DNA from: an uncultured bacterium
Lineage (GTDB): Bacteria > Acidobacteriota > HRBIN11 > JAKEFK01
Direction of reading: 5' to 3'
Assembly: GCA_963777505.1 (NCBI GenBank)
Contig: CAVZQN010000001.1
Coordinates: 96,001-160,000, forward strand
Length of the DNA: 64,000 nucleotides
Part shown: positions 1 through 64,000 of the stretch, piece by piece
Numbering within the stretch: position 1 is the stretch's first letter
Layout of the letters: each line of letters starts with the position of its first letter
The notes under the pieces: model-generated
Told to the model about the DNA's origin: nothing
The model's database searches: none
What the model saw: the letters and a program-made list of their open reading frames with translations, nothing else
Translations under genes and position numbers: made by a program

Positions 1-245
1 CTTGCCGAGACCCGCGATAATTCCTCAACCGAAAGCGAATACGCAATATTATCGGCTCCAGCCCCGCCATATTCTTCCGGAATGATCAGCCCCATCAATC
101 CAAGATCCGCCATTTTCTTGACAAGATCACGAGGGTATTTTCCTTCGTATTCAATGGATTGAATCCGTGGACGAACTTCGTTCTCAACAAAATCGCGAAC
201 CATGTCGCGAATCATCCGCTGCTCTTCGGTATACTCAAAATTCAT
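1..245 (-). CDS. acyl-CoA dehydrogenase, N-terminal part (runs off window)
   Basis: Manual translation from ATG at 245: MNFEYTEEQRMIRDMVRDFVENEVRP...MADLGLMGLIIPEEYGGAG; paralogous to 676..1818. Confidence 0.9.
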   Translation of the reverse strand, partial: MNFEYTEEQRMIRDMVRDFVENEVRPRIQSIEYEGKYPRDLVKKMADLGLMGLIIPEEYGGAGADNIAYSLSVEELSRVSA

Positions 246-323
246 GATTGGATTCGTAAATGTGGAAGGTTCCTGTAAATTATTAAGTATAAACTAGATG
301 TGCCTACTGGAGCAATAATGAGC

Positions 324-674
324 TCAACCGCCAAGACGCCAAGTCGCCAAGACTTTTCCATGTTGATCTTAGAAAATTAACCACTGAGTCACGAAGGTTG
401 GATCGTTGCCGATTTCGTTCGCGCAGCGAACGAGGCTGAGAATAGAGCTCAAAACAAATCTGACCTGGATTCTAAAGCGTCAGTCCTCTTAATAAAAGAA
501 AATTTGTTTTGAGCTCTATTCTCAGCCTTTCAAAAAAATCGGCAACAATCCAATCACACGGAGTTAGCTCCGTGCTCTCCGTGACTCTGTGGTTGCTTTT
601 GGTTGTACCCATAAGCTACACGGGTTCTCTTTGAGACAAATAGTACTTGGCGTTCTTGGCGTCTTTGCGGTTGA
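324..674. repeat. nested inverted-repeat (REP/MITE-like) composite element
   Basis: Four nested IR pairs: 324-351/646-674, 379-396/577-594, 398-415/536-553, and a perfect 27-bp pair 433-459/502-528. Confidence 0.85.
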
Positions 675-675
675 T

Positions 676-1818
676 CTACATCCGGAGTAGGGATTCGGCG
701 ATGACCAGACGCTGGATTTCGGAAGTACCCTCGTAAATTTCGGTGATTTTGGCGTCACGCATTGCGCGTTCCACAGGAAATTCCTTGCTATAGCCGTAAC
801 CGCCATGAATTTGGACCGCCTTTACTGTATGTTTCATTGCCGTTTCTGCTGCAAATAATTTCGCCATCGATGCTTCTTTGCTGAAGCGTTTCCCTGAATC
901 TTTTGCCCGGGCTGCACGGTAGGTAAGAAGACGAGCAGCATCAATTTCAGTTGCCATATCAGCAAGCATGAATTGAATCGCTTGAAACTCGGAGATCTGT
1001 CCACCGAAAGCGGTACGTTGTTTTGAATATTGCAGGGCTGCTTCGTAAGCGCCTTGTGCAATTCCAACTGCTTGCGCAGCGATTCCGATGCGTCCGCCAT
1101 CCAAAGTTGACAGTGCAACCTTGAATCCTCCGCCTTCTTCACCAAGCCTATTTGCGACAGGCACGCGGCAGTTTTCAAAATGTAAAGCTGATGAAAGTGC
1201 TCCGCGAATTCCCATTTTGTCTTCATGTTTGCCAACAGAAAAACCAGGAGTGCCTTTTTGAATCATTAAAGCAGTAAGGCCATGACGGCCCTTTTCGCGA
1301 TCCGTTACTACGAATACAAGTGACCATTCCGCTTTTGGCGCATTCGTGATCCAAACCTTCTGGCCGTCAATAACGTAATCTTCGCCATCACGTACTGCCA
1401 TCGTCCGAAGATTTGATGCATCGCTGCCAGCCTGAGGCTCTGTTAAAGCAAAACAGCCGAGAGCTTTTCCAGACGCCAACGGTGTCAGGATGCGTTGTTT
1501 TTGTTCGTCGTTAGCAAATTTTACAAGTGGATCACAAACGAGGCTGTTATTAACGGATAGTATTACACCTGTAGCAGCACAGCACCTGGAAATTTCTTCG
1601 ATCGTGATCGCGGTGGCAAGGCTGGGAAGTCCCGATCCACCGTATTGTTCGGGTACACAGATGCCTGTAAGTCCCAGACCGGCGGCTTTCTGCACAATTT
1701 CATCGGGGAACACTGCGTCACGATCGGTAACGGCTGCAATAGGACGAACTTCCTGTTCGGCAAATTCGCGGACCATCTGCCGCAACATCTCAAGTTCTTC
1801 CGGAAGATCGAAATTCAT
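676..1818 (-). CDS. acyl-CoA dehydrogenase (short-chain/butyryl-CoA type)
   Basis: CFALTEPQAGSDA, KVWITN, QIHGGYGY and IYEGTSEIQR motifs; 380 aa. Confidence 0.95.
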   Translation of the reverse strand: MNFDLPEELEMLRQMVREFAEQEVRPIAAVTDRDAVFPDEIVQKAAGLGLTGICVPEQYGGSGLPSLATAITIEEISRCCAATGVILSVNNSLVCDPLVKFANDEQKQRILTPLASGKALGCFALTEPQAGSDASNLRTMAVRDGEDYVIDGQKVWITNAPKAEWSLVFVVTDREKGRHGLTALMIQKGTPGFSVGKHEDKMGIRGALSSALHFENCRVPVANRLGEEGGGFKVALSTLDGGRIGIAAQAVGIAQGAYEAALQYSKQRTAFGGQISEFQAIQFMLADMATEIDAARLLTYRAARAKDSGKRFSKEASMAKLFAAETAMKHTVKAVQIHGGYGYSKEFPVERAMRDAKITEIYEGTSEIQRLVIAESLLRM

Positions 1819-1852
1819 AACAGATTCGAACCGCAGAGACGCAAAGTTATTT

Positions 1853-2335
1853 TCATTGCGAAAAGTATGGTTTCAGTTTTTGCAAGGTGGATGCAAAATC
1901 TTCGGGAATCACACGCGTTTCGGCAAGTGCAGTCATGAAATTCGTATCTCCGCTCCAACGTGGGACTACGTGCATATGATAATGACTTTCTATACCGGCG
2001 CCCGCAGATCTACCGATGTTCATTCCAATATTAAAACCATCAGGATGATAAACCTCTTGCAATGCATGAAGAGCTTTTTGGGAAAGGAGCATCATTTCTG
2101 AAGCGACTTCAGGCTGCGCTTCGGCCGGATTCGCAAGATGATAATACGGCGCAATCATGAGATGTCCGTTATTGTAGGGATAACGATTTAAGATGATGAA
2201 ATTATGGATGGCGCGATAGAGAATCAACGATTCATTAGGATCTTGAATATCCAATGCATCACAGAAAATGCACCCACTTTCTTTTGCGGCATTGACCACG
2301 TAACGAAATCTCCAGGGGGACCAAACGTGATGCAT
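1853..2335 (-). CDS. HIT-family protein (Ap4A phosphorylase/hydrolase-like)
   Basis: CIFC, NRYPYNNGH, HYHMHVVPRW (HxHxH triad). Confidence 0.92.
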   Translation of the reverse strand: MHHVWSPWRFRYVVNAAKESGCIFCDALDIQDPNESLILYRAIHNFIILNRYPYNNGHLMIAPYYHLANPAEAQPEVASEMMLLSQKALHALQEVYHPDGFNIGMNIGRSAGAGIESHYHMHVVPRWSGDTNFMTALAETRVIPEDFASTLQKLKPYFSQ

Positions 2336-2344
2336 AGAAACTCA

Positions 2345-2447
2345 GATCCAGGATGCAAGATACATGATACAAGGGACGTTCCAGCGAACTCTCAACTGAA
2401 AAACCCTACGAGCGCGCCATGCATCTTGGATCTTGTATCTTGGATCG
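2345..2447. repeat. inverted arrays of 7-mer repeats
   Basis: gatccag-gatgcaa-gatacat-gatacaa versus the complementary tgcatc-ttggatc-ttgtatc-ttggatc. Confidence 0.6.
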
Positions 2448-2451
2448 AGCT

Positions 2452-2736
2452 TTAGACATTTGCTTTGTTGATGAGTTTTTTCAGATCCTTCCCCGGCTTG
2501 AAGTAAGGTACCTTCTTAGCAGGGACTTGCACCGCTTCACTGGTTCGCGGATTGCGGCCGACACGGCTATTTCGACGGCGAAGCTTAAATGAACCAAAGC
2601 CACGAAGTTCAATTTTCTCGCCGTCTTTCAATGCGTCGACAATACCATCCAAAAAAACATTAACGATATTTTCCGCATCCTTTTTAGAAAGTTCAGCGGC
2701 CCTGGACACTTCTGAAATCAAATCCGCTTTCGTCAT
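2452..2736 (-). CDS. ihfB: integration host factor subunit beta / HU-family DNA-binding protein
   Basis: MTKADL...IELRGFGSF...GRNPRT...VPYFKPGK; directly downstream of rpsA, the usual rpsA-ihfB synteny. Confidence 0.85.
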   Translation of the reverse strand: MTKADLISEVSRAAELSKKDAENIVNVFLDGIVDALKDGEKIELRGFGSFKLRRRNSRVGRNPRTSEAVQVPAKKVPYFKPGKDLKKLINKANV

Positions 2737-2797
2737 CAACTTCAAACCTTCCACAGCTTCCCTCACTTTCAATCACAGAAACGGAACTTTCGTTAAA

Positions 2798-4558
2798 CTA
2801 ATCCTTATCCATCGGCTTAATTAATTCACCACCCGCAAGATCCAGAAGAGTGACTGTATCGCTCGATTTATAACTTTCCAAAAGCTGACGCTCTTCCTCA
2901 ATCTGCAGTTCTTTGATGCTTAAACCGATTTTTTTATCAGCTTGATCCATCTTTATGATCTTTGCTTTTACAACATCACCGAGCTTGAAATGATCTTGAG
3001 GATTTTCAACTCGTTCCATTCCCATTTCAGAAACGTGAATCAAACCTTCAATTCCTTCTTCGAGCTCAACGAATGCTCCGTAATTGGTCAAATTAACAAT
3101 TTTGCCTTCAGCATTATCACCGATTCTGTATTTGCGGAAAAACTCCGACCAGATGTCGGGCTGTATCTGCTTTAAACCCAGGGATAGACGCTGTTTGATT
3201 GGATCAATTTCCAGAACTTTTACTTCAATGCGTTCCCCTTTCTTCACATATTCAGCAGGATCTTTTGGGCGCTTACTCCAGCTTAAATCACTGACATGAA
3301 TGAGTCCGTGGATCGCTTCTTCAACTTCCACAAATACTCCAAAGTCTGTGAAATTTTTCACTTTGCCCGTTATCACAGTTCCCACAGGATATTTATCTTT
3401 CAAAACCATCCAGGGATTCGGTTCTGTTTGTTTTAACCCGAGTGAAATCCGCTTATTGGATTTATCGATACTCAAAACGACTGCATCAACCCAGTCATTG
3501 ATTGCAACAATTTTGGAAGGATGTTTTACTTTTTCACTCCAGGACATTTCAGATATATGAATCAGACCTTCAACGCCTTTTTCCAATTCAACGAATGCAC
3601 CATAATCTGCAAGGTTAATGACACGGCCTTTTACTCTTTGGCCAATTGGATACTTGTCTTCAACCGTTGACCATGGATCCGGCTGACATTGTTTGAATCC
3701 AAGTGAAACTTTGTTGTTGGCGGGATCATAATTCAGAATGATCACATCAATTTGATCACCAACATTAAATAATTCAGATGGATGGCTGATACGTCCCCAG
3801 GACATATCCGTAATGTGAATAAGTCCGTCAATGCCACCGAGATCAACAAACGCGCCGTAATCGGTAATATTTTTTACACTTCCTTTTACGGTTGCACCAT
3901 TTTGAAGCGCATCGCTCACTTCTCTTCGCCGGCTTTCAAGTTCTTCTTCAACAACAATCTTTCGCGATAAAACGATATTTCCTTTCTTCTGATCAAGTTT
4001 GAGAATGCGAACGCGGATGGATTGATTGACGAAATGATCCAGATTGCGGATCGGTTTTATGTCTACTTGCGATCCAGGCAGAAATGCCCGGACACCAATG
4101 TCAACTGACAAACCACCTTTTACTTTTTCAACTACGCGGCCTGGTAGGACTTGATTTTCTTTAAACGCTCTTTCAATTTGGTCCCACACACGAATCCGCT
4201 CTGCTTTTTCTCTGGAAAGTTTTAGATATCCATCAAAGCTGTCCTGATCTTCAAGCAGAACAGCAATTTCGTCTCCAGCTTTAACATGAATTTTTCCGTC
4301 CGATCCAACGAATTCATGAATCGGTATGATTCCTTCTGACTTATGGCCTATATCGACAATAACTTCTCCCGAAGTGACTTTAATCACTCGTCCGTTGATG
4401 ATGTCTCCTTCGGCAAGATTTTTGAACTTATCGTCATACTCCTGTAAAAGACGATCGTATATATCCGGAGCTAACTCCGTATCTGAAGTGCGTGGCGGAT
4501 CGTTCCGTTTTTCACCTCCCGTGATGGACGGATCCTGCCTTTTTGTTGTTTCAAGCAT
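2798..4558 (-). CDS. rpsA: 30S ribosomal protein S1
   Basis: Six S1 repeats (YGAFVDLGGIDGLIHITDMSW, YGAFVELEKGVEGLIHISEMSW etc.); 586 aa. Confidence 0.97.
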   Translation of the reverse strand: MLETTKRQDPSITGGEKRNDPPRTSDTELAPDIYDRLLQEYDDKFKNLAEGDIINGRVIKVTSGEVIVDIGHKSEGIIPIHEFVGSDGKIHVKAGDEIAVLLEDQDSFDGYLKLSREKAERIRVWDQIERAFKENQVLPGRVVEKVKGGLSVDIGVRAFLPGSQVDIKPIRNLDHFVNQSIRVRILKLDQKKGNIVLSRKIVVEEELESRRREVSDALQNGATVKGSVKNITDYGAFVDLGGIDGLIHITDMSWGRISHPSELFNVGDQIDVIILNYDPANNKVSLGFKQCQPDPWSTVEDKYPIGQRVKGRVINLADYGAFVELEKGVEGLIHISEMSWSEKVKHPSKIVAINDWVDAVVLSIDKSNKRISLGLKQTEPNPWMVLKDKYPVGTVITGKVKNFTDFGVFVEVEEAIHGLIHVSDLSWSKRPKDPAEYVKKGERIEVKVLEIDPIKQRLSLGLKQIQPDIWSEFFRKYRIGDNAEGKIVNLTNYGAFVELEEGIEGLIHVSEMGMERVENPQDHFKLGDVVKAKIIKMDQADKKIGLSIKELQIEEERQLLESYKSSDTVTLLDLAGGELIKPMDKD

Positions 4559-4763
4559 GTTGTTGTGGTTCCTCCTTTGTTATAACAAAACCAAAACTCT
4601 TAGCAAGATTCTCAGTAGAGACAATGAGGACCGCGCTCAAAGTTTTGTGAATTGGTGAAACTTTAGATTGAACTTCTCTACTCCTGCGCCCTTAGCGGCA
4701 TCAACTCAAGGATGCGTATCAGGCCGATTTTGCGCGGCCTTAACCGCCTTTTGAGGAAACGCC

Positions 4764-4793
4764 ATTATATAGATTTCAAAGCCTGAGTGTCAA
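4764..4793 (-). promoter_or_regulatory. sigma70 promoter of the rpsA operon
   Basis: Minus strand TTGACA-N18-TATAAT, perfect hexamers, ~200 nt upstream of rpsA. Confidence 0.8.
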
Positions 4794-4918
4794 GCGGAAG
4801 ATGCTGCATTTTCAATAGATAACGCTTCATAGCGGTATCACAATCTTCATTTTTTTGGATGCAGATTTTGGTTTATGAATGAGTCCTTCCGTTCTTTCGC
4901 TAAGCTATACTACACCCC

Positions 4919-6643
4919 ATGTGTTTTCACCAGCTAAGCCGAATTTTATTGCTATTCCTGTTGCTGGCATTTTGCTCAACCTGTTCGAAAGAGCCAACGG
5001 AAATCGCGAAAAAACCCGCAATTCCTCGCAATATTTACATGATTACAGCGACGGGACTCAGAGCTGATCATTTGAGCAGCTACCTGTATCAGCCGATCCA
5101 AACACCTGGCCTGGATTACCTGGCATATGATGGAATCCGTTTTACAAAAGCATTCTCAACATCTACCGATTCTCTTCCTGCACATCAATCAATGCTCACC
5201 GGTTTATATCCGACACGAAAGCCTCTGCTGCAAATGTTCGAATATTTCCAAACATTTACGAGTGAATCCTTGCCAGAAATAAAGACAGCCATTCCGTTGA
5301 TGCTTCGAAATAAAGGCTATCGAACTGCAGCGTTTGCCGCAGACCCTGAACTCCGTTCCTTTGTTTTACGTTCCGGATGGTTTGATAAGGCTTATGCAGG
5401 AGATTCCATTCTTCCACCATGGCAACCTTCATCGGACAATAAAACCATCCAAAGCTTGACGATCGATTGGATTTCTAGAATGCGGCGTCAGCCTCACTTT
5501 GTTTTGGTAAATTTCTCTGAGCCAATGCCACCCTATTCGCCGCCGGAACCCTATAGCCATCACTATGAAAATCATCCATATGATGGGGAAGTTGCGGCAA
5601 TCGACCAGCAAGTTGGGAATTTTATTCATTGGTTGAAGCAAGCAAAACTTTTTGATCATTCGATCGTAATTTTTGCAGCTCCTTACGGTGAAAATGCCGA
5701 AAGTCTTGGCCGAGCGGGGTCCGCTGAAGACGAAAATTTTGAGATTCCTTTGATGATTGCAGCCCCCGGACTTTTACCGAGGCAGCAAATGTATGAAACC
5801 GTAGTCAGTCTTGTGGATGTGTATCCAACACTTTTGGCAATGCTCGATTTACCGGCGCCATCTGAAATCGATGGAAAGAAACTCTTCGAAAAGAACAATG
5901 ACAAGCAAATCACACACGAATCCCTTTACGGCAGCACACTGTTTCCTATGCATTTTGGTAAACCTTCAGTGACTTCAAAAGTGATCGATTCCTCAAACCA
6001 TCAAAATCCGGTTGATAAGGACCTAATCAGACTTGAGGAAGCGATCGTTCTTTCAAGATCCTCCCGTTTTGCGGATGCTTTAAGCTTGCTTGAGGATCCT
6101 GGATTGCCCGAAACACCATCAATTCTCAGTTTCCGATCTGCGTTGCTCGTTTCATCCGGACGTTTAGACGATGCTGAAAAAGAATTACGGCCGGTGCATC
6201 ACCCCGAGTTGCTGATACAGATGGCCGATCTTCAAGTCAAACAGGGCAAAATCAAACAGGCCTACGAAACAATCTGCAAATATAAGGGAATGATGTCGTA
6301 TGATGTGTATAGTATTATGTCTATAATATTTAGAGCTGCAGGCAATTTCGAGGCAGCGCAGAAAAACGCAGAGCTTGCATTGAAGTTAAACTCTCGATCG
6401 GTGGCGGCCTTTCACCAGCAAGCTTTGATTTCGTTTGCGCGCCAGGATTTTATCAGTGCCGAAGGATTGTTGCGGAAGGTTTTGCAGCTGGAGCCAAACA
6501 ATTTGGAAGTCAGTTTGGAACTTGCAGAAACGCTGATGAAATTAGGGGAAAAAGATGAAGCAAAACGCTTAGGCGCAGCTCTGTTGATCCAATCGGAAAC
6601 TCCAGAAATTCGCGAAAGGGCGAAAATACTTCTCGCGGAATAA
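4919..6643 (+). CDS. sulfatase-like domain + TPR protein, exported (possible lipoprotein), degenerate active site
   Basis: LRADHL, SMLTGLYP, YDGEVAAIDQ, IPLMI, SLVDVYPT; C-terminal TPR-like helices. Confidence 0.85.
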   Translation: MCFHQLSRILLLFLLLAFCSTCSKEPTEIAKKPAIPRNIYMITATGLRADHLSSYLYQPIQTPGLDYLAYDGIRFTKAFSTSTDSLPAHQSMLTGLYPTRKPLLQMFEYFQTFTSESLPEIKTAIPLMLRNKGYRTAAFAADPELRSFVLRSGWFDKAYAGDSILPPWQPSSDNKTIQSLTIDWISRMRRQPHFVLVNFSEPMPPYSPPEPYSHHYENHPYDGEVAAIDQQVGNFIHWLKQAKLFDHSIVIFAAPYGENAESLGRAGSAEDENFEIPLMIAAPGLLPRQQMYETVVSLVDVYPTLLAMLDLPAPSEIDGKKLFEKNNDKQITHESLYGSTLFPMHFGKPSVTSKVIDSSNHQNPVDKDLIRLEEAIVLSRSSRFADALSLLEDPGLPETPSILSFRSALLVSSGRLDDAEKELRPVHHPELLIQMADLQVKQGKIKQAYETICKYKGMMSYDVYSIMSIIFRAAGNFEAAQKNAELALKLNSRSVAAFHQQALISFARQDFISAEGLLRKVLQLEPNNLEVSLELAETLMKLGEKDEAKRLGAALLIQSETPEIRERAKILLAE

Positions 6644-6650
6644 ATTGCGG

Positions 6651-6968
6651 CTAACGCGCAGTTTCGTGAATCAAACGCGCAAGAGTATCCCGCTGCTCAC
6701 CAGTTAATTCCCAATGAACAGCCAAACCATACTTGTCGATACCCCGCTCATCAAGCCGAACAACTACTCCCCTTCCGGTTACTTCATCATCTGTCGGTAA
6801 TATCAAATGAACCGTGACTTCTGTACCGATTGAAAGATGTTTTGCAGTTTCAATCAAGATACCAGTTTCACTGAGATTTACCGAAGTGCCCGTAAATACA
6901 TCCCCATTTTTGCGCCCCTCCATCTGAACACGGATCGGTGAACGAGGCGCCCGTCTACGGTCTTTCAT
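6651..6968 (-). CDS. PilZ-domain protein (c-di-GMP receptor)
   Basis: RRRAPR and NLSETG motifs (RxxxR ... D/NxSxxG). Confidence 0.85.
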   Translation of the reverse strand: MKDRRRAPRSPIRVQMEGRKNGDVFTGTSVNLSETGILIETAKHLSIGTEVTVHLILPTDDEVTGRGVVVRLDERGIDKYGLAVHWELTGEQRDTLARLIHETAR

Positions 6969-6986
6969 ATCCCAAGTATACACCGG

Positions 6987-7061
6987 TCTCCCTTTCTCCC
7001 TGTCACCCTTTCACCCCTTCATTAAGCGAAAGGGAGAAGGGGGGACAAGGAGAAAGGGAGA
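6987..7061. repeat. inverted 8-mer repeat array (tctccctt / aagggaga)
   Basis: tctccctttctccctgtcacccttt ... aaagggagaagggggacaaggagaaagggaga. Confidence 0.6.
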
Positions 7062-7077
7062 ATGGGAAACACCCGAA

Positions 7078-7593
7078 TTATGTCTTCAATACATCCAGTA
7101 TTTCTTCTTTTGCGTGCGAAATGATTTTGCGGATCCTTTTCATTTTTTCATCGGTCAGGCCATGAGCATGCATTTTCATCCGGACAAACTTTTTCAGATC
7201 AGCAAGATCTTCAAATAAGTCATTTAAGTCATCCATCCGAAAATTCTTCCAACGTTCCGAACGATCACGAAAACTCCCAACCCTTTCTTTCTGCTTCTTT
7301 ACTTCTTGACGACCTTCCTCTGTAATTTCATAGGTCCTTTTTCCATCTTGCTCTTTCGATTTTACGAATCCTTGATCCTCTAACATTTGCAACGTGGGAT
7401 AAACGGATCCAGGTGAAGGAGAATAAAAGCCGCAAAAGCGGGCTTCCAATTGCTTAATAATTTCATAACCATGTCTTGGCTTTTCTGAAAGCAAATCCAG
7501 AATTAGATATTTCATGTCTCCACGCTCAAACCATTGACCCTTGAAAAAAGGTCCAAATCCCCCACCGTAGAAACTACCAAAACGTACCATCAC
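7078..7593 (-). CDS. PadR-family transcriptional regulator
   Basis: PRHGYEII, YSPSPGSVYPTLQMLED, KRTYEITEEG. Confidence 0.93.
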   Translation of the reverse strand: MMVRFGSFYGGGFGPFFKGQWFERGDMKYLILDLLSEKPRHGYEIIKQLEARFCGFYSPSPGSVYPTLQMLEDQGFVKSKEQDGKRTYEITEEGRQEVKKQKERVGSFRDRSERWKNFRMDDLNDLFEDLADLKKFVRMKMHAHGLTDEKMKRIRKIISHAKEEILDVLKT

Positions 7594-7611
7594 AACACCT
7601 CCTGAAGTATC

Positions 7612-7623
7612 ACGATATATCGT
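7612..7623. promoter_or_regulatory. palindromic candidate PadR autoregulatory operator
   Basis: Perfect palindrome ACGATATATCGT between divergent padR and GT2 genes. Confidence 0.5.
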
Positions 7624-7679
7624 AATAGATCTTGGCGTTTGGATGCAAGCTTGACCAGAGTTGTGGTTTGATAGGTGAA

Positions 7680-8375
7680 ATGATGATTTCCTTTATCATT
7701 CCTGCCTACAATGAGGAACAGCTCATTGCTTCCGTGTTACAACAACTGAATAAAGTTGTGAGGGATGTTGGAGAGCCATACGAAATCATTGTGGTAGATG
7801 ACGCTTCATCGGACCAGACTGCATTCATTGCGAAACGTGAAGGTGCACAGGTGGTTTCGGTAAAGCACAGGCATATTGCGGCAACACGAAATTCTGGCAG
7901 CCGAGCTGCTAAGGGCGATCTGTTGATTTTCATTGATGCCGATACCTGGGTAACCCAAGAAGTAATTCAAAGCGCATGCAATGCCGTTAGAAATGGTGCG
8001 GTTGGTGGAGGCTCAGCGGTACAATTTGATGAGCCTATCCCCTTTTATGCGCGCGTGGTGCTTCCGCTTCTGCTTTTTATTTTCAGAACGACAAAACTCG
8101 CTACTGGATGTTTTATTTATTGCACGCGAGCGGCTTTCGAAAACGCTGGAGGCTTTAACGAAAAAATGTACGGAGCAGAAGAGATAGCAATGAGTCGCGC
8201 ACTGAAACGTCAAGGGAAATTCGTTATCTTGCGCGAACGTGTGACTACCTCTGGACGAAAACTTCGCGCACATTCCGGCTTGGAATTATTGCATGCAACG
8301 TTCCGTCTCGCACTGCGTGGACCAAAAGCAGTACGGAGCCGTGAAGGGTTGGAATTGTGGTACAAAGAACGATAA
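7680..8375 (+). CDS. glycosyltransferase family 2
   Basis: ISFIIPAYNEE, VVDDASSD, FIDAD, GGFNE; ATG start at 7680 preferred. Confidence 0.92.
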   Translation: MMISFIIPAYNEEQLIASVLQQLNKVVRDVGEPYEIIVVDDASSDQTAFIAKREGAQVVSVKHRHIAATRNSGSRAAKGDLLIFIDADTWVTQEVIQSACNAVRNGAVGGGSAVQFDEPIPFYARVVLPLLLFIFRTTKLATGCFIYCTRAAFENAGGFNEKMYGAEEIAMSRALKRQGKFVILRERVTTSGRKLRAHSGLELLHATFRLALRGPKAVRSREGLELWYKER

Positions 8376-8468
8376 ATTTGTGATTCTTTGTGTCTTAGAG
8401 ACTTCGTGTTGAAAGTGCCATCGAGTTTTACTTTAACTCTATTTAAGGAAACTATATGGAAGGCTAAG

Positions 8469-9209
8469 ATGAGTCAGGAAAATTTGAGTCGACGCAGTTT
8501 TCTGCAGATGGGTGGCATCGCTGGAACCATATTATTTGTAGGAGGATCGATGGACGCAACTGAAACTCAAATTCCAGCAGTCGAAGCGGTAGATCATTTA
8601 CTACTTGCAATCAATGATCTGGATCATGGAATTGAATGGGCAGAAAAATCTTTGGGAGTGAAAGCGATCATAGGAGGGAGTCATCCAGGAGGCGGTACCA
8701 GAAATGCTCTTCTTTCATTGGGTGGCAAACGATATCTTGAAATCATTGCTCCTGATCCTGCACAAAAAACATATACATTTCCAATTGATGTTCGAACGAT
8801 CACACAACCACAATTGGTGATGTGGGCTGCAGGCGCTGCCAATATTCAATCTCAGACTGAGAAAGCCAAAAAAGCGGGCGTTCAGATGATGGGACCCTTT
8901 GATGGCTCACGCGCACGGCCAGATGGAAAAATTTTGAAATGGAAAACATCATTTGTTCAACATTACTTTCGCAGTGGCAATGTTGATCCGATTCCATTCT
9001 TCATTGAATGGGCAAAAGATTCAGTTCATCCATCACAAGATTCACCGCAACGATGCACCTTAACATCGTTTGAAATTGAGCATCCACAAGCGGACAAAGT
9101 TCGCGAAGCGTTGAAGGGTCTCGGATTAGATGTAATAGTCAATCAATCGGATGCTCCAAAACTCATTGCAACAATCAAAACCCCGAACGGGGAGGTAAAG
9201 CTTTCCTAG
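8469..9209 (+). CDS. VOC/glyoxalase-like family protein with Tat signal
   Basis: SRRSFLQ twin-arginine motif; DHLL...GGSHPGGGTRNALL...YLEIIAPDP...PFFIEW. Confidence 0.85.
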   Translation: MSQENLSRRSFLQMGGIAGTILFVGGSMDATETQIPAVEAVDHLLLAINDLDHGIEWAEKSLGVKAIIGGSHPGGGTRNALLSLGGKRYLEIIAPDPAQKTYTFPIDVRTITQPQLVMWAAGAANIQSQTEKAKKAGVQMMGPFDGSRARPDGKILKWKTSFVQHYFRSGNVDPIPFFIEWAKDSVHPSQDSPQRCTLTSFEIEHPQADKVREALKGLGLDVIVNQSDAPKLIATIKTPNGEVKLS

Positions 9210-9284
9210 AGCAGTCGAGCAGTCGACAGTTAATGCAGTATATTAAGTCCCCTCAAGCTACACCGAATGTAGTACTACAGAGCC

Positions 9285-9590
9285 ATGACAAAGGCTAGGA
9301 CCTTATTGTTCGGTTTGGCAACGATAGTCTGGCCGTTGCTTGTTCCGGGAGTCGCAATGCTCATTCAAATTGCATTCCCTAACTTTCGTTATGGGATCAT
9401 AGCCGGCGTTACTGTGGGCTGGTTCTGTTTTACTGCACTATTTGTTTACATCACCTTTCATGCAATGAAAAATCCAGCGCTTCCTGCTGCAAAAAAATCA
9501 CGATGGATGATGTATCTTCTTTTCTGTAACATTGTGGCCGTACCCGTGTACTGGTATCGCTATATCTGGCGGACAAAAAGTTCTCCGTGA
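9285..9590 (+). CDS. small membrane protein
   Basis: Three hydrophobic segments; K..W...L..NIVAVPVYW resembles PLDc N-terminal-like small membrane proteins. Confidence 0.65.
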   Translation: MTKARTLLFGLATIVWPLLVPGVAMLIQIAFPNFRYGIIAGVTVGWFCFTALFVYITFHAMKNPALPAAKKSRWMMYLLFCNIVAVPVYWYRYIWRTKSSP

Positions 9591-9604
9591 CCTGTGGTAA
9601 AGCG

Positions 9605-9633
9605 TTGACTTCAAAGGGTGCCTATAGTATCTT
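9605..9633 (+). promoter_or_regulatory. putative sigma70 promoter of the nuoL-atpE operon
   Basis: TTGACT-N17-TATCTT, 70 nt upstream of nuoL. Confidence 0.45.
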
Positions 9634-9702
9634 GACGCGGGAGATTTACCACGCTGCTGGCGTGGATCAACAAGCCCACAAAAAACCGTCATCTGTGAAT
9701 CT

Positions 9703-11742
9703 ATGCTTGAGTATATCTGGCTGATTCCTGTCTTACCTGCTATTGGTGCGCTGCTGAATGGATTATTTGGAAAGCGCTTACCAAAGTTTGTCATTCATTC
9801 CATTGCCTGCGGTACAGTTTTTTTAGCGTTCGTTCTTTCGATTGTCTGTGTCGCCGAACTTTCAGGAATGCAGACTCATGTTTACGAAACGACTCTCTAC
9901 AACTGGATTCCCGGCGGTTCAACAATTCTGAATAAAGGTCCGAATGCGGGCCAACGTGCTGAATTAAATATCCCCCTCGGCTTTTTATTGGATCCTCTTT
10001 CCTCAGTCATGATTCTGATCGTTACAGGGGTAGGTTTTCTTATCCATATATATTCGATCGGCTATATGGCTCATGAAGATGGTTACTACCGCTTCTTTAC
10101 ATACCTGAATTTATTCATGTTCGCTATGTTGTTGCTCGTGCTTGGAAACAACTTTCTTACGATGTTTGTAGGCTGGGAAGGTGTCGGTCTTTGTTCGTAT
10201 TTATTAATCGGATTTTATTTCGAACGTAAGTCTGCAGCCGATGCGGGCAAAAAAGCATTTATCGTAAATCGGATTGGTGATTTCGGTTTTGTTCTGGGGG
10301 TCCTTGCGATTTTTTCAGTATTTGGATCGCTTGGATTTACCGATGTGATGCAGCGTGCACCTCAAGTTTTGCATTATGGCGAATCTCTTGTGATGATGAT
10401 CACCCTTGCATTGTTTGTCGGTGCTACAGGAAAATCTGCGCAGATTCCGCTTTATGTGTGGCTTCCAGATGCGATGGAAGGCCCGACACCAGTCAGTGCA
10501 TTAATCCATGCAGCAACGATGGTGACGGCTGGCGTTTACATGATTGCACGATGCAGTCCTCTGTTTTCACTTGCTCCGGGAACGCTGCAAATTGTTGCAA
10601 CCATCGGCGCCCTCACAGCGATTTTTGCAGCTTCCATTGGCCTTGTGCAAAGAGATATTAAGCGCGTTCTTGCCTATTCAACCGTAAGCCAGCTTGGATT
10701 TATGTTTCTTGCGATGGGGGTCGGAGCTTACGCTGTCGGAATTTTCCATTTGATGACTCATGCATTTTTCAAAGCACTGCTCTTTCTTGGAGCCGGCAGC
10801 GTCATTCACGCGATGAGCGGCGAACAAGATCTGATGAAAATGGGTTCCTTAAAAAATCACATTCCAACAACATTCAAGACAATGTTGGTTGGCGCTATAG
10901 CCATTGCAGGAATCCCTCCCCTGGCAGGATTTTTCAGCAAAGACGAAATTCTGTGGCTTTCGTTTCAGAAAAATTGGGTATTCTGGCTTATTGGAATTAC
11001 TGCCGCAACGATGACTGCGTTTTATATGTTCCGTCTAATCTTTCTTGCTTTTTATGGAAAGCCGCGAATGGATCATCACACACAAGAGCACATCCACGAA
11101 TCACCACGATCGATGACAATTCCGCTGATCATTCTTGCATTCCTTTCCATCATCGGTGGTTGGGTTGGAATTCCGAAAGCATTACACATCCCGAGTATTC
11201 CTTTTGATTTCTATCACTGGCTTGAACCCGTTACGGGATCACCGCATGCTGCGGGTGCTGCGCATGATTCTGCAACAATGGAATATCTGTTGATGATTTC
11301 ATCTGTAGCCGTTGCAGGTGCAGGTATCTGGCTTGCGTATCGAATGTATATACAGAAACCTGAAGTAACACAATTTATGGCTGCAAGTTTTCCACGGCTC
11401 CATAATCTGTTGTACAACAAGTATTACATTGATGAAATCTATAATGCTGTAATCATTCAGCCAATCAAAAAGCTTTGCCTTGCGCTATCATGGTTTGACC
11501 TGAACTTCATTGATGGAATTGTGAATGGAAGCGCATTTGTAACTTTGAAAACCGCAATCGTCGCAGTTTGGGTTGACATTAATGTTGTCGATTTGCTTGT
11601 GAACCTTGCTGGAGCCATTGTAAGTTTCGTCGGTGGTTTGCTGCGCCGTATCCAAACAGGGCTTGTACAAAATTATGGACTGATCAGCCTTTATATGTTT
11701 TTTATTCTGCTGGCGGTCTATCTCGTTTTTTATACTAAATAG
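9703..11742 (+). CDS. nuoL: NADH-quinone oxidoreductase subunit L
   Basis: FVGWEGVGLCSYLLIGF, NRIGD, GKSAQIPLYVWLPDAMEGPTPVSALIHAATMV, HAFFKALLFL. Confidence 0.96.
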   Translation: MLEYIWLIPVLPAIGALLNGLFGKRLPKFVIHSIACGTVFLAFVLSIVCVAELSGMQTHVYETTLYNWIPGGSTILNKGPNAGQRAELNIPLGFLLDPLSSVMILIVTGVGFLIHIYSIGYMAHEDGYYRFFTYLNLFMFAMLLLVLGNNFLTMFVGWEGVGLCSYLLIGFYFERKSAADAGKKAFIVNRIGDFGFVLGVLAIFSVFGSLGFTDVMQRAPQVLHYGESLVMMITLALFVGATGKSAQIPLYVWLPDAMEGPTPVSALIHAATMVTAGVYMIARCSPLFSLAPGTLQIVATIGALTAIFAASIGLVQRDIKRVLAYSTVSQLGFMFLAMGVGAYAVGIFHLMTHAFFKALLFLGAGSVIHAMSGEQDLMKMGSLKNHIPTTFKTMLVGAIAIAGIPPLAGFFSKDEILWLSFQKNWVFWLIGITAATMTAFYMFRLIFLAFYGKPRMDHHTQEHIHESPRSMTIPLIILAFLSIIGGWVGIPKALHIPSIPFDFYHWLEPVTGSPHAAGAAHDSATMEYLLMISSVAVAGAGIWLAYRMYIQKPEVTQFMAASFPRLHNLLYNKYYIDEIYNAVIIQPIKKLCLALSWFDLNFIDGIVNGSAFVTLKTAIVAVWVDINVVDLLVNLAGAIVSFVGGLLRRIQTGLVQNYGLISLYMFFILLAVYLVFYTK

Positions 11743-11753
11743 GAGTCGAAGAA

Positions 11754-13292
11754 ATGCCTGAAAGTTATCAATTCAGCAACGTTCTGAACTTTCCGATCCT
11801 GTCGCTGATCACTTTCCTGCCGCTTGCAGGTGCGATCATCATTATCTTTTTCTTGTCAAAAGATGGGTTGATCAAGTGGTTTGCAAACATCGTTGCTTTC
11901 GCAGACATGGCACTTTCCTTCGTTTTAATTCCTTATTTTGAATCCGGCACATTAACGATGCAGTTTTCCGAACGTTATAAATGGATTCCACAGCTTGGAG
12001 TCGAATATTTGGTAGGAATTGATGGGATTAGTTATCTGCTGCTTTTGTTGACAACGATTCTTGGATTTATTGCAATCCTTTCTTCGTGGAGCGCGATCAC
12101 CACACGGGTCAAAGAGTATTACATATTCATGTTGATCTTGCAGACAGGAATGATGGGCGTTTTTGTCGCGCTTGATTTTGTACTGTTTTACATTTTCTGG
12201 GAAGTCATGCTTGTGCCGATGTATTTCTTAATCGGCGTTTGGGGCGGACCACGAAAACTTTATGCTGCCATCAAATTCTTCCTATATACATTCCTTGGCT
12301 CAGTGCTAATGCTGTTAGGTATCCTTACGCTTTATTTTTATAACCAGAGTGTTACCGGAACCTATACGTTCAACATCCTTGAACTGATGAAAATCGGATT
12401 ACCCGGTCATATTCAATATTGGGTTTTCCTTGCGTTCTTTGTCGGGTTTGCGATCAAAGTTCCGATGTTTCCATTTCATACGTGGCTCCCGGATGCTCAC
12501 GTTGAAGCTCCAACAGCAGGGTCGGTCATTCTGGCTGGTGTTTTGTTGAAAATGGGAACGTATGGATTTGTTCGTTTTGCACTCCCCTTCTTTCCTGAAG
12601 CGACGGTCCAATTGCTCCCATGGATGCTAGCACTTTCAGTCATTGGAATTATTTACGGAGCGTTGGTTGCAATGATGCAGCCGGATATGAAAAAGCTGAT
12701 TGCGTATTCCAGTGTGAGCCATCTTGGTTTCTGTATGCTGGGAGTCTTTGTTTTAAACGAGCCGGGCATCAACGGCGCAGTGATGCAAATGCTAAATCAT
12801 GGGATCAGCACAGGAGCGCTTTTCTTGATCGTTGGTTTGATTTATGAACGCCGGCATACACGAATGATCAAAGATCTCAGTGGTCTAAGTTCACGAATGC
12901 CTGTTTATGCAGCGATCTATGCAATTATCACGATGTCTTCGATCGGCTTGCCTGGCTTAAATGGTTTTATTGGTGAATTCCTTGTGCTGCAAGGAACATG
13001 GTTACATCCGGAATATTGGTGGCTTGCATTTTTCGCAGCTACCGGAATGGTGTTGGGCGCTGCATACATGTTGTGGTTATATCAGCGCGTAATGTTTGGA
13101 AAAGCAGAAGGCGAAAATGCGGAAGTCATGGACCTGAATTTCCGCGAGAAAGCAACTCTACTTCCTCTCGTCGCATTGGCATTCTGGATTGGAATTTATC
13201 CGGCTCCATTTTTGAAAATTATCGAAAAGCCAGTGAAGTTCATCGTCCAGCATTACGAAGAATCAAATAAACAATACCTGGCCGAGAGATAA
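11754..13292 (+). CDS. nuoM: NADH-quinone oxidoreductase subunit M
   Basis: FYIFWEVML, IKVPMFPFHTWLPDAHVEAPT, LLKMGTYG, GLPGLNGFIGE. Confidence 0.96.
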   Translation: MPESYQFSNVLNFPILSLITFLPLAGAIIIIFFLSKDGLIKWFANIVAFADMALSFVLIPYFESGTLTMQFSERYKWIPQLGVEYLVGIDGISYLLLLLTTILGFIAILSSWSAITTRVKEYYIFMLILQTGMMGVFVALDFVLFYIFWEVMLVPMYFLIGVWGGPRKLYAAIKFFLYTFLGSVLMLLGILTLYFYNQSVTGTYTFNILELMKIGLPGHIQYWVFLAFFVGFAIKVPMFPFHTWLPDAHVEAPTAGSVILAGVLLKMGTYGFVRFALPFFPEATVQLLPWMLALSVIGIIYGALVAMMQPDMKKLIAYSSVSHLGFCMLGVFVLNEPGINGAVMQMLNHGISTGALFLIVGLIYERRHTRMIKDLSGLSSRMPVYAAIYAIITMSSIGLPGLNGFIGEFLVLQGTWLHPEYWWLAFFAATGMVLGAAYMLWLYQRVMFGKAEGENAEVMDLNFREKATLLPLVALAFWIGIYPAPFLKIIEKPVKFIVQHYEESNKQYLAER

Positions 13293-13317
13293 CTTACCGC
13301 AAAGGCTCAAGTGAAAT

Positions 13318-13557
13318 ATGTGGAAGGTTGATGCGCGCTGGCTTCGTGATTATGCTGACTACTTTTACATGGGGTTAATGTTTCCATCCTGCATTGCAGT
13401 TGGAGCCGCAATGGGGTGGGTAGTCGATCACTTTCTTTCCACTGATCCTTGGGGTAAACTCGCAGGCTTCCTTTTCGGAGTGGTTGCAGGATTTGTAAAC
13501 TTTATTCGCGATTATCAGAAGCTACAACGAAAGAAAAATGAACCCAAGAAATATTAA
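13318..13557 (+). CDS. atpZ: AtpZ/AtpI-family (ATPase gene 1) protein
   Basis: GxxxGWxVD...T.PW...GFLFGVVAGF; precedes atpI-atpB. Confidence 0.85.
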   Translation: MWKVDARWLRDYADYFYMGLMFPSCIAVGAAMGWVVDHFLSTDPWGKLAGFLFGVVAGFVNFIRDYQKLQRKKNEPKKY

Positions 13558-13903
13558 GAAACTGGCTATCATTCTTCCAACACTGGCGCTGGCCGTTCTG
13601 GTAGTTCAACGAAATTATGATTGGATCTTCGGTTTGATGATCGGCTCTGCTCTTGCATTCTCATCTTGCGAACTGATTCAGAAGGCAGTTGCAAATAGTT
13701 TTGTCCGGAAATCAACGAGGTCTGGAACTTTCTTTTTGATTGGATTTTTCTTCCGGTTTGTTTTCTTTGCAATTTTGCTTTATTTTGCGATCGTGTATTT
13801 CAAAATAAATCCTATTGCAATTGCTGTCAGTTTCAGCATAATACAAATCTTCTATCCTCTTTATCTTGTGAAATCATTGGAGAAACGGAATCAGCATGTT
13901 TGA
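13538..13903 (+). CDS. atpI: ATP synthase protein I
   Basis: Four TM segments, FFRF motif, position immediately before atpB. Confidence 0.75.
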   Translation: MNPRNIKKLAIILPTLALAVLVVQRNYDWIFGLMIGSALAFSSCELIQKAVANSFVRKSTRSGTFFLIGFFFRFVFFAILLYFAIVYFKINPIAIAVSFSIIQIFYPLYLVKSLEKRNQHV

Positions 13904-14660
13904 ACATAAGATACCTTATATCGAGTGGTTGACAGCTAAGTTTTATGCGATCACTGAGAGCTTGGGGTTGCATCTTCCCCATAAACCTCTGGACCATGTC
14001 TGGATGGTGCTGTTTATAGTGGTGTTTTATGCAATTTTCTTCACCCTCTATAAGAAGAAGCTCAATATTTATCCGACTTTTATCCAGCAACTACTTGAAG
14101 CCTATTTCAGCTTCATTGAGGGCTTAACGAAAGACATTATCGGACCTCAAGGAAAACGTTATATCCCCCTTCTTGGTACGCTTGGGTTGTTCATTTTGAC
14201 AGGAAATTTGCTGGGATTGATTCCAATTTTCAAATCTCCGACAGCAAATATCAGTGTCACGTTTGCATGTGCAATAACAGTTTTTGTTTATTATCATGCT
14301 CAAGGAATTCGAGAACAAGGTGTGCTGAATTACTTGAAACACTTCGCAGGTCCTGTACCCTGGCTTGCGATCATTTTTGTTCCGATCGAGATCATCAGTC
14401 ACTTTGCGCGGCCCCTTTCATTATCACTACGATTGTTTGGAAATATCTTTGGTGAAGATACAATCATTTTGATCTTGTTTGGACTTTTTCCATTATTTGT
14501 ACCATTGCCGATGATGTGTCTTGCAGTTTTTACAAGTTTGATTCAAACTCTTGTGTTCTTGATGCTTTCTTCCGTGTATATTGCGGGTGCAATCGCGCAC
14601 GAGCATGCGCATGAAGAGCATGAGGATCATGGCGCGGAAATGGTTCCAGCGCCCGCTTAA
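13896..14660 (+). CDS. atpB: F0 ATP synthase subunit a
   Basis: NLLGLIP, SPTAN, RPLSLSLRLFGNIFG, IQTLVF. Confidence 0.96.
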   Translation: MFEHKIPYIEWLTAKFYAITESLGLHLPHKPLDHVWMVLFIVVFYAIFFTLYKKKLNIYPTFIQQLLEAYFSFIEGLTKDIIGPQGKRYIPLLGTLGLFILTGNLLGLIPIFKSPTANISVTFACAITVFVYYHAQGIREQGVLNYLKHFAGPVPWLAIIFVPIEIISHFARPLSLSLRLFGNIFGEDTIILILFGLFPLFVPLPMMCLAVFTSLIQTLVFLMLSSVYIAGAIAHEHAHEEHEDHGAEMVPAPA

Positions 14661-14709
14661 ATCTGAATCTAATATCTGAAATCTGAAATCCATATTTGGG
14701 GGTTTACAA

Positions 14710-15033
14710 GTGGCAAAGAAGATCCTGCTTCTATTTTTTATGTTTTCGCTCTTCGCATTAGTTCAGCCGGCTATGGCTCAAGGTACGGCAACGGATACCG
14801 TATCCATTAATAAATGGATTGCGATAGCCTGCGCATTCGGTCTTGGCCTTGCGTCGGCTGCCTGTGGTATTGCTCAGAGCATCGCGATCCGTGCCGCAGT
14901 AGATGGCATTGCAAGAAATCCAGGCGCGGCAGATAACATCCGTGGCGCTTTGATCATTGGTCTCGCACTGATTGAATCATTGGTCATCTACGTTCTTTTG
15001 ATCGCCTTTATGCTTTATTTCAAATGGGCATAA
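14710..15033 (+). CDS. atpE: F0 ATP synthase subunit c with signal-peptide-like N-terminal extension
   Basis: GIARNPG loop, IESLVIY carboxylate helix. Confidence 0.95.
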   Translation: MAKKILLLFFMFSLFALVQPAMAQGTATDTVSINKWIAIACAFGLGLASAACGIAQSIAIRAAVDGIARNPGAADNIRGALIIGLALIESLVIYVLLIAFMLYFKWA

Positions 15034-15049
15034 GCTAATTTTTTTCAGG

Positions 15050-15075
15050 GGGGCCGTTTCATGCGGCCCCTTTTT
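15050..15075 (+). terminator. rho-independent terminator after atpE
   Basis: GGGGCCG-tttcatg-CGGCCCC followed by TTTTT. Confidence 0.85.
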
Positions 15076-15286
15076 GTTTAGCAAGGAGAAGTCTTCAAAA
15101 TTATTTCAACATCTGCAAGAAAAAGGAATTTCGGAACAAGACTTGAATCGGATAAAATCACCTGCCGGCTTGGAACTCGGAGCACTTTATTTTGCTGCCT
15201 TCACTGGAAAGAAACTTTCGAAAAATCTCCAGCTCAATATGCTTGATATGAATTACAAGGATCCCTAGCTCTCCAATCGTAAAAAT

Positions 15287-15661
15287 GTGAAAACAAAAAA
15301 GACTCTACCAAATGATATTGACCAGTACATTGCTGGGTTTCCAAAGAATGTTCAGGAAATTCTGGAAAAGATTAGAATCACGATCCGGAAAGCTGCGCCT
15401 GAAGCCGGAGAAAAAATCAGTTATCAAGTACCAACGTTTACTCTCAGTGGTAATCTGGTTCATTTTGCTGCTTTCAAAAATCATATTGGGTTCTATCCAG
15501 GGCCTTCAGGAATTAGAAAATTCAAGAAAGAGTTATCGGCCTACAAAGGAGCTAAGGGTTCCGTGCAATTTCCACTGGATCAAAAAATTCCGTTCAATTT
15601 GATCACCCAAATTGTAAAGTTCAGGGTAAAAGAGAATCTCGACCGATCTGCTGCTAAATAG
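15287..15661 (+). CDS. DUF1801/YdhG-like (iron chaperone-like) protein
   Basis: IDQYIAGFP...IRKAAPEAGEKISYQVPTF...HFAAFKNHIGFYP...KGSVQFP. Confidence 0.88.
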   Translation: MKTKKTLPNDIDQYIAGFPKNVQEILEKIRITIRKAAPEAGEKISYQVPTFTLSGNLVHFAAFKNHIGFYPGPSGIRKFKKELSAYKGAKGSVQFPLDQKIPFNLITQIVKFRVKENLDRSAAK

Positions 15662-15699
15662 AAGAAAGGAGAATGAGACCTGGTTATTTTTTTAGAAGC

Positions 15700-16224
15700 T
15701 CACTTCTGGATCGGAAGTTTATGAAATTCTCCTTGGACAGTGAGCTTTTGCGATGCATCAAAACCGGCTTGGGCAGTAAATTGAAAATTGCCGGAGAACT
15801 CCGGCCCAGCTGAAGTTAAGTTCAGTGTTCCTTCGGCTTTCAAGCAAACGATTTCCGGGCTGCTGAATGTGGCACCTGCGCCCGTAACTTTTCCGGTGCC
15901 ATCAAAAATCTCTTCATATGCGCCCAACTTATGTGTGCCTGCTTGAGTTTTTGCCGGCAACATAATCAACACTGAAGTTACCGGCGTATCCCCTTCCTGC
16001 GGTTTGATGAGTTGAATCCCCCAATCTCCGCCAGGAGATCGAAATACATGCGCTTTTCCTGAAAATTTCAAATGAACATGACCGGATACTTCCGCAGAAA
16101 ATGTACCGGGCTGAAGTGAAACTTTTGCCGCTTGTTCCGCAGCATAACACTCTAGACTCAAAGACAGCACAATTAGAGAACAGAACAAAACACTTTTCCA
16201 GTTCAAGTGAAGATCCTCAATCAA
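15700..16224 (-). CDS. hypothetical secreted beta-rich protein
   Basis: Signal-peptide-like N-terminus; starts just after the TonB receptor stop codon. Confidence 0.65.
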   Translation of the reverse strand: MIEDLHLNWKSVLFCSLIVLSLSLECYAAEQAAKVSLQPGTFSAEVSGHVHLKFSGKAHVFRSPGGDWGIQLIKPQEGDTPVTSVLIMLPAKTQAGTHKLGAYEEIFDGTGKVTGAGATFSSPEIVCLKAEGTLNLTSAGPEFSGNFQFTAQAGFDASQKLTVQGEFHKLPIQK

Positions 16225-16230
16225 CCGTAG

Positions 16231-18654
16231 CTACCAGCTGTACGAAACGCTACCAAGAGCGCGTCGCCCAAGAAGATCGCCACCGAACGCTTCCCAGTGC
16301 TCATTGTCAATCAAATTCGCTACATTGACACCGACTTTCCAATGGTCAGTAATGAGATAATTGCCGACCACATCAACTGTTGTGTAAGACTCCACATCAC
16401 CCTGAAATGGCCCAACTCCCCAGCGGAAATCATCGACCCAGCGAAGTGTAAATCCTGCATCCCACCGTGGCTGACGATAACCTAAACCAACAGCAAACTT
16501 GTTCTCCGGAGAATTAGGAAGTAGGATCCGGTCCAGGCCCGGCTGGGAATCACGGATTTCGAAGTCAAACCAGGAATAGCTAAAAGACGCCGTCCAATCG
16601 TCCTGAAAATAATAGTTAACTGCTATATCGATCCCCTGCGTGTCTACTTTACCGAAATTTGTATAAGAAGCAGCTGCAAAATATTAGATCCATCTAAATT
16701 ATTCGAAAGCAGCGGAACTTGCGCACGGATCGCTGCTTCAACAGCATCCGGTAGTCCAGCAGGACCCTCCCAAGGTCCAAAATTTGGATTGATGCGCCCA
16801 AGTGCGGTTCCAAGTTGAGGCAGTAGATCAGTAATGAAGTTATCCGAAACTGCATTATAGTAATCGACCGTTAGAAACACTTTGTTTTTAAGAATTCCAC
16901 TGTAACCTATTTCCCAACTTTTTATCTTTTCCACTTCCAGATCGACGTTTCCCAAGGCAAGTGCCCGGGTAATGCCAAAGCCGCAATCCACACCAAAAGG
17001 TGTGCAAAATGCATTCAATGCTGAGAGATTGACTGGAGCTGCAGCATCAGCCTGCAAGAAAAATTCAGAATAGTTCGCTACCTGGAAAGCGCGATTGTAG
17101 GTAAAACGAAGGACGTTGTCTCGATTTACGGAATAAACAAGTGCACCTTTCGGGGAAAACTGCTCATCATGTAAGCTGCTAAAATCACCACGTGCTGCTA
17201 ATACTAACTTTAGCGAATCTAAAATGTGATACTCGAACTGGCCAAAAATAGCTTGCGAATCAGACTCAACAGGTTCGAAGATCAGTGTCTCCCGGTTTAA
17301 ATCCTCATCAAAACTGTCAATATTTTCTACGCCGGCGGATGCTCCAGCAATAATTCTGATTGAATCTCCGAAGCTCCAATTCGTCTGACCCTCTACAACA
17401 AAGTTTGACTCATCAAGCACCAGGTTAGAGCCTGAGCTGAGAGCCAACTGGCGGTCGGCCTTGCGGCCATTATAGTAAGTCAGAATGTTGAATCGTTCGC
17501 CGCTGAAACTGGCACGGAACCATGGACGTTGCGCCTCAACAACTTGAACGCGTCCGATCCCCGTCTGAAATAGTGGACCGGCGATGTCTGCATACCCACC
17601 TTCAGCAGTTAACACCATATCATCACCAAAATATTTATCGATTCGCGCCCCAAAAAAATAAATGTCGTCATTATCTTCCCTCTCTAGAGGAACGCGCTCT
17701 TGGGGTAAGCAGTCTGTAGTAATCGCAGGTGGAGCACATGGACGCGAATATTCTGCCTGGCCGTTCCGAGAAACAGCGAAGTCTCCAGTATTACGAGAAC
17801 CGGCTACAGTTTTGGCATACCAATCACCACCCAGTGAGCCAGCCCAACGGAAGTCGAAGTTAACAGTATCGAGTTCACCTCCTGTAAACCGCAAAAAACC
17901 TCCCTGGCTGTAACGTGGAGGCTTTGTCGTTATGTTGATAACGCCGCTGGATGCGTTCGCACCATATAGCGCGGCACTCGGACCACGAAGATACTTCGAG
18001 AGTTGCGATATCATCGAGTGGAAATGAGATAGCAGCCCACTCCTGTGAACCGAGAAATGGCACCGCAGGATCGCGGCCATCGACAAGAGTTGCTACACGC
18101 CGATTCAAAGAACTATTGAAGCCGCGAGTATTGAAGTTGTAATCGTAAAGTCCACTCTGAGTTACTTCGGCTCCTGGAGTAAATTCAAGCAGCTTTGGAA
18201 CTTGTCCAGTCGCAGCTTTTTGTTGGATCTCCTCTTCACTCACACTGGTTATTGCTGCAGGAGCTTCAACGATTCGTTCAACCTCGCGAGAGGCAGAAGT
18301 TACTGTAATACTTTCTGCAATTCCAGCCACCCAATCAACATTCTGTTCCAATTCCGTTGTGGCATCTGCGGTCACAGAAACGTCGGGAACTGTAGTTGTG
18401 TTTTCACCGAGCGCAAGAGTAATCGAGTACGCACCTTCAGGAACATCATTTAAAAAGAACGCACCGTTCGCATCAGTGATATCAGTGGCACCAATTTCGT
18501 TGAGAACTACGCTAACGCCGGCCACTCCACTCCCATCCGCGCGAATCACGCGACCTTTGATGCGACCATTTCCCTGTTGAGAGAAAGCGTAATCTGAGGT
18601 GAGGATGCTAACAACAAAGAGTGAAGCAATAAAAAGCCAGCAGAATCGGTTCAT
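16231..18654 (-). CDS. TonB-dependent receptor with N-terminal carboxypeptidase-regulatory-like domain (2 frameshifts)
   Basis: ORF pieces 17875..18654 (ITVTSASR, plug RGFN), 16644..18086 (GPSAALYGANA, barrel) and a manually read third piece ending ...GGDLLGRRALGSVSYSW* at 16231; GGAGG before ATG 18654. Confidence 0.88.
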
Positions 18655-18800
18655 CTTTCCTCCATCTGACTGCGATGCTTTAAATCTTTTGCCGATGTTA
18701 ACACAGCAGTAACATATGGACAATTGCTAACAACAGTTGATTTTGGCAGCTGGGGTGCGTTCGGTTATCATCCTTGAAATGAAATCTCCGATCATCGGCA

Positions 18801-19424
18801 GTGGGCATAGCATTCACCGCAGTTATTGCAATCGTTTCAATCTACGTGTGGCCCAGCGTCCCCTGGATCTATTACATTTTCAAACCAGCAACTACGATCC
18901 TCATTCTGCTGCTTGCACTCTCCGCCCCAAACAACCGATACAAAATTGCAATCGTAATCGGACTTTTTTTCGCTTTGATGGGGGACATCTTTCTGATGCT
19001 TCCTTCGGATCAATTCATGGCGGGATTAATATGTTTCCTGATCACTCACATTTGTTACAGCGTTGCATTTTTGTCTGATTCAAAATTTGGACGGCCGGTC
19101 TGGACATATCTGCTGCTTGCAACGGTTGGAGTTTTGATTTTTAACGTGCTATCAAAACACATTGAGCCAGCGATGAAATTGCCTGTAGCAATTTATGCGG
19201 CCGCTTTGTGTTTTATGACTTCTCAGGCGATTGCACGAAACTTACAGCATCGAAAGAAAGGCTCATTGATTGCTTCTATCGGTGCTGTTCTGTTTCTGAT
19301 TTCCGATACAATTCTTGCATATGACAGGTTTGTTTTTGTCTATGTCATTTCGCAGGCAATTATTTTAGCCACTTATTTTATGGCTCAATATTTGATTGCT
19401 TTAAGCACAAAGATGCAGAGTTAG
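18801..19424 (+). CDS. YhhN/lysoplasmalogenase-family membrane protein
   Basis: FKP, GDIFL, FLITHICY, LFLISD, TYFMAQ; the true start may lie slightly upstream. Confidence 0.88.
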   Translation: MGIAFTAVIAIVSIYVWPSVPWIYYIFKPATTILILLLALSAPNNRYKIAIVIGLFFALMGDIFLMLPSDQFMAGLICFLITHICYSVAFLSDSKFGRPVWTYLLLATVGVLIFNVLSKHIEPAMKLPVAIYAAALCFMTSQAIARNLQHRKKGSLIASIGAVLFLISDTILAYDRFVFVYVISQAIILATYFMAQYLIALSTKMQS

Positions 19425-21814
19425 CTTAGTTTCAAACGCTTGAGTATTTCATCAAATCGGGGATCTGAACGAAGGTCATCAACGAGTGGATTTACTTTAA
19501 TCGAACTTAATCCGTTTGCGCGCTCTGTATATGCTTTATCCAGCCAAGCAAAGGCTTCATCTTTTCTTCCTAAGGCTCCATAAAAGCATGCCAAATAATA
19601 TTCGGGCACATATTGTGTTTTTGATCGTTCCAGCAATTCAGAAAGAACGGCTTCGGCTTCCATCATTTTTCGTGCTTTCGCGAGGCCCATTCCGAGGCCC
19701 GACAATGCTACAGGCGCACGATTCGAATATTGAACCGCCTTCTGTAAAGCTTCCAATGCTTTGTCGTAATTCTTTTTCGCCAGATAACTCAAACCCAGCC
19801 AATAGTAGGGACTGGGATAGGTTGGCGCCATTTCATTGAGACTCACAAGCTGCTCAATTGCAAGATCATATTCACGCATCCAATTGTGTTGTATTCCAAC
19901 AGTCAGAAGCTTGCTAGGAAAATAACCGGGATCGAGTTCTTTAAAACGTTTCATATGTATGCGTGCTTCATCAAATCGTCCCAAAGAAACCGAGTGAAAA
20001 GCAAGAACGGTCACGGTTAAGGAGTCATTTGGATTTAATTCTAATGATCTTTTTAATTCTCGTTCAGAACCCTCCCAGTCAAAATCATAATTTACATGAA
20101 TATGACCTAGCGTCCGGTGAGGTTGTGCCAACGTTTCATCAAGCTGTATCGCTTTTAGCGCAAGCTCTTTCGCTTTAGGCATCACTTCCTTTGGTGGAAG
20201 ACCACCGAGAATTGCTCCATTAATGCCCAGGAAATTGTAACAATCAGCTAGTCCATCGTAAGCCAACGCATATGTCGGATCTTTATCGATTGCGTTTTGA
20301 AAAACACTCATTGCTTTTTGAACGGAATCAGGTGTTCTTTGGAGCAGAAAAAATTGACCTTTCAGAAAAAGTTGATACGCTTCCGCATTTGCTGTGTATT
20401 GTTTGGCAACAACGCTTTCTTCTTGATCTGTAAGTTTAATGCGAAGTTGATTGGAAATTTCTTTCGAGATTTCAGATTGCAAGGAAAGAATATCCGCAAG
20501 CTTACGGTCATACTGACTGCCCCAAATCTGAGTACCATCGCGGGCATCAACAAAATCGACTGTCACTCGCAACGACTCCCCTTCTTGCAAAAGCTTTCCA
20601 GTTACTACACCATCTACTCCTAATTCTTTTCCAGCCTGCCGCGGGTCGACATCTTTATTCTTGTAGGTAAATACTGTTCCCCTTGCCATCACTCGAATTT
20701 GACTGATAGGTGAAATGTTGTTGATGATGCTATCTGTGATCCCATCGCTGAGATATTCCGTTTCAAGATTGACACTCTTAAATGGCAATACAGCCAATGA
20801 ACGGATTTCCTTTTCTCCGCTTGAACCTGAGCGATAAAAGAATATTGCTGCTGCGATTGCAGCAACAGCAAGAATGGCTGCGACAGGCAGCCACAATCTT
20901 TTTTGCTTCGATGGAAAAACTGCTGTTGGCTCAGATTGTTGTTTCCCTGAATCTAAATCGCGTTTTAGATTTTTTAAGTCGACTAGAATTTCTGAAGTTG
21001 ACTGATAGCGATTGTCAGGATCTTTCTCCATGCACTTTCGAATAATCCGTTCGAGTTCTTGCGGAATGCTGTAGTTCAAACGGCTGATCGACTCTGGCTG
21101 GCTATGGATGATTTTATCGATTGTTTCTGAGGGATTGCTTCCAGAAAATGGCTGCTTCCCTGTTGCCATTTCATAGAAAACAATTCCCATACTAAATACA
21201 TCTGTACGATGATCTATCGTTTTACCTAAGGATTGTTCAGGGCTCATATACGCAACAGTGCCTATGACTGCTCCACCTTTAGTTTTGCTCCAGGTGTCTA
21301 CTGCACTGATCTCATGCGCCGGAGCCGCTTTTTCAATTCGTGCAAGTCCAAAGTCCAACAATTTCACATGACCTTTGTTTGAAACCATTACATTGGCTGG
21401 CTTCAAGTCACGGTGAGTGATTCCTCTGGAGTGAGCCTCCGACATCGCATCAGTTAATTGAATTGCATATTGCAAAAATTCATCAATGGACAAAGCCTTA
21501 CCATTCATTTTGGATCGTAAGGTCTCGCCTTCGACGTATTGCATTACAATAAAATTCACATCATCAAATTGATTTATTTCGTAAACATGAACGATGTTTG
21601 GATGATCTATAGCAGAGGCAGCTTTCGCCTCCCGCACAAAGCGTCCCATTCGATCGCGGTCGGATGAGAATTCAGAGGGCAAGACCTTAAGTGCTACTTT
21701 GCGATCCAGTTGTGTATCTTCAGCTAAATACACTTCTCCCATTCCGCCGGCACCGATGGATTTGATGATTCGATAATGTGAGATTGAACGTCCAGTCAGG
21801 TCTTTCGAATCCAT
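19421..21814 (-). CDS. Hanks-type Ser/Thr kinase with TM, TolB-like and TPR domains
   Basis: IGAGGMGEV, VALK, HRDLKPAN, DFG, YMSPE; SLAVLPF; TPRs; LRSDPRF terminus. Confidence 0.95.
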   Translation of the reverse strand: MDSKDLTGRSISHYRIIKSIGAGGMGEVYLAEDTQLDRKVALKVLPSEFSSDRDRMGRFVREAKAASAIDHPNIVHVYEINQFDDVNFIVMQYVEGETLRSKMNGKALSIDEFLQYAIQLTDAMSEAHSRGITHRDLKPANVMVSNKGHVKLLDFGLARIEKAAPAHEISAVDTWSKTKGGAVIGTVAYMSPEQSLGKTIDHRTDVFSMGIVFYEMATGKQPFSGSNPSETIDKIIHSQPESISRLNYSIPQELERIIRKCMEKDPDNRYQSTSEILVDLKNLKRDLDSGKQQSEPTAVFPSKQKRLWLPVAAILAVAAIAAAIFFYRSGSSGEKEIRSLAVLPFKSVNLETEYLSDGITDSIINNISPISQIRVMARGTVFTYKNKDVDPRQAGKELGVDGVVTGKLLQEGESLRVTVDFVDARDGTQIWGSQYDRKLADILSLQSEISKEISNQLRIKLTDQEESVVAKQYTANAEAYQLFLKGQFFLLQRTPDSVQKAMSVFQNAIDKDPTYALAYDGLADCYNFLGINGAILGGLPPKEVMPKAKELALKAIQLDETLAQPHRTLGHIHVNYDFDWEGSERELKRSLELNPNDSLTVTVLAFHSVSLGRFDEARIHMKRFKELDPGYFPSKLLTVGIQHNWMREYDLAIEQLVSLNEMAPTYPSPYYWLGLSYLAKKNYDKALEALQKAVQYSNRAPVALSGLGMGLAKARKMMEAEAVLSELLERSKTQYVPEYYLACFYGALGRKDEAFAWLDKAYTERANGLSSIKVNPLVDDLRSDPRFDEILKRLKLS

Positions 21815-21893
21815 TCACATGATTATAGACCGATTGGACATGATGCCCGGCCACCGGGTTCGCGAGGCCGGGTCTCAAGATATAAGCGCTGAT

Positions 21894-22364
21894 TTAGTTC
21901 GAAACGCCAGAAAATTTCTTTGTGCGCGGAGCATCCCCGGGTTGAGTCTTTTCTGCAGCGTGTTCTCTTAAAATGTTGGCGGCTTCAGCTTGCATCATTT
22001 TTTGATATGCGTGCCCTTTGGCAGTTCTAGCTTCGCCGGGAGCGTGTTCCTGGGATTCTTTCATTTTTAAATACGCTTGTCCCTTCGCAGTTCGTGCTTG
22101 ACCGGGACCCTGCTTTTGATCCTCTAACATTTTTTGATATGCAATTCCTTTTGCGGTCCTTGCCTCACCCGGCGGCAATTTATCAGCACTGGTTGGACCA
22201 GAAGCGAAATTGTCAAATGCATTTTTTTCTTTTGGTGTCTCAAATGTGTCTTTTGCCGCTTCTTTTGTGACTGAAGTCTCAGTCTTAGCAGGAGCGGGTT
22301 GCTCCCCTGTTTGTTGAACTTCAATTGGTTTTGATCCTGGTGGTACTCCATTAATTCCTGACAT
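21894..22364 (-). CDS. hypothetical protein with three tandem PG(E/Q)ARTAKGxAYxKM repeats
   Basis: AGGAGG RBS; three internal repeats with ~21-22 aa period; no signal peptide. Confidence 0.8.
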   Translation of the reverse strand: MSGINGVPPGSKPIEVQQTGEQPAPAKTETSVTKEAAKDTFETPKEKNAFDNFASGPTSADKLPPGEARTAKGIAYQKMLEDQKQGPGQARTAKGQAYLKMKESQEHAPGEARTAKGHAYQKMMQAEAANILREHAAEKTQPGDAPRTKKFSGVSN

Positions 22365-22452
22365 CGTATCCTCCTGTGAACCAGTATCAATGTAATGCCG
22401 ATACTAAAAGCGCACCTCTACCTGGAGTTATAGAAAAGAGTACAGAAAAGGT

Positions 22453-23523
22453 TTACCGCAGAGGTTCAGAGACTAAAATACCGAAATCTACAAGTTTTCG
22501 AAGCTGTTGATTGTCTACGTGTAAGCCCTTTTCTTGCAGGATTGTTTCGATAGCATCTTGTGTGGGACGGCCATCAAAGTAGGGTAAAGAATCGAGGATT
22601 TGGCGGGAAAGATCCATTGGATCGTATTGATTGTAAGTCCAAACACGATACACATCCGCACTTATAGGTAGCACCTTTTTCCACTGGGCTATGCGAAGAG
22701 CTGACGGTACATCAACTGAATACAAATCTGCGAATGCTTTTTGTGTAAGCCGGGCAATTAGCTTCAATTCGGATCCGCACAAATGTTCGACTTCTTGCCA
22801 ATTAAGAGTTGCGACAAGTTTTGCGCATTCAACAAAAAACTCGCGTTCGCGGCCTTGCCACTTACCCCAAAACAATTCAGGGTGACCGCTAACTCTTTCC
22901 GATGGTGGCGGCGGAAAAAGAAGTTCCATTGCATGCGGCCCAATATCAAGTTGAAGAATGCACCAGTGTGATAGCAGACGTTCTGTTTCTGACAGGAGTT
23001 GATCCATATACTTCCAGAAAATTACGCCGACTGATCCGCGAACATATTTGCAAAACCATGTTGCACAACGTGAATTACGATGCTTCCAGATTCCGCACTT
23101 ACCACCTTCATCCGCAAAAAAGTAGGGACATCGCAATCCTGGAGTCTGTCCAAAAGCAGAATTGCTAGTCGCATGGCGATACATCGCCCAATATTCACCG
23201 GAAGCAGAAACTCCAAGCGGGGTTGCAATCAAGTGGTTTTGAAGCTGATCTTCAAATGCGGATTTTCCTCTTGCAAATTCAGGATCCTCATCCAGCAAAA
23301 TTTGACCGGCAAGAAAATTGGGAAGCTCTGGAATATATGTGCAGCATTTCGTTGTGACATCAAAGACAAAGTCAGATTTGTTCTTTTGAGAATCCTGTGA
23401 ACACATCGGACAATCCTGACACGCGGCTTCGGTTTCATTCGGAATCGGTTGTCTTAAAAGCTCATCCATCCACCGGCTATAAAGTGGCGGAAGGACAGCA
23501 GCATTCTCAGGTGTGAGCTTCAT
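22453..23523 (-). CDS. Cys-cluster (YkgJ/CxxCxxCC-like) protein
   Basis: CQDCPMC...KCC...CPY...CGIWKHRNSRC; ATG 23523 adjacent to the upstream stop codon. Confidence 0.75.
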   Translation of the reverse strand: MKLTPENAAVLPPLYSRWMDELLRQPIPNETEAACQDCPMCSQDSQKNKSDFVFDVTTKCCTYIPELPNFLAGQILLDEDPEFARGKSAFEDQLQNHLIATPLGVSASGEYWAMYRHATSNSAFGQTPGLRCPYFFADEGGKCGIWKHRNSRCATWFCKYVRGSVGVIFWKYMDQLLSETERLLSHWCILQLDIGPHAMELLFPPPPSERVSGHPELFWGKWQGREREFFVECAKLVATLNWQEVEHLCGSELKLIARLTQKAFADLYSVDVPSALRIAQWKKVLPISADVYRVWTYNQYDPMDLSRQILDSLPYFDGRPTQDAIETILQEKGLHVDNQQLRKLVDFGILVSEPLR

Positions 23524-23525
23524 AA

Positions 23526-24716
23526 TCAAACTTCGGAATATCGTGTGATTCTTTCTGTCACAATCATTCCACGCTGCTTGCATCCTTCGATGATCTGCCT
23601 GCCTGGTATTGCCAGTTCAACCGGAATTGCACCTGGCCGAATTTGTTTGGCTGCAAGCGCAAAAGCGACCATCGCGGCATGAAATCCAGTCGTCCTTTCC
23701 ATCGAAGTAAATTTTGTTTCAGGATCGTAATAATCAAAAAGATCGACAACTGCTTCAACTCTTTTTCCATCTTTCATGCCGATACACTTCGCGCGGATAA
23801 TACAAACATCTTCTTCTCCGGATTTTGCAATGATTTTAGGATTCAAGACAGCTTCGAGTAAATCACGCGGACGAACATTCGCCGAACCTAAAGCTACAGG
23901 TGCTTCATCAAATAAACCCGCATCTCTTAGCGTTTTCCATTGTTGAAAATGACCTTTATAGCGAAGCGTCTTATTTTGATATGTCTTTAATTTACCCAAA
24001 AATGTGCGCGGAGCAGTTGAGGTTCCCCCTGCAGTTGTAAAGGCTTCCAGCTGTCCGGTCGGTTCGGGAAAATCGACAAGCTCGTATTCTTCAAAACATG
24101 GAACCGATACGATCTTTCCGTCGCGCAAGAATTCCGTTGTGCCGCAATATTCATTGATCAGCCCTTCAAAATGAAATGTCAAAATATAATTCCACGGGGG
24201 TTGCGGGTTTTTCGGAATCCCACCATCATATAAAAACACTTCTTCAGGTTGATCAACAAGGCTCATCGCATACGTACAAACTGAAGTTCCAAGGCCTGGA
24301 ACCATTCCACAATCAGGTACGATCGTGATTTCACGGCTTCTGGCTTCTTCATCGAATTCCAATTCGCGAAATACAAGCTCTGTATTTCCGCCCAGGTCAC
24401 ACATCGAAGTTCCAGCTTCAATTGCACATCGCGCGATTTCTAAATTGTTATAGTACGGGACCGCACTCAATGCTGCATCGGCCTGCTTCAGAAGTGAAAC
24501 CAGATCTTTTTTGTTTTTAACATCAACTCTTTCTGCAACAGCGACCGATCTTCCGGCAAGATTATTAATTCGTGAGCAAGAAGCTTCCGAACGATCCTTC
24601 AATGCATCTGCAATCACTACTTTTTCTGTTTGAGGATTTTTTGCCAGATCATATGCAGCAGCAGTCCCCTGCCGTCCTGCACCGATGACTAAGAATTTGT
24701 AGCTTTCTATCGGCAT
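23526..24716 (-). CDS. saccharopine dehydrogenase / lysine 6-dehydrogenase family
   Basis: GAGRQG Rossmann motif, DLGG, DCGMVPG, KTLRYKGH, MERTTG. Confidence 0.9.
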   Translation of the reverse strand: MPIESYKFLVIGAGRQGTAAAYDLAKNPQTEKVVIADALKDRSEASCSRINNLAGRSVAVAERVDVKNKKDLVSLLKQADAALSAVPYYNNLEIARCAIEAGTSMCDLGGNTELVFRELEFDEEARSREITIVPDCGMVPGLGTSVCTYAMSLVDQPEEVFLYDGGIPKNPQPPWNYILTFHFEGLINEYCGTTEFLRDGKIVSVPCFEEYELVDFPEPTGQLEAFTTAGGTSTAPRTFLGKLKTYQNKTLRYKGHFQQWKTLRDAGLFDEAPVALGSANVRPRDLLEAVLNPKIIAKSGEEDVCIIRAKCIGMKDGKRVEAVVDLFDYYDPETKFTSMERTTGFHAAMVAFALAAKQIRPGAIPVELAIPGRQIIEGCKQRGMIVTERITRYSEV

Positions 24717-24839
24717 GAAGCTAATGTATCACAGGTTTTCTTTGCATCTTTGCGGTTGAGTTCAATCCAAAACGAAAGGTACTTCCGTACAAACACTTGA
24801 TGACTCAGTTAAACGTTTTTCCTTTGCCTTGGAGGTACC

Positions 24840-27716
24840 ATGTTTCACCTTACACTTACAAAGCAGGCATTGCGGCTGCTAATCCTATTAACCCTTCCTT
24901 TTCTAGCACTTTCTTTCATGCAAACAGAAGCCTCTGCGGAAAGCATGACAGTCTTTGCTGTAACAACGACAAATCAGCTTCTTGCTTTTAACAGCTCTAA
25001 TCCCGGGACAATTCTAAGTACAAAAAACATTACAGGTCTTCAAAATAATGAAACGATTGCGGGAATTGATTTCCGGCCATCCAATTCAATGCTTTACGCA
25101 ATCGGAAGTTCTAGCACAGTCTATACAATCAATACGGCGACCGGTGCCGCGACTGCGGTAGGCGCAGCATTTACGCCGGCACTTTCCGGAAACGATTTCG
25201 GAGTCGATTTCAATCCCGTTCCTGATCTAATCCGCATCGTAAGTGATGCCGAACAAAACTTACGTGTCAGCCCGGTGACCGGAGCTTTGGTAATGGCGGA
25301 TACGACACTCGCGTATGACGGCACCGATCCAAACGCTGGCGCCAATCCGAATTTGGTTGCTGCCGCATATTCCAACAACTTCTTCGGAAGTGCGGTTACA
25401 ACTTTGTACGGCATCGATTCCGATCTTGATGTTCTGGTGACGCAAGGAGGTCTTAACGGAACTCCATCTCCAAATCTTGGCGCTCTTTTTACGGTTGGGG
25501 CATTGAATGTCAATGCAACTGGAATCGCAGGATTTGATATTGCTTCAAACGGCGCAGCCTTAGCTGCTTTGAACTTAAGTGGTGAATCAGTTTCGAAACT
25601 ACATTCAATAAATCTTGCAACTGGCACAGCAACTTTGATCGGTACGATTGGTGGTAGCGGCACGATTCGAGATATCACCGTAGTTGTGCCGCAGGCTCCG
25701 CAAGCGTATGCAGTGACAGTCAACAATAATTTGCTGTCATTTAACACAGCGGCGCCTGGAACAATTCTCAGCACCGTCGCAATTACAGGATTGCAATCGG
25801 GAGATTCAATTGTTGGAATCGATTTTCGTCCTGCCACTGGCCAGCTTTACGCCATGGGAAGCAATAGCAATTTGTATACGATTAATCCGCAGACTGGAGC
25901 TGCGACACAAGTTGGAACCACATTTGCTCCTGCGTTGAGCGGGACAAGTTTCGGTTTTGATTTCAATCCAACAGTGGATCGTATTCGTGTTGTCAGCGAT
26001 GCAGAACAAAACCTGCGACTGAATCCTGTTACAGGCGCGGTAGTCATGGCTGATTCAGCTCTTGACTACGATGCAGCGGATCCAAATGGCGCAGCTGATC
26101 CAAATATTGTTGCTGCTGCGTATACCAACAACTTTTTTGGTTCAACATCTACGACTCTTTTCGACATCGATTCGAATCTGAATATTCTGGCAAGACAAGG
26201 AGGTCCCGGCGGGAATCCTTCACCAAATCTTGGCGGACTTTTCACAGTGGGTGCATTGGGTGTGGATCCTACAGCAATTGCAGGCTTCGACATCGCTTCC
26301 TCTGGTGCAGCCTTTGCAGCTTTGCAAATTAATGGCGAAACAGTTTCAAAATTGTTCCGCATCAATCTTGTAAATGGCGCGGCAACTTTAATTGGCGCAA
26401 TCGGCTCAACAGATTTGATTAGCGACATAGCAATTGTTTTGCGTCAAGCACCGAATGTTTATGGAATTACAAGCACAAACAATCTCGTTTCATTTAACAG
26501 CTCCGATCCGGCAACGCTCTTAAGCACAATTGCTGTCACAGGTTTGGTGTCTGGAGACAATGTCGTAGGCATTGATTTCCGTCCTGCTACGGGTCAATTG
26601 TATGCGCTTGGCAGCTTGAGCAATCTGTATACGATCAATTTGCAAACAGGCGTTGCCACTCAAATTGGAGCAACCTTTGCAACACCATTAACAGGAACAG
26701 AATTCGGTTTTGATTTTAATCCTACTGTAGACCGCATCCGTGTAGTCAGCGATTCGGAACAGAATTTACGGCTGCATCCTGTCACAGGTGCGGTAGTAAT
26801 GGCAGATTCAGCATTGGATTATGACGCAAATGATCCAAATGATGATGCGGATCCGAATATAGTTGGCGCTGCGTATACAAATAACTTTTTTGCAACGACT
26901 GCAACAACGCTCTACGATATTGATTCCGACTTAAACATTCTTGTAACTCAAGGTGGTCCAGGCGGCAATCCTTCTCCAAATCTTGGCGGATTGTTCACCG
27001 TAGGCTCACTGAATGTGAATCCCTCCAGTACTGTCGGATTTGATATTTCCGGTACCGGCGCAGCCTTTGCAGCGATCGTACTTGAAGGCGAAAGCGCTTC
27101 AAAATTTTATTTCATCAATCTTTCAACCGGTGCAGCAACTCTGATTGGATCGATTGGTGGAACAGATGCGATGCGCGATATCGCAGTCGTACTGGATCGC
27201 GAAACACTACTTGCGAATAATTTTGATGATGGAACTTTGGATTGGAATGCGCTGAAAGGTAACTGGCAAGAAACGGGTGGCGCGCTTGTTTCGATTAGTT
27301 CAAAAGGAACTATTTTTGCCTCCACACCATGGTCGCCTTCCGGATTGTCTGACTGCAGCATTTGTACGATAGAAGTTGACATGCAAACGAGTGGTGGTCC
27401 AAATGCGCGGGTTACTTTGCAAGGATGGTTTTTGAATGGACGTAACCGGGTCGATTTAATTATGAGAGAAGATAAAAATGTATGGATGCTCAGACAGCGC
27501 TCAAACGGCGCATTGGTAGCTAAAGCGAAAGCATCTGCAACAATCGATCCGAATGTGAACTACCATGTCTTGCTAAGTTTTGATGGAACAAACTTTCAAT
27601 TAATTGTTGATGGTGCCGTTCTCTTTACGGTTCCTGCAGGCGCCACGCCATCAGGAAATGTCGGATTTAAAGTTAAAAATACGACAGGAACATTTCAAAG
27701 CATCACCATTTACTGA
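24840..27716 (+). CDS. secreted protein with three DUF4394-like repeats and a ~170-aa C-terminal domain
   Basis: Signal peptide; 3x GIDFRP...G(V/F)DFNP..D.IR.VS...AAY(S/T)NN...GFDI; GGAGG RBS. Confidence 0.88.
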   Translation: MFHLTLTKQALRLLILLTLPFLALSFMQTEASAESMTVFAVTTTNQLLAFNSSNPGTILSTKNITGLQNNETIAGIDFRPSNSMLYAIGSSSTVYTINTATGAATAVGAAFTPALSGNDFGVDFNPVPDLIRIVSDAEQNLRVSPVTGALVMADTTLAYDGTDPNAGANPNLVAAAYSNNFFGSAVTTLYGIDSDLDVLVTQGGLNGTPSPNLGALFTVGALNVNATGIAGFDIASNGAALAALNLSGESVSKLHSINLATGTATLIGTIGGSGTIRDITVVVPQAPQAYAVTVNNNLLSFNTAAPGTILSTVAITGLQSGDSIVGIDFRPATGQLYAMGSNSNLYTINPQTGAATQVGTTFAPALSGTSFGFDFNPTVDRIRVVSDAEQNLRLNPVTGAVVMADSALDYDAADPNGAADPNIVAAAYTNNFFGSTSTTLFDIDSNLNILARQGGPGGNPSPNLGGLFTVGALGVDPTAIAGFDIASSGAAFAALQINGETVSKLFRINLVNGAATLIGAIGSTDLISDIAIVLRQAPNVYGITSTNNLVSFNSSDPATLLSTIAVTGLVSGDNVVGIDFRPATGQLYALGSLSNLYTINLQTGVATQIGATFATPLTGTEFGFDFNPTVDRIRVVSDSEQNLRLHPVTGAVVMADSALDYDANDPNDDADPNIVGAAYTNNFFATTATTLYDIDSDLNILVTQGGPGGNPSPNLGGLFTVGSLNVNPSSTVGFDISGTGAAFAAIVLEGESASKFYFINLSTGAATLIGSIGGTDAMRDIAVVLDRETLLANNFDDGTLDWNALKGNWQETGGALVSISSKGTIFASTPWSPSGLSDCSICTIEVDMQTSGGPNARVTLQGWFLNGRNRVDLIMREDKNVWMLRQRSNGALVAKAKASATIDPNVNYHVLLSFDGTNFQLIVDGAVLFTVPAGATPSGNVGFKVKNTTGTFQSITIY

Positions 27717-27724
27717 TGTAATTA

Positions 27725-27750
27725 GTAGGGGCGGGTCTAAGACCCGCCCG
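27725..27750. repeat. GTAG-type REP hairpin
   Basis: GTAG-GGGCGGGTCT-a-AGACCCGCCC. Confidence 0.75.
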
Positions 27751-27809
27751 CATCTTTCTCTCTGTCTTTGTGGTTCAAAACTTCCTATGATTTATTCAAG
27801 GAAATTACT

Positions 27810-28763
27810 ATGGAAAAACCACAAATTACTTTACCCGAAGTTGATGAAGCAAGTATCACACTCATCGTAGACAACTGTGTTGATCTGCTGATGGCAAGCA
27901 CTGATATAGCAAAGCGTTTTCGATTAGGCGAGAATCCTTTTGAACGACTCTTGCCTGTTGCAGAGCACGGCTTTTCGGCTTTGATTCGCGTACGCAAAGA
28001 AGAGCGTAAAGGTGTAGTACTTTTCGATACTGGTGTTACTAAAAAAAGTATTTTGCATAATTTGGATACTCTGGAGATCGATGCAAAGGACATTCAGGCA
28101 ATCGTTCTAAGTCATGGACATCCCGATCATGCCATGGGATTGCCAGGCCTTGTCGATCGGCTTGGTTCGCGTAACGTACCGTTAGTGCTTCACCCGGATG
28201 CATACCTGGAACGAAAAATAGTTCTACCCGATGGTTCACAAACGAATCTTCCTGCGCCACGCACCGCAGATTTCCGCCGCGAAAATATCGAGATCATTGA
28301 AGAACCTGGACCTTCCATGCTTGTTGATAACATGATTCTCGTTTCTGGTGAGGTAAGCCGAACAACTTCATTTGAAAAAGGATTTCCGATTCATTACTCA
28401 AATCGCGCGGGATCCTGGGAACCAGATCCTTTGATCATGGATGATCAGTGTGCCGTAGTGAATGTGCGCAACAAAGGTCTCGTAATTCTTACCGGATGCG
28501 GACACTCAGGGATCATCAACATTATTAACCACGTACAAAATCTCACTGGCATAAAAAAGGTACATGCGGTTGTAGGTGGCTTTCATTTATCCGGCAAGAT
28601 TTTTGAACCAATTATTCCAGCAACTGTTTCGGCGTTGAAAGAAATTGATCCGGATGTGGTGATGCCAGGCCATTGCAGCGGCTGGATTGCTCAGCACAGA
28701 ATCGCGCGCGAAATGCCTGACGCTTACGTTCCGAATAGTGTTGGGACTACACTGCTGTTTTAG
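27810..28763 (+). CDS. metallo-beta-lactamase-fold hydrolase
   Basis: AEHGFS, LFDTG, LSHGHPDH, GCGHSG, GGFHL, PGHCSG. Confidence 0.9.
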   Translation: MEKPQITLPEVDEASITLIVDNCVDLLMASTDIAKRFRLGENPFERLLPVAEHGFSALIRVRKEERKGVVLFDTGVTKKSILHNLDTLEIDAKDIQAIVLSHGHPDHAMGLPGLVDRLGSRNVPLVLHPDAYLERKIVLPDGSQTNLPAPRTADFRRENIEIIEEPGPSMLVDNMILVSGEVSRTTSFEKGFPIHYSNRAGSWEPDPLIMDDQCAVVNVRNKGLVILTGCGHSGIINIINHVQNLTGIKKVHAVVGGFHLSGKIFEPIIPATVSALKEIDPDVVMPGHCSGWIAQHRIAREMPDAYVPNSVGTTLLF

Positions 28764-28792
28764 TTTTGCTTTTGATTTGATGCTTGCCGCAT

Positions 28793-28819
28793 GAACCCCC
28801 AGTTGATTACCGGGGGTTC
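28793..28819. terminator. hairpin between convergent genes (terminator or REP)
   Basis: GAACCCCC(a)G...CCGGGGGTTC. Confidence 0.6.
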
Positions 28820-28838
28820 GAAGCAGTTTTCATTTAGA

Positions 28839-31800
28839 TCAGGCATATCGAATTAAAGTTCGTTGATCGGCTAATACCGCACTCATTTGAGGATTCGTGA
28901 TTGCAGCAATCAAATCTGGTGATTGTTCTGGACATTCAGAGCTTTCTATCAGATATTCAGCCATCGATTGAATGTCCGCACCAAAACGCTTTTGCAGCTC
29001 TCGTGTGGATTCTTCGAGTTTTTGGAACTGTTCCACTTCATTTTGAACATGTGCGATTCGGCTCAAGTTCGCATGATACGCATTTAACGACTTTTGCCAG
29101 TCTCCAGTTGCAAGGTGCGCAAGCGCATTAAACATGGCAAGCTGATCAGCGACTCCGCTGGTCAATGGATTTTTCTGCAATTCTTCAATTGCGCGCTGAT
29201 AGTCACCACGCATCATGGATTGAATGAGTGGTTGGCCTGCCGCAAGCATCCCGGAAAGAGCTGTGCTATCAATTCCGTTAACATTATTTAAAGCTGCGCG
29301 AAGATCGCCGTTTCCCAGCGCTCCAAGAAAGCGGCTTCCTGAACGTGTAAGATCCATAACAGATTGAAGGGCATGAGACTGGACGAACTGATCCGCAACT
29401 GAAGAAACTTGCGACATGGATTCCGAAAGTCCAGAGTTTGTCATTCCATTGAGAAAGCCTGTTACGCCATCTTTCCCTTGCAAAGCTTCAACAACTTGCT
29501 GTGTACTACCACTGCCCATTGCTAACAGCAGGTTCGATGATTGAGACATTGCTTGAGTAAATGCAACAGCCGCAGGTCCAGAACCTAAGAGTTCTTGATT
29601 TGTTATCAAGCCGCCGAGTGCTTTGCTATAGTCGCCTGTGCGCAATCCTTCAATAAATTTTGCACCATCGTTCACCATTTGTAATGCTCTTGCTGCATCA
29701 GGATTATTGGCAACTAAGGGACCCAGCTCACCTGTAGCTATACTTAGCGCTTTACTCATATCTCCGCTGGCAATTGCATTAAAGAATGGAACTGCTTTCG
29801 GCCCATATTGCATTACGCCTTGCACAATCGGATTTTGAACAACGCCTTGTACTGCTGGATTGCTGGAGAGTGGACCTAGCATGCCGCCGGCTGCTCCGAA
29901 AACAGCTCCGGCGTCACCTCTGATGATACCGTCAGCCGTTCGAATTCCAGTTTGAGCATAGTTGAGTGCTGTTGCACTTCCACCGATTCCAGCTATTCCT
30001 GCCATTCCAGTTAAACCGCCAAGGGCACCAACAACATTTCCTTCCGCAATCGATGTACCTACTCCGATACCTGCCTTGACTAAGTTGCCTCCGGTTTTAA
30101 TCGCAGCTCCGGTTGCGCCACCAATTGCAGAACCCAACCCCGGAACTACGCTTGCGACGCTTGAAAACATTCCCAGTACATCACCTTTGGCCGCTGCAAC
30201 GATCGCCTTCACTCCGAAATAAACACCACCGACGACCTGTCCAACTCCAGGAATTAAACTAGCGATCCCCGCAGCGATATCCGCGATAAAGCTGAAACTA
30301 TTCACAAAGTCCTCAGCAAAACTCGGTGGAACAGGGAACATGCTCTTGTAAGTTGACCCAACGTTATCGAGATGCTGCGCATAAGCTCCGGTCGCATTAT
30401 CAAATTTTGCAATTCGTGCGCGCAGTTCGTTTGCTTCTGGACTATTCGGCCCCAATGTCCGCTCAATCACAGCGAGTTGCTGCTTCATTGGTTCAACAAT
30501 CGCTTGGCTATAGCCAGCCATTTCTTCAGCACCTTTTGTATGGATCTGTCCCATTCGTTGTGTCACGAGCGTTTTCATTTGCTGTTCAGTCAGACCATGT
30601 TTCTTTGCTAGCGCTTCCATGTGCACCGTTACATATTTCTCGCGAGCCTCCTTCAAATCCAGGTCGTTCTGCTTCGCATATTCATTCACCTTCTTATCGA
30701 AGTCAGGATCGCTTGTAACTTTATCTGCTTCTGCGGTGAGGCTGGTCCAATCCAGCATCGGTTTTCCATTCAGTTCCCGTGTACGGTTTTCAAGTGCAAG
30801 CTCATTCTTTGACTGAGGATCCCAATCGATGTCGTACTTTTTATCTTGCATATTTTTATCAACAGTCTGTTTTGCTTTCGCACCGGCTTGCATCAGTGGA
30901 TCTTTGTCGTTCGGATCGAATTGATGGCTTCCATCAACTTGACTGAGCTCAGCCTCGGTTGGCTTGCGAGTTGACGTATACTTCGCTTTTTTTTCTGGAT
31001 CAGCAAGTACGCCCTGATATTTTGATGCTTCCGCTTTGTCATCGGCCATATCCGTTCGATCCCAAGCGCCATAAAGCCGGTTTGTATTTACGCGGCTTTC
31101 TTCGAAGTCCATGTCCTTCAGAATTGCTGGACCGCCTGCAAGTTTGACTACTTCATCAAATTCTTCTTTGCTGGTGCAACTCTTCAAAATCCTGTTAATC
31201 GCTGCATCCTGAGAATCTTTTGTCCAACCGCGTTGAAGCTCTACGATCAACTTCGCCTTTTCAGTTGGTGTGGCAACCTTCATTGCATCTCTGTCTTCGG
31301 ACAATTTGACCGCAAGAGCTGAGTCTTCTTTAACTGCTGCCTGATTAATCTCGTCCCGTTTCTGTTTTACGACTTCGGGTGCGATGCCATCATAACCAAG
31401 TGCCGGCATGTTAAAACGTTTTGCTACTGCATCAAGCCGCTTGAGCAACTCAGGATCCTTAATCTGATTCTTGAAGTCGAGACCACCAAGCTCCGCCGCA
31501 ACTTGTTTTGCTTCTTCGGGTGTTTTGCATTTTTCTAACAGGCTAATTCCATCTTTGCCGGACTCACCTTGCGCTTTGTTCCATTTACTTTCATGTTCAC
31601 GAAACCAGGTTTTTGCCTGGTCATTTTCAAGCTCTTCGAAAACTTTATGCCCTCCGCTAAGATGCAGAACCTGGTCCCATTCAGCTTTGGAGTTAACACT
31701 ACCCATGATCCTGGCGATTGAGCACTCCTCACTTCCATCTGTACTTCCGTCCATCAGTTGACGAATTAGTTTGGCTTTTTGCTCAGGAGAGAGTTTCGCC

Positions 31801-32681
31801 AACAACTTTGGATCGTTAGAAATCGCTTCGGCACCACCATCATCGGCCTTCGCAATTAAGGCATCTATATATTTTTGGTCAGCTTCCGAAAGTTTTGGCT
31901 GTTTCGAGTCTTCGGGTTTAGTGAGCCCTCCACCTGCTCTGAGCTTTTTCGCTTCATCAAGAAGCTCCTGACGTACTTCTCCACCACTGGAACTCGATTC
32001 ATCCATTCCACCCTGATCAGCAGCCACGTTCGCTTCCTTCATCTTTGAGGTGCCATCTTTTGGCTGAAATGCACCGGCCGGGTACCCAAGAGGTTGTTGG
32101 CCAGGACGTCCTTGTAGTCCGGCTAACATTGCCGCGAACTGCTGAAGAATTTGCATGAATGGATTTTCTGAATCGGAAGGCATTCCGGTCGCTTCCTGAG
32201 GAGCATTCGAAATCGTGTTATGAAGAATGTTTTCCGCCTCAGCAGATGAGCCAACAATGTCGAGTGCCGTGCGCACATCCATTTCTGGCGACAGAGATAG
32301 TTCGCTCGCGAGATTCAGCATTGTTTCGATTTGACTGAAAGATTCTGCCATCTCAGATTCGGGTTGATCCCCTAACCTTTCTAATAAGCGTTGAAGGCCG
32401 CCGCTGAATTCGGACAAAGGCATGCCGGGTGTCGATGCCTGGCGCAGTACGTGCGAATTCGGTAGACGATTTGCCAACGAAGATGCAAGCGTTTGATACA
32501 TTTGCCCAGCTAATACGGCATCTCCCATTCTCGAAATTGCATTCTGCTGCGATGCTTTTATTGATTGCGCATTCTCCGGTAACCGACTTAACTCCGGTTT
32601 GGTAGAACTAACTGCATCCGGCGTAGACGATTGAACTTTTTCATTCACTAGCGAATTTGCTGCCCGATCTGTTACTCTCAT
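28839..32681 (-). CDS. large hypothetical helical protein with glycine-zipper hydrophobic region
   Basis: 1280-aa ORF, GAGGAG RBS, no signal peptide, two GxTxxSxxxxIxRIxxS repeats, long G/A-rich segment. Confidence 0.85.
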   Translation of the reverse strand: MRVTDRAANSLVNEKVQSSTPDAVSSTKPELSRLPENAQSIKASQQNAISRMGDAVLAGQMYQTLASSLANRLPNSHVLRQASTPGMPLSEFSGGLQRLLERLGDQPESEMAESFSQIETMLNLASELSLSPEMDVRTALDIVGSSAEAENILHNTISNAPQEATGMPSDSENPFMQILQQFAAMLAGLQGRPGQQPLGYPAGAFQPKDGTSKMKEANVAADQGGMDESSSSGGEVRQELLDEAKKLRAGGGLTKPEDSKQPKLSEADQKYIDALIAKADDGGAEAISNDPKLLAKLSPEQKAKLIRQLMDGSTDGSEECSIARIMGSVNSKAEWDQVLHLSGGHKVFEELENDQAKTWFREHESKWNKAQGESGKDGISLLEKCKTPEEAKQVAAELGGLDFKNQIKDPELLKRLDAVAKRFNMPALGYDGIAPEVVKQKRDEINQAAVKEDSALAVKLSEDRDAMKVATPTEKAKLIVELQRGWTKDSQDAAINRILKSCTSKEEFDEVVKLAGGPAILKDMDFEESRVNTNRLYGAWDRTDMADDKAEASKYQGVLADPEKKAKYTSTRKPTEAELSQVDGSHQFDPNDKDPLMQAGAKAKQTVDKNMQDKKYDIDWDPQSKNELALENRTRELNGKPMLDWTSLTAEADKVTSDPDFDKKVNEYAKQNDLDLKEAREKYVTVHMEALAKKHGLTEQQMKTLVTQRMGQIHTKGAEEMAGYSQAIVEPMKQQLAVIERTLGPNSPEANELRARIAKFDNATGAYAQHLDNVGSTYKSMFPVPPSFAEDFVNSFSFIADIAAGIASLIPGVGQVVGGVYFGVKAIVAAAKGDVLGMFSSVASVVPGLGSAIGGATGAAIKTGGNLVKAGIGVGTSIAEGNVVGALGGLTGMAGIAGIGGSATALNYAQTGIRTADGIIRGDAGAVFGAAGGMLGPLSSNPAVQGVVQNPIVQGVMQYGPKAVPFFNAIASGDMSKALSIATGELGPLVANNPDAARALQMVNDGAKFIEGLRTGDYSKALGGLITNQELLGSGPAAVAFTQAMSQSSNLLLAMGSGSTQQVVEALQGKDGVTGFLNGMTNSGLSESMSQVSSVADQFVQSHALQSVMDLTRSGSRFLGALGNGDLRAALNNVNGIDSTALSGMLAAGQPLIQSMMRGDYQRAIEELQKNPLTSGVADQLAMFNALAHLATGDWQKSLNAYHANLSRIAHVQNEVEQFQKLEESTRELQKRFGADIQSMAEYLIESSECPEQSPDLIAAITNPQMSAVLADQRTLIRYA

Positions 32682-32721
32682 GTTTTTCTCTCCTCAGAAT
32701 TCGATGTACGTACGCACTATT

Positions 32722-32737
32722 AGCAATCACCGTGCCG
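32722..32737 (-). promoter_or_regulatory. sigma54 promoter (-24/-12)
   Basis: Minus strand CGGCACG-GTGA-TTGCT, 41 nt upstream of ATG 32681. Confidence 0.75.
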
Positions 32738-32921
32738 AGTTCGTGGAAACCCGGACCTCGAGGATGAGCCGGCTATTAGACTGGTAATTTTTGGCGTAAA
32801 GGCAAAAAACTTTTGCGATTCGGCAAATCCGTAGGAGCGATCAGCCTTGAATGATGCTCCTTGACTTGAAGCCTGATCTGAAACAACTTCAATTGCATAC
32901 TGACCAATAAAGGAGAAATCG

Positions 32922-33218
32922 ATGGTAAAAGTTGGATTGTATGTTCGGTTAGAAGCAAAACCAGGAAAGGAAAAAGATGTGGAGAATTTCTTGAATCAAG
33001 GACTATCGCTTGTGCAGCAGGAACCTGCAACAACCGTTTGGTTCGCAATTCGGATGGGTCCGTCTACATTCGGCATTTTTGATGCATTTCCAGATGAAAA
33101 TGGAAGACAAGCTCACTTAACAGGTGCGGTGGCATCGGCATTGATGGCAAATGCTGCAGAACTTCTTGCGGAACCTCCAAATATCGTAAAGCTGGATATA
33201 CTCGCTTCAAAAGTCTAA
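32922..33218 (+). CDS. antibiotic biosynthesis monooxygenase (ABM) family protein
   Basis: LEAKPGKE...EPATTVWFA...FGIFDAF...GRQAHL. Confidence 0.88.
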   Translation: MVKVGLYVRLEAKPGKEKDVENFLNQGLSLVQQEPATTVWFAIRMGPSTFGIFDAFPDENGRQAHLTGAVASALMANAAELLAEPPNIVKLDILASKV

Positions 33219-33292
33219 CTCTGCGCCTCTGCGGTTGATCAAATTAAGATTTGATATAGGGGTATTTCATTTCTGTGGCATGATTTAAATGC

Positions 33293-34972
33293 ATGCTGCC
33301 AAGGTTATTGAAGTACTGCGTTGTCATTGTCTTCTTTTGCGTGAGCTGTTCGAAAGAAGTTCCCCCTGCCGAAAAACCCTCGAATCAATCCGATGCTGGC
33401 GAAATTGTCGTTGTTGCCACCCAGGATTTTCATGCAGCACTTGATCGAGCCGAAGGATTGGCTTCTGTGATCAATGATCTAAGAAAACAGTATGGGAATC
33501 ACATGATTTATCTGGATGGTGGAGACCAATTTCAAGGTTCGCTTGAAGGGAACATTAGCAAAGGGCGAGCGGTAGTTGGTTTTTTTAATTTGTTACACCT
33601 TGATGCAACGGCCATTGGCAATCATGAATTCGATTATGGTCCGGATGTTTCCAGCAGGATCACTGTTGAATCTGGTGAAGATGGAATGGGAAATCTAAAA
33701 GCCAGAGTAAATGAGGCAACGTATTCATTTCTGTCCGCAAATTTAATTGTGGATCCGGTGGAGTCATGCAAGCAAGGTCCGCATTGCAATGCGCTTGGAC
33801 AAACAACTGTATTCGAACCCCATATAATTCTGGAACGTGTTGGGAAAAAGATCGGAATCATCGGAGCAACAACTGCTACTGCGCAACATCGTACGAGTCC
33901 TGCTTATCTAACCAGAGCGAAATTTGAAGAAATGTTGCCTGTCGTGCAAGCGGAATCAAACTTCCTTCATCAAGTAGAAAAATGCGATTGGGTTTTGCTG
34001 GTTGTTCATGCGGGACTCCGTTACGAAAAAGATGGAAAAACTTTAATGAACACGGAACTGCTTTCCATGCTTCAAAATTTGCAGAACCCACTTATCGATG
34101 GTGTCTTTGCCGGCGATGTTCATGCTCAGGCGATGCAGCTAGTTCGTGGAATCCCTGTTGTTCAAGCCGGCAGCGGAGCAAAACATGTTGGCGTTCTGCA
34201 TTTAAAAGACGTTGGAGGCAAAAAGCAGCATCGCTTTGGTCCGCCGGTTGTAGTTCCAGATGTAGGGGTTTCGTTTGAAACGACCGAGTTTATGAAACCG
34301 TACAGACGGAAAGCATTGGAACGGAAACGCCAGTCGCTCGCAAAAGCAAAAGCACCTTTTCCACTGGATAAATCAAAAGAGACTGCGTTGGGCAATCTTG
34401 TTTCAACTGCTTTTCTGGAAGCAGGAAAAAAACGCGGCGGTGCTGATGCTGCACTGATTAATGCCGGAGCGCTTCGGACGGATCTTCCTGCAAATACGAT
34501 TACATACAGTCATGTCTTCAAACTCTTTCCGTATGATGATCATCTCGTAATTGCAGAACTTACTGGACAAGAATTAAAAACATTACTTGAGATTGCATTT
34601 AGCGGATCGAAAGGAATGCCATCTATTGCTGGTCTTCGAGTGACGATGACTCAACCTATTCCTCGCGATCTAAATGGCGATGGGGTTAACGAAAACTGGG
34701 AACAGAATACTCTGTCAGATATTCGCGATCGTAGAGGAAATAAAATTGACAATAAAAAACTATACCGGATCGCAACTCTATCGTACCTCGTTGAAGGAGG
34801 CGATTATCAAAATTATGTTTACGATCGAGTTCCTCAGTCGCGGATTCATTGGTTCGGTGAAATCCTGGCGCGTGAAATTATTGCGGATTACATGAAGAAA
34901 AAATCGCAACTAATCCCAACTGATTATTATTCAAAAGCAAATTCCAATATTCTAACCGCTGAGGCGCAATGA
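33293..34972 (+). CDS. bifunctional metallophosphatase / 5'-nucleotidase, lipoprotein
   Basis: QDFH, DGGDQFQG, GNHEFDYG, NAGALR, YLVEGGDY; lipobox-like VSC. Confidence 0.9.
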   Translation: MLPRLLKYCVVIVFFCVSCSKEVPPAEKPSNQSDAGEIVVVATQDFHAALDRAEGLASVINDLRKQYGNHMIYLDGGDQFQGSLEGNISKGRAVVGFFNLLHLDATAIGNHEFDYGPDVSSRITVESGEDGMGNLKARVNEATYSFLSANLIVDPVESCKQGPHCNALGQTTVFEPHIILERVGKKIGIIGATTATAQHRTSPAYLTRAKFEEMLPVVQAESNFLHQVEKCDWVLLVVHAGLRYEKDGKTLMNTELLSMLQNLQNPLIDGVFAGDVHAQAMQLVRGIPVVQAGSGAKHVGVLHLKDVGGKKQHRFGPPVVVPDVGVSFETTEFMKPYRRKALERKRQSLAKAKAPFPLDKSKETALGNLVSTAFLEAGKKRGGADAALINAGALRTDLPANTITYSHVFKLFPYDDHLVIAELTGQELKTLLEIAFSGSKGMPSIAGLRVTMTQPIPRDLNGDGVNENWEQNTLSDIRDRRGNKIDNKKLYRIATLSYLVEGGDYQNYVYDRVPQSRIHWFGEILAREIIADYMKKKSQLIPTDYYSKANSNILTAEAQ

Positions 34973-37107
34973 TTCGTTCGGAGCGCGGACATCTTGTCCG
35001 CATTAAGGGCCGCAGGCATCTTGCCTGCCAGGGAATTGCGGACTGGAAGTCCGCGGCCCGAAATGCAGGCTTGAAGCCTGCGCTCCTATTCATTCTCTTT
35101 CTGGCTGTAATACCTGCGCAGTTTGCTATTTCAGAGACTCTTTTGACCGAACCGGAAATGCGCGCTTTGAGTGAAGAAATATCCGGAGAGCTTGCTAAAC
35201 GGAATCTGGAATTTATTTCCCGTCAACATCGCATGCGCGGATCGCAGGGGTATTTGGCCGCCGCAGAATTTATTGCACAAGAGCTTCGGAAATATGGTAT
35301 TCCGGAAGTCAGGATCGAAGAATTTCCTGCCGATGGAAAAATCTTTTACGGAACTCAACGATCTCGTCCACCATGGGATGCTGAATTCGCAGAACTCTGG
35401 GAGCTAAAAGACGATAGTAGTCCCACTACACGCATTGCTTCATGGGACGCTGTTCCACTTTCTCTCGCACAAGACAGCGAATCCGCTGATCTCACTGCAG
35501 AGCTGATCGATGTTGGGAAAGGAACCACTGAAAATGATTACAAAGGAAAAGATGTTAGAAACAAAATCATTTTGATCTCTGAACAACCTGAAAGTGCAGC
35601 CCCTGTTGGAATTGAACAACTTGGAGCAGCTGGAATTGTCAGCTATGCACAAAATCAGCGGACTGCCTGGTGGGGAGAAAATGAAAACCTGATTCGTTGG
35701 GGGCATCTGGATACATTTGCAAAAAAACCGACATTCGCTTTCATGATTTCATTAAAACAAGCACGCACATTTCAAAAGCGTCTTGCTGGTGGTGAAAAAA
35801 TTTTGTTGAAAGCAACAGTGCGTGCCGGAAAACATCCCGGAAAGTATCACGTTGTGAATGCAGCGATTCCAGGAGCGGATCCAACTTTGAAAGAAAAAGA
35901 AATTGTATTCAGCTGTCATCTGGATCATCCGAGACCTGGCGCAAATGACAATGCGAGTGGTTGTATGACAATCCTCGAAGTCGCAAGAGTTTTTTCGAAA
36001 CTTATTGCGGAACGAAAGATCGAACGGCCAGCGCGCACACTCCGTTTCATATGGCCGCCGGAAGTCGAAGGAACGTTAACACTGCTGAATGCACGTCCAG
36101 AAATCGCGGCTCGCATCCTGAGCGTAATCCACATGGATATGGTAGGAGGTTCAACTGAAACTCAGGCTGTCTTCCATATCACACGTGGGCCAGCGAGCTT
36201 ACCTTCCTTTATATATGATGTAGCTGATTCATTCGGAGAATTTGTTAATCATCAAACTGATGATTTCGCGAGCACTGGTTCAGCACAATTTCCACTGCAC
36301 TCTACGGATGGTGAAAAAAGACCGCTTCAAGCAGCTCTCGCCGGATTTTCTATGGGGAGCGATCATCAAATCTATACCGATTCCTCTTTCGGAATTCCGG
36401 CGATTTATTTCAACGATTGGCCGGACCGTTACATTCACACAAGCTTTGATACACCTGCAAACATCGATCCAACAAAATTAAAACGCGCAGCATTTCTTGG
36501 CGCCGCAAATGCATATTTTCTGTCTAATTTCAGAGAAACAGACCTGGAAATTCTTTGGCCTACACTTCAAAGTGCAAGCTTAAAAAGAAGCGGAACATTT
36601 CTAAAACGAACACAGCTCCTTTCCCCAAAGGACAAACAAGATGCGGCGCGCTTTCATGTGTGGTATGAACGTAAAGTCTTTGATTCATTTGAACGATATT
36701 TTCAGGTCTCCGAAAAAACAAAAACTGAAATCAAGAATTTCTTGGAGCTGACACAAAACATTATCGGCAATGAACCATCTTCCACAGCAGCATCCGGTGA
36801 CTCAGCCATTGTTTTTTCCCGGAATCCGAAGTTGAAAGGCCCAATGGAGGCCTTTGGCTATAGCTATCTTGACGAACATTACGGTAGTGAAAAAGTGAAA
36901 ACGTTACGGTTGCTGAACTTTACTGGACAACTTGCTGATGGATCGACTTATGCTTACGAAGCATTGAACTTTGTTGATGGACATCGGAATGTTCAAGAGA
37001 TCGCAAGCCAGTTGTCAGGAGCCTATGGTCCGATTCCTGTTGAGCTTGTTATGGAATACCTTCGGGCTCTTGAATCGATCGGCGTTGTAGCCAGGAACGG
37101 CCGTTAA
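34969..37107 (+). CDS. M28-family peptidase (PA domain, DUF4910-like), secreted
   Basis: HLDH, GANDNASG, PE, HMDMVG, GSDH, IHTSFD; ATGA overlap with the upstream gene. Confidence 0.88.
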   Translation: MIRSERGHLVRIKGRRHLACQGIADWKSAARNAGLKPALLFILFLAVIPAQFAISETLLTEPEMRALSEEISGELAKRNLEFISRQHRMRGSQGYLAAAEFIAQELRKYGIPEVRIEEFPADGKIFYGTQRSRPPWDAEFAELWELKDDSSPTTRIASWDAVPLSLAQDSESADLTAELIDVGKGTTENDYKGKDVRNKIILISEQPESAAPVGIEQLGAAGIVSYAQNQRTAWWGENENLIRWGHLDTFAKKPTFAFMISLKQARTFQKRLAGGEKILLKATVRAGKHPGKYHVVNAAIPGADPTLKEKEIVFSCHLDHPRPGANDNASGCMTILEVARVFSKLIAERKIERPARTLRFIWPPEVEGTLTLLNARPEIAARILSVIHMDMVGGSTETQAVFHITRGPASLPSFIYDVADSFGEFVNHQTDDFASTGSAQFPLHSTDGEKRPLQAALAGFSMGSDHQIYTDSSFGIPAIYFNDWPDRYIHTSFDTPANIDPTKLKRAAFLGAANAYFLSNFRETDLEILWPTLQSASLKRSGTFLKRTQLLSPKDKQDAARFHVWYERKVFDSFERYFQVSEKTKTEIKNFLELTQNIIGNEPSSTAASGDSAIVFSRNPKLKGPMEAFGYSYLDEHYGSEKVKTLRLLNFTGQLADGSTYAYEALNFVDGHRNVQEIASQLSGAYGPIPVELVMEYLRALESIGVVARNGR
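34980..35086. repeat. cluster of four REP-like hairpins inside the CDS 5' end
   Basis: gcggac-atctt-gtccgc, gcaggc-atctt-gcctgc, gcggac-tggaa-gtccgc, gcaggc-ttgaa-gcctgc, bounded by ggagcgc/gcgctcc. Confidence 0.85.
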
Positions 37108-39264
37108 TCGACTTCGATTTGATCGTACCTTCCAGTACCTTTCTTAACGCGGAAACCGACTGTTCCACTCGCGGATGCACCGGACGGAATTGTCAGTAGA
37201 AGATTGCCATTCACGCTTACGGTGAAGTCAGTTCCATTAAATGAGAGTCCAATTTGATAAGGAACATTTGGATTCAGAATAACACTCGCATTCGACTTCG
37301 CGACAATGGATCCGTTGGATCTTTGTTTAAATTGAATTTTGTCTTTTGCAGGCAGAAGAACTAGCTCTGAATAGTTCTTATTATTTTGATACCAGACCAA
37401 AACTGAAACACGAACTTCAGCCTCACTTCCAATCCGGACAGTTGTATTGATGGTACAAGTGCTGCATCCAGAAAAAATCGGATTCGCAATTACCTCTGCT
37501 TTTTTTGTCGTATGGGAGCCCACTAACTCACCACCGGTTTCGTTCCAGGTCCCCTTAACATAAGTCCAGTTTGGATCGACGACTCCATTATTGAAATCGT
37601 CACAGAACAAGCAGGAGCCGCTTCCATTGATCTGGATTGTATAACTGCGACTGCCTGTATCCGAATTTGTGTCGGTAGCCGTAATTGTGAAATTGGATGA
37701 GCCTGTCGCATCGGGCGTTCCGGATAACGTGCCATTGCTGGCCAGATTCAGTCCGGATGGCAACGAACCCGATGTGACTGAAAATGTATATGGAGCAGTT
37801 CCGCCACTCGCAGTAATCGTTTGATTGTAAGAAGTGCCTTGAGTTCCGGACGGAAGACTTGCAGGATTTACAGTAATTGTAACTGCACTTGAAAATTCGA
37901 ATCCACCCATATCGAATGGACCGCTTACCGGACGTGATTCAAATTGTTGATGCTTCACATATTGAAAGTCCACATCGGGAGCCGTGCTTGCGAGCGTCGT
38001 TCCTGCATCGATACAAGCTGAGCCGCTTGCAAGATGGAAGTCTTGAGATGCGAAATCAAGAAATCCAGGAACGGTCCCTGTGATATTTCCACCTTGATTA
38101 TTAATTGTCCCCGAAACACCACTATGGCTGTTTACGTATCCAGTCTTGAACCAATTATTTCGATAGTTGAAAACTCCCGCGCCATCGATTAGCGCGAGTC
38201 TGTTGCCGGTGTCTGTAACGTAAACGATATTGTTGCGAACATCGGCCGTTTCATCATTTGTAGAAAGCCGGAGCAATGTTGTGTTTCCAACCCTGTAGGA
38301 AACGATTGTGTTGTTATAAAAATAAAGTGTGCCTTTCCGATATTCGTCTGTATTTCCGCTATCGCCGCCATAATGAACAACCTGGTTATTTAGACCGTCG
38401 TTTAATTCAACTAAGACGTTTCCGTAAACGTAAGTCTTGTGAAATTCAGGAAACTGCGCCACTCCCCCACCGTCATCATCAACTAGATCCATTGTACGAT
38501 TACCACCTTCAATCCAGTTATAACGGATTACAGTTCCTGCCGAGCGATCCTTAAGATTGCTGCCTCCGCATCCGGGACGGAGCGGCCCAAATCGATTGTA
38601 TTGAAAAATAATTCCACGCGCTGCGGTGTAATTATTATGTTCAAAAATACTTCCATTATTTCCGTTGTTATAGATGTAGTTTCCTTCTACCAGAATATCT
38701 TCAGTCTCGCCATCCCATGCGCCAATAAACAAACCATTCCCGCTGTCATGCAAAATGCAATTTCGAATCGTCAGATGTTTTACTTTTTCAACGTAAATCG
38801 GAGCTGCATTGTTTATATAGGTAGAGGTGTTTCCATTGTCATTAGTGAAATTAAATGGAGGACGTCCGCTTCGAATTTCCAAATTTTCGATAACAATGTA
38901 TTGAGGCATCGTATCGGATGGCGTATTTGCGCCGCCGATTTTGATGACTCCCCGTTCTTCATTCCAGAAATTCAACGGAGATGGAGTCGTTGCACCATTT
39001 CCATCAATTACCGGCAGTTCTCCATTTGGCCCTGGCACACCTTGAACGACAATTGGATTTGCTGCTGTTCCTTGCCGGCAAATGACCCACTTTTCTTTGT
39101 ACGCATTCGCACGGTAATGAATCCGAACCACATCACCGGCTCCTAATGTATGCCATGGTACAGCCCCAATGGATGCTAAAGGCTGACCCGGTCCTACGTC
39201 ATATGTAGTTGCATGTGCGGAAACTGAAACAAAAATCAAAACGAGCAAGCGCCAATCTCTTCAT
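37104..39264 (-). CDS. secreted right-handed beta-helix (polysaccharide-degrading-like) protein + putative Ig domain + C-terminal domain
   Basis: Beta-helix repeats (IENLEI, IRNC.LHD.GNG, IRYNWIEGG); SGGTAPYTFSVTSGSLPSGL Ig repeat; likely ATG 39264 with a 1-nt indel before 39248. Confidence 0.85.
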
Positions 39265-39290
39265 TGAATAAACCAAGCCCTACAAAAACT

Positions 39291-39306
39291 AGCAAGAGAG
39301 GTGCCA
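39291..39306 (-). promoter_or_regulatory. sigma54 promoter (-24/-12)
   Basis: Minus strand TGGCACC-TCTC-TTGCT, 27 nt upstream of ATG 39264. Confidence 0.7.
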
Positions 39307-39402
39307 GCTTAAGCTCGAGGAGAGCTACATGCGTAGCGACAAATTTTGACGCCAAAACCGTAGTTCATGTGGGCATTTTTTGTTTTGAACGATTGTTCAG
39401 CG

Positions 39403-39553
39403 ATTTGTAACGCCGGCTTCCAGCCGGCTCCTAAATTTTTTACGACGAAGATCACGAAGCGTCACGGAGAGTTTATAAATAAATTCAGACTTCGTGCTTC
39501 ATCGTGATCTTCGTGGTTTAATTTCTGGCCGGCAAGATGCCAGCGTTACAAAT
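39403..39553. repeat. nested REP/MITE-like palindromic element
   Basis: atttgtaacgccggc... / ...gccagcgttacaaat outer IR; inner acgaagatcacga / tcgtgatcttcgt IR. Confidence 0.8.
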
Positions 39554-39578
39554 CCCTTGATAAACTAAGAACATCAAA

Positions 39579-40634
39579 ATGAAGCTTAGAAGTCCACTCA
39601 TAATTTTCGCAATCTGGACGCTTCTCGCAATCCCATATGCCAGCCATTTGTATCTTTACCTTACAATGCGGGGATACAAAACTACATGGGAACTTCAGTT
39701 TGTTGAAGCTTTAGCAGGGACGTATACATGGGCATTGTTGACACCGTTCTTGTTGAAGCTAACGAACAAATTTCCTCTGTTGTCTACGAAAGCCTCAAGG
39801 CTCGCCGTTCATTTGCCTGCGGCTTTTGGAATTTCACTTTTACAGGTAATTTTGCATACACTCGCTGATGGCTTCCTGGTACATTGGAATGAGCCACTAC
39901 AACTTTGGGATCGCTTTTCCAGTATTTTTTCACGAACTTATTTCTTTAATTTAATCATTTACGCCATTGGATTGTGTTTGCATGGTGTGTTTGAGTTTTA
40001 TAAAAGAAAAGAATTGGAAAGCGCTCGGATTCGCGCAGAGAGCGCCGAAAGTGAACTGAAATTGTTAAAGGACCAGCTGCAGCCTCATTTTCTTTTTAAC
40101 ACGCTCAACACCATCGTTTCGTTAATTTATCAAGATCCTTCGAAGGCGCATGTCATGATTTCAAAGCTAAGTCATTTATTGAGAATGACTCTCGAATACA
40201 GAGCGGAGCATACAATTTCACTGGAGCAAGAACTGCAATTAGTAAAGACGTATATTGAGATTGAAAAAGTCCGCTTTCAAGATCGACTGAATGTTGAATA
40301 CGAAATCGATCAAAAGTTATCGAACGTATTCATCCCCTGTATGATCTTGCAGCCTCTTGTTGAGAATTCGATTCGACACCGTGTAGAGCTTTCCGAATCC
40401 GACACGAATATTAAGATTGTTGCAACACAACATGATCAGAGCTTGCAGCTTTGCGTACGTGACACAGGCGTGGCTGCTCCTTCTTCCAACAATTCTTCAG
40501 GAATAGGGCTCAAGAATTTGAAATTACGTTTAGAAAAACTGTATGGAGATAAGGCGCAGTTAAAAATAGACCAGCTTGTTCCTGACGGATTTGAAGTCAA
40601 AATTCTTCTGCCTTTAATATGCGAAAACCGATAG
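39579..40634 (+). CDS. LytS/YehU-type sensor histidine kinase
   Basis: TM segments, QLQPHFLFNTLN, RFQDRL, LQPLVENSI, GIGLKN. Confidence 0.93.
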   Translation: MKLRSPLIIFAIWTLLAIPYASHLYLYLTMRGYKTTWELQFVEALAGTYTWALLTPFLLKLTNKFPLLSTKASRLAVHLPAAFGISLLQVILHTLADGFLVHWNEPLQLWDRFSSIFSRTYFFNLIIYAIGLCLHGVFEFYKRKELESARIRAESAESELKLLKDQLQPHFLFNTLNTIVSLIYQDPSKAHVMISKLSHLLRMTLEYRAEHTISLEQELQLVKTYIEIEKVRFQDRLNVEYEIDQKLSNVFIPCMILQPLVENSIRHRVELSESDTNIKIVATQHDQSLQLCVRDTGVAAPSSNNSSGIGLKNLKLRLEKLYGDKAQLKIDQLVPDGFEVKILLPLICENR

Positions 40635-41401
40635 AGTCTCTTCGAGTATTAATTGTTGATGACGAAGCGCCCGCTCGGTATCTTATCCGGCATTTGCTCT
40701 CCACCGAATCAGGGCTCCAGATCGTTGGTGAAGCTGAAAGCGCAAGTCAGGCAGTTGAGCAAATTCGATCAAAAAAAGTGGATTTGATTTTTCTGGATAT
40801 TCAGCTGCGCGGCAAGGGAGCATTTTCAATCATTCAAGAAATTGGTCCTGCCCAAATGCCCCTCGTGATTTTTATTACCGCATATCGCGAACATGCTTTT
40901 GATGCTTTTCAGCTTCCTGCCGTTGATTACTTGTTGAAGCCTGTTGATCCGGAGCGTTTTCATGTTGCAATAACACGCGCGAAGGAGCGGTTGACCAACC
41001 GGAATATCAACAACATAAAATCGATGCTGTCCAAGGTATTGCCCGATTCTGAAAATAATCAATCCGATCGAATCAGCGTTCACCATGGAAATAAGTGGAT
41101 CGTAGTTAGCTTGAAAGAGATTGCATGGATGAAGGCAGAAAGAAACTATGTCCGTGCTTTTTCAAAAGATTCGAACTATAAAATCCGCCGTTCAATATCT
41201 TCAATTGAACAACAGCTACCGGAACAATTTCTTAGGATTCATCGATCAACGATCGTCAATATAGACTTTGTGCGCGAGATTGTCAGGTTGCTGCATGGCG
41301 AATACAGACTCATCCTCCAAGATGGAACGCAGCTACATATCTCAAGGAAATACCGCACTCGACTCCAAGAAAAACTGCAACTTGTGACTCGGGGTTTGTA
41401 A
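40619..41401 (+). CDS. LytTR-family response regulator
   Basis: IVDDE, FLDIQ, FITAY, DYLLKP, FLRIHRSTIVN. Confidence 0.95.
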   Translation: MRKPIESLRVLIVDDEAPARYLIRHLLSTESGLQIVGEAESASQAVEQIRSKKVDLIFLDIQLRGKGAFSIIQEIGPAQMPLVIFITAYREHAFDAFQLPAVDYLLKPVDPERFHVAITRAKERLTNRNINNIKSMLSKVLPDSENNQSDRISVHHGNKWIVVSLKEIAWMKAERNYVRAFSKDSNYKIRRSISSIEQQLPEQFLRIHRSTIVNIDFVREIVRLLHGEYRLILQDGTQLHISRKYRTRLQEKLQLVTRGL

Positions 41402-41552
41402 CGCCATCTTGCCGGCTCCTAAGAATTCTAAACCACGAAATCCACGAAGTAGCACGAAAAATTTGATATTTAGTGCATAAGCTTCGTGTTTCTTCGTTGA
41501 CCTTCGTGGTTATTCCCTTTTTAAAAGCCGGCTGGAAGCCGGCGGTACAAAT
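41395..41552. repeat. nested REP/MITE-like palindromic element (same family as 39403..39553)
   Basis: tttgtaacgcc... / ...ggcggtacaaat outer IR; inner aaccacgaa / ttcgtggtt. Confidence 0.8.
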
Positions 41553-41678
41553 TGCTATCCAAACCCATTTCGTGTTGATTCGGCCTCACTATCCACTTCT
41601 TCGTTCCAAAAAGAATCAACAGTTTGAATGGATCGATTATCGTAGACATCAACTTAAGTTTTGATTGGAGGATATTCA

Positions 41679-42874
41679 ATGCGTTACACGGCTTGTTTGT
41701 TTTTTATTTTGTATAGTTCAGCATTGGCCTGGTCAGAGGGTGGTCCGCTTTCAAATCCTTCTATTCTCTTTTCACATGCAATTGAAGCAGAACCAGGGCA
41801 TAACGACATAGGTTTCGATGTGCTGCCGTTGGCAAATGGAGCGATTATCTCCGGATCTACTTCTGTAAAAGGAAAATCAGTTGATGGATTACTCATGCAT
41901 GTAAGTGAAAAAGGTGAGGTTCTCTGGCGCAAAGGTTTTCGGTGGAACAGGAATGGATCTTATCTTTTCGGCTTTACCAGATGGAGATGGTTTCATCTGT
42001 GTAGGATTCAAATCGCCAGGCGGTGAAGCGAATATGAAGGCGATGGACGGCTGGATTCTGCGAATCGATTCTAAAGGAAATTTAATCTGGGAGCATACTT
42101 ATGGCGGACCTGGTGAAGACCGGCTTACTGGAATTCGAAAAATCTCTGATGGTTGGATGGCAGTCGGACATAAAGAAACTCAAGGGAAAATAGAAGCATG
42201 GGTTTTGCGCATTGATCCAAACGGAAATGAGATGAATTCCTGGACTTACAATTCTTCACTACCAACGAAAGGTCTCGATGTCATACCTATGCCGGATAGC
42301 GGCTTCATTTTTGTTGGCGGTGAAGGAACAGAACGAGAAACTTCAGATGGGTTTGTGATTCGGATCGATGGTAACGGACGCCAACTCTGGAAGCACTTAA
42401 TTTCCGGGTCTGGCTTTCAAGTGGGGTATCACATCCAGGCATTTTCTAACAATTCATTTCTTGTCATCGGTTATGGCGAAACAGAAAAGAATAAAGACCA
42501 TCAGGCCTACGTTTTAAGAATCGGAAGCGATGGAAACGTTTCGTATCACAAAAATTTCGGAGGTCCTACTCATGATCGCGCTACGAATGCATTGATCCTT
42601 GAGAATGAAGCTGTTGTTGTCGCCGGACAAACACAGCGGCCCGGATCTGTTGACGATGATTCTGGTTGGGATATGACTGTGTATGTGTTGGATTCAAAGG
42701 GCGAGCAAGTTTGGTCCGGACGATTTGGCGGTGATGGTGTCGAATTTGGAAGAGCCGTAAAAGGAGAAGCCGAATAATCTCTGGATTATCGGACATACGA
42801 CATCACAACCGAGCGGCAGCAGCGCACTCATGATCCGCATGGATGTGACAGATATTTTTCAAGAATCCAAATAA
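41679..42874 (+). CDS. secreted beta-propeller-like protein (2 frameshifts)
   Basis: Repeats D(G/A)W(I/V)LR.D..GN..W...(Y/F)GG; pieces 41679..~41940, ..42777, and a manually read tail NNLWIIGHTT...FQESK*; GGAGG RBS. Confidence 0.75.
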
Positions 42875-43222
42875 TTAAATTGAAGTACGATTAACGAACA
42901 GCGATTTCCGAATTACGATTTTTCGCTCCGCTTTTGAATATTTCCACGCGTTCTTATTCGGAACTCGCCCCGGCGTAAGCTGGGGGTCAAGTGCGATGTT
43001 AATGATTTAGCCGGCGGAATGCGGGCGTAAGCGTCTTCAGAGGTAACTGGACTTTCGCCAGCTCGAGCGGTCTTATTCTTTTCCAGAGCTTTACTAACGG
43101 GTTACGCGGGGGGCTATGATTTCAATCGCGATCATGTGATACTTCGTGGTTCGATCAAATCATTCATTCACCAGCCAGATTGAGGTTATACTGATTTTAA
43201 TGAACGAATCGCCCATAAACGA

Positions 43223-44887
43223 ATGATCCACAACGAGGGACTGGATTCCTTTTCGCTTTCTGAATATTACAATCGGGGCCGTTGTGAACTTCTCGATAAG
43301 ATTTCGACTTCTTTGCTCATCATATTGATTCTTTATACTCCTTTACCCTTTGGTTCCGTTCAGTACTCTTCTCTACTTCTTATTGAAACTATTTCTGCAA
43401 GCTGCTGCCTGCTCTGGCTGGTGAGACTCTTTTTATGCGGCAAGAAGGATCAACTTGCTGTCTTCCGGAAACTTCATGCTGCAGAAAAGAAAGCTCGAGA
43501 GGAATCACATTTCTTTCACCGGCACCCCGCGTTGTTCCAGGCCCTTCAAATTGTGACTTTCGGAAAATGGCCGCGAAAGAACGTTGCTTCAAATGTGGTG
43601 ATTGAAAACGATCAGTCTGTGACTCGAAACTCTCGTTATTTCTCTCTTTTAGGTTACCCGGTCAGGAACACTGGATTTGAAAAAATCGGAATTCTGTTCT
43701 TCGTTTTAGTTTTGTTGCAATTGATTCCTCTTCCCGAACTTGTGCACACTACAATCTTTCCCGCTACAGCAGAACTTTATCGCAGCGCTGCAAAATTGGC
43801 AGGAATCTCTAACCACTCCCATCCAGTTTCTTTGAATCCATTTATCACTTTTTCAAAATTTCTCGAATACGCTTCTTATTTCATGATTTATCTTGTTGTC
43901 GTAAATACCATCAGGACCAGAATCCATTTCCAAATCATCTTTCTTGCATTTTTTGTTTCAGCTATTTTTCAAGGTATTTACGGTCTTTATGAATTTCTTA
44001 GCGGAAATCAGCAGATCTTCTCGTACGACAAAAAATTTAATCTGGATTGCGCCACGGGAACGTTTATCAACCGGAATCATTATGCAGCGTATCTGGAATT
44101 GTCTCTTCCTCTGTTATTGGCGCTTGTTGTTGGAAGGATAAACCAGATAAAGGCTTTAAGAGGGAAAATTCTTGTACGAATCGCTCATGCGCTTGAAACG
44201 GAGGGAAGTAAGATATTGCTGCTTTTGTTTTTGATTTCACTCGTAGCAGTAGCGCTTGTTTTTTCGCTTTCGCGCAGTGGAATTACATTTGCGATTCTGT
44301 CATCTATCATTTTCTTTTTTCTCTATTATCTGACAAACAATCAGCTGAGCCGCAAAGCTTACTTAATTATGACGGCTGCCTGCGCCGTAGCTCTTTCGGT
44401 CTGGATTGGTTTGGATCCACTTCTCGAACGCTTCTTAAGAATCTCCGATGAATTTTCAGACAAAGGAGCTCGACTCTCTCTTTGGAAGAATACGATCGAC
44501 ATTTTTCTCCATTTTCCTGTTTTAGGAACTGGGGCAGGAACCTTTAAAGAGGTTTTTCCAATGTACCGGACCTTTCCAACTCACCTTTCATTTAATGAAG
44601 CACACAATGACTATCTTCAATTCCTTTCAGAAACCGGGATCTTTATGCTTTTTCTGATTCTTGCATTTTTTAGTCTTTTATTTCGTCGTGTCCGCGAAGT
44701 GACTTCTCAACGGCTAAACCGGATTGTTGTTATACAAATCGGATGTTTCTGTTCAATCCTGTCATTGGGATTGCATAGTTTGACTGATTTCAGTTTTCAA
44801 ATTCCTGCTGTTGCGCTCGCTGGAACGATCATCACGGCTTTATTTTTCGGAAACTATTATGCCGAAAGAAATCACATTTTTAACTAG
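43223..44887 (+). CDS. O-antigen ligase / Wzy_C-family membrane protein
   Basis: GTFINRNHYA, SLSRSG, GTGAGTF, AHNDYLQ, HSLTDF. Confidence 0.9.
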   Translation: MIHNEGLDSFSLSEYYNRGRCELLDKISTSLLIILILYTPLPFGSVQYSSLLLIETISASCCLLWLVRLFLCGKKDQLAVFRKLHAAEKKAREESHFFHRHPALFQALQIVTFGKWPRKNVASNVVIENDQSVTRNSRYFSLLGYPVRNTGFEKIGILFFVLVLLQLIPLPELVHTTIFPATAELYRSAAKLAGISNHSHPVSLNPFITFSKFLEYASYFMIYLVVVNTIRTRIHFQIIFLAFFVSAIFQGIYGLYEFLSGNQQIFSYDKKFNLDCATGTFINRNHYAAYLELSLPLLLALVVGRINQIKALRGKILVRIAHALETEGSKILLLLFLISLVAVALVFSLSRSGITFAILSSIIFFFLYYLTNNQLSRKAYLIMTAACAVALSVWIGLDPLLERFLRISDEFSDKGARLSLWKNTIDIFLHFPVLGTGAGTFKEVFPMYRTFPTHLSFNEAHNDYLQFLSETGIFMLFLILAFFSLLFRRVREVTSQRLNRIVVIQIGCFCSILSLGLHSLTDFSFQIPAVALAGTIITALFFGNYYAERNHIFN

Positions 44888-46420
44888 ACATCGATCCGCG
44901 GTTTTAACTAGCGGTTCTGCAATCGTATTCCTTTTTTACGTTCTTGCATGCCTGGTTGTTTTTCGTAACAGTGACTTTATCGAAGGCATGAAAGGCAAAC
45001 CTGTATCCAACTCATTGGCAGAACGCGAACTTAAAACTCCGGCTGGACATACTGGAACCTACTATCGTGAAGTAGCAGAAAGATTGCAGTTTTACTCTCA
45101 CAACCCTGACCTCGTAAGCGAGTTATACAAGATGGCTCTAAGAAAAGCTCCAGCGGATTATAGAATTCCGTCTTCCTATGCCTACTACCTTGTCTCGCGA
45201 CGATGTTGCAAAGAAGATGTTGCCGCACTTTTAGAAGAAGGTTAAAGAGAAATCCGACTAGCTGGAAGATGCATCGGTTTGCAGCAGCTTATCTTCTGTC
45301 CATCGATCAATTGAAAAATGCGTTGCCCCATTTTAGAAAGGCAATTGAACTGCAACCACATTCAGCGCAGGAACTTTATGAACTCCTGGTACAGAAAGGA
45401 AGTGGATTCGAAACTCTGTCACAAATTACTCCCAATCGCGCCGATACGCAGCTACAGTTTGCTTTTTATCTTTCAGCAAAAGGAAATGCAGGAAAGCAAG
45501 AACTGGAAAATATTTTGGATGGCCTGCAGGAAATGCATTTAAAGCCGGAGCAACGAATCGCTACAGCGGAGATTGCTCTGCGAGCGGGACGGATTCAAAT
45601 CGCTGAGAAACAAGCATCCCTTGCACTCCAATCGAATGAGACCAGGGTGAACGCATTTCAACTTCTGGCGGATATAGCATGGCAACAAGAAAATTGGCGC
45701 GAGTTCGAAAAACGATCGGCTGAGTTGGAGAGATTTTATCTACAAGCCGGAGAACGTGAAAAAGCCGCCGAATATGCCTTGAATACAGTGAATCGGCTCG
45801 CACCTGTGAAAACCAAAGGAGAAACAAAAAAGAACTTATTGAAGGTATTAAACGACCATCCTCAATATGCCCCTGCCTATGAGCAGATGGCGAACTTTTC
45901 ACAAAATGAATCCGAACAAGTAACGCTTTACTATTTGAAAAAGGCAGTGCAATTGGCACCTGACCGGCTGGAATACAAAGATCGACTGGCACAGCATTAT
46001 TTGAATCAGTCACGAATCAGTGAAGCGGAAACTATTTACAATGAATTGGTCTTGTCCGCTCAAGGCACTCAGATCGGCTATCTGGGCTTATCACGATGCA
46101 GTCTGGCCAGAAATAACCCGCTGATGGCAATTGCAATCCTTGAAGATGGATTACAAAAATCAGGAAAATCAGTGGAATTGTATTTCGAGTTAGGCAAGGT
46201 TTTTAATACGATTCATGATTATCAAAGAGCCGCAGAATCATACCGCGAATTGAGTAGTCTCTCGCCTGAAAATATCGAAGCGTACATTCTGGCAGCCGAT
46301 GCTTATCGAAATCTGGGAGATTACACATCTGCGCGGGAGTTATATGGACAAGCGCTCAAACGCGATCCAGAAAATCAACGTGCGACTGAATCTTTATTAC
46401 AACTCGAGCCCGTAAATTGA
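44859..46420 (+). CDS. membrane-anchored TPR protein (frameshift ~45240)
   Basis: ORFs 44811..45245 (TM + first TPR) and 45203..46420 join at LLEEG/LKRNP. Confidence 0.8.
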
Positions 46421-46424
46421 AAGA

Positions 46425-48680
46425 CTAAGTTCGCGTAGGTGGAGGAGGCAATGCCGCTTCGGTCTGATTCTCTTCTTTTGCATAGGTGTAAGGATAATTT
46501 GAAAAGTAACTGTAGTAATAATAAGGATCACTCAGATCAATACTATTGAGCACTGCTCCCGCTAAAACGGCGTCAGACTTTACAAGTTTTCTATGCGCCA
46601 TTTGGACAACCTCGCGTGGAGTTTCACCGCCGCGGATCACCATGACTACGCAACTGCACTTCGCTGCCAGAATAAACGAATCAGCCACAGGCATCAGAGG
46701 AGGAGTGTCTAGAATTACGTGATCAAAATTCTCACGAAGACCTTCAATCAAGTGCTCCATCCTGCTGGAAGACAGTAATTCAGCTGGCCGTGGAGTTTTT
46801 CTTCCACTCGTAATTAACGATAGCCCCTGAACATTCGTTGGACGCAAAACATCTTCAAGTGGAGCATCACTTGTAAGATAACCGCTAAGACCAATATCGT
46901 TGGGCACATTCCAAATTGCATGAATGCGTGGATTACGCATATCTGCATCGATCAACGCTACCCGCTTCTGCATTTGGGCCAGTGAAATAGCCAGGTTGCA
47001 TGCAATAAAAGTCTTCCCCTCACCAGGACGGCTGCTTGTGATCAAAATATCGTGAGGCGGTGCACCAGGGAATGAAAGCAACAATGATGTGCGAACAGTT
47101 CTGAAGGCTTCGGTAACCATGGAATCCGGATCATGAAGTGACATCAAATCAGCAGGAGACTGACGAGAGGAACCCAAACGTTTTATAACGGGCTTTATAG
47201 ATCCGTTGTTTTCTTCCTCTTCACCAAAAACATAACGAGGAACGACTCCTAAAAAAGGAACATGGACATAGCGATCCACATCATCAGCGGTTTTGATGGT
47301 TCGATCAAAATATTCCAATAGAAATGACAAACTGACTGCAACAACAAACCCAATAAGAACTGAATACAGCAAGTTACGCTTGATATTTGGTTCAAAAATT
47401 CCAGAGGGCATTTCGGCCCGATCTACAACCCGAATTGTAGTCGCCTTCTTTTCTGTCAGCTGTGCAGAGACATCCGTTTCATTTTGTCTCTTCAGTAGAG
47501 ATTCCAGCAGTTGCTTTTTACCATCAATTTCAGATGCCAGCCGCCCGTAACTGAATTCCTTTCGGTACGTTTCCGCTGATTCTCGTTTGAAATTCTGCAT
47601 CTGATTCTTAAGAGCATTCTCATTCTGCAATGCTTCTTGATACTGAGAATGTGCAGTCGCTAAAACTTTTTTGTAAATTTCAGTGGTTTCCTGATCAAGC
47701 CTTTTTTCCAACTGATCCAGTTGTGATTTAAGTCTTACCATTTCTGGATAATCAGGTTTATAAGTTCTGGACTTTTCTGTGTACTGCTGCTCCAGCGATG
47801 CATGTTCAGTTTTTAACTGTTGAACAATATGACTCGTTGTAACATCAGGCATAGCATCCATACTTCTAAACTGCAAATCCTTATAATGAACCTCTTTGGA
47901 AATCCGTTCCTGTGTGGCAACCGACATTGCATTATTTAAATCTTCAAGTGTCTTCGAACTCATCGAACGATCCTGATCCAACTTGACTACTTCTTTTTCC
48001 AGGCTGTAGTTCTGTAGGCTTTTTTCCTTTTCCGCAATTTCTCCTTGTATAGTCTTTACCTGTTCTGACAGTAACTCTTCAGCCTTCTGCGTATACTCAT
48101 ATTGGGAAGCGAGCGAATACTCGACATATTCTTCGGCCCATGCATTTGCCAGTGTCATCGAAAGTTTTGCGTCTGGTGTGGTAAAAATAATTTCACAAAG
48201 GTTTGTACCTTTGACAGGAGCAATTTCAACCATTCCGAGCAGCTGGCCGGTGAGATGTTTGATCTCTTCTTCCCGCTTTTCTCCTACGAGGGTCGTCTTA
48301 GCATTTGCTTTTTTGGCAGGAGGTGCGAGATCAATTGAAGTCAGATGAAGCCTATCAATGACTCTTCTTGCCAGGCTTTTACTTTTTAATAATTTGTACT
48401 GAGTATTGAAAAAGGATTCGTATTGCTGCCAGTTATAGGCTTCAGAAATGACGTCCGGTACAAAGGCGTAACCAGATCTATCGATATATAAAGAAGCAGT
48501 ACTTCTGTAAAGGGGAGTTTGCCGAAAACTGTAGATCGTTACTCCCGTAACGACGAGAGCGAGGACAATGAAAATCATCCATCGCCGTTTTACGAGAACA
48601 AGTAGATATTCCCGTAGATTAAGCTCCTGATCTTCAAACTCATTTTGCCGATCAGGAGGCGCGAGTCCCCTGTCCTCCAT
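46425..48680 (-). CDS. wzc: polysaccharide copolymerase / BY-kinase (Wzc/GumC)
   Basis: Two TMs with coiled coil, EAFRTVRT, GEGKT, DADMRNP, DTPP, C-terminal Tyr cluster PYYYYSYFSNYPYTY. Confidence 0.93.
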   Translation of the reverse strand: MEDRGLAPPDRQNEFEDQELNLREYLLVLVKRRWMIFIVLALVVTGVTIYSFRQTPLYRSTASLYIDRSGYAFVPDVISEAYNWQQYESFFNTQYKLLKSKSLARRVIDRLHLTSIDLAPPAKKANAKTTLVGEKREEEIKHLTGQLLGMVEIAPVKGTNLCEIIFTTPDAKLSMTLANAWAEEYVEYSLASQYEYTQKAEELLSEQVKTIQGEIAEKEKSLQNYSLEKEVVKLDQDRSMSSKTLEDLNNAMSVATQERISKEVHYKDLQFRSMDAMPDVTTSHIVQQLKTEHASLEQQYTEKSRTYKPDYPEMVRLKSQLDQLEKRLDQETTEIYKKVLATAHSQYQEALQNENALKNQMQNFKRESAETYRKEFSYGRLASEIDGKKQLLESLLKRQNETDVSAQLTEKKATTIRVVDRAEMPSGIFEPNIKRNLLYSVLIGFVVAVSLSFLLEYFDRTIKTADDVDRYVHVPFLGVVPRYVFGEEEENNGSIKPVIKRLGSSRQSPADLMSLHDPDSMVTEAFRTVRTSLLLSFPGAPPHDILITSSRPGEGKTFIACNLAISLAQMQKRVALIDADMRNPRIHAIWNVPNDIGLSGYLTSDAPLEDVLRPTNVQGLSLITSGRKTPRPAELLSSSRMEHLIEGLRENFDHVILDTPPLMPVADSFILAAKCSCVVMVIRGGETPREVVQMAHRKLVKSDAVLAGAVLNSIDLSDPYYYYSYFSNYPYTYAKEENQTEAALPPPPTRT

Positions 48681-48763
48681 ATTAATTAAGCATCATATTA
48701 TATTCATAGTGCTTGAGTCAAAAAAAAATTCATCCTCGTCGACCTTCATTATGTTACACTTTA

Positions 48764-49285
48764 TGCATGAGGTCGGGGACTCTTGTGAAACTGATCACTA
48801 TTTCTATCTTCTTTCTAAATCTCCTTTTCCAGGCATTTCCATTATCAGCCGCCGACAAAAAAGACGCGTACATCGCGGGAAAAGTTTATGACGAACCTCA
48901 ATCTCAAACACTGAAAGGTGCAGCCGTTCGTATCGTGAATTTGGATACTGGTGAAGCACATCAGACAAAGACCGACGGAGACGGATGTTATAGTTTTAAA
49001 AAGATTCAAGAGGGATCTTATTCATTATCAGTTTCATGGAATGGTCAGGACCATTTACTTGCGGAAAAGGTGAAAGTTGAGAAAAACGCGGAGAAGGATG
49101 TTGTTGTGTCGATTTGTACAGCACTGGCAAGCAAAAGCGCTTTAGTTCAGTTACAAAATTGTCAGATATGTTCAAAAGTTATTCCAGCTTGGGCACTAAT
49201 AGTAGCGGCTGGTGCTGGCGGTATTGGTGTAATCTCTGCGATTATCATCTCAGATGATCCGCCTGCGAGCCCATCAACACCATAA
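48764..49285 (+). CDS. exported carboxypeptidase-regulatory-like domain protein with C-terminal TM and ASPSTP tail
   Basis: Signal peptide; IAGKV...GAAV...TDGDG.YSF..I.EG.Y; CQIC; hydrophobic G/A helix; start uncertain. Confidence 0.75.
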   Translation, partial: CMRSGTLVKLITISIFFLNLLFQAFPLSAADKKDAYIAGKVYDEPQSQTLKGAAVRIVNLDTGEAHQTKTDGDGCYSFKKIQEGSYSLSVSWNGQDHLLAEKVKVEKNAEKDVVVSICTALASKSALVQLQNCQICSKVIPAWALIVAAGAGGIGVISAIIISDDPPASPSTP

Positions 49286-49298
49286 TGGGACATGTTGT

Positions 49299-49328
49299 TT
49301 GACAGCCGCAAAAAGTTGACGGTATTAT
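49299..49328 (+). promoter_or_regulatory. sigma70 promoter of C25 copy 1
   Basis: TTGACA-N18-TATTAT, conserved in the second copy. Confidence 0.65.
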
Positions 49329-49425
49329 TTCAATTAAATTTTGGGGGATAGGGGTTATTTTTCACTGGGGAAACTCAAATCGATCTTTCCTAGACTCTAG
49401 GAAAATTTTCATTCGTAACTTTCTT

Positions 49426-52400
49426 TTGTTGGCGTTTGTTTTGTCAATTGTTCCCTTAGCTTCTGCAGATGGGATCATCAGGAAAGGATCATTCGCCAAA
49501 TCTACAGCAACCGGCAACCAGGTCATTGCTCATGGACTTGGAGTCACTCCGAAAGCGATCATTTTTTGGACCACAGGACGGAACAACGAATCATTTGGTA
49601 CCAGCTTTCACTATTCATTCGGCGCTACCGATGGAACAAATAGCCGCTGCTCTTCCGCTGCTAGCCTGGATAATGCGGGAACTACGAATGGGAGCCGTCG
49701 TATTTCCACGACTCCTATTACAATTGTGGAATGGGGAGAAACCGTCATTGCTGAAGCATCATTTGTTTCATGGAATGCCACGAATGTTACGTTGAACTGG
49801 ACCACCAATAACAATCAAGCTTACGTCATCCATTTTTCGGCGATCGGAGGATCCGACGTTTCAGCCAGTGTTGTTGGTTGGACGATGCCAACAGATCCTG
49901 GAAATTTTTCAGTAACAGGTGTTGGATTCCGGCCGAGTTTAGTAATCCATTCACATGTTGGAAGCGGATACACAGGCGCTGTTGGCTCAAGCGCAACAAA
50001 TGCCGCAATCGCAACTGGGGTCATGGATTCTCAGGGAGACATATGGTCAAGCGAAATCCTTATTGTGGATAATGTTGGAACCAGTGATACTCAGCGAAAT
50101 CAAAGTACAGCTGCTTGCTTTACTGCAATTAATAACGGACTTGGTGTCACGAAGCAGGCAACTTTGGCCTCAATGGATGCGAATGGATTTACGATGAACT
50201 TCAGTGTGGCCAACGATAATGCAGCCAGAGCGTTTTCGCTTGCCTTGAGGGGTCTGAACTCGCAGACAGGTGCTTTTAATAAATCGACAGCTGCAGCGCC
50301 AGCATCGCAATCGATCACAGGTGTCGGATTTACTCCCACCTTCGTTATGTTTTCCAGTTTTATGGATACGGCACAGGGTTCACCAGTTGCTGAAGGACGC
50401 TATGGAATTGGCGGATCGGATGGCACCTCAGAAGGAAGTTCGACATTTCAGGATACGAACGGGGTGGGATACTACCAGCATTGATTCAATCGACAAGACA
50501 AGCAAAGTCTTCATGAAGGTAAACAACAATACGCCTTCAATTAATGCAGAAGCAGACTTTACATCTTTCAATGTGAATGGTTTTACACTGAACTGGACTA
50601 CAAATGATAATGTTGCTACGCAAATTCTTTATTTAGTTCTTGCTCCACTGGCTCCGACAAAGGTCAGCCTCAAATCTTTTCAAGCATTTCAAAAAGGTTC
50701 TCAGGTTCAACTTCGTTGGCGTACAGGATATGAAGTTGATAATTTAGGCTTTTCAATTTATCGCGAAATCAATGGACATCAGACAAAGCTGAATCCTTCT
50801 ATCATTGCCGGAACTGCAATGACTACCGGCGCATCCAAACCCGTTCAAGCTGGATGGTCTTATTCCTGGAAAGATTTGTTGCCAGCCAATACTTCAAACG
50901 TGAAGTACTGGTTGGAGGATATGGATCTAAATGGTGAACTGACGCGGTATGGTCCGATTTTTCCAGAATCAGTTGAGTCGCTTCCAGGTTCTCAGAATGT
51001 CCCGCTGTTAAACCAGATCGCGAATACGAATCAGCCGGCTTTGAAGAAATCGATCCCTGGACTTAAATCAGGCTCCTCAAAGAGTCTCAAAAAACAGCAG
51101 CAGCTCGCGGCAAGCAATGCAATCAAAATATCAGTGAAAGAGAATGGATGGTACCGCATTTCGCAGCCACAACTCATCTCTGCAGGTCTTGATCCTGGAA
51201 TCGATCCACGTAATTTTCAACTTTATCTAAATGGAAAACAACACGCGATTCTTGTTACGGGTCAAACTGATGGAAGTTTCGATCCGCAAGACACTGTGGA
51301 ATTTTACGGCACAGGTCTCGATACTGCCTATACAGATGAACAGATTTACTGGTTGCTTCCAGCATCCAACAAAGGAAAACGGATTAAGATTTCATCTGGC
51401 TCAGGAACGCATCCACCCGGTGAGACAAGTTTCCCACTAACAGTGGAACGTAAAGATCGAACGATTTATTTTGCAGCACTGACAAATGGCGATACTGAAA
51501 ATTTCTTCGGAGCATTAGTCAATACAACTGCGGTCGATCAAACATTGCAGCTTCCCAATCTAGACGTTTCCGCAACTTCTGATGCACTTCTGGAAGTCTC
51601 GCTTCAAGGCGTTACTGAGTTGCCGGAATCAGAACCCGATCATACAGTTGCTGTCTCGATCAATAACAATGCCCTTAGCATCCAATCGTGTTTGACGGTC
51701 AAGAGCTTATGAAGCAACAGATTCCAATTCCTCACTCATGGCTGGTTGAAGGACAGAATACTGTAACTTTAATGGCGCAGAGCGCTCAAGATGTGTCTCT
51801 TGTTGAATCGATACGCATCACTTACTCGCACACATATGAAGCCGATGACGACTTTTTGATTTTCACAACACCAGGTAATCATGAAGTCCGAATTGCTGGA
51901 TTCAGCTGGACCGCAAATCCGCCTTTTCGACATTACCAAACCGAACGCGGTGCGCGAAATCTCAGGCACAGTCGTTTCTGAAGGTTCAACATTCACAATC
52001 GTTTCATCATTAAAGAAAGGTGGAGAGCACACATTATTAGCTCTTTCCGAAAACAAAATTGCATCTGCATCCGGACTCAAAATGAATTTGCCATCAACGT
52101 GGCATGATAACGGAAACAACGCTGATGCCTTACATCTGACTCACAGCGACTTTATTGCAGCAGTCACTTCACTTCAGCAATTCAGACAATCTCAAGGAAC
52201 TTCGGTTGTCCTTATAGATGTAGAAGATATCTATGACGAGTTCAGTTACGGTATTTCCGATCCGTTGGCCATAAAAAGCTTTTTGAATACGGCAAGTACA
52301 AAATGGTCTACGCCGCCGCATACTGTTTTGTTTGCAGGAGATGCTAGTTTCGATCCCAGGAATTATTTAGGACTTGGCGATTTCGATTTTGTTCCTACCG

Positions 52401-53155
52401 GCACAGCTGCCACAAGTACAGGCGAGACTGCATCGGACGACTGGTTTGTAGATTTCGATAATGATTCACGCCCCGAAATGGCGATCGGAAGAATCCCGAG
52501 CCGTTCTTTGCAGGAAGCATCATCGATGATCAACAAAATTATCCAGTATGAGCAAACGCCGGCTGGAGGTTCGTGGAGTGATGAAGTTTTGATGGTTGCT
52601 GACAACAATGACCTCGTAGATTTTGAAAGCGCCTCCACTGAGTTGGAATCTACGATTCCTGAAAATCTTTCGATTACCAATATCTTCCTGGGACAATCCG
52701 ATCCGTCAACAGCACGCAGTCAAATTTTAAACGGAATCGAAAATGGAAAGCTTCTCGTTCATTACCTTGGCCATGGCTCAGTGGAAGTTTGGGCTGAGGA
52801 AGATCTGTTGACATCTACGGATGCAGAGGCATTTTCAAATGGCTTACGATTGCCTTTCGTTGTAGCACTCAATTGTTTGAATGGTTATTTTCACGATGTA
52901 TTCACAAACAGTTTGGCTGAAGCTTTTTTACGTAACGCAAACGGCGGAGCTGTTGCTGTTTGGGCTTCCTCTGGCTTTACCGAAACAAACCAACAGACTA
53001 CCCTGGGCCGGACAATGCTGCAGTCGCTTTTCAACGAAAATGAATCTTTAACTCTGGGTGAAACGATCTACCGCGCAAAACAAAATCCATCTGATAGCGA
53101 TGTTCGCCGCACATGGATTTTATTCGGCGATCCTCTCACACGTATTTCGCCTTAG
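49426..53155 (+). CDS. secreted C25-family (gingipain/PorU-like) cysteine peptidase, copy 1 (3 frameshifts)
   Basis: Four ORF pieces; VEDIYDEF, GDAS.D, SDDWF, IGRIP, catalytic YLGHGS and NCLNG, LFGDP. Confidence 0.85.
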
Positions 53156-53199
53156 TGCACTTTAGTCTCAGTTTTGCAACGCAATATCATATATATTGT

Positions 53200-53229
53200 T
53201 TGACAGCCATAAAAAGTTGAAGGTATCAT
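53200..53229 (+). promoter_or_regulatory. sigma70 promoter of C25 copy 2 (may also drive the downstream RiPP genes)
   Basis: TTGACA-N18-TATCAT. Confidence 0.6.
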
Positions 53230-53297
53230 TTCAATCAGATTTTTGGAGTTAGGAATTACTTTCCACTGGGGCAGACCCAAATAAATCTTTCCAATCA

Positions 53298-56200
53298 TTG
53301 ATTCGCAATTTCCTTTTGTTGGCGGCTGTTGTGCTCCCCTTCGCTGCCGAAGCTGGAATCATCAAAAAGGGATCATTCATCAAATCGACATCAAATGGCG
53401 CGCAAGTCGTCTCGCATGGACTTGGAGAAACTCCGAAAGCGATTATTTTTTGGACTACAGGACGAAATAACGAATCATTTGGCGACGACTTTCACTACTC
53501 ATTTGGCGTTACCGATGGAACAACCAGCCGCTGCTCATCTGCTGCCAGTCAAGATAATGAGTTAAGAACGAATGCGAGCCGTCGAATAGCTATTGCCGCC
53601 ATCACAATTGCTGAATGGGACGAGCAACTTATTGCGGAGGCACTATTCGTATCCTGGAATACAACTACTTTTACTCTGACGTGGACCACGAACAATAACC
53701 AGCCATACATCATTCATTTTGTCGCAATCGGAGGTCCAGAGGTATCAGCCAAGGTCGTTGGTTGGAATATGCCAACAGATCCTGGAAATTTTTCAGTTAC
53801 AGCGGTTGGATTTCAGCCGAGTGTGGTAATCCATTCTCATGTCGGCAGCGGATACATTAGTGGTCCAGGAACGGTCTCAGCAAATGCGGTAATCGGAACA
53901 GCGGTCATGGACAGCCAAGGGGCTGTTTGGTCAAGCGAAATCCCGGTTTTAGATAATGGCCGGGAACTCGGTTTCGGCGCAATCAAAGTACAGCTGCTTG
54001 TTTCACTTCCATGACGATAACTTTAACGTTGGGATTGTAAAGGAAGCGACATTTACTTCGATGAATGCCGATGGTTTTACGATGAACTTCAGTATAGCCA
54101 ACGATAGTCCAGGCAGAGCGTTTTCGCTTGCTTTGAAAGGGGTGAACTCACATACAGGTAGTTTTAACAAAACGACATCTACCCTTCCGACATCCGACAG
54201 TTACTGGCATTGGATTTACCCCTACATTCGTTCTGTGCTCTTTTCCAGTTTTATGGATACGGCACAAGCTACGGTTGCTTTGCACGCACGGTACGGAATT
54301 GGAGGATCGGATGGAACGACAGAAGGAAGTTCTTCATTTCAGGATACGGCTTCTTGTCAACAACAAGTGTAAATTCAATCGATAAAACAAGCAAAGTCTT
54401 TGTGAAGGACGACAATAGTATTCCTTCATTGATGCCGAAGCCGATCTGACGTCGTTGAACTACGAATGGATTCACACTCAATTGGACTACAAATGATAAT
54501 GTACCTACAGAGATTCTTTATCTGGTTCTTGCTCCACTGGCTCCCACAAAAGTCAGCCTCAAATCTTTTCAAGCATTTCAAAAAGGTTCTCAGGTTCAAC
54601 TTCGTTGGCGTACAGGATATGAAGTTGATAATTTAGGCTTTTCAATTTATCGCGAAATCAATGGACATCAGACAAAGTTGAATCCTTCCATCATTGCCGG
54701 AACTGCAATGACTACCGGCGCATCCAAACCCGTTCAAGCTGGATGGTCTTATTCCTGGAAAGATTTGTTGCCAGCCAATACTTCAAACGTGAAGTACTGG
54801 TTGGAAGATATGGATCTAAATGGTGAACTGACGCGATATGGTCCGATTTTTCCAGAATCGGTTGAGTCGCTTCCAGGTTCTCAGAATGTCCCGCTGTTAA
54901 ACCAGATCGCGAATACGAATCAGCCGGCTTTCAAGAAATCGATCCCTGGACTTAAATCAGGCTCCTCAAAGAGTCTCAAAAAACAGCAGCAGCTCGCGGC
55001 AAGCAATGCAATCAAAATATCAGTGAAAGAGGATGGATGGTACCGCATTTCGCAGCCACAACTCATCTCTGCAGGTCTTGATCCTGGAATCGATCCACGT
55101 AATTTTCAACTTTATCTAAATGGAAAACAACACGCGATTCTTGTTACGGGTCAAACTGATGGAAGTTTCGATCCGCAAGACACTGTGGAATTTTACGGCA
55201 CAGGTCTCGATACTGCCTATACAGATGAACAGATTTATTGGCTGCTTCCAGCATCCAACAAAGGAAAACGGATTAAGATTTCATCTGGTTCAGGAACGCA
55301 TCCACCCGGTGAGACAAGTTTCCCACTAACAGTGGAACGTAAAGATCGAACGATTTATTTTGCAGCACTGACAAATGGCGATACCGAAAATTTCTTCGGA
55401 GCATTAGTCAATACAACTGCGGTCGATCAAACATTGCAGCTTCCCAATCTGGACGTTTCCGCAACTTCTGATGCACTTCTGGAAGTCTCGCTTCAAGGCG
55501 TTACTCGAGTTGCCGGAATCAGAACCCGATCATACAGTTGCTGTCTCGATCAATAACAATGCTCTTGCTCCAATCGTGTTTGACGGTCAAGAGCTGATGA
55601 AGCAACAGATTCCAATTCCTCACTCATGGCTGGTTGAAGGACAGAATACTGTAACTTTAATGGCGCAGAGCGCTCAAGATGTGTCTCTTGTTGAATCGAT
55701 ACGCATCACTTACTTGCACACTTATGAAGCCGATGACGACTTTTTGATTTTCACAACACCAGGCAATCGTGAAATCAGAATTGCGGGATTCAGCGGACCG
55801 CAAATCCGCCTTCTCGACATTACCAAACCGAACGCGGTGCGCGAAATCTCAGGCACAGTAGTTTCTGAAGGTTCAACATTCACAATCGTTTCATCATTAA
55901 AGAAAGGTGGAGAACACACATTATTAGCTCTCTCCGAAAACAAAATTGCATCTGTATCCGGACTCAAAATGAATTTGCCTTCATCGTGGCATGACAATGA
56001 AAATAACGGCTGATGCCTTACATCTGACTCATAGCGACTTCATTGGAGCAGTCACTCCACTGCAGCAATTCAGACAATCTCAAGGAACTTCGGTTGTCCT
56101 TATAGATGTAGAAGATATCTATGACGAGTTCAGTTACGGTATTTCCGATCCGTTGGCCATAAAAAGCTTTTTGAATACGGCAATTACAAAATGGTCTACG

Positions 56201-57044
56201 CCGCCGCATACTGTTTTGTTTGCGGGAGATGCTAGTTTCGATCCCAGGAATTATTTAGGACTTGGCGATTTCGATTTTGTTCCTACCGGCACAGCTGCCA
56301 CAAGTACAGGCGAGACTGCATCGGACGACTGGTTTGTAGATTTCGACAATGATTCACGCCCCGAAATGGCAATCGGAAGAATCCCGAGCCGTTCTTTGCA
56401 GGAAGCATCATCGATGATCAACAAAATTATCCAGTATGAGCAAACGCCGGCTGGAGGTTCGTGGAGTGATGAAGTCTTGATGGTTGCTGACAACAATGAC
56501 CTCGTAGATTTTGAAAGTGCATCCACTGAGTTGGAATCTACGATTCCTGAAAATCTATCGATTACCAATATCTTCCTGGGACAATCCGATCCGTCAACAG
56601 CACGCAGTCAAATTTTAAACGGAATCGAAAATGGAAAGCTTCTCGTTCATTACCTTGGCCATGGCTCAGTGGAAGTTTGGGCTGAGGAAGATTTGTTGAC
56701 ATCCTACGGATGCAGAAGCTTTTTCAAATGGCTTACGATTGCCTTTCGTTGTAGCACTCAATTGTTTGAATGGTTATTTTCACGATGTATTCACAAACAG
56801 TTTGGCCGAAGCTTTTTTACGTAACGCAAACGGCGGAGCTGTTGCTGTTTGGGCTTCCTCTGGTTTTACCGAAACAAACCACCAGACTACCCTGGGCCGG
56901 ACAATGCTGCAGTCGCTTTTCAACGAAAATGAATCTTTGACTCTGGGTGAAACGATCTACCGCGCAAAACAAAATCCATCTGATAGCGATGTTCGCCGCA
57001 CATGGATTTTATTCGGCGATCCTCTAACACGTATTTCGCCTTAG
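53298..57044 (+). CDS. secreted C25-family cysteine peptidase, copy 2 (at least 6 frameshifts; gene or pseudogene)
   Basis: Seven ORF pieces collinear with copy 1; catalytic His and Cys motifs retained. Confidence 0.8.
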
Positions 57045-57122
57045 TGCACTTTAGTCTCAGCTTTAAACGCAATATCATATATACTACTGCTGTGCTTTTC
57101 TTAAGAAGGGAGATAGTTTTTT

Positions 57123-57416
57123 TTGACGTGTTACACCAGGGATGAAAACGTTGTCGACCGGTCTATAGCCGGCGAAACAATCCTCGTACCCATTAAAGAC
57201 CGCATCGGAAATCTCGGATCTATTTACACTTTAAATGAAGTGGGGTCCTTAATCTGGGAAATGATCGATGGTCACACACCACTTCACAAAATTGTTGAAT
57301 CCGTAGTCACCACATACCAGGTCAGTGTTGATGAAGCACAACAGGATACTTCTGTTTTCTTGAGTATGCTTGAGAACGCAGGCCTGATTCACGTCACACA
57401 AGCTAAGGAGAAATGA
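57123..57416 (+). CDS. PqqD-family protein (RiPP recognition element)
   Basis: RSIAGETILVP...IYTLNEVGSLIWEMIDG...F L..L...GLI; 97 aa. Confidence 0.93.
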   Translation: MTCYTRDENVVDRSIAGETILVPIKDRIGNLGSIYTLNEVGSLIWEMIDGHTPLHKIVESVVTTYQVSVDEAQQDTSVFLSMLENAGLIHVTQAKEK

Positions 57417-58709
57417 CTTTGCAACAAGAACGTTATGGTGACTTCAGTCTTGATTTACACCAACGGGTTGTAGCGCACAGAATTCCGATTACCGGAACGA
57501 TCGAAGTCAGCAGACGCTGTCCCCTCGCTTGCGCGCACTGCTATAACAATCTTCCAATGGGCGACCGAGCTGCCCAGCTTGGCGAACTAACCTTTGATGA
57601 GTATTGCAGAATTCTGGATGAGATCTCACAGGCAGGCTGTTTCTGGTTGCTTTTCACTGGTGGGGAAATTTTTGCAAGAAGAGAGTTCTTAGATATCTAT
57701 ACATACGCCAAACGAAAGGGCTTTCTTATCACTCTTTTCACCAATGGCACTCTAATTACTCCAAAAATTGCAGACTATCTCACTGAATGGCCGCCGTTTT
57801 CTATTGAGATTACGCTTTACGGCCGAACTCGAGAAACCTATGAAAAGCTGACCCAGGTTCCTGGCTCTTACGATAAATGCATGCGTGGAATTCAACTGCT
57901 CAAGGAAAGAGGTTTGCCATTAAAACTAAAAACGGTCGGCGTTAGCATTAACAAACACGAAATCGGTGATATGAAGCATTTTGTTGAAGAAGAGCTCGGG
58001 CTAGAATTCAAGTTTGATGCAATGATTAATCCGCGTATCGATTGTTCTCAAAGCCCACTCAACGTTCGATTAAAACCGTATGAAGTTGTAGAACTTGACT
58101 TGCATGATTCTGACAGAATGTCGGAATGGCAAAAATTCGGTCAACGATTTAATGTGCCCGTTCACAAAGAAGAACACAGTGAGGAGTTATACCATTGCGG
58201 CGGCGGTATCAATTCCTTTGCAATCGATCCATATGGAATGCTCAGCATTTGTGTCTTATCGCAAGTCGATCAATATGATCTACGTAAAGGAAGTTTTAAA
58301 GAAGGTTGGGAAGGATTCTTATTTCAAGTACGTCGTGGAAAAAAGATCACCATACTCAACAAGTGCGTCAAATGCGAAATCAAATCCATGTGTGGAATGT
58401 GTCCTGCGAATGGCGAACTTGAAAACAAGGATCCGGAAAAACCTGTAGATTTCCTGTGTCACGTTGCCACATTTGAGAGCTCATACGTTCGATTTTCCAA
58501 TTAAGCCGCACGGCGACTGTGAATATTGTCCAGGTGGAAAAGGCTACTCGGATCTAATGGGCTCCATAGATGAATTAAAGAAAAATCCAGTTGATAGAAA
58601 AATGAAATTGGATCAGCCAAACTTGAACATTTTGGATCAAAATCCATCAACAGGTTGTTCAACAGGAGGATGTTCCTCCTGTGGATTAGCGTCCGTGCAT
58701 CATCCTTAG
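57413..58709 (+). CDS. radical SAM/SPASM peptide maturase (frameshift ~58468)
   Basis: CPLACAHC, FTGGE, FTNG, SPASM CGGG...DPYG...C and CxxCxxxxxCxxC; continues into ORF 58464..58709 as HVAHLRAH. Confidence 0.92.
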
Positions 58710-58727
58710 AAGTGTTTGGGGGAAAAT

Positions 58728-58898
58728 ATGTCAGAGAAAACTGCTGAAGAGAAAAAACCATATGTTAAGCCGGAGATTAAAAAAGTAGAACTAAGGCCCG
58801 AAGAGGCTGTGCTCGGTAATTGTAAAACCGGAGCCTCAGCAGGTCCTGGGTCATCAACCTGTGATATACCGTCAGCCTGCAGCGCTATTGGTTCGTAA
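58728..58898 (+). CDS. putative RiPP precursor peptide (56 aa)
   Basis: MSEKTAEEKKPYVKPEIKKVELRPEEAVL-GNCKTGASAGPGSSTCDIPSACSAIGS; GGGGGA RBS; immediately after the rSAM gene. Confidence 0.85.
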   Translation: MSEKTAEEKKPYVKPEIKKVELRPEEAVLGNCKTGASAGPGSSTCDIPSACSAIGS

Positions 58899-58966
58899 TG
58901 TATGCAAGGGTGCCTCTTAGGAAAGCAATTTCCTATGAAAAAAGATATTTCATACGTTAAGAATCA

Positions 58967-59524
58967 ATGACATCGGCCAAACGATTAAATCTGGGGAGTG
59001 GAATGCAGCGACAGATCGTGGATGCTGTTAACCTGGATATTGTCCCGAACAGCCGGGCCGATGTGATCCACGATTTGAATGAATACCCTTGGCCGTTCGA
59101 GGATAACCGGTTCGAGGAAGTCTATTGCTTCGATATTCTCGAACACCTGAATGATATTGTGCTTTCCATGCAGGAAATCCATCGTATCTCTTCCCATGGC
59201 GGCAAAATTGTATTGACAACTCCGCACTTCTCTTCGCGTAATGCCTACACGGATCCAACTCATAAACACTTCTTCGGCATTCATTCTTTTGATTATTTCC
59301 TGGATAACGGCCATTCTGAATATTCGAAAATGAATTTTTATTCGTCCGCGCGTTTTCAAAAAACCAGGCTACAAATCTATTTCGAGCACAGTTTATTCAA
59401 CAGTCTTATCGAGCGAGTTGTAAAAATCTATCCCGATTTCTGGGAAAAGAGATACTGCTGGATCTTTCCGGCGTGGTACATGGAACTTGAGTTGCAGACG
59501 GTTAAATCAATTGACCCCTCTTAG
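58967..59524 (+). CDS. class I SAM-dependent methyltransferase
   Basis: LNLGSG, NLD, HDLNEYPWPF, ILEHL, DPTH. Confidence 0.85.
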   Translation: MTSAKRLNLGSGMQRQIVDAVNLDIVPNSRADVIHDLNEYPWPFEDNRFEEVYCFDILEHLNDIVLSMQEIHRISSHGGKIVLTTPHFSSRNAYTDPTHKHFFGIHSFDYFLDNGHSEYSKMNFYSSARFQKTRLQIYFEHSLFNSLIERVVKIYPDFWEKRYCWIFPAWYMELELQTVKSIDPS

Positions 59525-59536
59525 TCTTAAATCAAT

Positions 59537-60512
59537 ATGGATGAATCGAGTAAGCATGCAGCGCTGTTGGTTGGTAATGTGATGCAAGAACACAAAAATC
59601 CGAATCAAGAATGTCATTTTTCGATTGCAGATATTTGTGTGCGCGTCGTAGTCGTCAGATCCGAAGCTCATACAGGGAGCGATACAGGCGCGGCACGATT
59701 TTATTGTGAATGAAAAGACTCCTGATTCCATCGTTTTTGCAGACGTTAAAGACTCGTTAACAGATATATCAGGCGAACCGCTTTTTGATTCCGGAGCTCT
59801 TTGGAAGCTTTATTTTCAAGAGGATCAATACCATTTCAGTTTCATATCACCGCTACTCGGTTCGCAACCTTACAAGCTTGCTTCCTTTAACCGGGATTTC
59901 ACGTGTGGTCATATATCAATGCAACGAAGGACGGACCGCTTGGATCAAAATTCAGACCCACTGGAATATCCGTTGGATGAATTGCTAATTTTGCATTTGT
60001 TGTCTCAAGGATTGGGAGTTGAAGTCCATGCGTGTGGATTGATTGATTCATTCGGAAATGGAGTTCTTTTCGTAGGCCAATCTGGTGCAGGAAAAACAAC
60101 GATGGCGGGGTTGATGCAAAAGCAGCCGCAGGTCAAAATTCTCAGTGATGACCGGATCATTCTTCGAAAAAACAATGGAAAGATCTGGATGCATGGAACT
60201 CCGTGGCATGGCGAGTCAAAATATGCAGCACCAGAAGAAGCTGAATTGAAGAAGATCTTCTTTTTGAAGCAGAATCCGAAAAACGAAATTCTGCCGTTAA
60301 AAAAGTCCGATGCAGTGGCTCGTCTCTTTGCATGCAGCTTTCCGCTTTTTTACAATACCTCCGCGGTGGACTTTATGCTTTCATTCTATGAAGAAACTGT
60401 GAAGGAAGTTCCATCTTTCGAACTGCGGTTCGTGCACAATGATGAAATTATTGAATTCATGAATCCATCAAGAAGTGCCATCGAGTATGTCGAAACTGTT
60501 TTTAAATATTAG
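59537..60512 (+). CDS. HPr-kinase-related P-loop kinase (probable frameshift ~59650)
   Basis: VHACG, GQSGAGKTT, ILSDD, GTPWHG; upstream piece 59537..59713 (FSIADICVRV) lies in another frame. Confidence 0.8.
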
Positions 60513-60909
60513 CGCTGATCTGCTGAAATCAGGGTACGGTATAGAATTCCATGCAAATGGAAAAAGTATGTATCCTACGATAAGAGATGGGGAGATGATT
60601 ACAGTAGAACCGATTGCGGCACCGGAAATAAAACCCGGTGATATTATTCTCTACCGAAATCAAACTGGAGTTGTGGCCCACCGCGTCGTTTACCTTGAAC
60701 AATCAAGTCATGGCCATCTGCTTCTGCGCGGAGATGCTTCGAATACATTCGATGCACCGATAATGCCGTATCAAATCCTTGGCAAAGTCATTTCCACAAA
60801 ACGTTCCGGCAGAAAAATCGCCCTCAATAAGAGAAGGCCGAACCTCGTGCATTTCCTGCGTGTACGTCTGAGACAGATGATTCAATCTGTAGTTGTGTTA
60901 TTTTTATGA
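60487..60909 (+). CDS. S24/S26-family peptidase
   Basis: GKSMYPTI (catalytic Ser), VAHRV (His), RGD; no N-terminal TM. Confidence 0.88.
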   Translation: MSKLFLNISADLLKSGYGIEFHANGKSMYPTIRDGEMITVEPIAAPEIKPGDIILYRNQTGVVAHRVVYLEQSSHGHLLLRGDASNTFDAPIMPYQILGKVISTKRSGRKIALNKRRPNLVHFLRVRLRQMIQSVVVLFL

Positions 60910-61778
60910 AATTTTTAGCGGCCGCAATATTACTCATTTCAGTCATAGTTTTTGCTGGCGAAGAAACTGAAAATACTGAGCCAAAAGCAGAACCTTCAGA
61001 AACTACATCCAATTCAACTCCTTCGGAAATTGATATTCACATTGGATCAGAAGATCTGCTAGAAATCACAGTTTTTGAACTTCCGCAGTTCAATGTCACA
61101 TCACGCGTATCGGGTGACGGTACAGTAACGATGCCATTGGTTGGAAGTGTTGAAGTTGGAGGGCTAACAAAAAAGGAAGCGGAGAAAAAAGTTGCAGCTG
61201 CTTTAGAAACGAAATATGTAAACAACGCAAGCGTATCGATCAATATTAAAGAATATAAGAGCAAACAGGTTTCAATTCTGGGTGCAGTCAAGAATCCGGG
61301 AGCTTATTACATCCTGAGTAATAGAACACTGTTACAGTTGCTTTCCGATGCCGGCGGATTAGCTCCACAGGCCGGCAAAATCTGTTTTGTTTTCCGCTCT
61401 GGAGCTCCAAAAATTGAAATTGATCTTGATAAATTGATGAACAGCGGTAACGAGGAGTTCAATATTCAAGTAAGGCCTGGAGATGTTATTAATGTCCCGC
61501 TAGAAACTAAAGTCATCGTATATGTTTTGGGAGCAGTCCGTTCACCTGGTGCAATCGAAATGACAACAACGTTACCGGTAACTCTTCTCGCAGCAATTGC
61601 AAGAGCGGGTGGCCTCACAGACGAGGCAAGCAAATCCAATATCCAGATACGGCGCAAGGATGATCAGGGAGCAAACTCAGTGATTAAAGTGAATTTGAAA
61701 GACATTTTGAAAGGCAAAACCGCTGACATTCCACTTTATCCTGGAGATACGATTAACATTTCTGAAAGTTTCTTCTAA
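60906..61778 (+). CDS. polysaccharide biosynthesis/export protein (Wza/Poly_export + SLBB)
   Basis: IGSEDLLEITVF, DGTVTMPLVG, LGAVKNPG, AGGL, PGD repeats. Confidence 0.9.
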   Translation: MKFLAAAILLISVIVFAGEETENTEPKAEPSETTSNSTPSEIDIHIGSEDLLEITVFELPQFNVTSRVSGDGTVTMPLVGSVEVGGLTKKEAEKKVAAALETKYVNNASVSINIKEYKSKQVSILGAVKNPGAYYILSNRTLLQLLSDAGGLAPQAGKICFVFRSGAPKIEIDLDKLMNSGNEEFNIQVRPGDVINVPLETKVIVYVLGAVRSPGAIEMTTTLPVTLLAAIARAGGLTDEASKSNIQIRRKDDQGANSVIKVNLKDILKGKTADIPLYPGDTINISESFF

Positions 61779-61797
61779 CTTTTTACGTAATAACGGA

Positions 61798-62421
61798 ATG
61801 CTTAAGCGATATTTCGATGTATTCCTTTCAGGAACAGGAATTCTACTTTCTTCACCTCTTTGGATTCTGATTGCAATCTTTATCTATTTAGAAGACCGTG
61901 GAAAAGTATTTTTTACTCAAAATCGCGTGGGACTGGGTGGTGTTCTTTTTACTGCATATAAATTCCGTTCGATGAAAACTGGTACAAATCAGGTTTCTTC
62001 TGAACTACAAGCCAGTGAAAATGATCCTCGCGTAACGCGAGTTGGCAAAATTCTAAGAGCCACAGCAATGGATGAACTGCCACAACTGATTAACATCCTG
62101 AAAGGAGATATGAGTTTTGTTGGACCGCGAGCTATTCTGCCCACGGAAATTGAGATTCATCAAAAAGGAAAAGACGAAAGAAATTTGGAGGAACTTTTCC
62201 AGAAGCGTTGCAGCGTAACACCAGGCCTTACAGGAGTTGCTCAGATTTTCTTACCTCGCGATGTTTCAAGAGAGAAAAAATTTCGTTATGATCTTGTCTA
62301 CATTCAAAAACAAAGTTTTTTGTTTGATCTAAAATTGATTTTCCTATCTTTTTGGATAACACTGAGAGGCAAATGGGAAAGTAGAGAAAACAAATTGGGA
62401 CAAGCTGATAGAAGTTTCTAG
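61798..62421 (+). CDS. priming sugar transferase (Bac_transf / monotopic phosphoglycosyl transferase)
   Basis: KRYFD, YKFRSM, DPRVT, DELPQL.N...[16 protein letters not shown]. Confidence 0.93.
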
Positions 62422-62462
62422 ATTCAAACTCCGTGTACTTCGTGACTCCGTGGTGAATTTAT

Positions 62463-63626
62463 ATGTATGATGTTGCCGTTATAGGCGCAGGGCCGTCTGG
62501 TTCGATGTTATCCCGTCTGCTGGCAGAGAAAGGACATTCGGTCGCGCTGTTAGAAGAACATGAACAACCCGGCCATCCGGTGAATTGTAGCGGCATCATT
62601 GGGCTGGAAGCATTCCAGCGTTATGACTTACCTCTAACGCCTATTATCCGGGAGATTGATTCATTTCAATTTCATTCACCGGGTGGAGCTATGCTTCAGT
62701 ACAGCCATCCGCAACCTCTTGCTTTAGCAGTGAATCGCGCAAAGTTTGATGAGGGAATGGCGGCACAAGCGGTTACTGCCGGTGCTCAGTTAATGACTTC
62801 ATCACGCGTAAATGAAATTCGGATTGAAAATGATGGAGTTTATCTCAACATCAATCGAAGTGACGTCAGTCTTAAAAGCAAACTACTGGTCATCGCCACA
62901 GGTGCAGGCTCCAAACTTATCAAACAAGTCGGGCTTGGTTCATCTCAGCAATACGTCTTCGGCGCTCAAACCGAATGTGAGACGATTGATCTGAAAGACG
63001 TAGAGATTCATCTCGGCAAGGATGTTACACCTTTTAACTTCGCCTGGATCATTCCGCTTCAAAAGGGCCGTGCAAAGGTTGGAATGATCTGTGAAAAGAA
63101 TGCGACTGAGTCGTTGAGACGATTTATAGAAAGCCTGGCACTCGCCGGAAAAGTTGTTCCACAAAGCACACCCATTCAGAACAGCTTGCTCCCATTAAAT
63201 ACAATCCGGCGTAGCTACACGGATCGCACTATTGTTATTGGTGAAGCGGCTGGCCAACTCAAGACAATCACTTGCGGCGGAATCTACTACGGATTACTTG
63301 CGGCAGAAATAGGTGCAAATGTTCTTGCTGAAGCCTTGGAGCAAAATCATTTCAGCGCTAAAGCTTTGTCGCTTTATGAGCAGCAATGGAAAAAGTTACT
63401 CGGCAAGGAATTAGAAATCGGCTTACGTCTTCGATCTGCGTTCAGACATTTTTCGGATTCCAAGATCGATTCACTTTTTGAAATCGCCAGCAAAGATGGC
63501 CTGATGAAACTCATTCGTGAAAAAGCAGATTTTGACTGGCATTATGATCTTATATCTTCCATCTTTCGCCATTCCCTGACTCGCGCAATTTTCGAGCCCA
63601 TTACTTACAGTCGATTGTTGTTTTAA
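62463..63626 (+). CDS. geranylgeranyl reductase-family FAD oxidoreductase
   Basis: GAGPSG, CSG, R..FD, FAWIIP, GEAAG...CGGIY. Confidence 0.88.
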   Translation: MYDVAVIGAGPSGSMLSRLLAEKGHSVALLEEHEQPGHPVNCSGIIGLEAFQRYDLPLTPIIREIDSFQFHSPGGAMLQYSHPQPLALAVNRAKFDEGMAAQAVTAGAQLMTSSRVNEIRIENDGVYLNINRSDVSLKSKLLVIATGAGSKLIKQVGLGSSQQYVFGAQTECETIDLKDVEIHLGKDVTPFNFAWIIPLQKGRAKVGMICEKNATESLRRFIESLALAGKVVPQSTPIQNSLLPLNTIRRSYTDRTIVIGEAAGQLKTITCGGIYYGLLAAEIGANVLAEALEQNHFSAKALSLYEQQWKKLLGKELEIGLRLRSAFRHFSDSKIDSLFEIASKDGLMKLIREKADFDWHYDLISSIFRHSLTRAIFEPITYSRLLF

Positions 63627-63635
63627 TAAGAGTTT

Positions 63636-63731
63636 GTAGTAAGGCACGCAGGCTCATTCGCGAAGCGGATGAGGCAGTGCCGTATGATCTATGAACGGCA
63701 CGGCCTCGCATTCGCTCGAGTGCCTTACTAC
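63636..63731. repeat. GTAG-bounded REP/BIME-like palindrome
   Basis: gtagtaaggcac ... gtgccttactac perfect 12-bp IR with internal gtgccgt/acggcac. Confidence 0.75.
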
Positions 63732-63743
63732 TAACCTGATAAA

Positions 63744-64000
63744 ATGACAAGTGTGAACTCGTTACTAAAGTCCGCTCTTCTAGGTGAATCTGTTTCCTGG
63801 AACGATTCTTCCAACACCAATGACCATCAGCGCTTTCTAGACTTCACACTGCAGAACGGGATCCAGCCGCTGCTTTATTATTTTTTGCGCCAATCAGGAT
63901 CTCTGGAAAAATGGCCTTCAACGATACGCACTTCTATCGAAAATGAGGCAAAAAGACAGATCGCAATTGACGTCCTGAGGCAGGCCAATCTCCAGGAGGT
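63744..64000 (+). CDS. nucleotidyltransferase-family protein (NTP_transf_5-like), N-terminal part
   Basis: Manual translation MTSVNSLLKSALLGE...NGIQPLLYYFL...WPSTIR...QANLQE resembles the helical N-terminus of this family; catalytic part lies outside the window. Confidence 0.6.
   Translation, partial: MTSVNSLLKSALLGESVSWNDSSNTNDHQRFLDFTLQNGIQPLLYYFLRQSGSLEKWPSTIRTSIENEAKRQIAIDVLRQANLQE

Follow-up and report, generated by a model that had tools for sequence, protein, structure and literature searches.

What becomes of a short protein that begins like a lasso peptide precursor and ends unlike one is the question raised by the 56-codon ORF at positions 58728..58898 (+ strand; ATG at 58728, stop TAA at 58896-58898) of the window, by which we mean the whole 64,000-nucleotide stretch of acidobacterial DNA that was analysed. 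The ORF had been picked out by a model from the letters alone, and this sequence-only reading proposed a lasso-type leader, a non-lasso core and a new class of radical SAM-modified product. The 56 aa peptide reads KKPYVKPEIKKVEL, then RPEEAVL, then GNCKTGASAGPGSSTCDIPSACSAIGS, with a C-x12-C-x5-C spacing and a GS end, all of which we found exactly as first written, and a Shine-Dalgarno-like GGGGGA run lies 5 nt 5' of the ATG. Along the gene, all on the + strand, follow a YxxP motif (58761-58772), the invariant LRPEEAVLG (58791-58817), Cys32-Lys33 (58821-58826) and the C-terminal Ser56 (58893-58895). We propose, with a probability of about 0.7, that this precursor gives rise to an uncharacterised ribosomal product through a radical SAM (rSAM)-containing relative of the LPP pathway of Bacillota (LppA/K/B/S/D/N; Popov et al., Nat Commun 2026, PMC13381572) and of the phosphorylated-lasso pathways.

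The ORF at 58728-58898 is a genuine, widely conserved small-peptide gene. A protein database search retrieved 37 homologues of 51-84 aa, and in a collection of species-representative genomes tblastn bore out 515 of 547 pattern matches, so that conservation, on which the sequence-only reading had staked the ORF, is seen on a wide scale. Within a sample of the window's own phylum the peptide was found in 21 of 301 genomes; the hosts of the family are mostly uncultured soil Acidobacteriota, together with Myxococcota, Desulfobacterota-like lineages and Entotheonella. Alignment of the 37 homologues yields 14 invariant columns (Y12, P15, L22, P24, E26-G30, C32, K33, G39, P40 and C51), and the family follows the pattern YxxPx(I/L/V)-x4-LRPEEAVLG-x-CK-...GP...C...C-x4-S(end). 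The YxxP, EEAVLxxCK, Cys positions and terminal Ser that a sequence logo had been expected to bring out are all conserved across homologues: xCK occurs in 81/81 peptides, three Cys in 79/81 and GP in 78/81, and the Tyr of YxxP stands exactly 10 residues ahead of LRPEEAVLG in at least 80/81. The exact C-x12-C-x5-C-x5-end spacing is kept in 57/81 and the 26-aa tail in 58/81, while the last residue, whose variability would have told against a role for it, is Ser in 78 of 80 loci. Across 56 loci, LRPEEAVLGxCK is written with every synonymous codon (e.g., 6 for Leu, 6 for Arg, and 4 each for Pro, Ala, Val and Gly), and selection therefore acts on the protein and not on the DNA. A promoter and terminator scan around the peptide gene returned fewer sites than shuffled sequences did.

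The peptide gene sits in a syntenic cassette with genes for a lasso/LPP-type PqqD RiPP recognition element (RRE), a radical SAM/SPASM enzyme, an HPr-kinase-fold protein and an archaeal-type S26 peptidase, the same neighbours that had been named from the sequence. By tblastn over 80 loci, a set that includes many truncated contigs, we found the rSAM in 72, the HprK-like protein in 72, PqqD in 66, S26 in 62 and a C25 protein in 44; over the 50 full-length loci the counts were 47, 47, 45, 42 and 36, respectively. The rSAM/SPASM gene lies directly upstream of the peptide gene in 72/80 loci. An unbiased clustering of neighbouring ORFs was blurred by spurious antisense ORFs in these high-GC loci and by single linkage via S26-C25 fusions, and because it was partly spoiled in this way, the neighbourhood results rest on tblastn and Pfam. 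When the ABC signature motif was scanned for within 8 kb (a motif scan, not a profile search), a matching ORF was present in 1/50 full-length loci, which argues that the cassette has no dedicated exporter. A literature search found no paper describing this cassette.

Upstream of the rSAM gene, the discrete PqqD-family RRE (57123..57416, +; 97 aa; PF05402, E 7.5e-17) is of the lasso/LPP type. Its best NCBIfam match is lasso_PqqD_Bac (NF033536; 45 bits against a cutoff of 80), and its profile retrieves the lasso RRE TbiB1 (1.1e-13) and two 2026-era PqqD-family chaperone entries, all ahead of PqqD itself (2e-5). With Y12 and P15 invariant as YxxPx(I/L/V) and an adjoining PqqD nearest to lasso/LPP-type RREs, the claim of a lasso-type YxxP leader holds. 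Modelling of the PqqD-leader complex, which had been suggested as a check, came out weakly in favour: the predicted PqqD-peptide complex scored 0.47 against 0.01 for the best control, with 98% or more of contacts shared between runs and a partner pLDDT of 52 or higher. Of 157 solved complexes 116 pass the mark used, as do 2 of 215 mismatched pairs, but scores of 0.60 or less comprise only 18 of the 157 solved complexes together with both mismatches that passed, so the score points only weakly to binding; since like complexes have already been solved, the pass may also reflect structures already known to the predictor.

The radical SAM/SPASM enzyme is encoded in two frames in the window. Its N-terminal 363 aa (57413..58504, +; PF04055, E 4.6e-18) carry the CxxxCxxC motif and seven SPASM cysteines that are conserved in 51/51 full-length orthologues, and the frame breaks near 58464-58470; the C-terminal part of about 70 aa (58464..58709, +), with a CxxC...CxxC module (HLRA...CEYC...CSSC), lies in another frame. 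The orthologues are single ORFs of about 420 aa, and alignment to a same-genus relative (L004), whose intact form has 426 aa, shows one extra base in the window's gene. As assembled, the window's rSAM gene is thus frameshifted by a one-base insertion, and for that reason the cassette may be inactive in this genome. Reads of three soil DNA runs (about 5% of sampled words) cover 58704-59224, 59518-59669 and 59854-60004 of the interval 57100-60950, with the frameshift site at about 58466 outside these stretches. No NCBIfam equivalog cutoff was reached by the rSAM, the best being AhbD (115 bits against 500), with StsB at 73 against 625; as the enzyme falls outside every curated family, thioether formation is a guess from Cys content.

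Downstream, the presumed peptide kinase (59706..60512, +) is a 268 aa P-loop protein of the HPr-kinase/PEPCK fold, with weak matches to ScmC (7.5e-6), HprK_rel_B and Hpr_kinase_C. Because a profile search against the PDB was swamped by generic P-loop matches, we turned to a fold search: the AF2 model (pLDDT 91) has HPr kinase/phosphatase 1knx_A as its top Foldseek match (E 2.5e-6), and within the family the GxSGxGK P-loop, SDDR and GTPWHG are invariant. The presumed leader peptidase (60475..60909, +; 144 aa) is a soluble archaeal-type S26 (SipW/LppS-like) protein that matches TIGR02228 (52.2 bits against a cutoff of 51.85) and PF00717, with no TM segment predicted; Ser31, His69 and Asp87 are invariant in 59/59 members and Asp93 is present in 54/59.

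Two further genes occur at this locus less regularly. A class I SAM methyltransferase (58967..59524, +; 185 aa; PF08241, PF13489) separates the peptide and kinase genes in the window. A homologue is found within 8 kb in 4/80 loci and between peptide and kinase in 0/80, and its placing there is peculiar to the window's genome. We would like to note that this placing, the rSAM frameshift and the link to a PorU-like C25 protein are observations that the sequence-only reading did not contain. The other gene, for an NTP_transf_5 nucleotidyltransferase, begins at 63744..64000 (+; PF14907, E 7.6e-40) and runs past the window's end; its product is 377 aa long in L003, homologues lie within 8 kb in 17/80 loci, and in L008 and L027 it is fused to the S26 domain.

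Taken together, the peptide is probably cross-linked, phosphorylated and trimmed by the neighbouring enzymes. In the proposed pathway, the N-terminal YxxPx(I/L/V) would bind the discrete lasso/LPP-type PqqD RRE, which would present the peptide to the radical SAM/SPASM enzyme for modification of the C-terminal 26-residue region, the likeliest chemistry being thioether-type cross-links from the three conserved Cys of C-x12-C-x5-C. The HPr-kinase-fold protein would then phosphorylate a Ser, presumably the C-terminal one, this being the only conserved hydroxyl residue and the site used in paeninodin-type lasso peptides; a further group may be placed on the phosphate by the NTP_transf_5 enzyme. The cytoplasmic S26 peptidase, with its Ser/His/Asp set and aided by the RRE, would remove the leader within EEAVLG, a site 16-19 residues after the leader Tyr, where the corresponding ruler is 16 in LPP and 17 in lasso systems. 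Lastly, the product may work with the adjoining giant PorU-like C25 surface protein and, in the window's genome, with an exopolysaccharide (EPS) locus. For a leader/core junction it is unusual that Cys32-Lys33, which directly follows the putative cleavage site, never varies and that the motif is invariant across phyla, and the segment around EEAVLG/Cys32-Lys33 may itself be modified or functional. Both the cleavage within EEAVLG and the phosphorylation of the terminal Ser fit by analogy, the former with LppS and the latter with LppK and the lasso kinases, as these are described in PMC13381572 and PMC8498205. Nevertheless, the LPP kinase site in PMC13381572 is core Ser3, near the cleavage site and not at the C-terminus, so the conservation of the terminal Ser may have some other cause.

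An alternative fate for the modified peptide is suggested by the gene upstream of the cassette, which encodes a gingipain-like C25 protein. In the window as assembled it lies in a 3.89-kb tandem duplication, with copy 1 (49426..53155, +; PF01364, E 7e-89) split into three ORFs and copy 2 (53298..57044, +) split into about six and ending 79 bp before the PqqD gene; in L004 the gene is one intact ORF of 1270 aa. The modified peptide might not be a free secreted product at all but a substrate or partner of this C25 protein, which would trim it extracellularly or, sortase-like, attach it either to a glycan at the surface or to the giant protein itself. A C25 protein, with PorU as the best NCBIfam match, lies within 8 kb in 36/50 full-length loci by tblastn, and among the 14/50 where it is absent from that range at least 4 (L042, L045, L046 and L083) have an S26-fused giant ORF that is cut off by the end of the locus. 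The C25 domain forms the C-terminus of giant proteins, and in C25 proteins of 1280-2350 aa an S26 domain is fused in frame, before a signal-anchor-like helix; DUF11 repeats were found in the two S26-C25 fusions of about 2100 aa that we scanned and in three of eight scanned intact C25 orthologues. In three genomes the peptide gene stands apart from the enzyme cassette, directly upstream of the C25 gene (L052, L064 and L071, versus L090, L088 and L091). A conserved exporter is lacking, and the window's cassette sits inside the EPS locus, both of which speak for this reading. On the other hand, adjacency and fusion show a functional link and not its nature, the C25 domain scores below the PorU cutoff (NF033707; 234 bits in the window and 234-252 overall, against 420), no acceptor or sorting motif was identified, and the 14 full-length loci without C25 within 8 kb, four of them with those giant ORFs, have to be accommodated. 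We hold this to be an unlikely, though concrete, alternative. In its fullest form, which is likewise unlikely, the peptide would be cross-linked, would bear a phosphate or possibly a phosphoglycosyl group at its C-terminus, and would be handled at the cell surface by a PorU-like C25 transpeptidase, there to become a covalent part of a giant adhesin or of the exopolysaccharide layer, or to serve in processing one of them. If true, a C25-handled peptide of this sort would point to a novel type of peptide-surface conjugation in Acidobacteriota and further soil phyla, not to an antibiotic-type RiPP.

It is also conceivable, but quite improbable, that the peptide is converted into a small, cofactor-like molecule inside the cell, as happens with PQQ or mycofactocin, with PqqD and the rSAM/SPASM enzyme acting on it before peptidases cut it down. 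The discrete PqqD and rSAM/SPASM pair would suit such a role, as would the want of a conserved exporter, the fixed C32, K33, G39, P40, C45, C51 and S56, and the finding of one peptide match per genome, both in 21/21 positive genomes among those sampled from the phylum and in the genome of the window. However, the core residues between the fixed Cys, GP and Ser positions vary freely, unlike those of PqqA or MftA; the rSAM scores far under the cutoffs of PqqE (68 bits against 381) and MftC (82 against 265); the RRE is nearer to lasso B1 proteins than to PqqD; and the loci show no conserved redox-enzyme partner.

A lasso precursor with an atypical core would share the YxxPx(I/L/V) leader and the lasso-type RRE, and genes of the HPr-kinase and NTP_transf_5 types are known to take part in lasso tailoring, as described in PMC8498205. 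The sequence features nevertheless already contradict this reading, which we consider to have next to no probability, and the earlier statement that the peptide is not a lasso precursor agrees with what we found. Any Asp or Glu in the tail is seen in only 12/81 peptides, and at core positions 7-9, where a lasso precursor has its Asp/Glu acceptor, in 0/81. Lasso precursors need a Thr at leader position -2, as the sequence-only reading had stated and PMC10368454 describes, and no Thr occurs at any plausible junction of the invariant EEAVLG. PF13471, the B2 protease, has 0 matches in the window's genome at 95.86% completeness; the nearest match to PF00733 (Asn-synthase), at C1:176656, belongs to the EPS locus some 22 kb away from the peptide and lies outside the conserved cassette; and neither a lasso cyclase nor a B2 protease is among the conserved cassette neighbours. 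That the ORF arose by chance or is untranslated is a negligible prospect to which only its shortness lends anything, and it is already contradicted by 515 confirmed relatives of the same length in the same place of the cassette and by invariant residues written in all synonymous codons.

We then compared the preferred reading, a precursor within an rSAM-containing relative of the LPP and phosphorylated-lasso pathways, with each known system that it resembles. Among NCBIfam models the adjoining C25 domain comes closest, below cutoff, to PorU, the C25 sortase of type IX secretion; unlike PorU, the C25 domain here ends giant proteins and is sometimes S26-fused. The SynChlorMet cassette (SCM; TIGR04248-TIGR04251) shares three protein types with ours, and ScmC is the best NCBIfam match of the kinase-like protein; the scores are 25.5 bits for ScmC, 32.5 for ScmD, 73.8 for ScmE and 56.1 for ScmF, against cutoffs of 125, 100, 400 and 400. 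Our cassette has one rSAM, whereas the names ScmE and ScmF indicate two in SynChlorMet, a name that occurs in no paper of the searchable literature. With sactipeptides and ranthipeptides (StsA/StsB, PapB, AlbA) the cassette has in common the pairing of an RRE with an rSAM/SPASM maturase, and a core made up of Cys and many small residues. Here too the curated families, SkfB among them, are far from being reached (StsA 15.9 bits against 42 for the peptide, E 0.009; StsB 73 against 625, PapB 52 against 340 and AlbA 57 against 850), and, in contrast to those systems, the RRE is discrete and not fused, the rSAM has an extra C-terminal CxxC...CxxC, and a kinase and an S26 peptidase are present.

Closer parallels are found among the phosphorylated and phosphoglycosylated lasso peptides paeninodin and pseudomycoidin. 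According to PMC8498205, the HPr-kinase homologues of lasso systems place a phosphate on the C-terminal Ser while the precursor is still linear, and this phosphate receives a hexose from a nucleotidyltransferase that in some cases is fused with the leader protease. As described there, these systems and our cassette share a YxxP/WxxP leader, a discrete B1-type RRE, an HPr-kinase homologue with a precursor that ends in Ser, and a nucleotidyltransferase that is sometimes protease-fused. Unlike them, the cassette is without the cyclase, the B2 cysteine protease, the Thr at -2 and the Asp/Glu acceptor, and has an rSAM and an S26 peptidase instead.

The nearest relative is the LPP pathway, in which, as PMC13381572 describes it, LppB, LppK, LppS and LppN operate on a YxxP leader, the SpI-like peptidase depends on the RRE, and the clusters lie in capsule loci. 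LPP and the cassette are alike in their discrete lasso-like RRE, YxxP leader, HprK-like kinase, NTP_transf-type enzyme and polysaccharide-locus setting, and in an archaeal-type SpI/S26 peptidase with a predicted Ser/His/Asp triad (S31/H69/D87 or D93 here, S29/H68/D93 in LppS). They differ, first, in the rSAM/SPASM enzyme, present in 72/80 of our loci, whereas the words "radical", "rSAM" and "SPASM" are absent from the main text of PMC13381572, where the LPP product is presented as linear, with phosphorylation primary and no cross-linking enzyme. Beyond YxxPx(I/L/V), the leader reads LRPEEAVLG in our peptides and VLxHQxIxFET in LPP (consensus YxxPxVLxHQxIxFETxxS), and our core is a 26-aa tail with three Cys, where LPP precursors are 35-200 aa long. 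No conserved Ser is found in our peptides at +1 to +3 after either candidate cleavage site, A27/V28 or G30/N31, in contrast to the phosphorylated core Ser3 of LPP, and the described LPP core cluster has an MsbA-like exporter where our motif scan found that single ABC-motif ORF in 50 full loci. The cassette is moreover tied to a PorU-like C25 giant protein and occurs in Acidobacteriota, Myxococcota and other phyla, unlike LPP, which the same source describes as restricted to Bacillota.

As for the proposed "new rSAM-modified class", the rSAM enzyme is no part of LPP as described in that main text, but "new class" is overstated, since the RRE, kinase, S26 peptidase and NTP_transf_5, four of the enzyme types, were already published in 2026 as the LPP toolkit. 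The pathway is little studied and probably akin to that of the phosphorylated peptides reported from Bacillota in 2026, and its peptide family is large, with members in 515 species-level genomes. Were one product solved, a new radical SAM reaction that acts on a phosphorylated peptide would be defined, and it could become clear what RiPP-like cassettes do in capsule and EPS loci, a question that the LPP authors leave standing in PMC13381572. Set beside LPP as described there, the cassette joins two toolkits that were thought separate, namely the RRE/HprK-kinase/SpI-peptidase set, first characterised in 2026 and reported from Bacillota only, and a radical SAM/SPASM enzyme.

Translation of the ORF at 58728-58898 (+), which runs from ATG to TAA and is preceded, 5 nt before its start, by a GGGGGA stretch, reproduced the 56 residues of the sequence-only reading, with KKPYVKPEI, LRPEEAVLG, a C-x12-C-x5-C pattern, and GS at the end. 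A protein database contained 37 homologues of this peptide, 51-84 aa long, and those named by their source are all called "hypothetical protein". Fourteen columns of the homologue alignment are invariant (Y12, P15, L22, P24, E26, A27, V28, L29, G30, C32, K33, G39, P40, and C51), and C45 and S56 are at least 90% conserved. The pattern LRPEEAVLG, scanned against one genome per species, gave 547 matches, 515 of which were confirmed by tblastn; locus counts given here refer to the best 80 of these 515, and peptide statistics to those 80 plus the window (n = 81). The best 80 loci come mainly from Acidobacteriota MAGs, and also from Myxococcota, MAGs labelled as delta-proteobacteria, Entotheonella, and a few others. 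Of 301 genomes sampled from the phylum of the window, 21 had a match, each a single one, and these represent 17 of 185 genera; the window's genome has a single peptide copy.

All 81 peptides have xCK directly after AVLG, and the distance from the Tyr to LRPEEAVLG is exactly 10 residues (at least 80 of the 81). Exactly three cysteines are found in 79, GP in 78, a 26-aa tail after AVLG in 58, and C-x12-C-x5-C followed by five residues in 57. The terminal residue is Ser in 78 of the best 80 loci and Thr in L067, and the invariant motif is encoded by all synonymous codons across 56 loci. Family-wide conservation, together with the use of every synonymous codon in the motif, marks the ORF as a gene that is translated and strongly constrained by purifying selection. 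Neither a lack of conservation nor a variable terminal Ser, which the sequence-only reading had named as grounds against itself, was found.

No Pfam family matched the peptide, and StsA was its sole NCBIfam match, below threshold (E 0.009; 15.9 bits, cutoff 42); the family to which the peptide belongs is large and unstudied. The view that it is not a lasso precursor held up: none of the 81 peptides has Asp or Glu at core positions 7-9, EEAVLG contains no Thr, and PF13471 had no match in the window's genome, which is 95.86% complete. The closest Asn-synthase homologue is some 22 kb downstream of the peptide, inside an exopolysaccharide (EPS) locus.

The neighbours predicted from sequence (PqqD, radical SAM enzyme, HPr-kinase-like protein, and S26 peptidase) were all recovered by domain searches. 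When the window's proteins were compared by tblastn to the best 80 loci, many of which are on short contigs, the radical SAM enzyme and the kinase-like protein were each found in 72, PqqD in 66, and S26 in 62; the 50 full-length loci among them gave 47, 47, 45, and 42, respectively. The gene order PqqD-rSAM-peptide-kinase-S26 is fixed, with constant offsets. A second peptide copy away from this cassette (L030:7692-7859, in the Myxococcales MAG that also contains L018) adjoins a TPR protein and an FAD-dependent protein. At locus L028 (7890-9107), the peptide frame stays open into the kinase-like gene and the end of the radical SAM ORF looks out of frame; this is probably a frameshifted assembly. 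A class I SAM methyltransferase of 185 aa (58967-59524, +) lies between the window's peptide and kinase genes; homologues occur within 8 kb in 4 of the best 80 loci and between peptide and kinase in 0 of 80. Its position is thus peculiar to the window's genome among the loci compared, and it could be an extra, lineage-specific tailoring step. In a motif scan for an exporter, just one of the 50 full-length loci showed an ORF with ABC-ATPase motifs no more than 8 kb away.

The PqqD-family protein, a RiPP recognition element (RRE; 57123-57416, +; PF05402, E 7.5e-17), has as its best NCBIfam match the lasso B1 model (45 bits, cutoff 80). A profile built from 47 orthologues came closest to the lasso RRE TbiB1 (1.1e-13), followed by two recent PqqD-family chaperone entries (9x90 and 9x8z), and the PQQ-synthesis PqqD scored only 2e-5. 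The radical SAM enzyme (57413-58504, +) has CxxxCxxC and SPASM cysteines; CxxxCxxC and seven SPASM cysteines are kept in 51 of 51 full-length orthologues, and the four cysteines of a C-terminal CxxC...CxxC module in 51, 51, 47, and 45 of them. It falls below all curated NCBIfam cutoffs (AhbD 115/500, MftC 82/265, ScmE 74/400, StsB 73/625), and the nearest solved chains are PqqE (E 3e-10) and SkfB (E 9e-9). The HPr-kinase-like P-loop protein (59706-60512, +) has weak HPr-kinase family matches, and GxSGxGK(S/T), SDDR, and GTPWHG are invariant in its orthologues; its AlphaFold model (pLDDT 91) retrieved by Foldseek HPr kinase/phosphatase 1knx_A first (E 2.5e-6), then PEP carboxykinases. The S24/S26 peptidase (60475-60909, +, domain search) keeps Ser31, His69, and Asp87 in all 59 sequences compared and Asp93 in 54 of them, and transmembrane prediction gave no segment. 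Since the catalytic residues are invariant and no such segment is predicted, it is probably a soluble, catalytically competent, archaeal/ER-type enzyme. An NTP_transf_5 gene begins at 63744 (+; PF14907, E 7.6e-40), with a counterpart within 8 kb in 17 of the best 80 loci.

We would add that the copy in the window, as assembled, is disrupted, and the cassette may be inactive in this organism. Orthologues of the radical SAM enzyme are each encoded by one uninterrupted ORF of about 420 aa, and in the window the final ~70 codons, with the CxxC...CxxC module, are read in a different frame (58464-58709); aligned with the same-genus locus L004, the gene shows one extra base near 58464-58470 (58455-58475). 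The break could mean that the gene is a pseudogene or genuinely split, or it could come from an assembly error. Short-read soil contigs match the window at 58704-59224, 59518-59669, and 59854-60004, the radical SAM break lying outside these stretches. At a depth of about 2, they lack one base relative to the window at 58944 (an A6 run) and at 59651, which hints at indel errors in the assembly. The gene for a protein with a C25 peptidase domain is one intact 1270-aa ORF in L004 and is present in the window as tandem 3.89-kb copies (49426-53155 and 53298-57044, +), 74-98% identical and each split into several ORFs. The cassette sits inside the EPS locus (window 43223-48680 and 60906-64000; 1-17000 in locus L003), amid genes for a Wzc-like tyrosine autokinase, an O-antigen-ligase-like protein, a PrsT-like TPR protein, an EpsE/Wza-like exporter, a priming sugar transferase, many glycosyltransferases, a flippase, a polymerase, and a geranylgeranyl-reductase-family flavoprotein. 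Elsewhere in the window, four large ORFs of 712-1280 aa (24840-27716, 28839-32681, 34969-37107, and 37104-39248) have no NCBIfam match at E 1e-5.

The cassette-linked C25 domain (PF01364, E about 1e-80 to 1e-89) forms the C-terminal part of proteins of 760-2350 aa; its best NCBIfam match, the T9SS sortase PorU, reaches 231-252 bits, below the cutoff of 420. The largest of these proteins start with a signal peptide and carry DUF11 repeats. A C25 protein lies within 8 kb in at least 44 of the best 80 loci and at least 36 of the 50 full-length ones, counts that are minima because S26-fused giant ORFs run past the locus end in at least four loci. In many Terriglobales-type loci, S26 is joined in frame to the giant C25 protein at its N-terminal end, ahead of a signal-anchor-like helix, giving proteins of 2100-2350 aa (ORFs starting near 9100 in L042, L044, L045, L046, L048, L050, L054, L066, L074, L076, and L083); the two of these that were scanned, L044 and L076, contain DUF11 repeats. 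In two loci S26 is fused to NTP_transf_5 instead (L008:9093-10688 and L027:9495-11135). Such fusions are Rosetta-stone links among the S26, C25, and NTP_transf_5 proteins. In three genomes the peptide gene is directly upstream of the giant C25 gene (L052:8001-8171, L064:8001-8156, and L071:8001-8171), and PqqD-rSAM-kinase-S26 is at separate loci (L090, L088, and L091) with no peptide gene between rSAM and kinase. Because the peptide accompanies C25 where the cassette is split, its link to the C25 protein is as tight as that to the modifying enzymes.

From these observations a pathway can be proposed in which YxxPx(I/L/V) of the leader would bind the RRE. Modelling of the PqqD-leader complex, proposed earlier as a check, scored 0.47 versus 0.01 for the best control, with runs agreeing in at least 98% of contacts and partner pLDDT of at least 52. 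This is weak support: among 157 solved complexes 116 passed the mark used, as did 2 among 215 mismatched pairs, and the passes at scores of 0.60 or less comprised only 18 solved complexes and both of those mismatches. As like complexes have already been solved, the prediction shows likeness rather than binding. The radical SAM/SPASM enzyme would then modify the 26-residue tail, and thioether cross-links from the three conserved cysteines are our guess at the most economical chemistry. The kinase would phosphorylate the terminal Ser, the sole conserved hydroxyl residue, and NTP_transf_5 may extend that phosphate. The S26 enzyme would cut within EEAVLG. Lasso leaders are cut 17 residues from the Tyr (the Y(-17) rule), and the classical signal peptidase -3/-1 rule fits a cut at G30/N31 (V at -3, G at -1). 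A Tyr ruler of 16 (LPP, the linear polyphosphorylated peptide pathway of Bacillota) or 17 (lasso) residues would put the cut at A27/V28. The product may then work with the C25 giant protein, in trimming, anchoring, or another role. Overall, the observation is confirmed and the sequence-only reading holds in outline, its details being unproven.

Per Popov et al. 2026 (PMC13381572), LPP was defined in Bacillota, to which it is stated to be restricted, and its precursor leader, YxxPxVLxHQxIxFETxxS, is cut 16 residues from the Tyr. The parts described there are LppB, a discrete RRE; LppK, an HprK-like kinase that adds multiple phosphates to core Ser3; LppS, an archaeal-type SpI-like leader peptidase (catalytic S29/H68/D93) that cuts after T-1 and requires the RRE; LppD, an exporter; and LppN, an NTP transferase. 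The clusters sit in capsule loci, with a role given as unknown (PMC13381572). A word search of that article's main text found none of radical, rSAM, SPASM, Acidobacter, C25, or gingipain, and a full-text literature search returned nothing on RRE/kinase/S26-type enzymes combined with a radical SAM enzyme. In lasso clusters, HPr-kinase homologues are described as phosphorylating the C-terminal Ser of the linear precursor, and a nucleotidyltransferase, sometimes fused to the B2 leader protease, as adding a hexose to that phosphate (PMC8498205). In outline, the pathway is a variant of the LPP/phosphorylated-lasso toolkit that carries a radical SAM enzyme and is linked to C25. Whereas the phospho-acceptor reported for LPP is core Ser3, the one proposed here is the terminal Ser, a paeninodin-type site.
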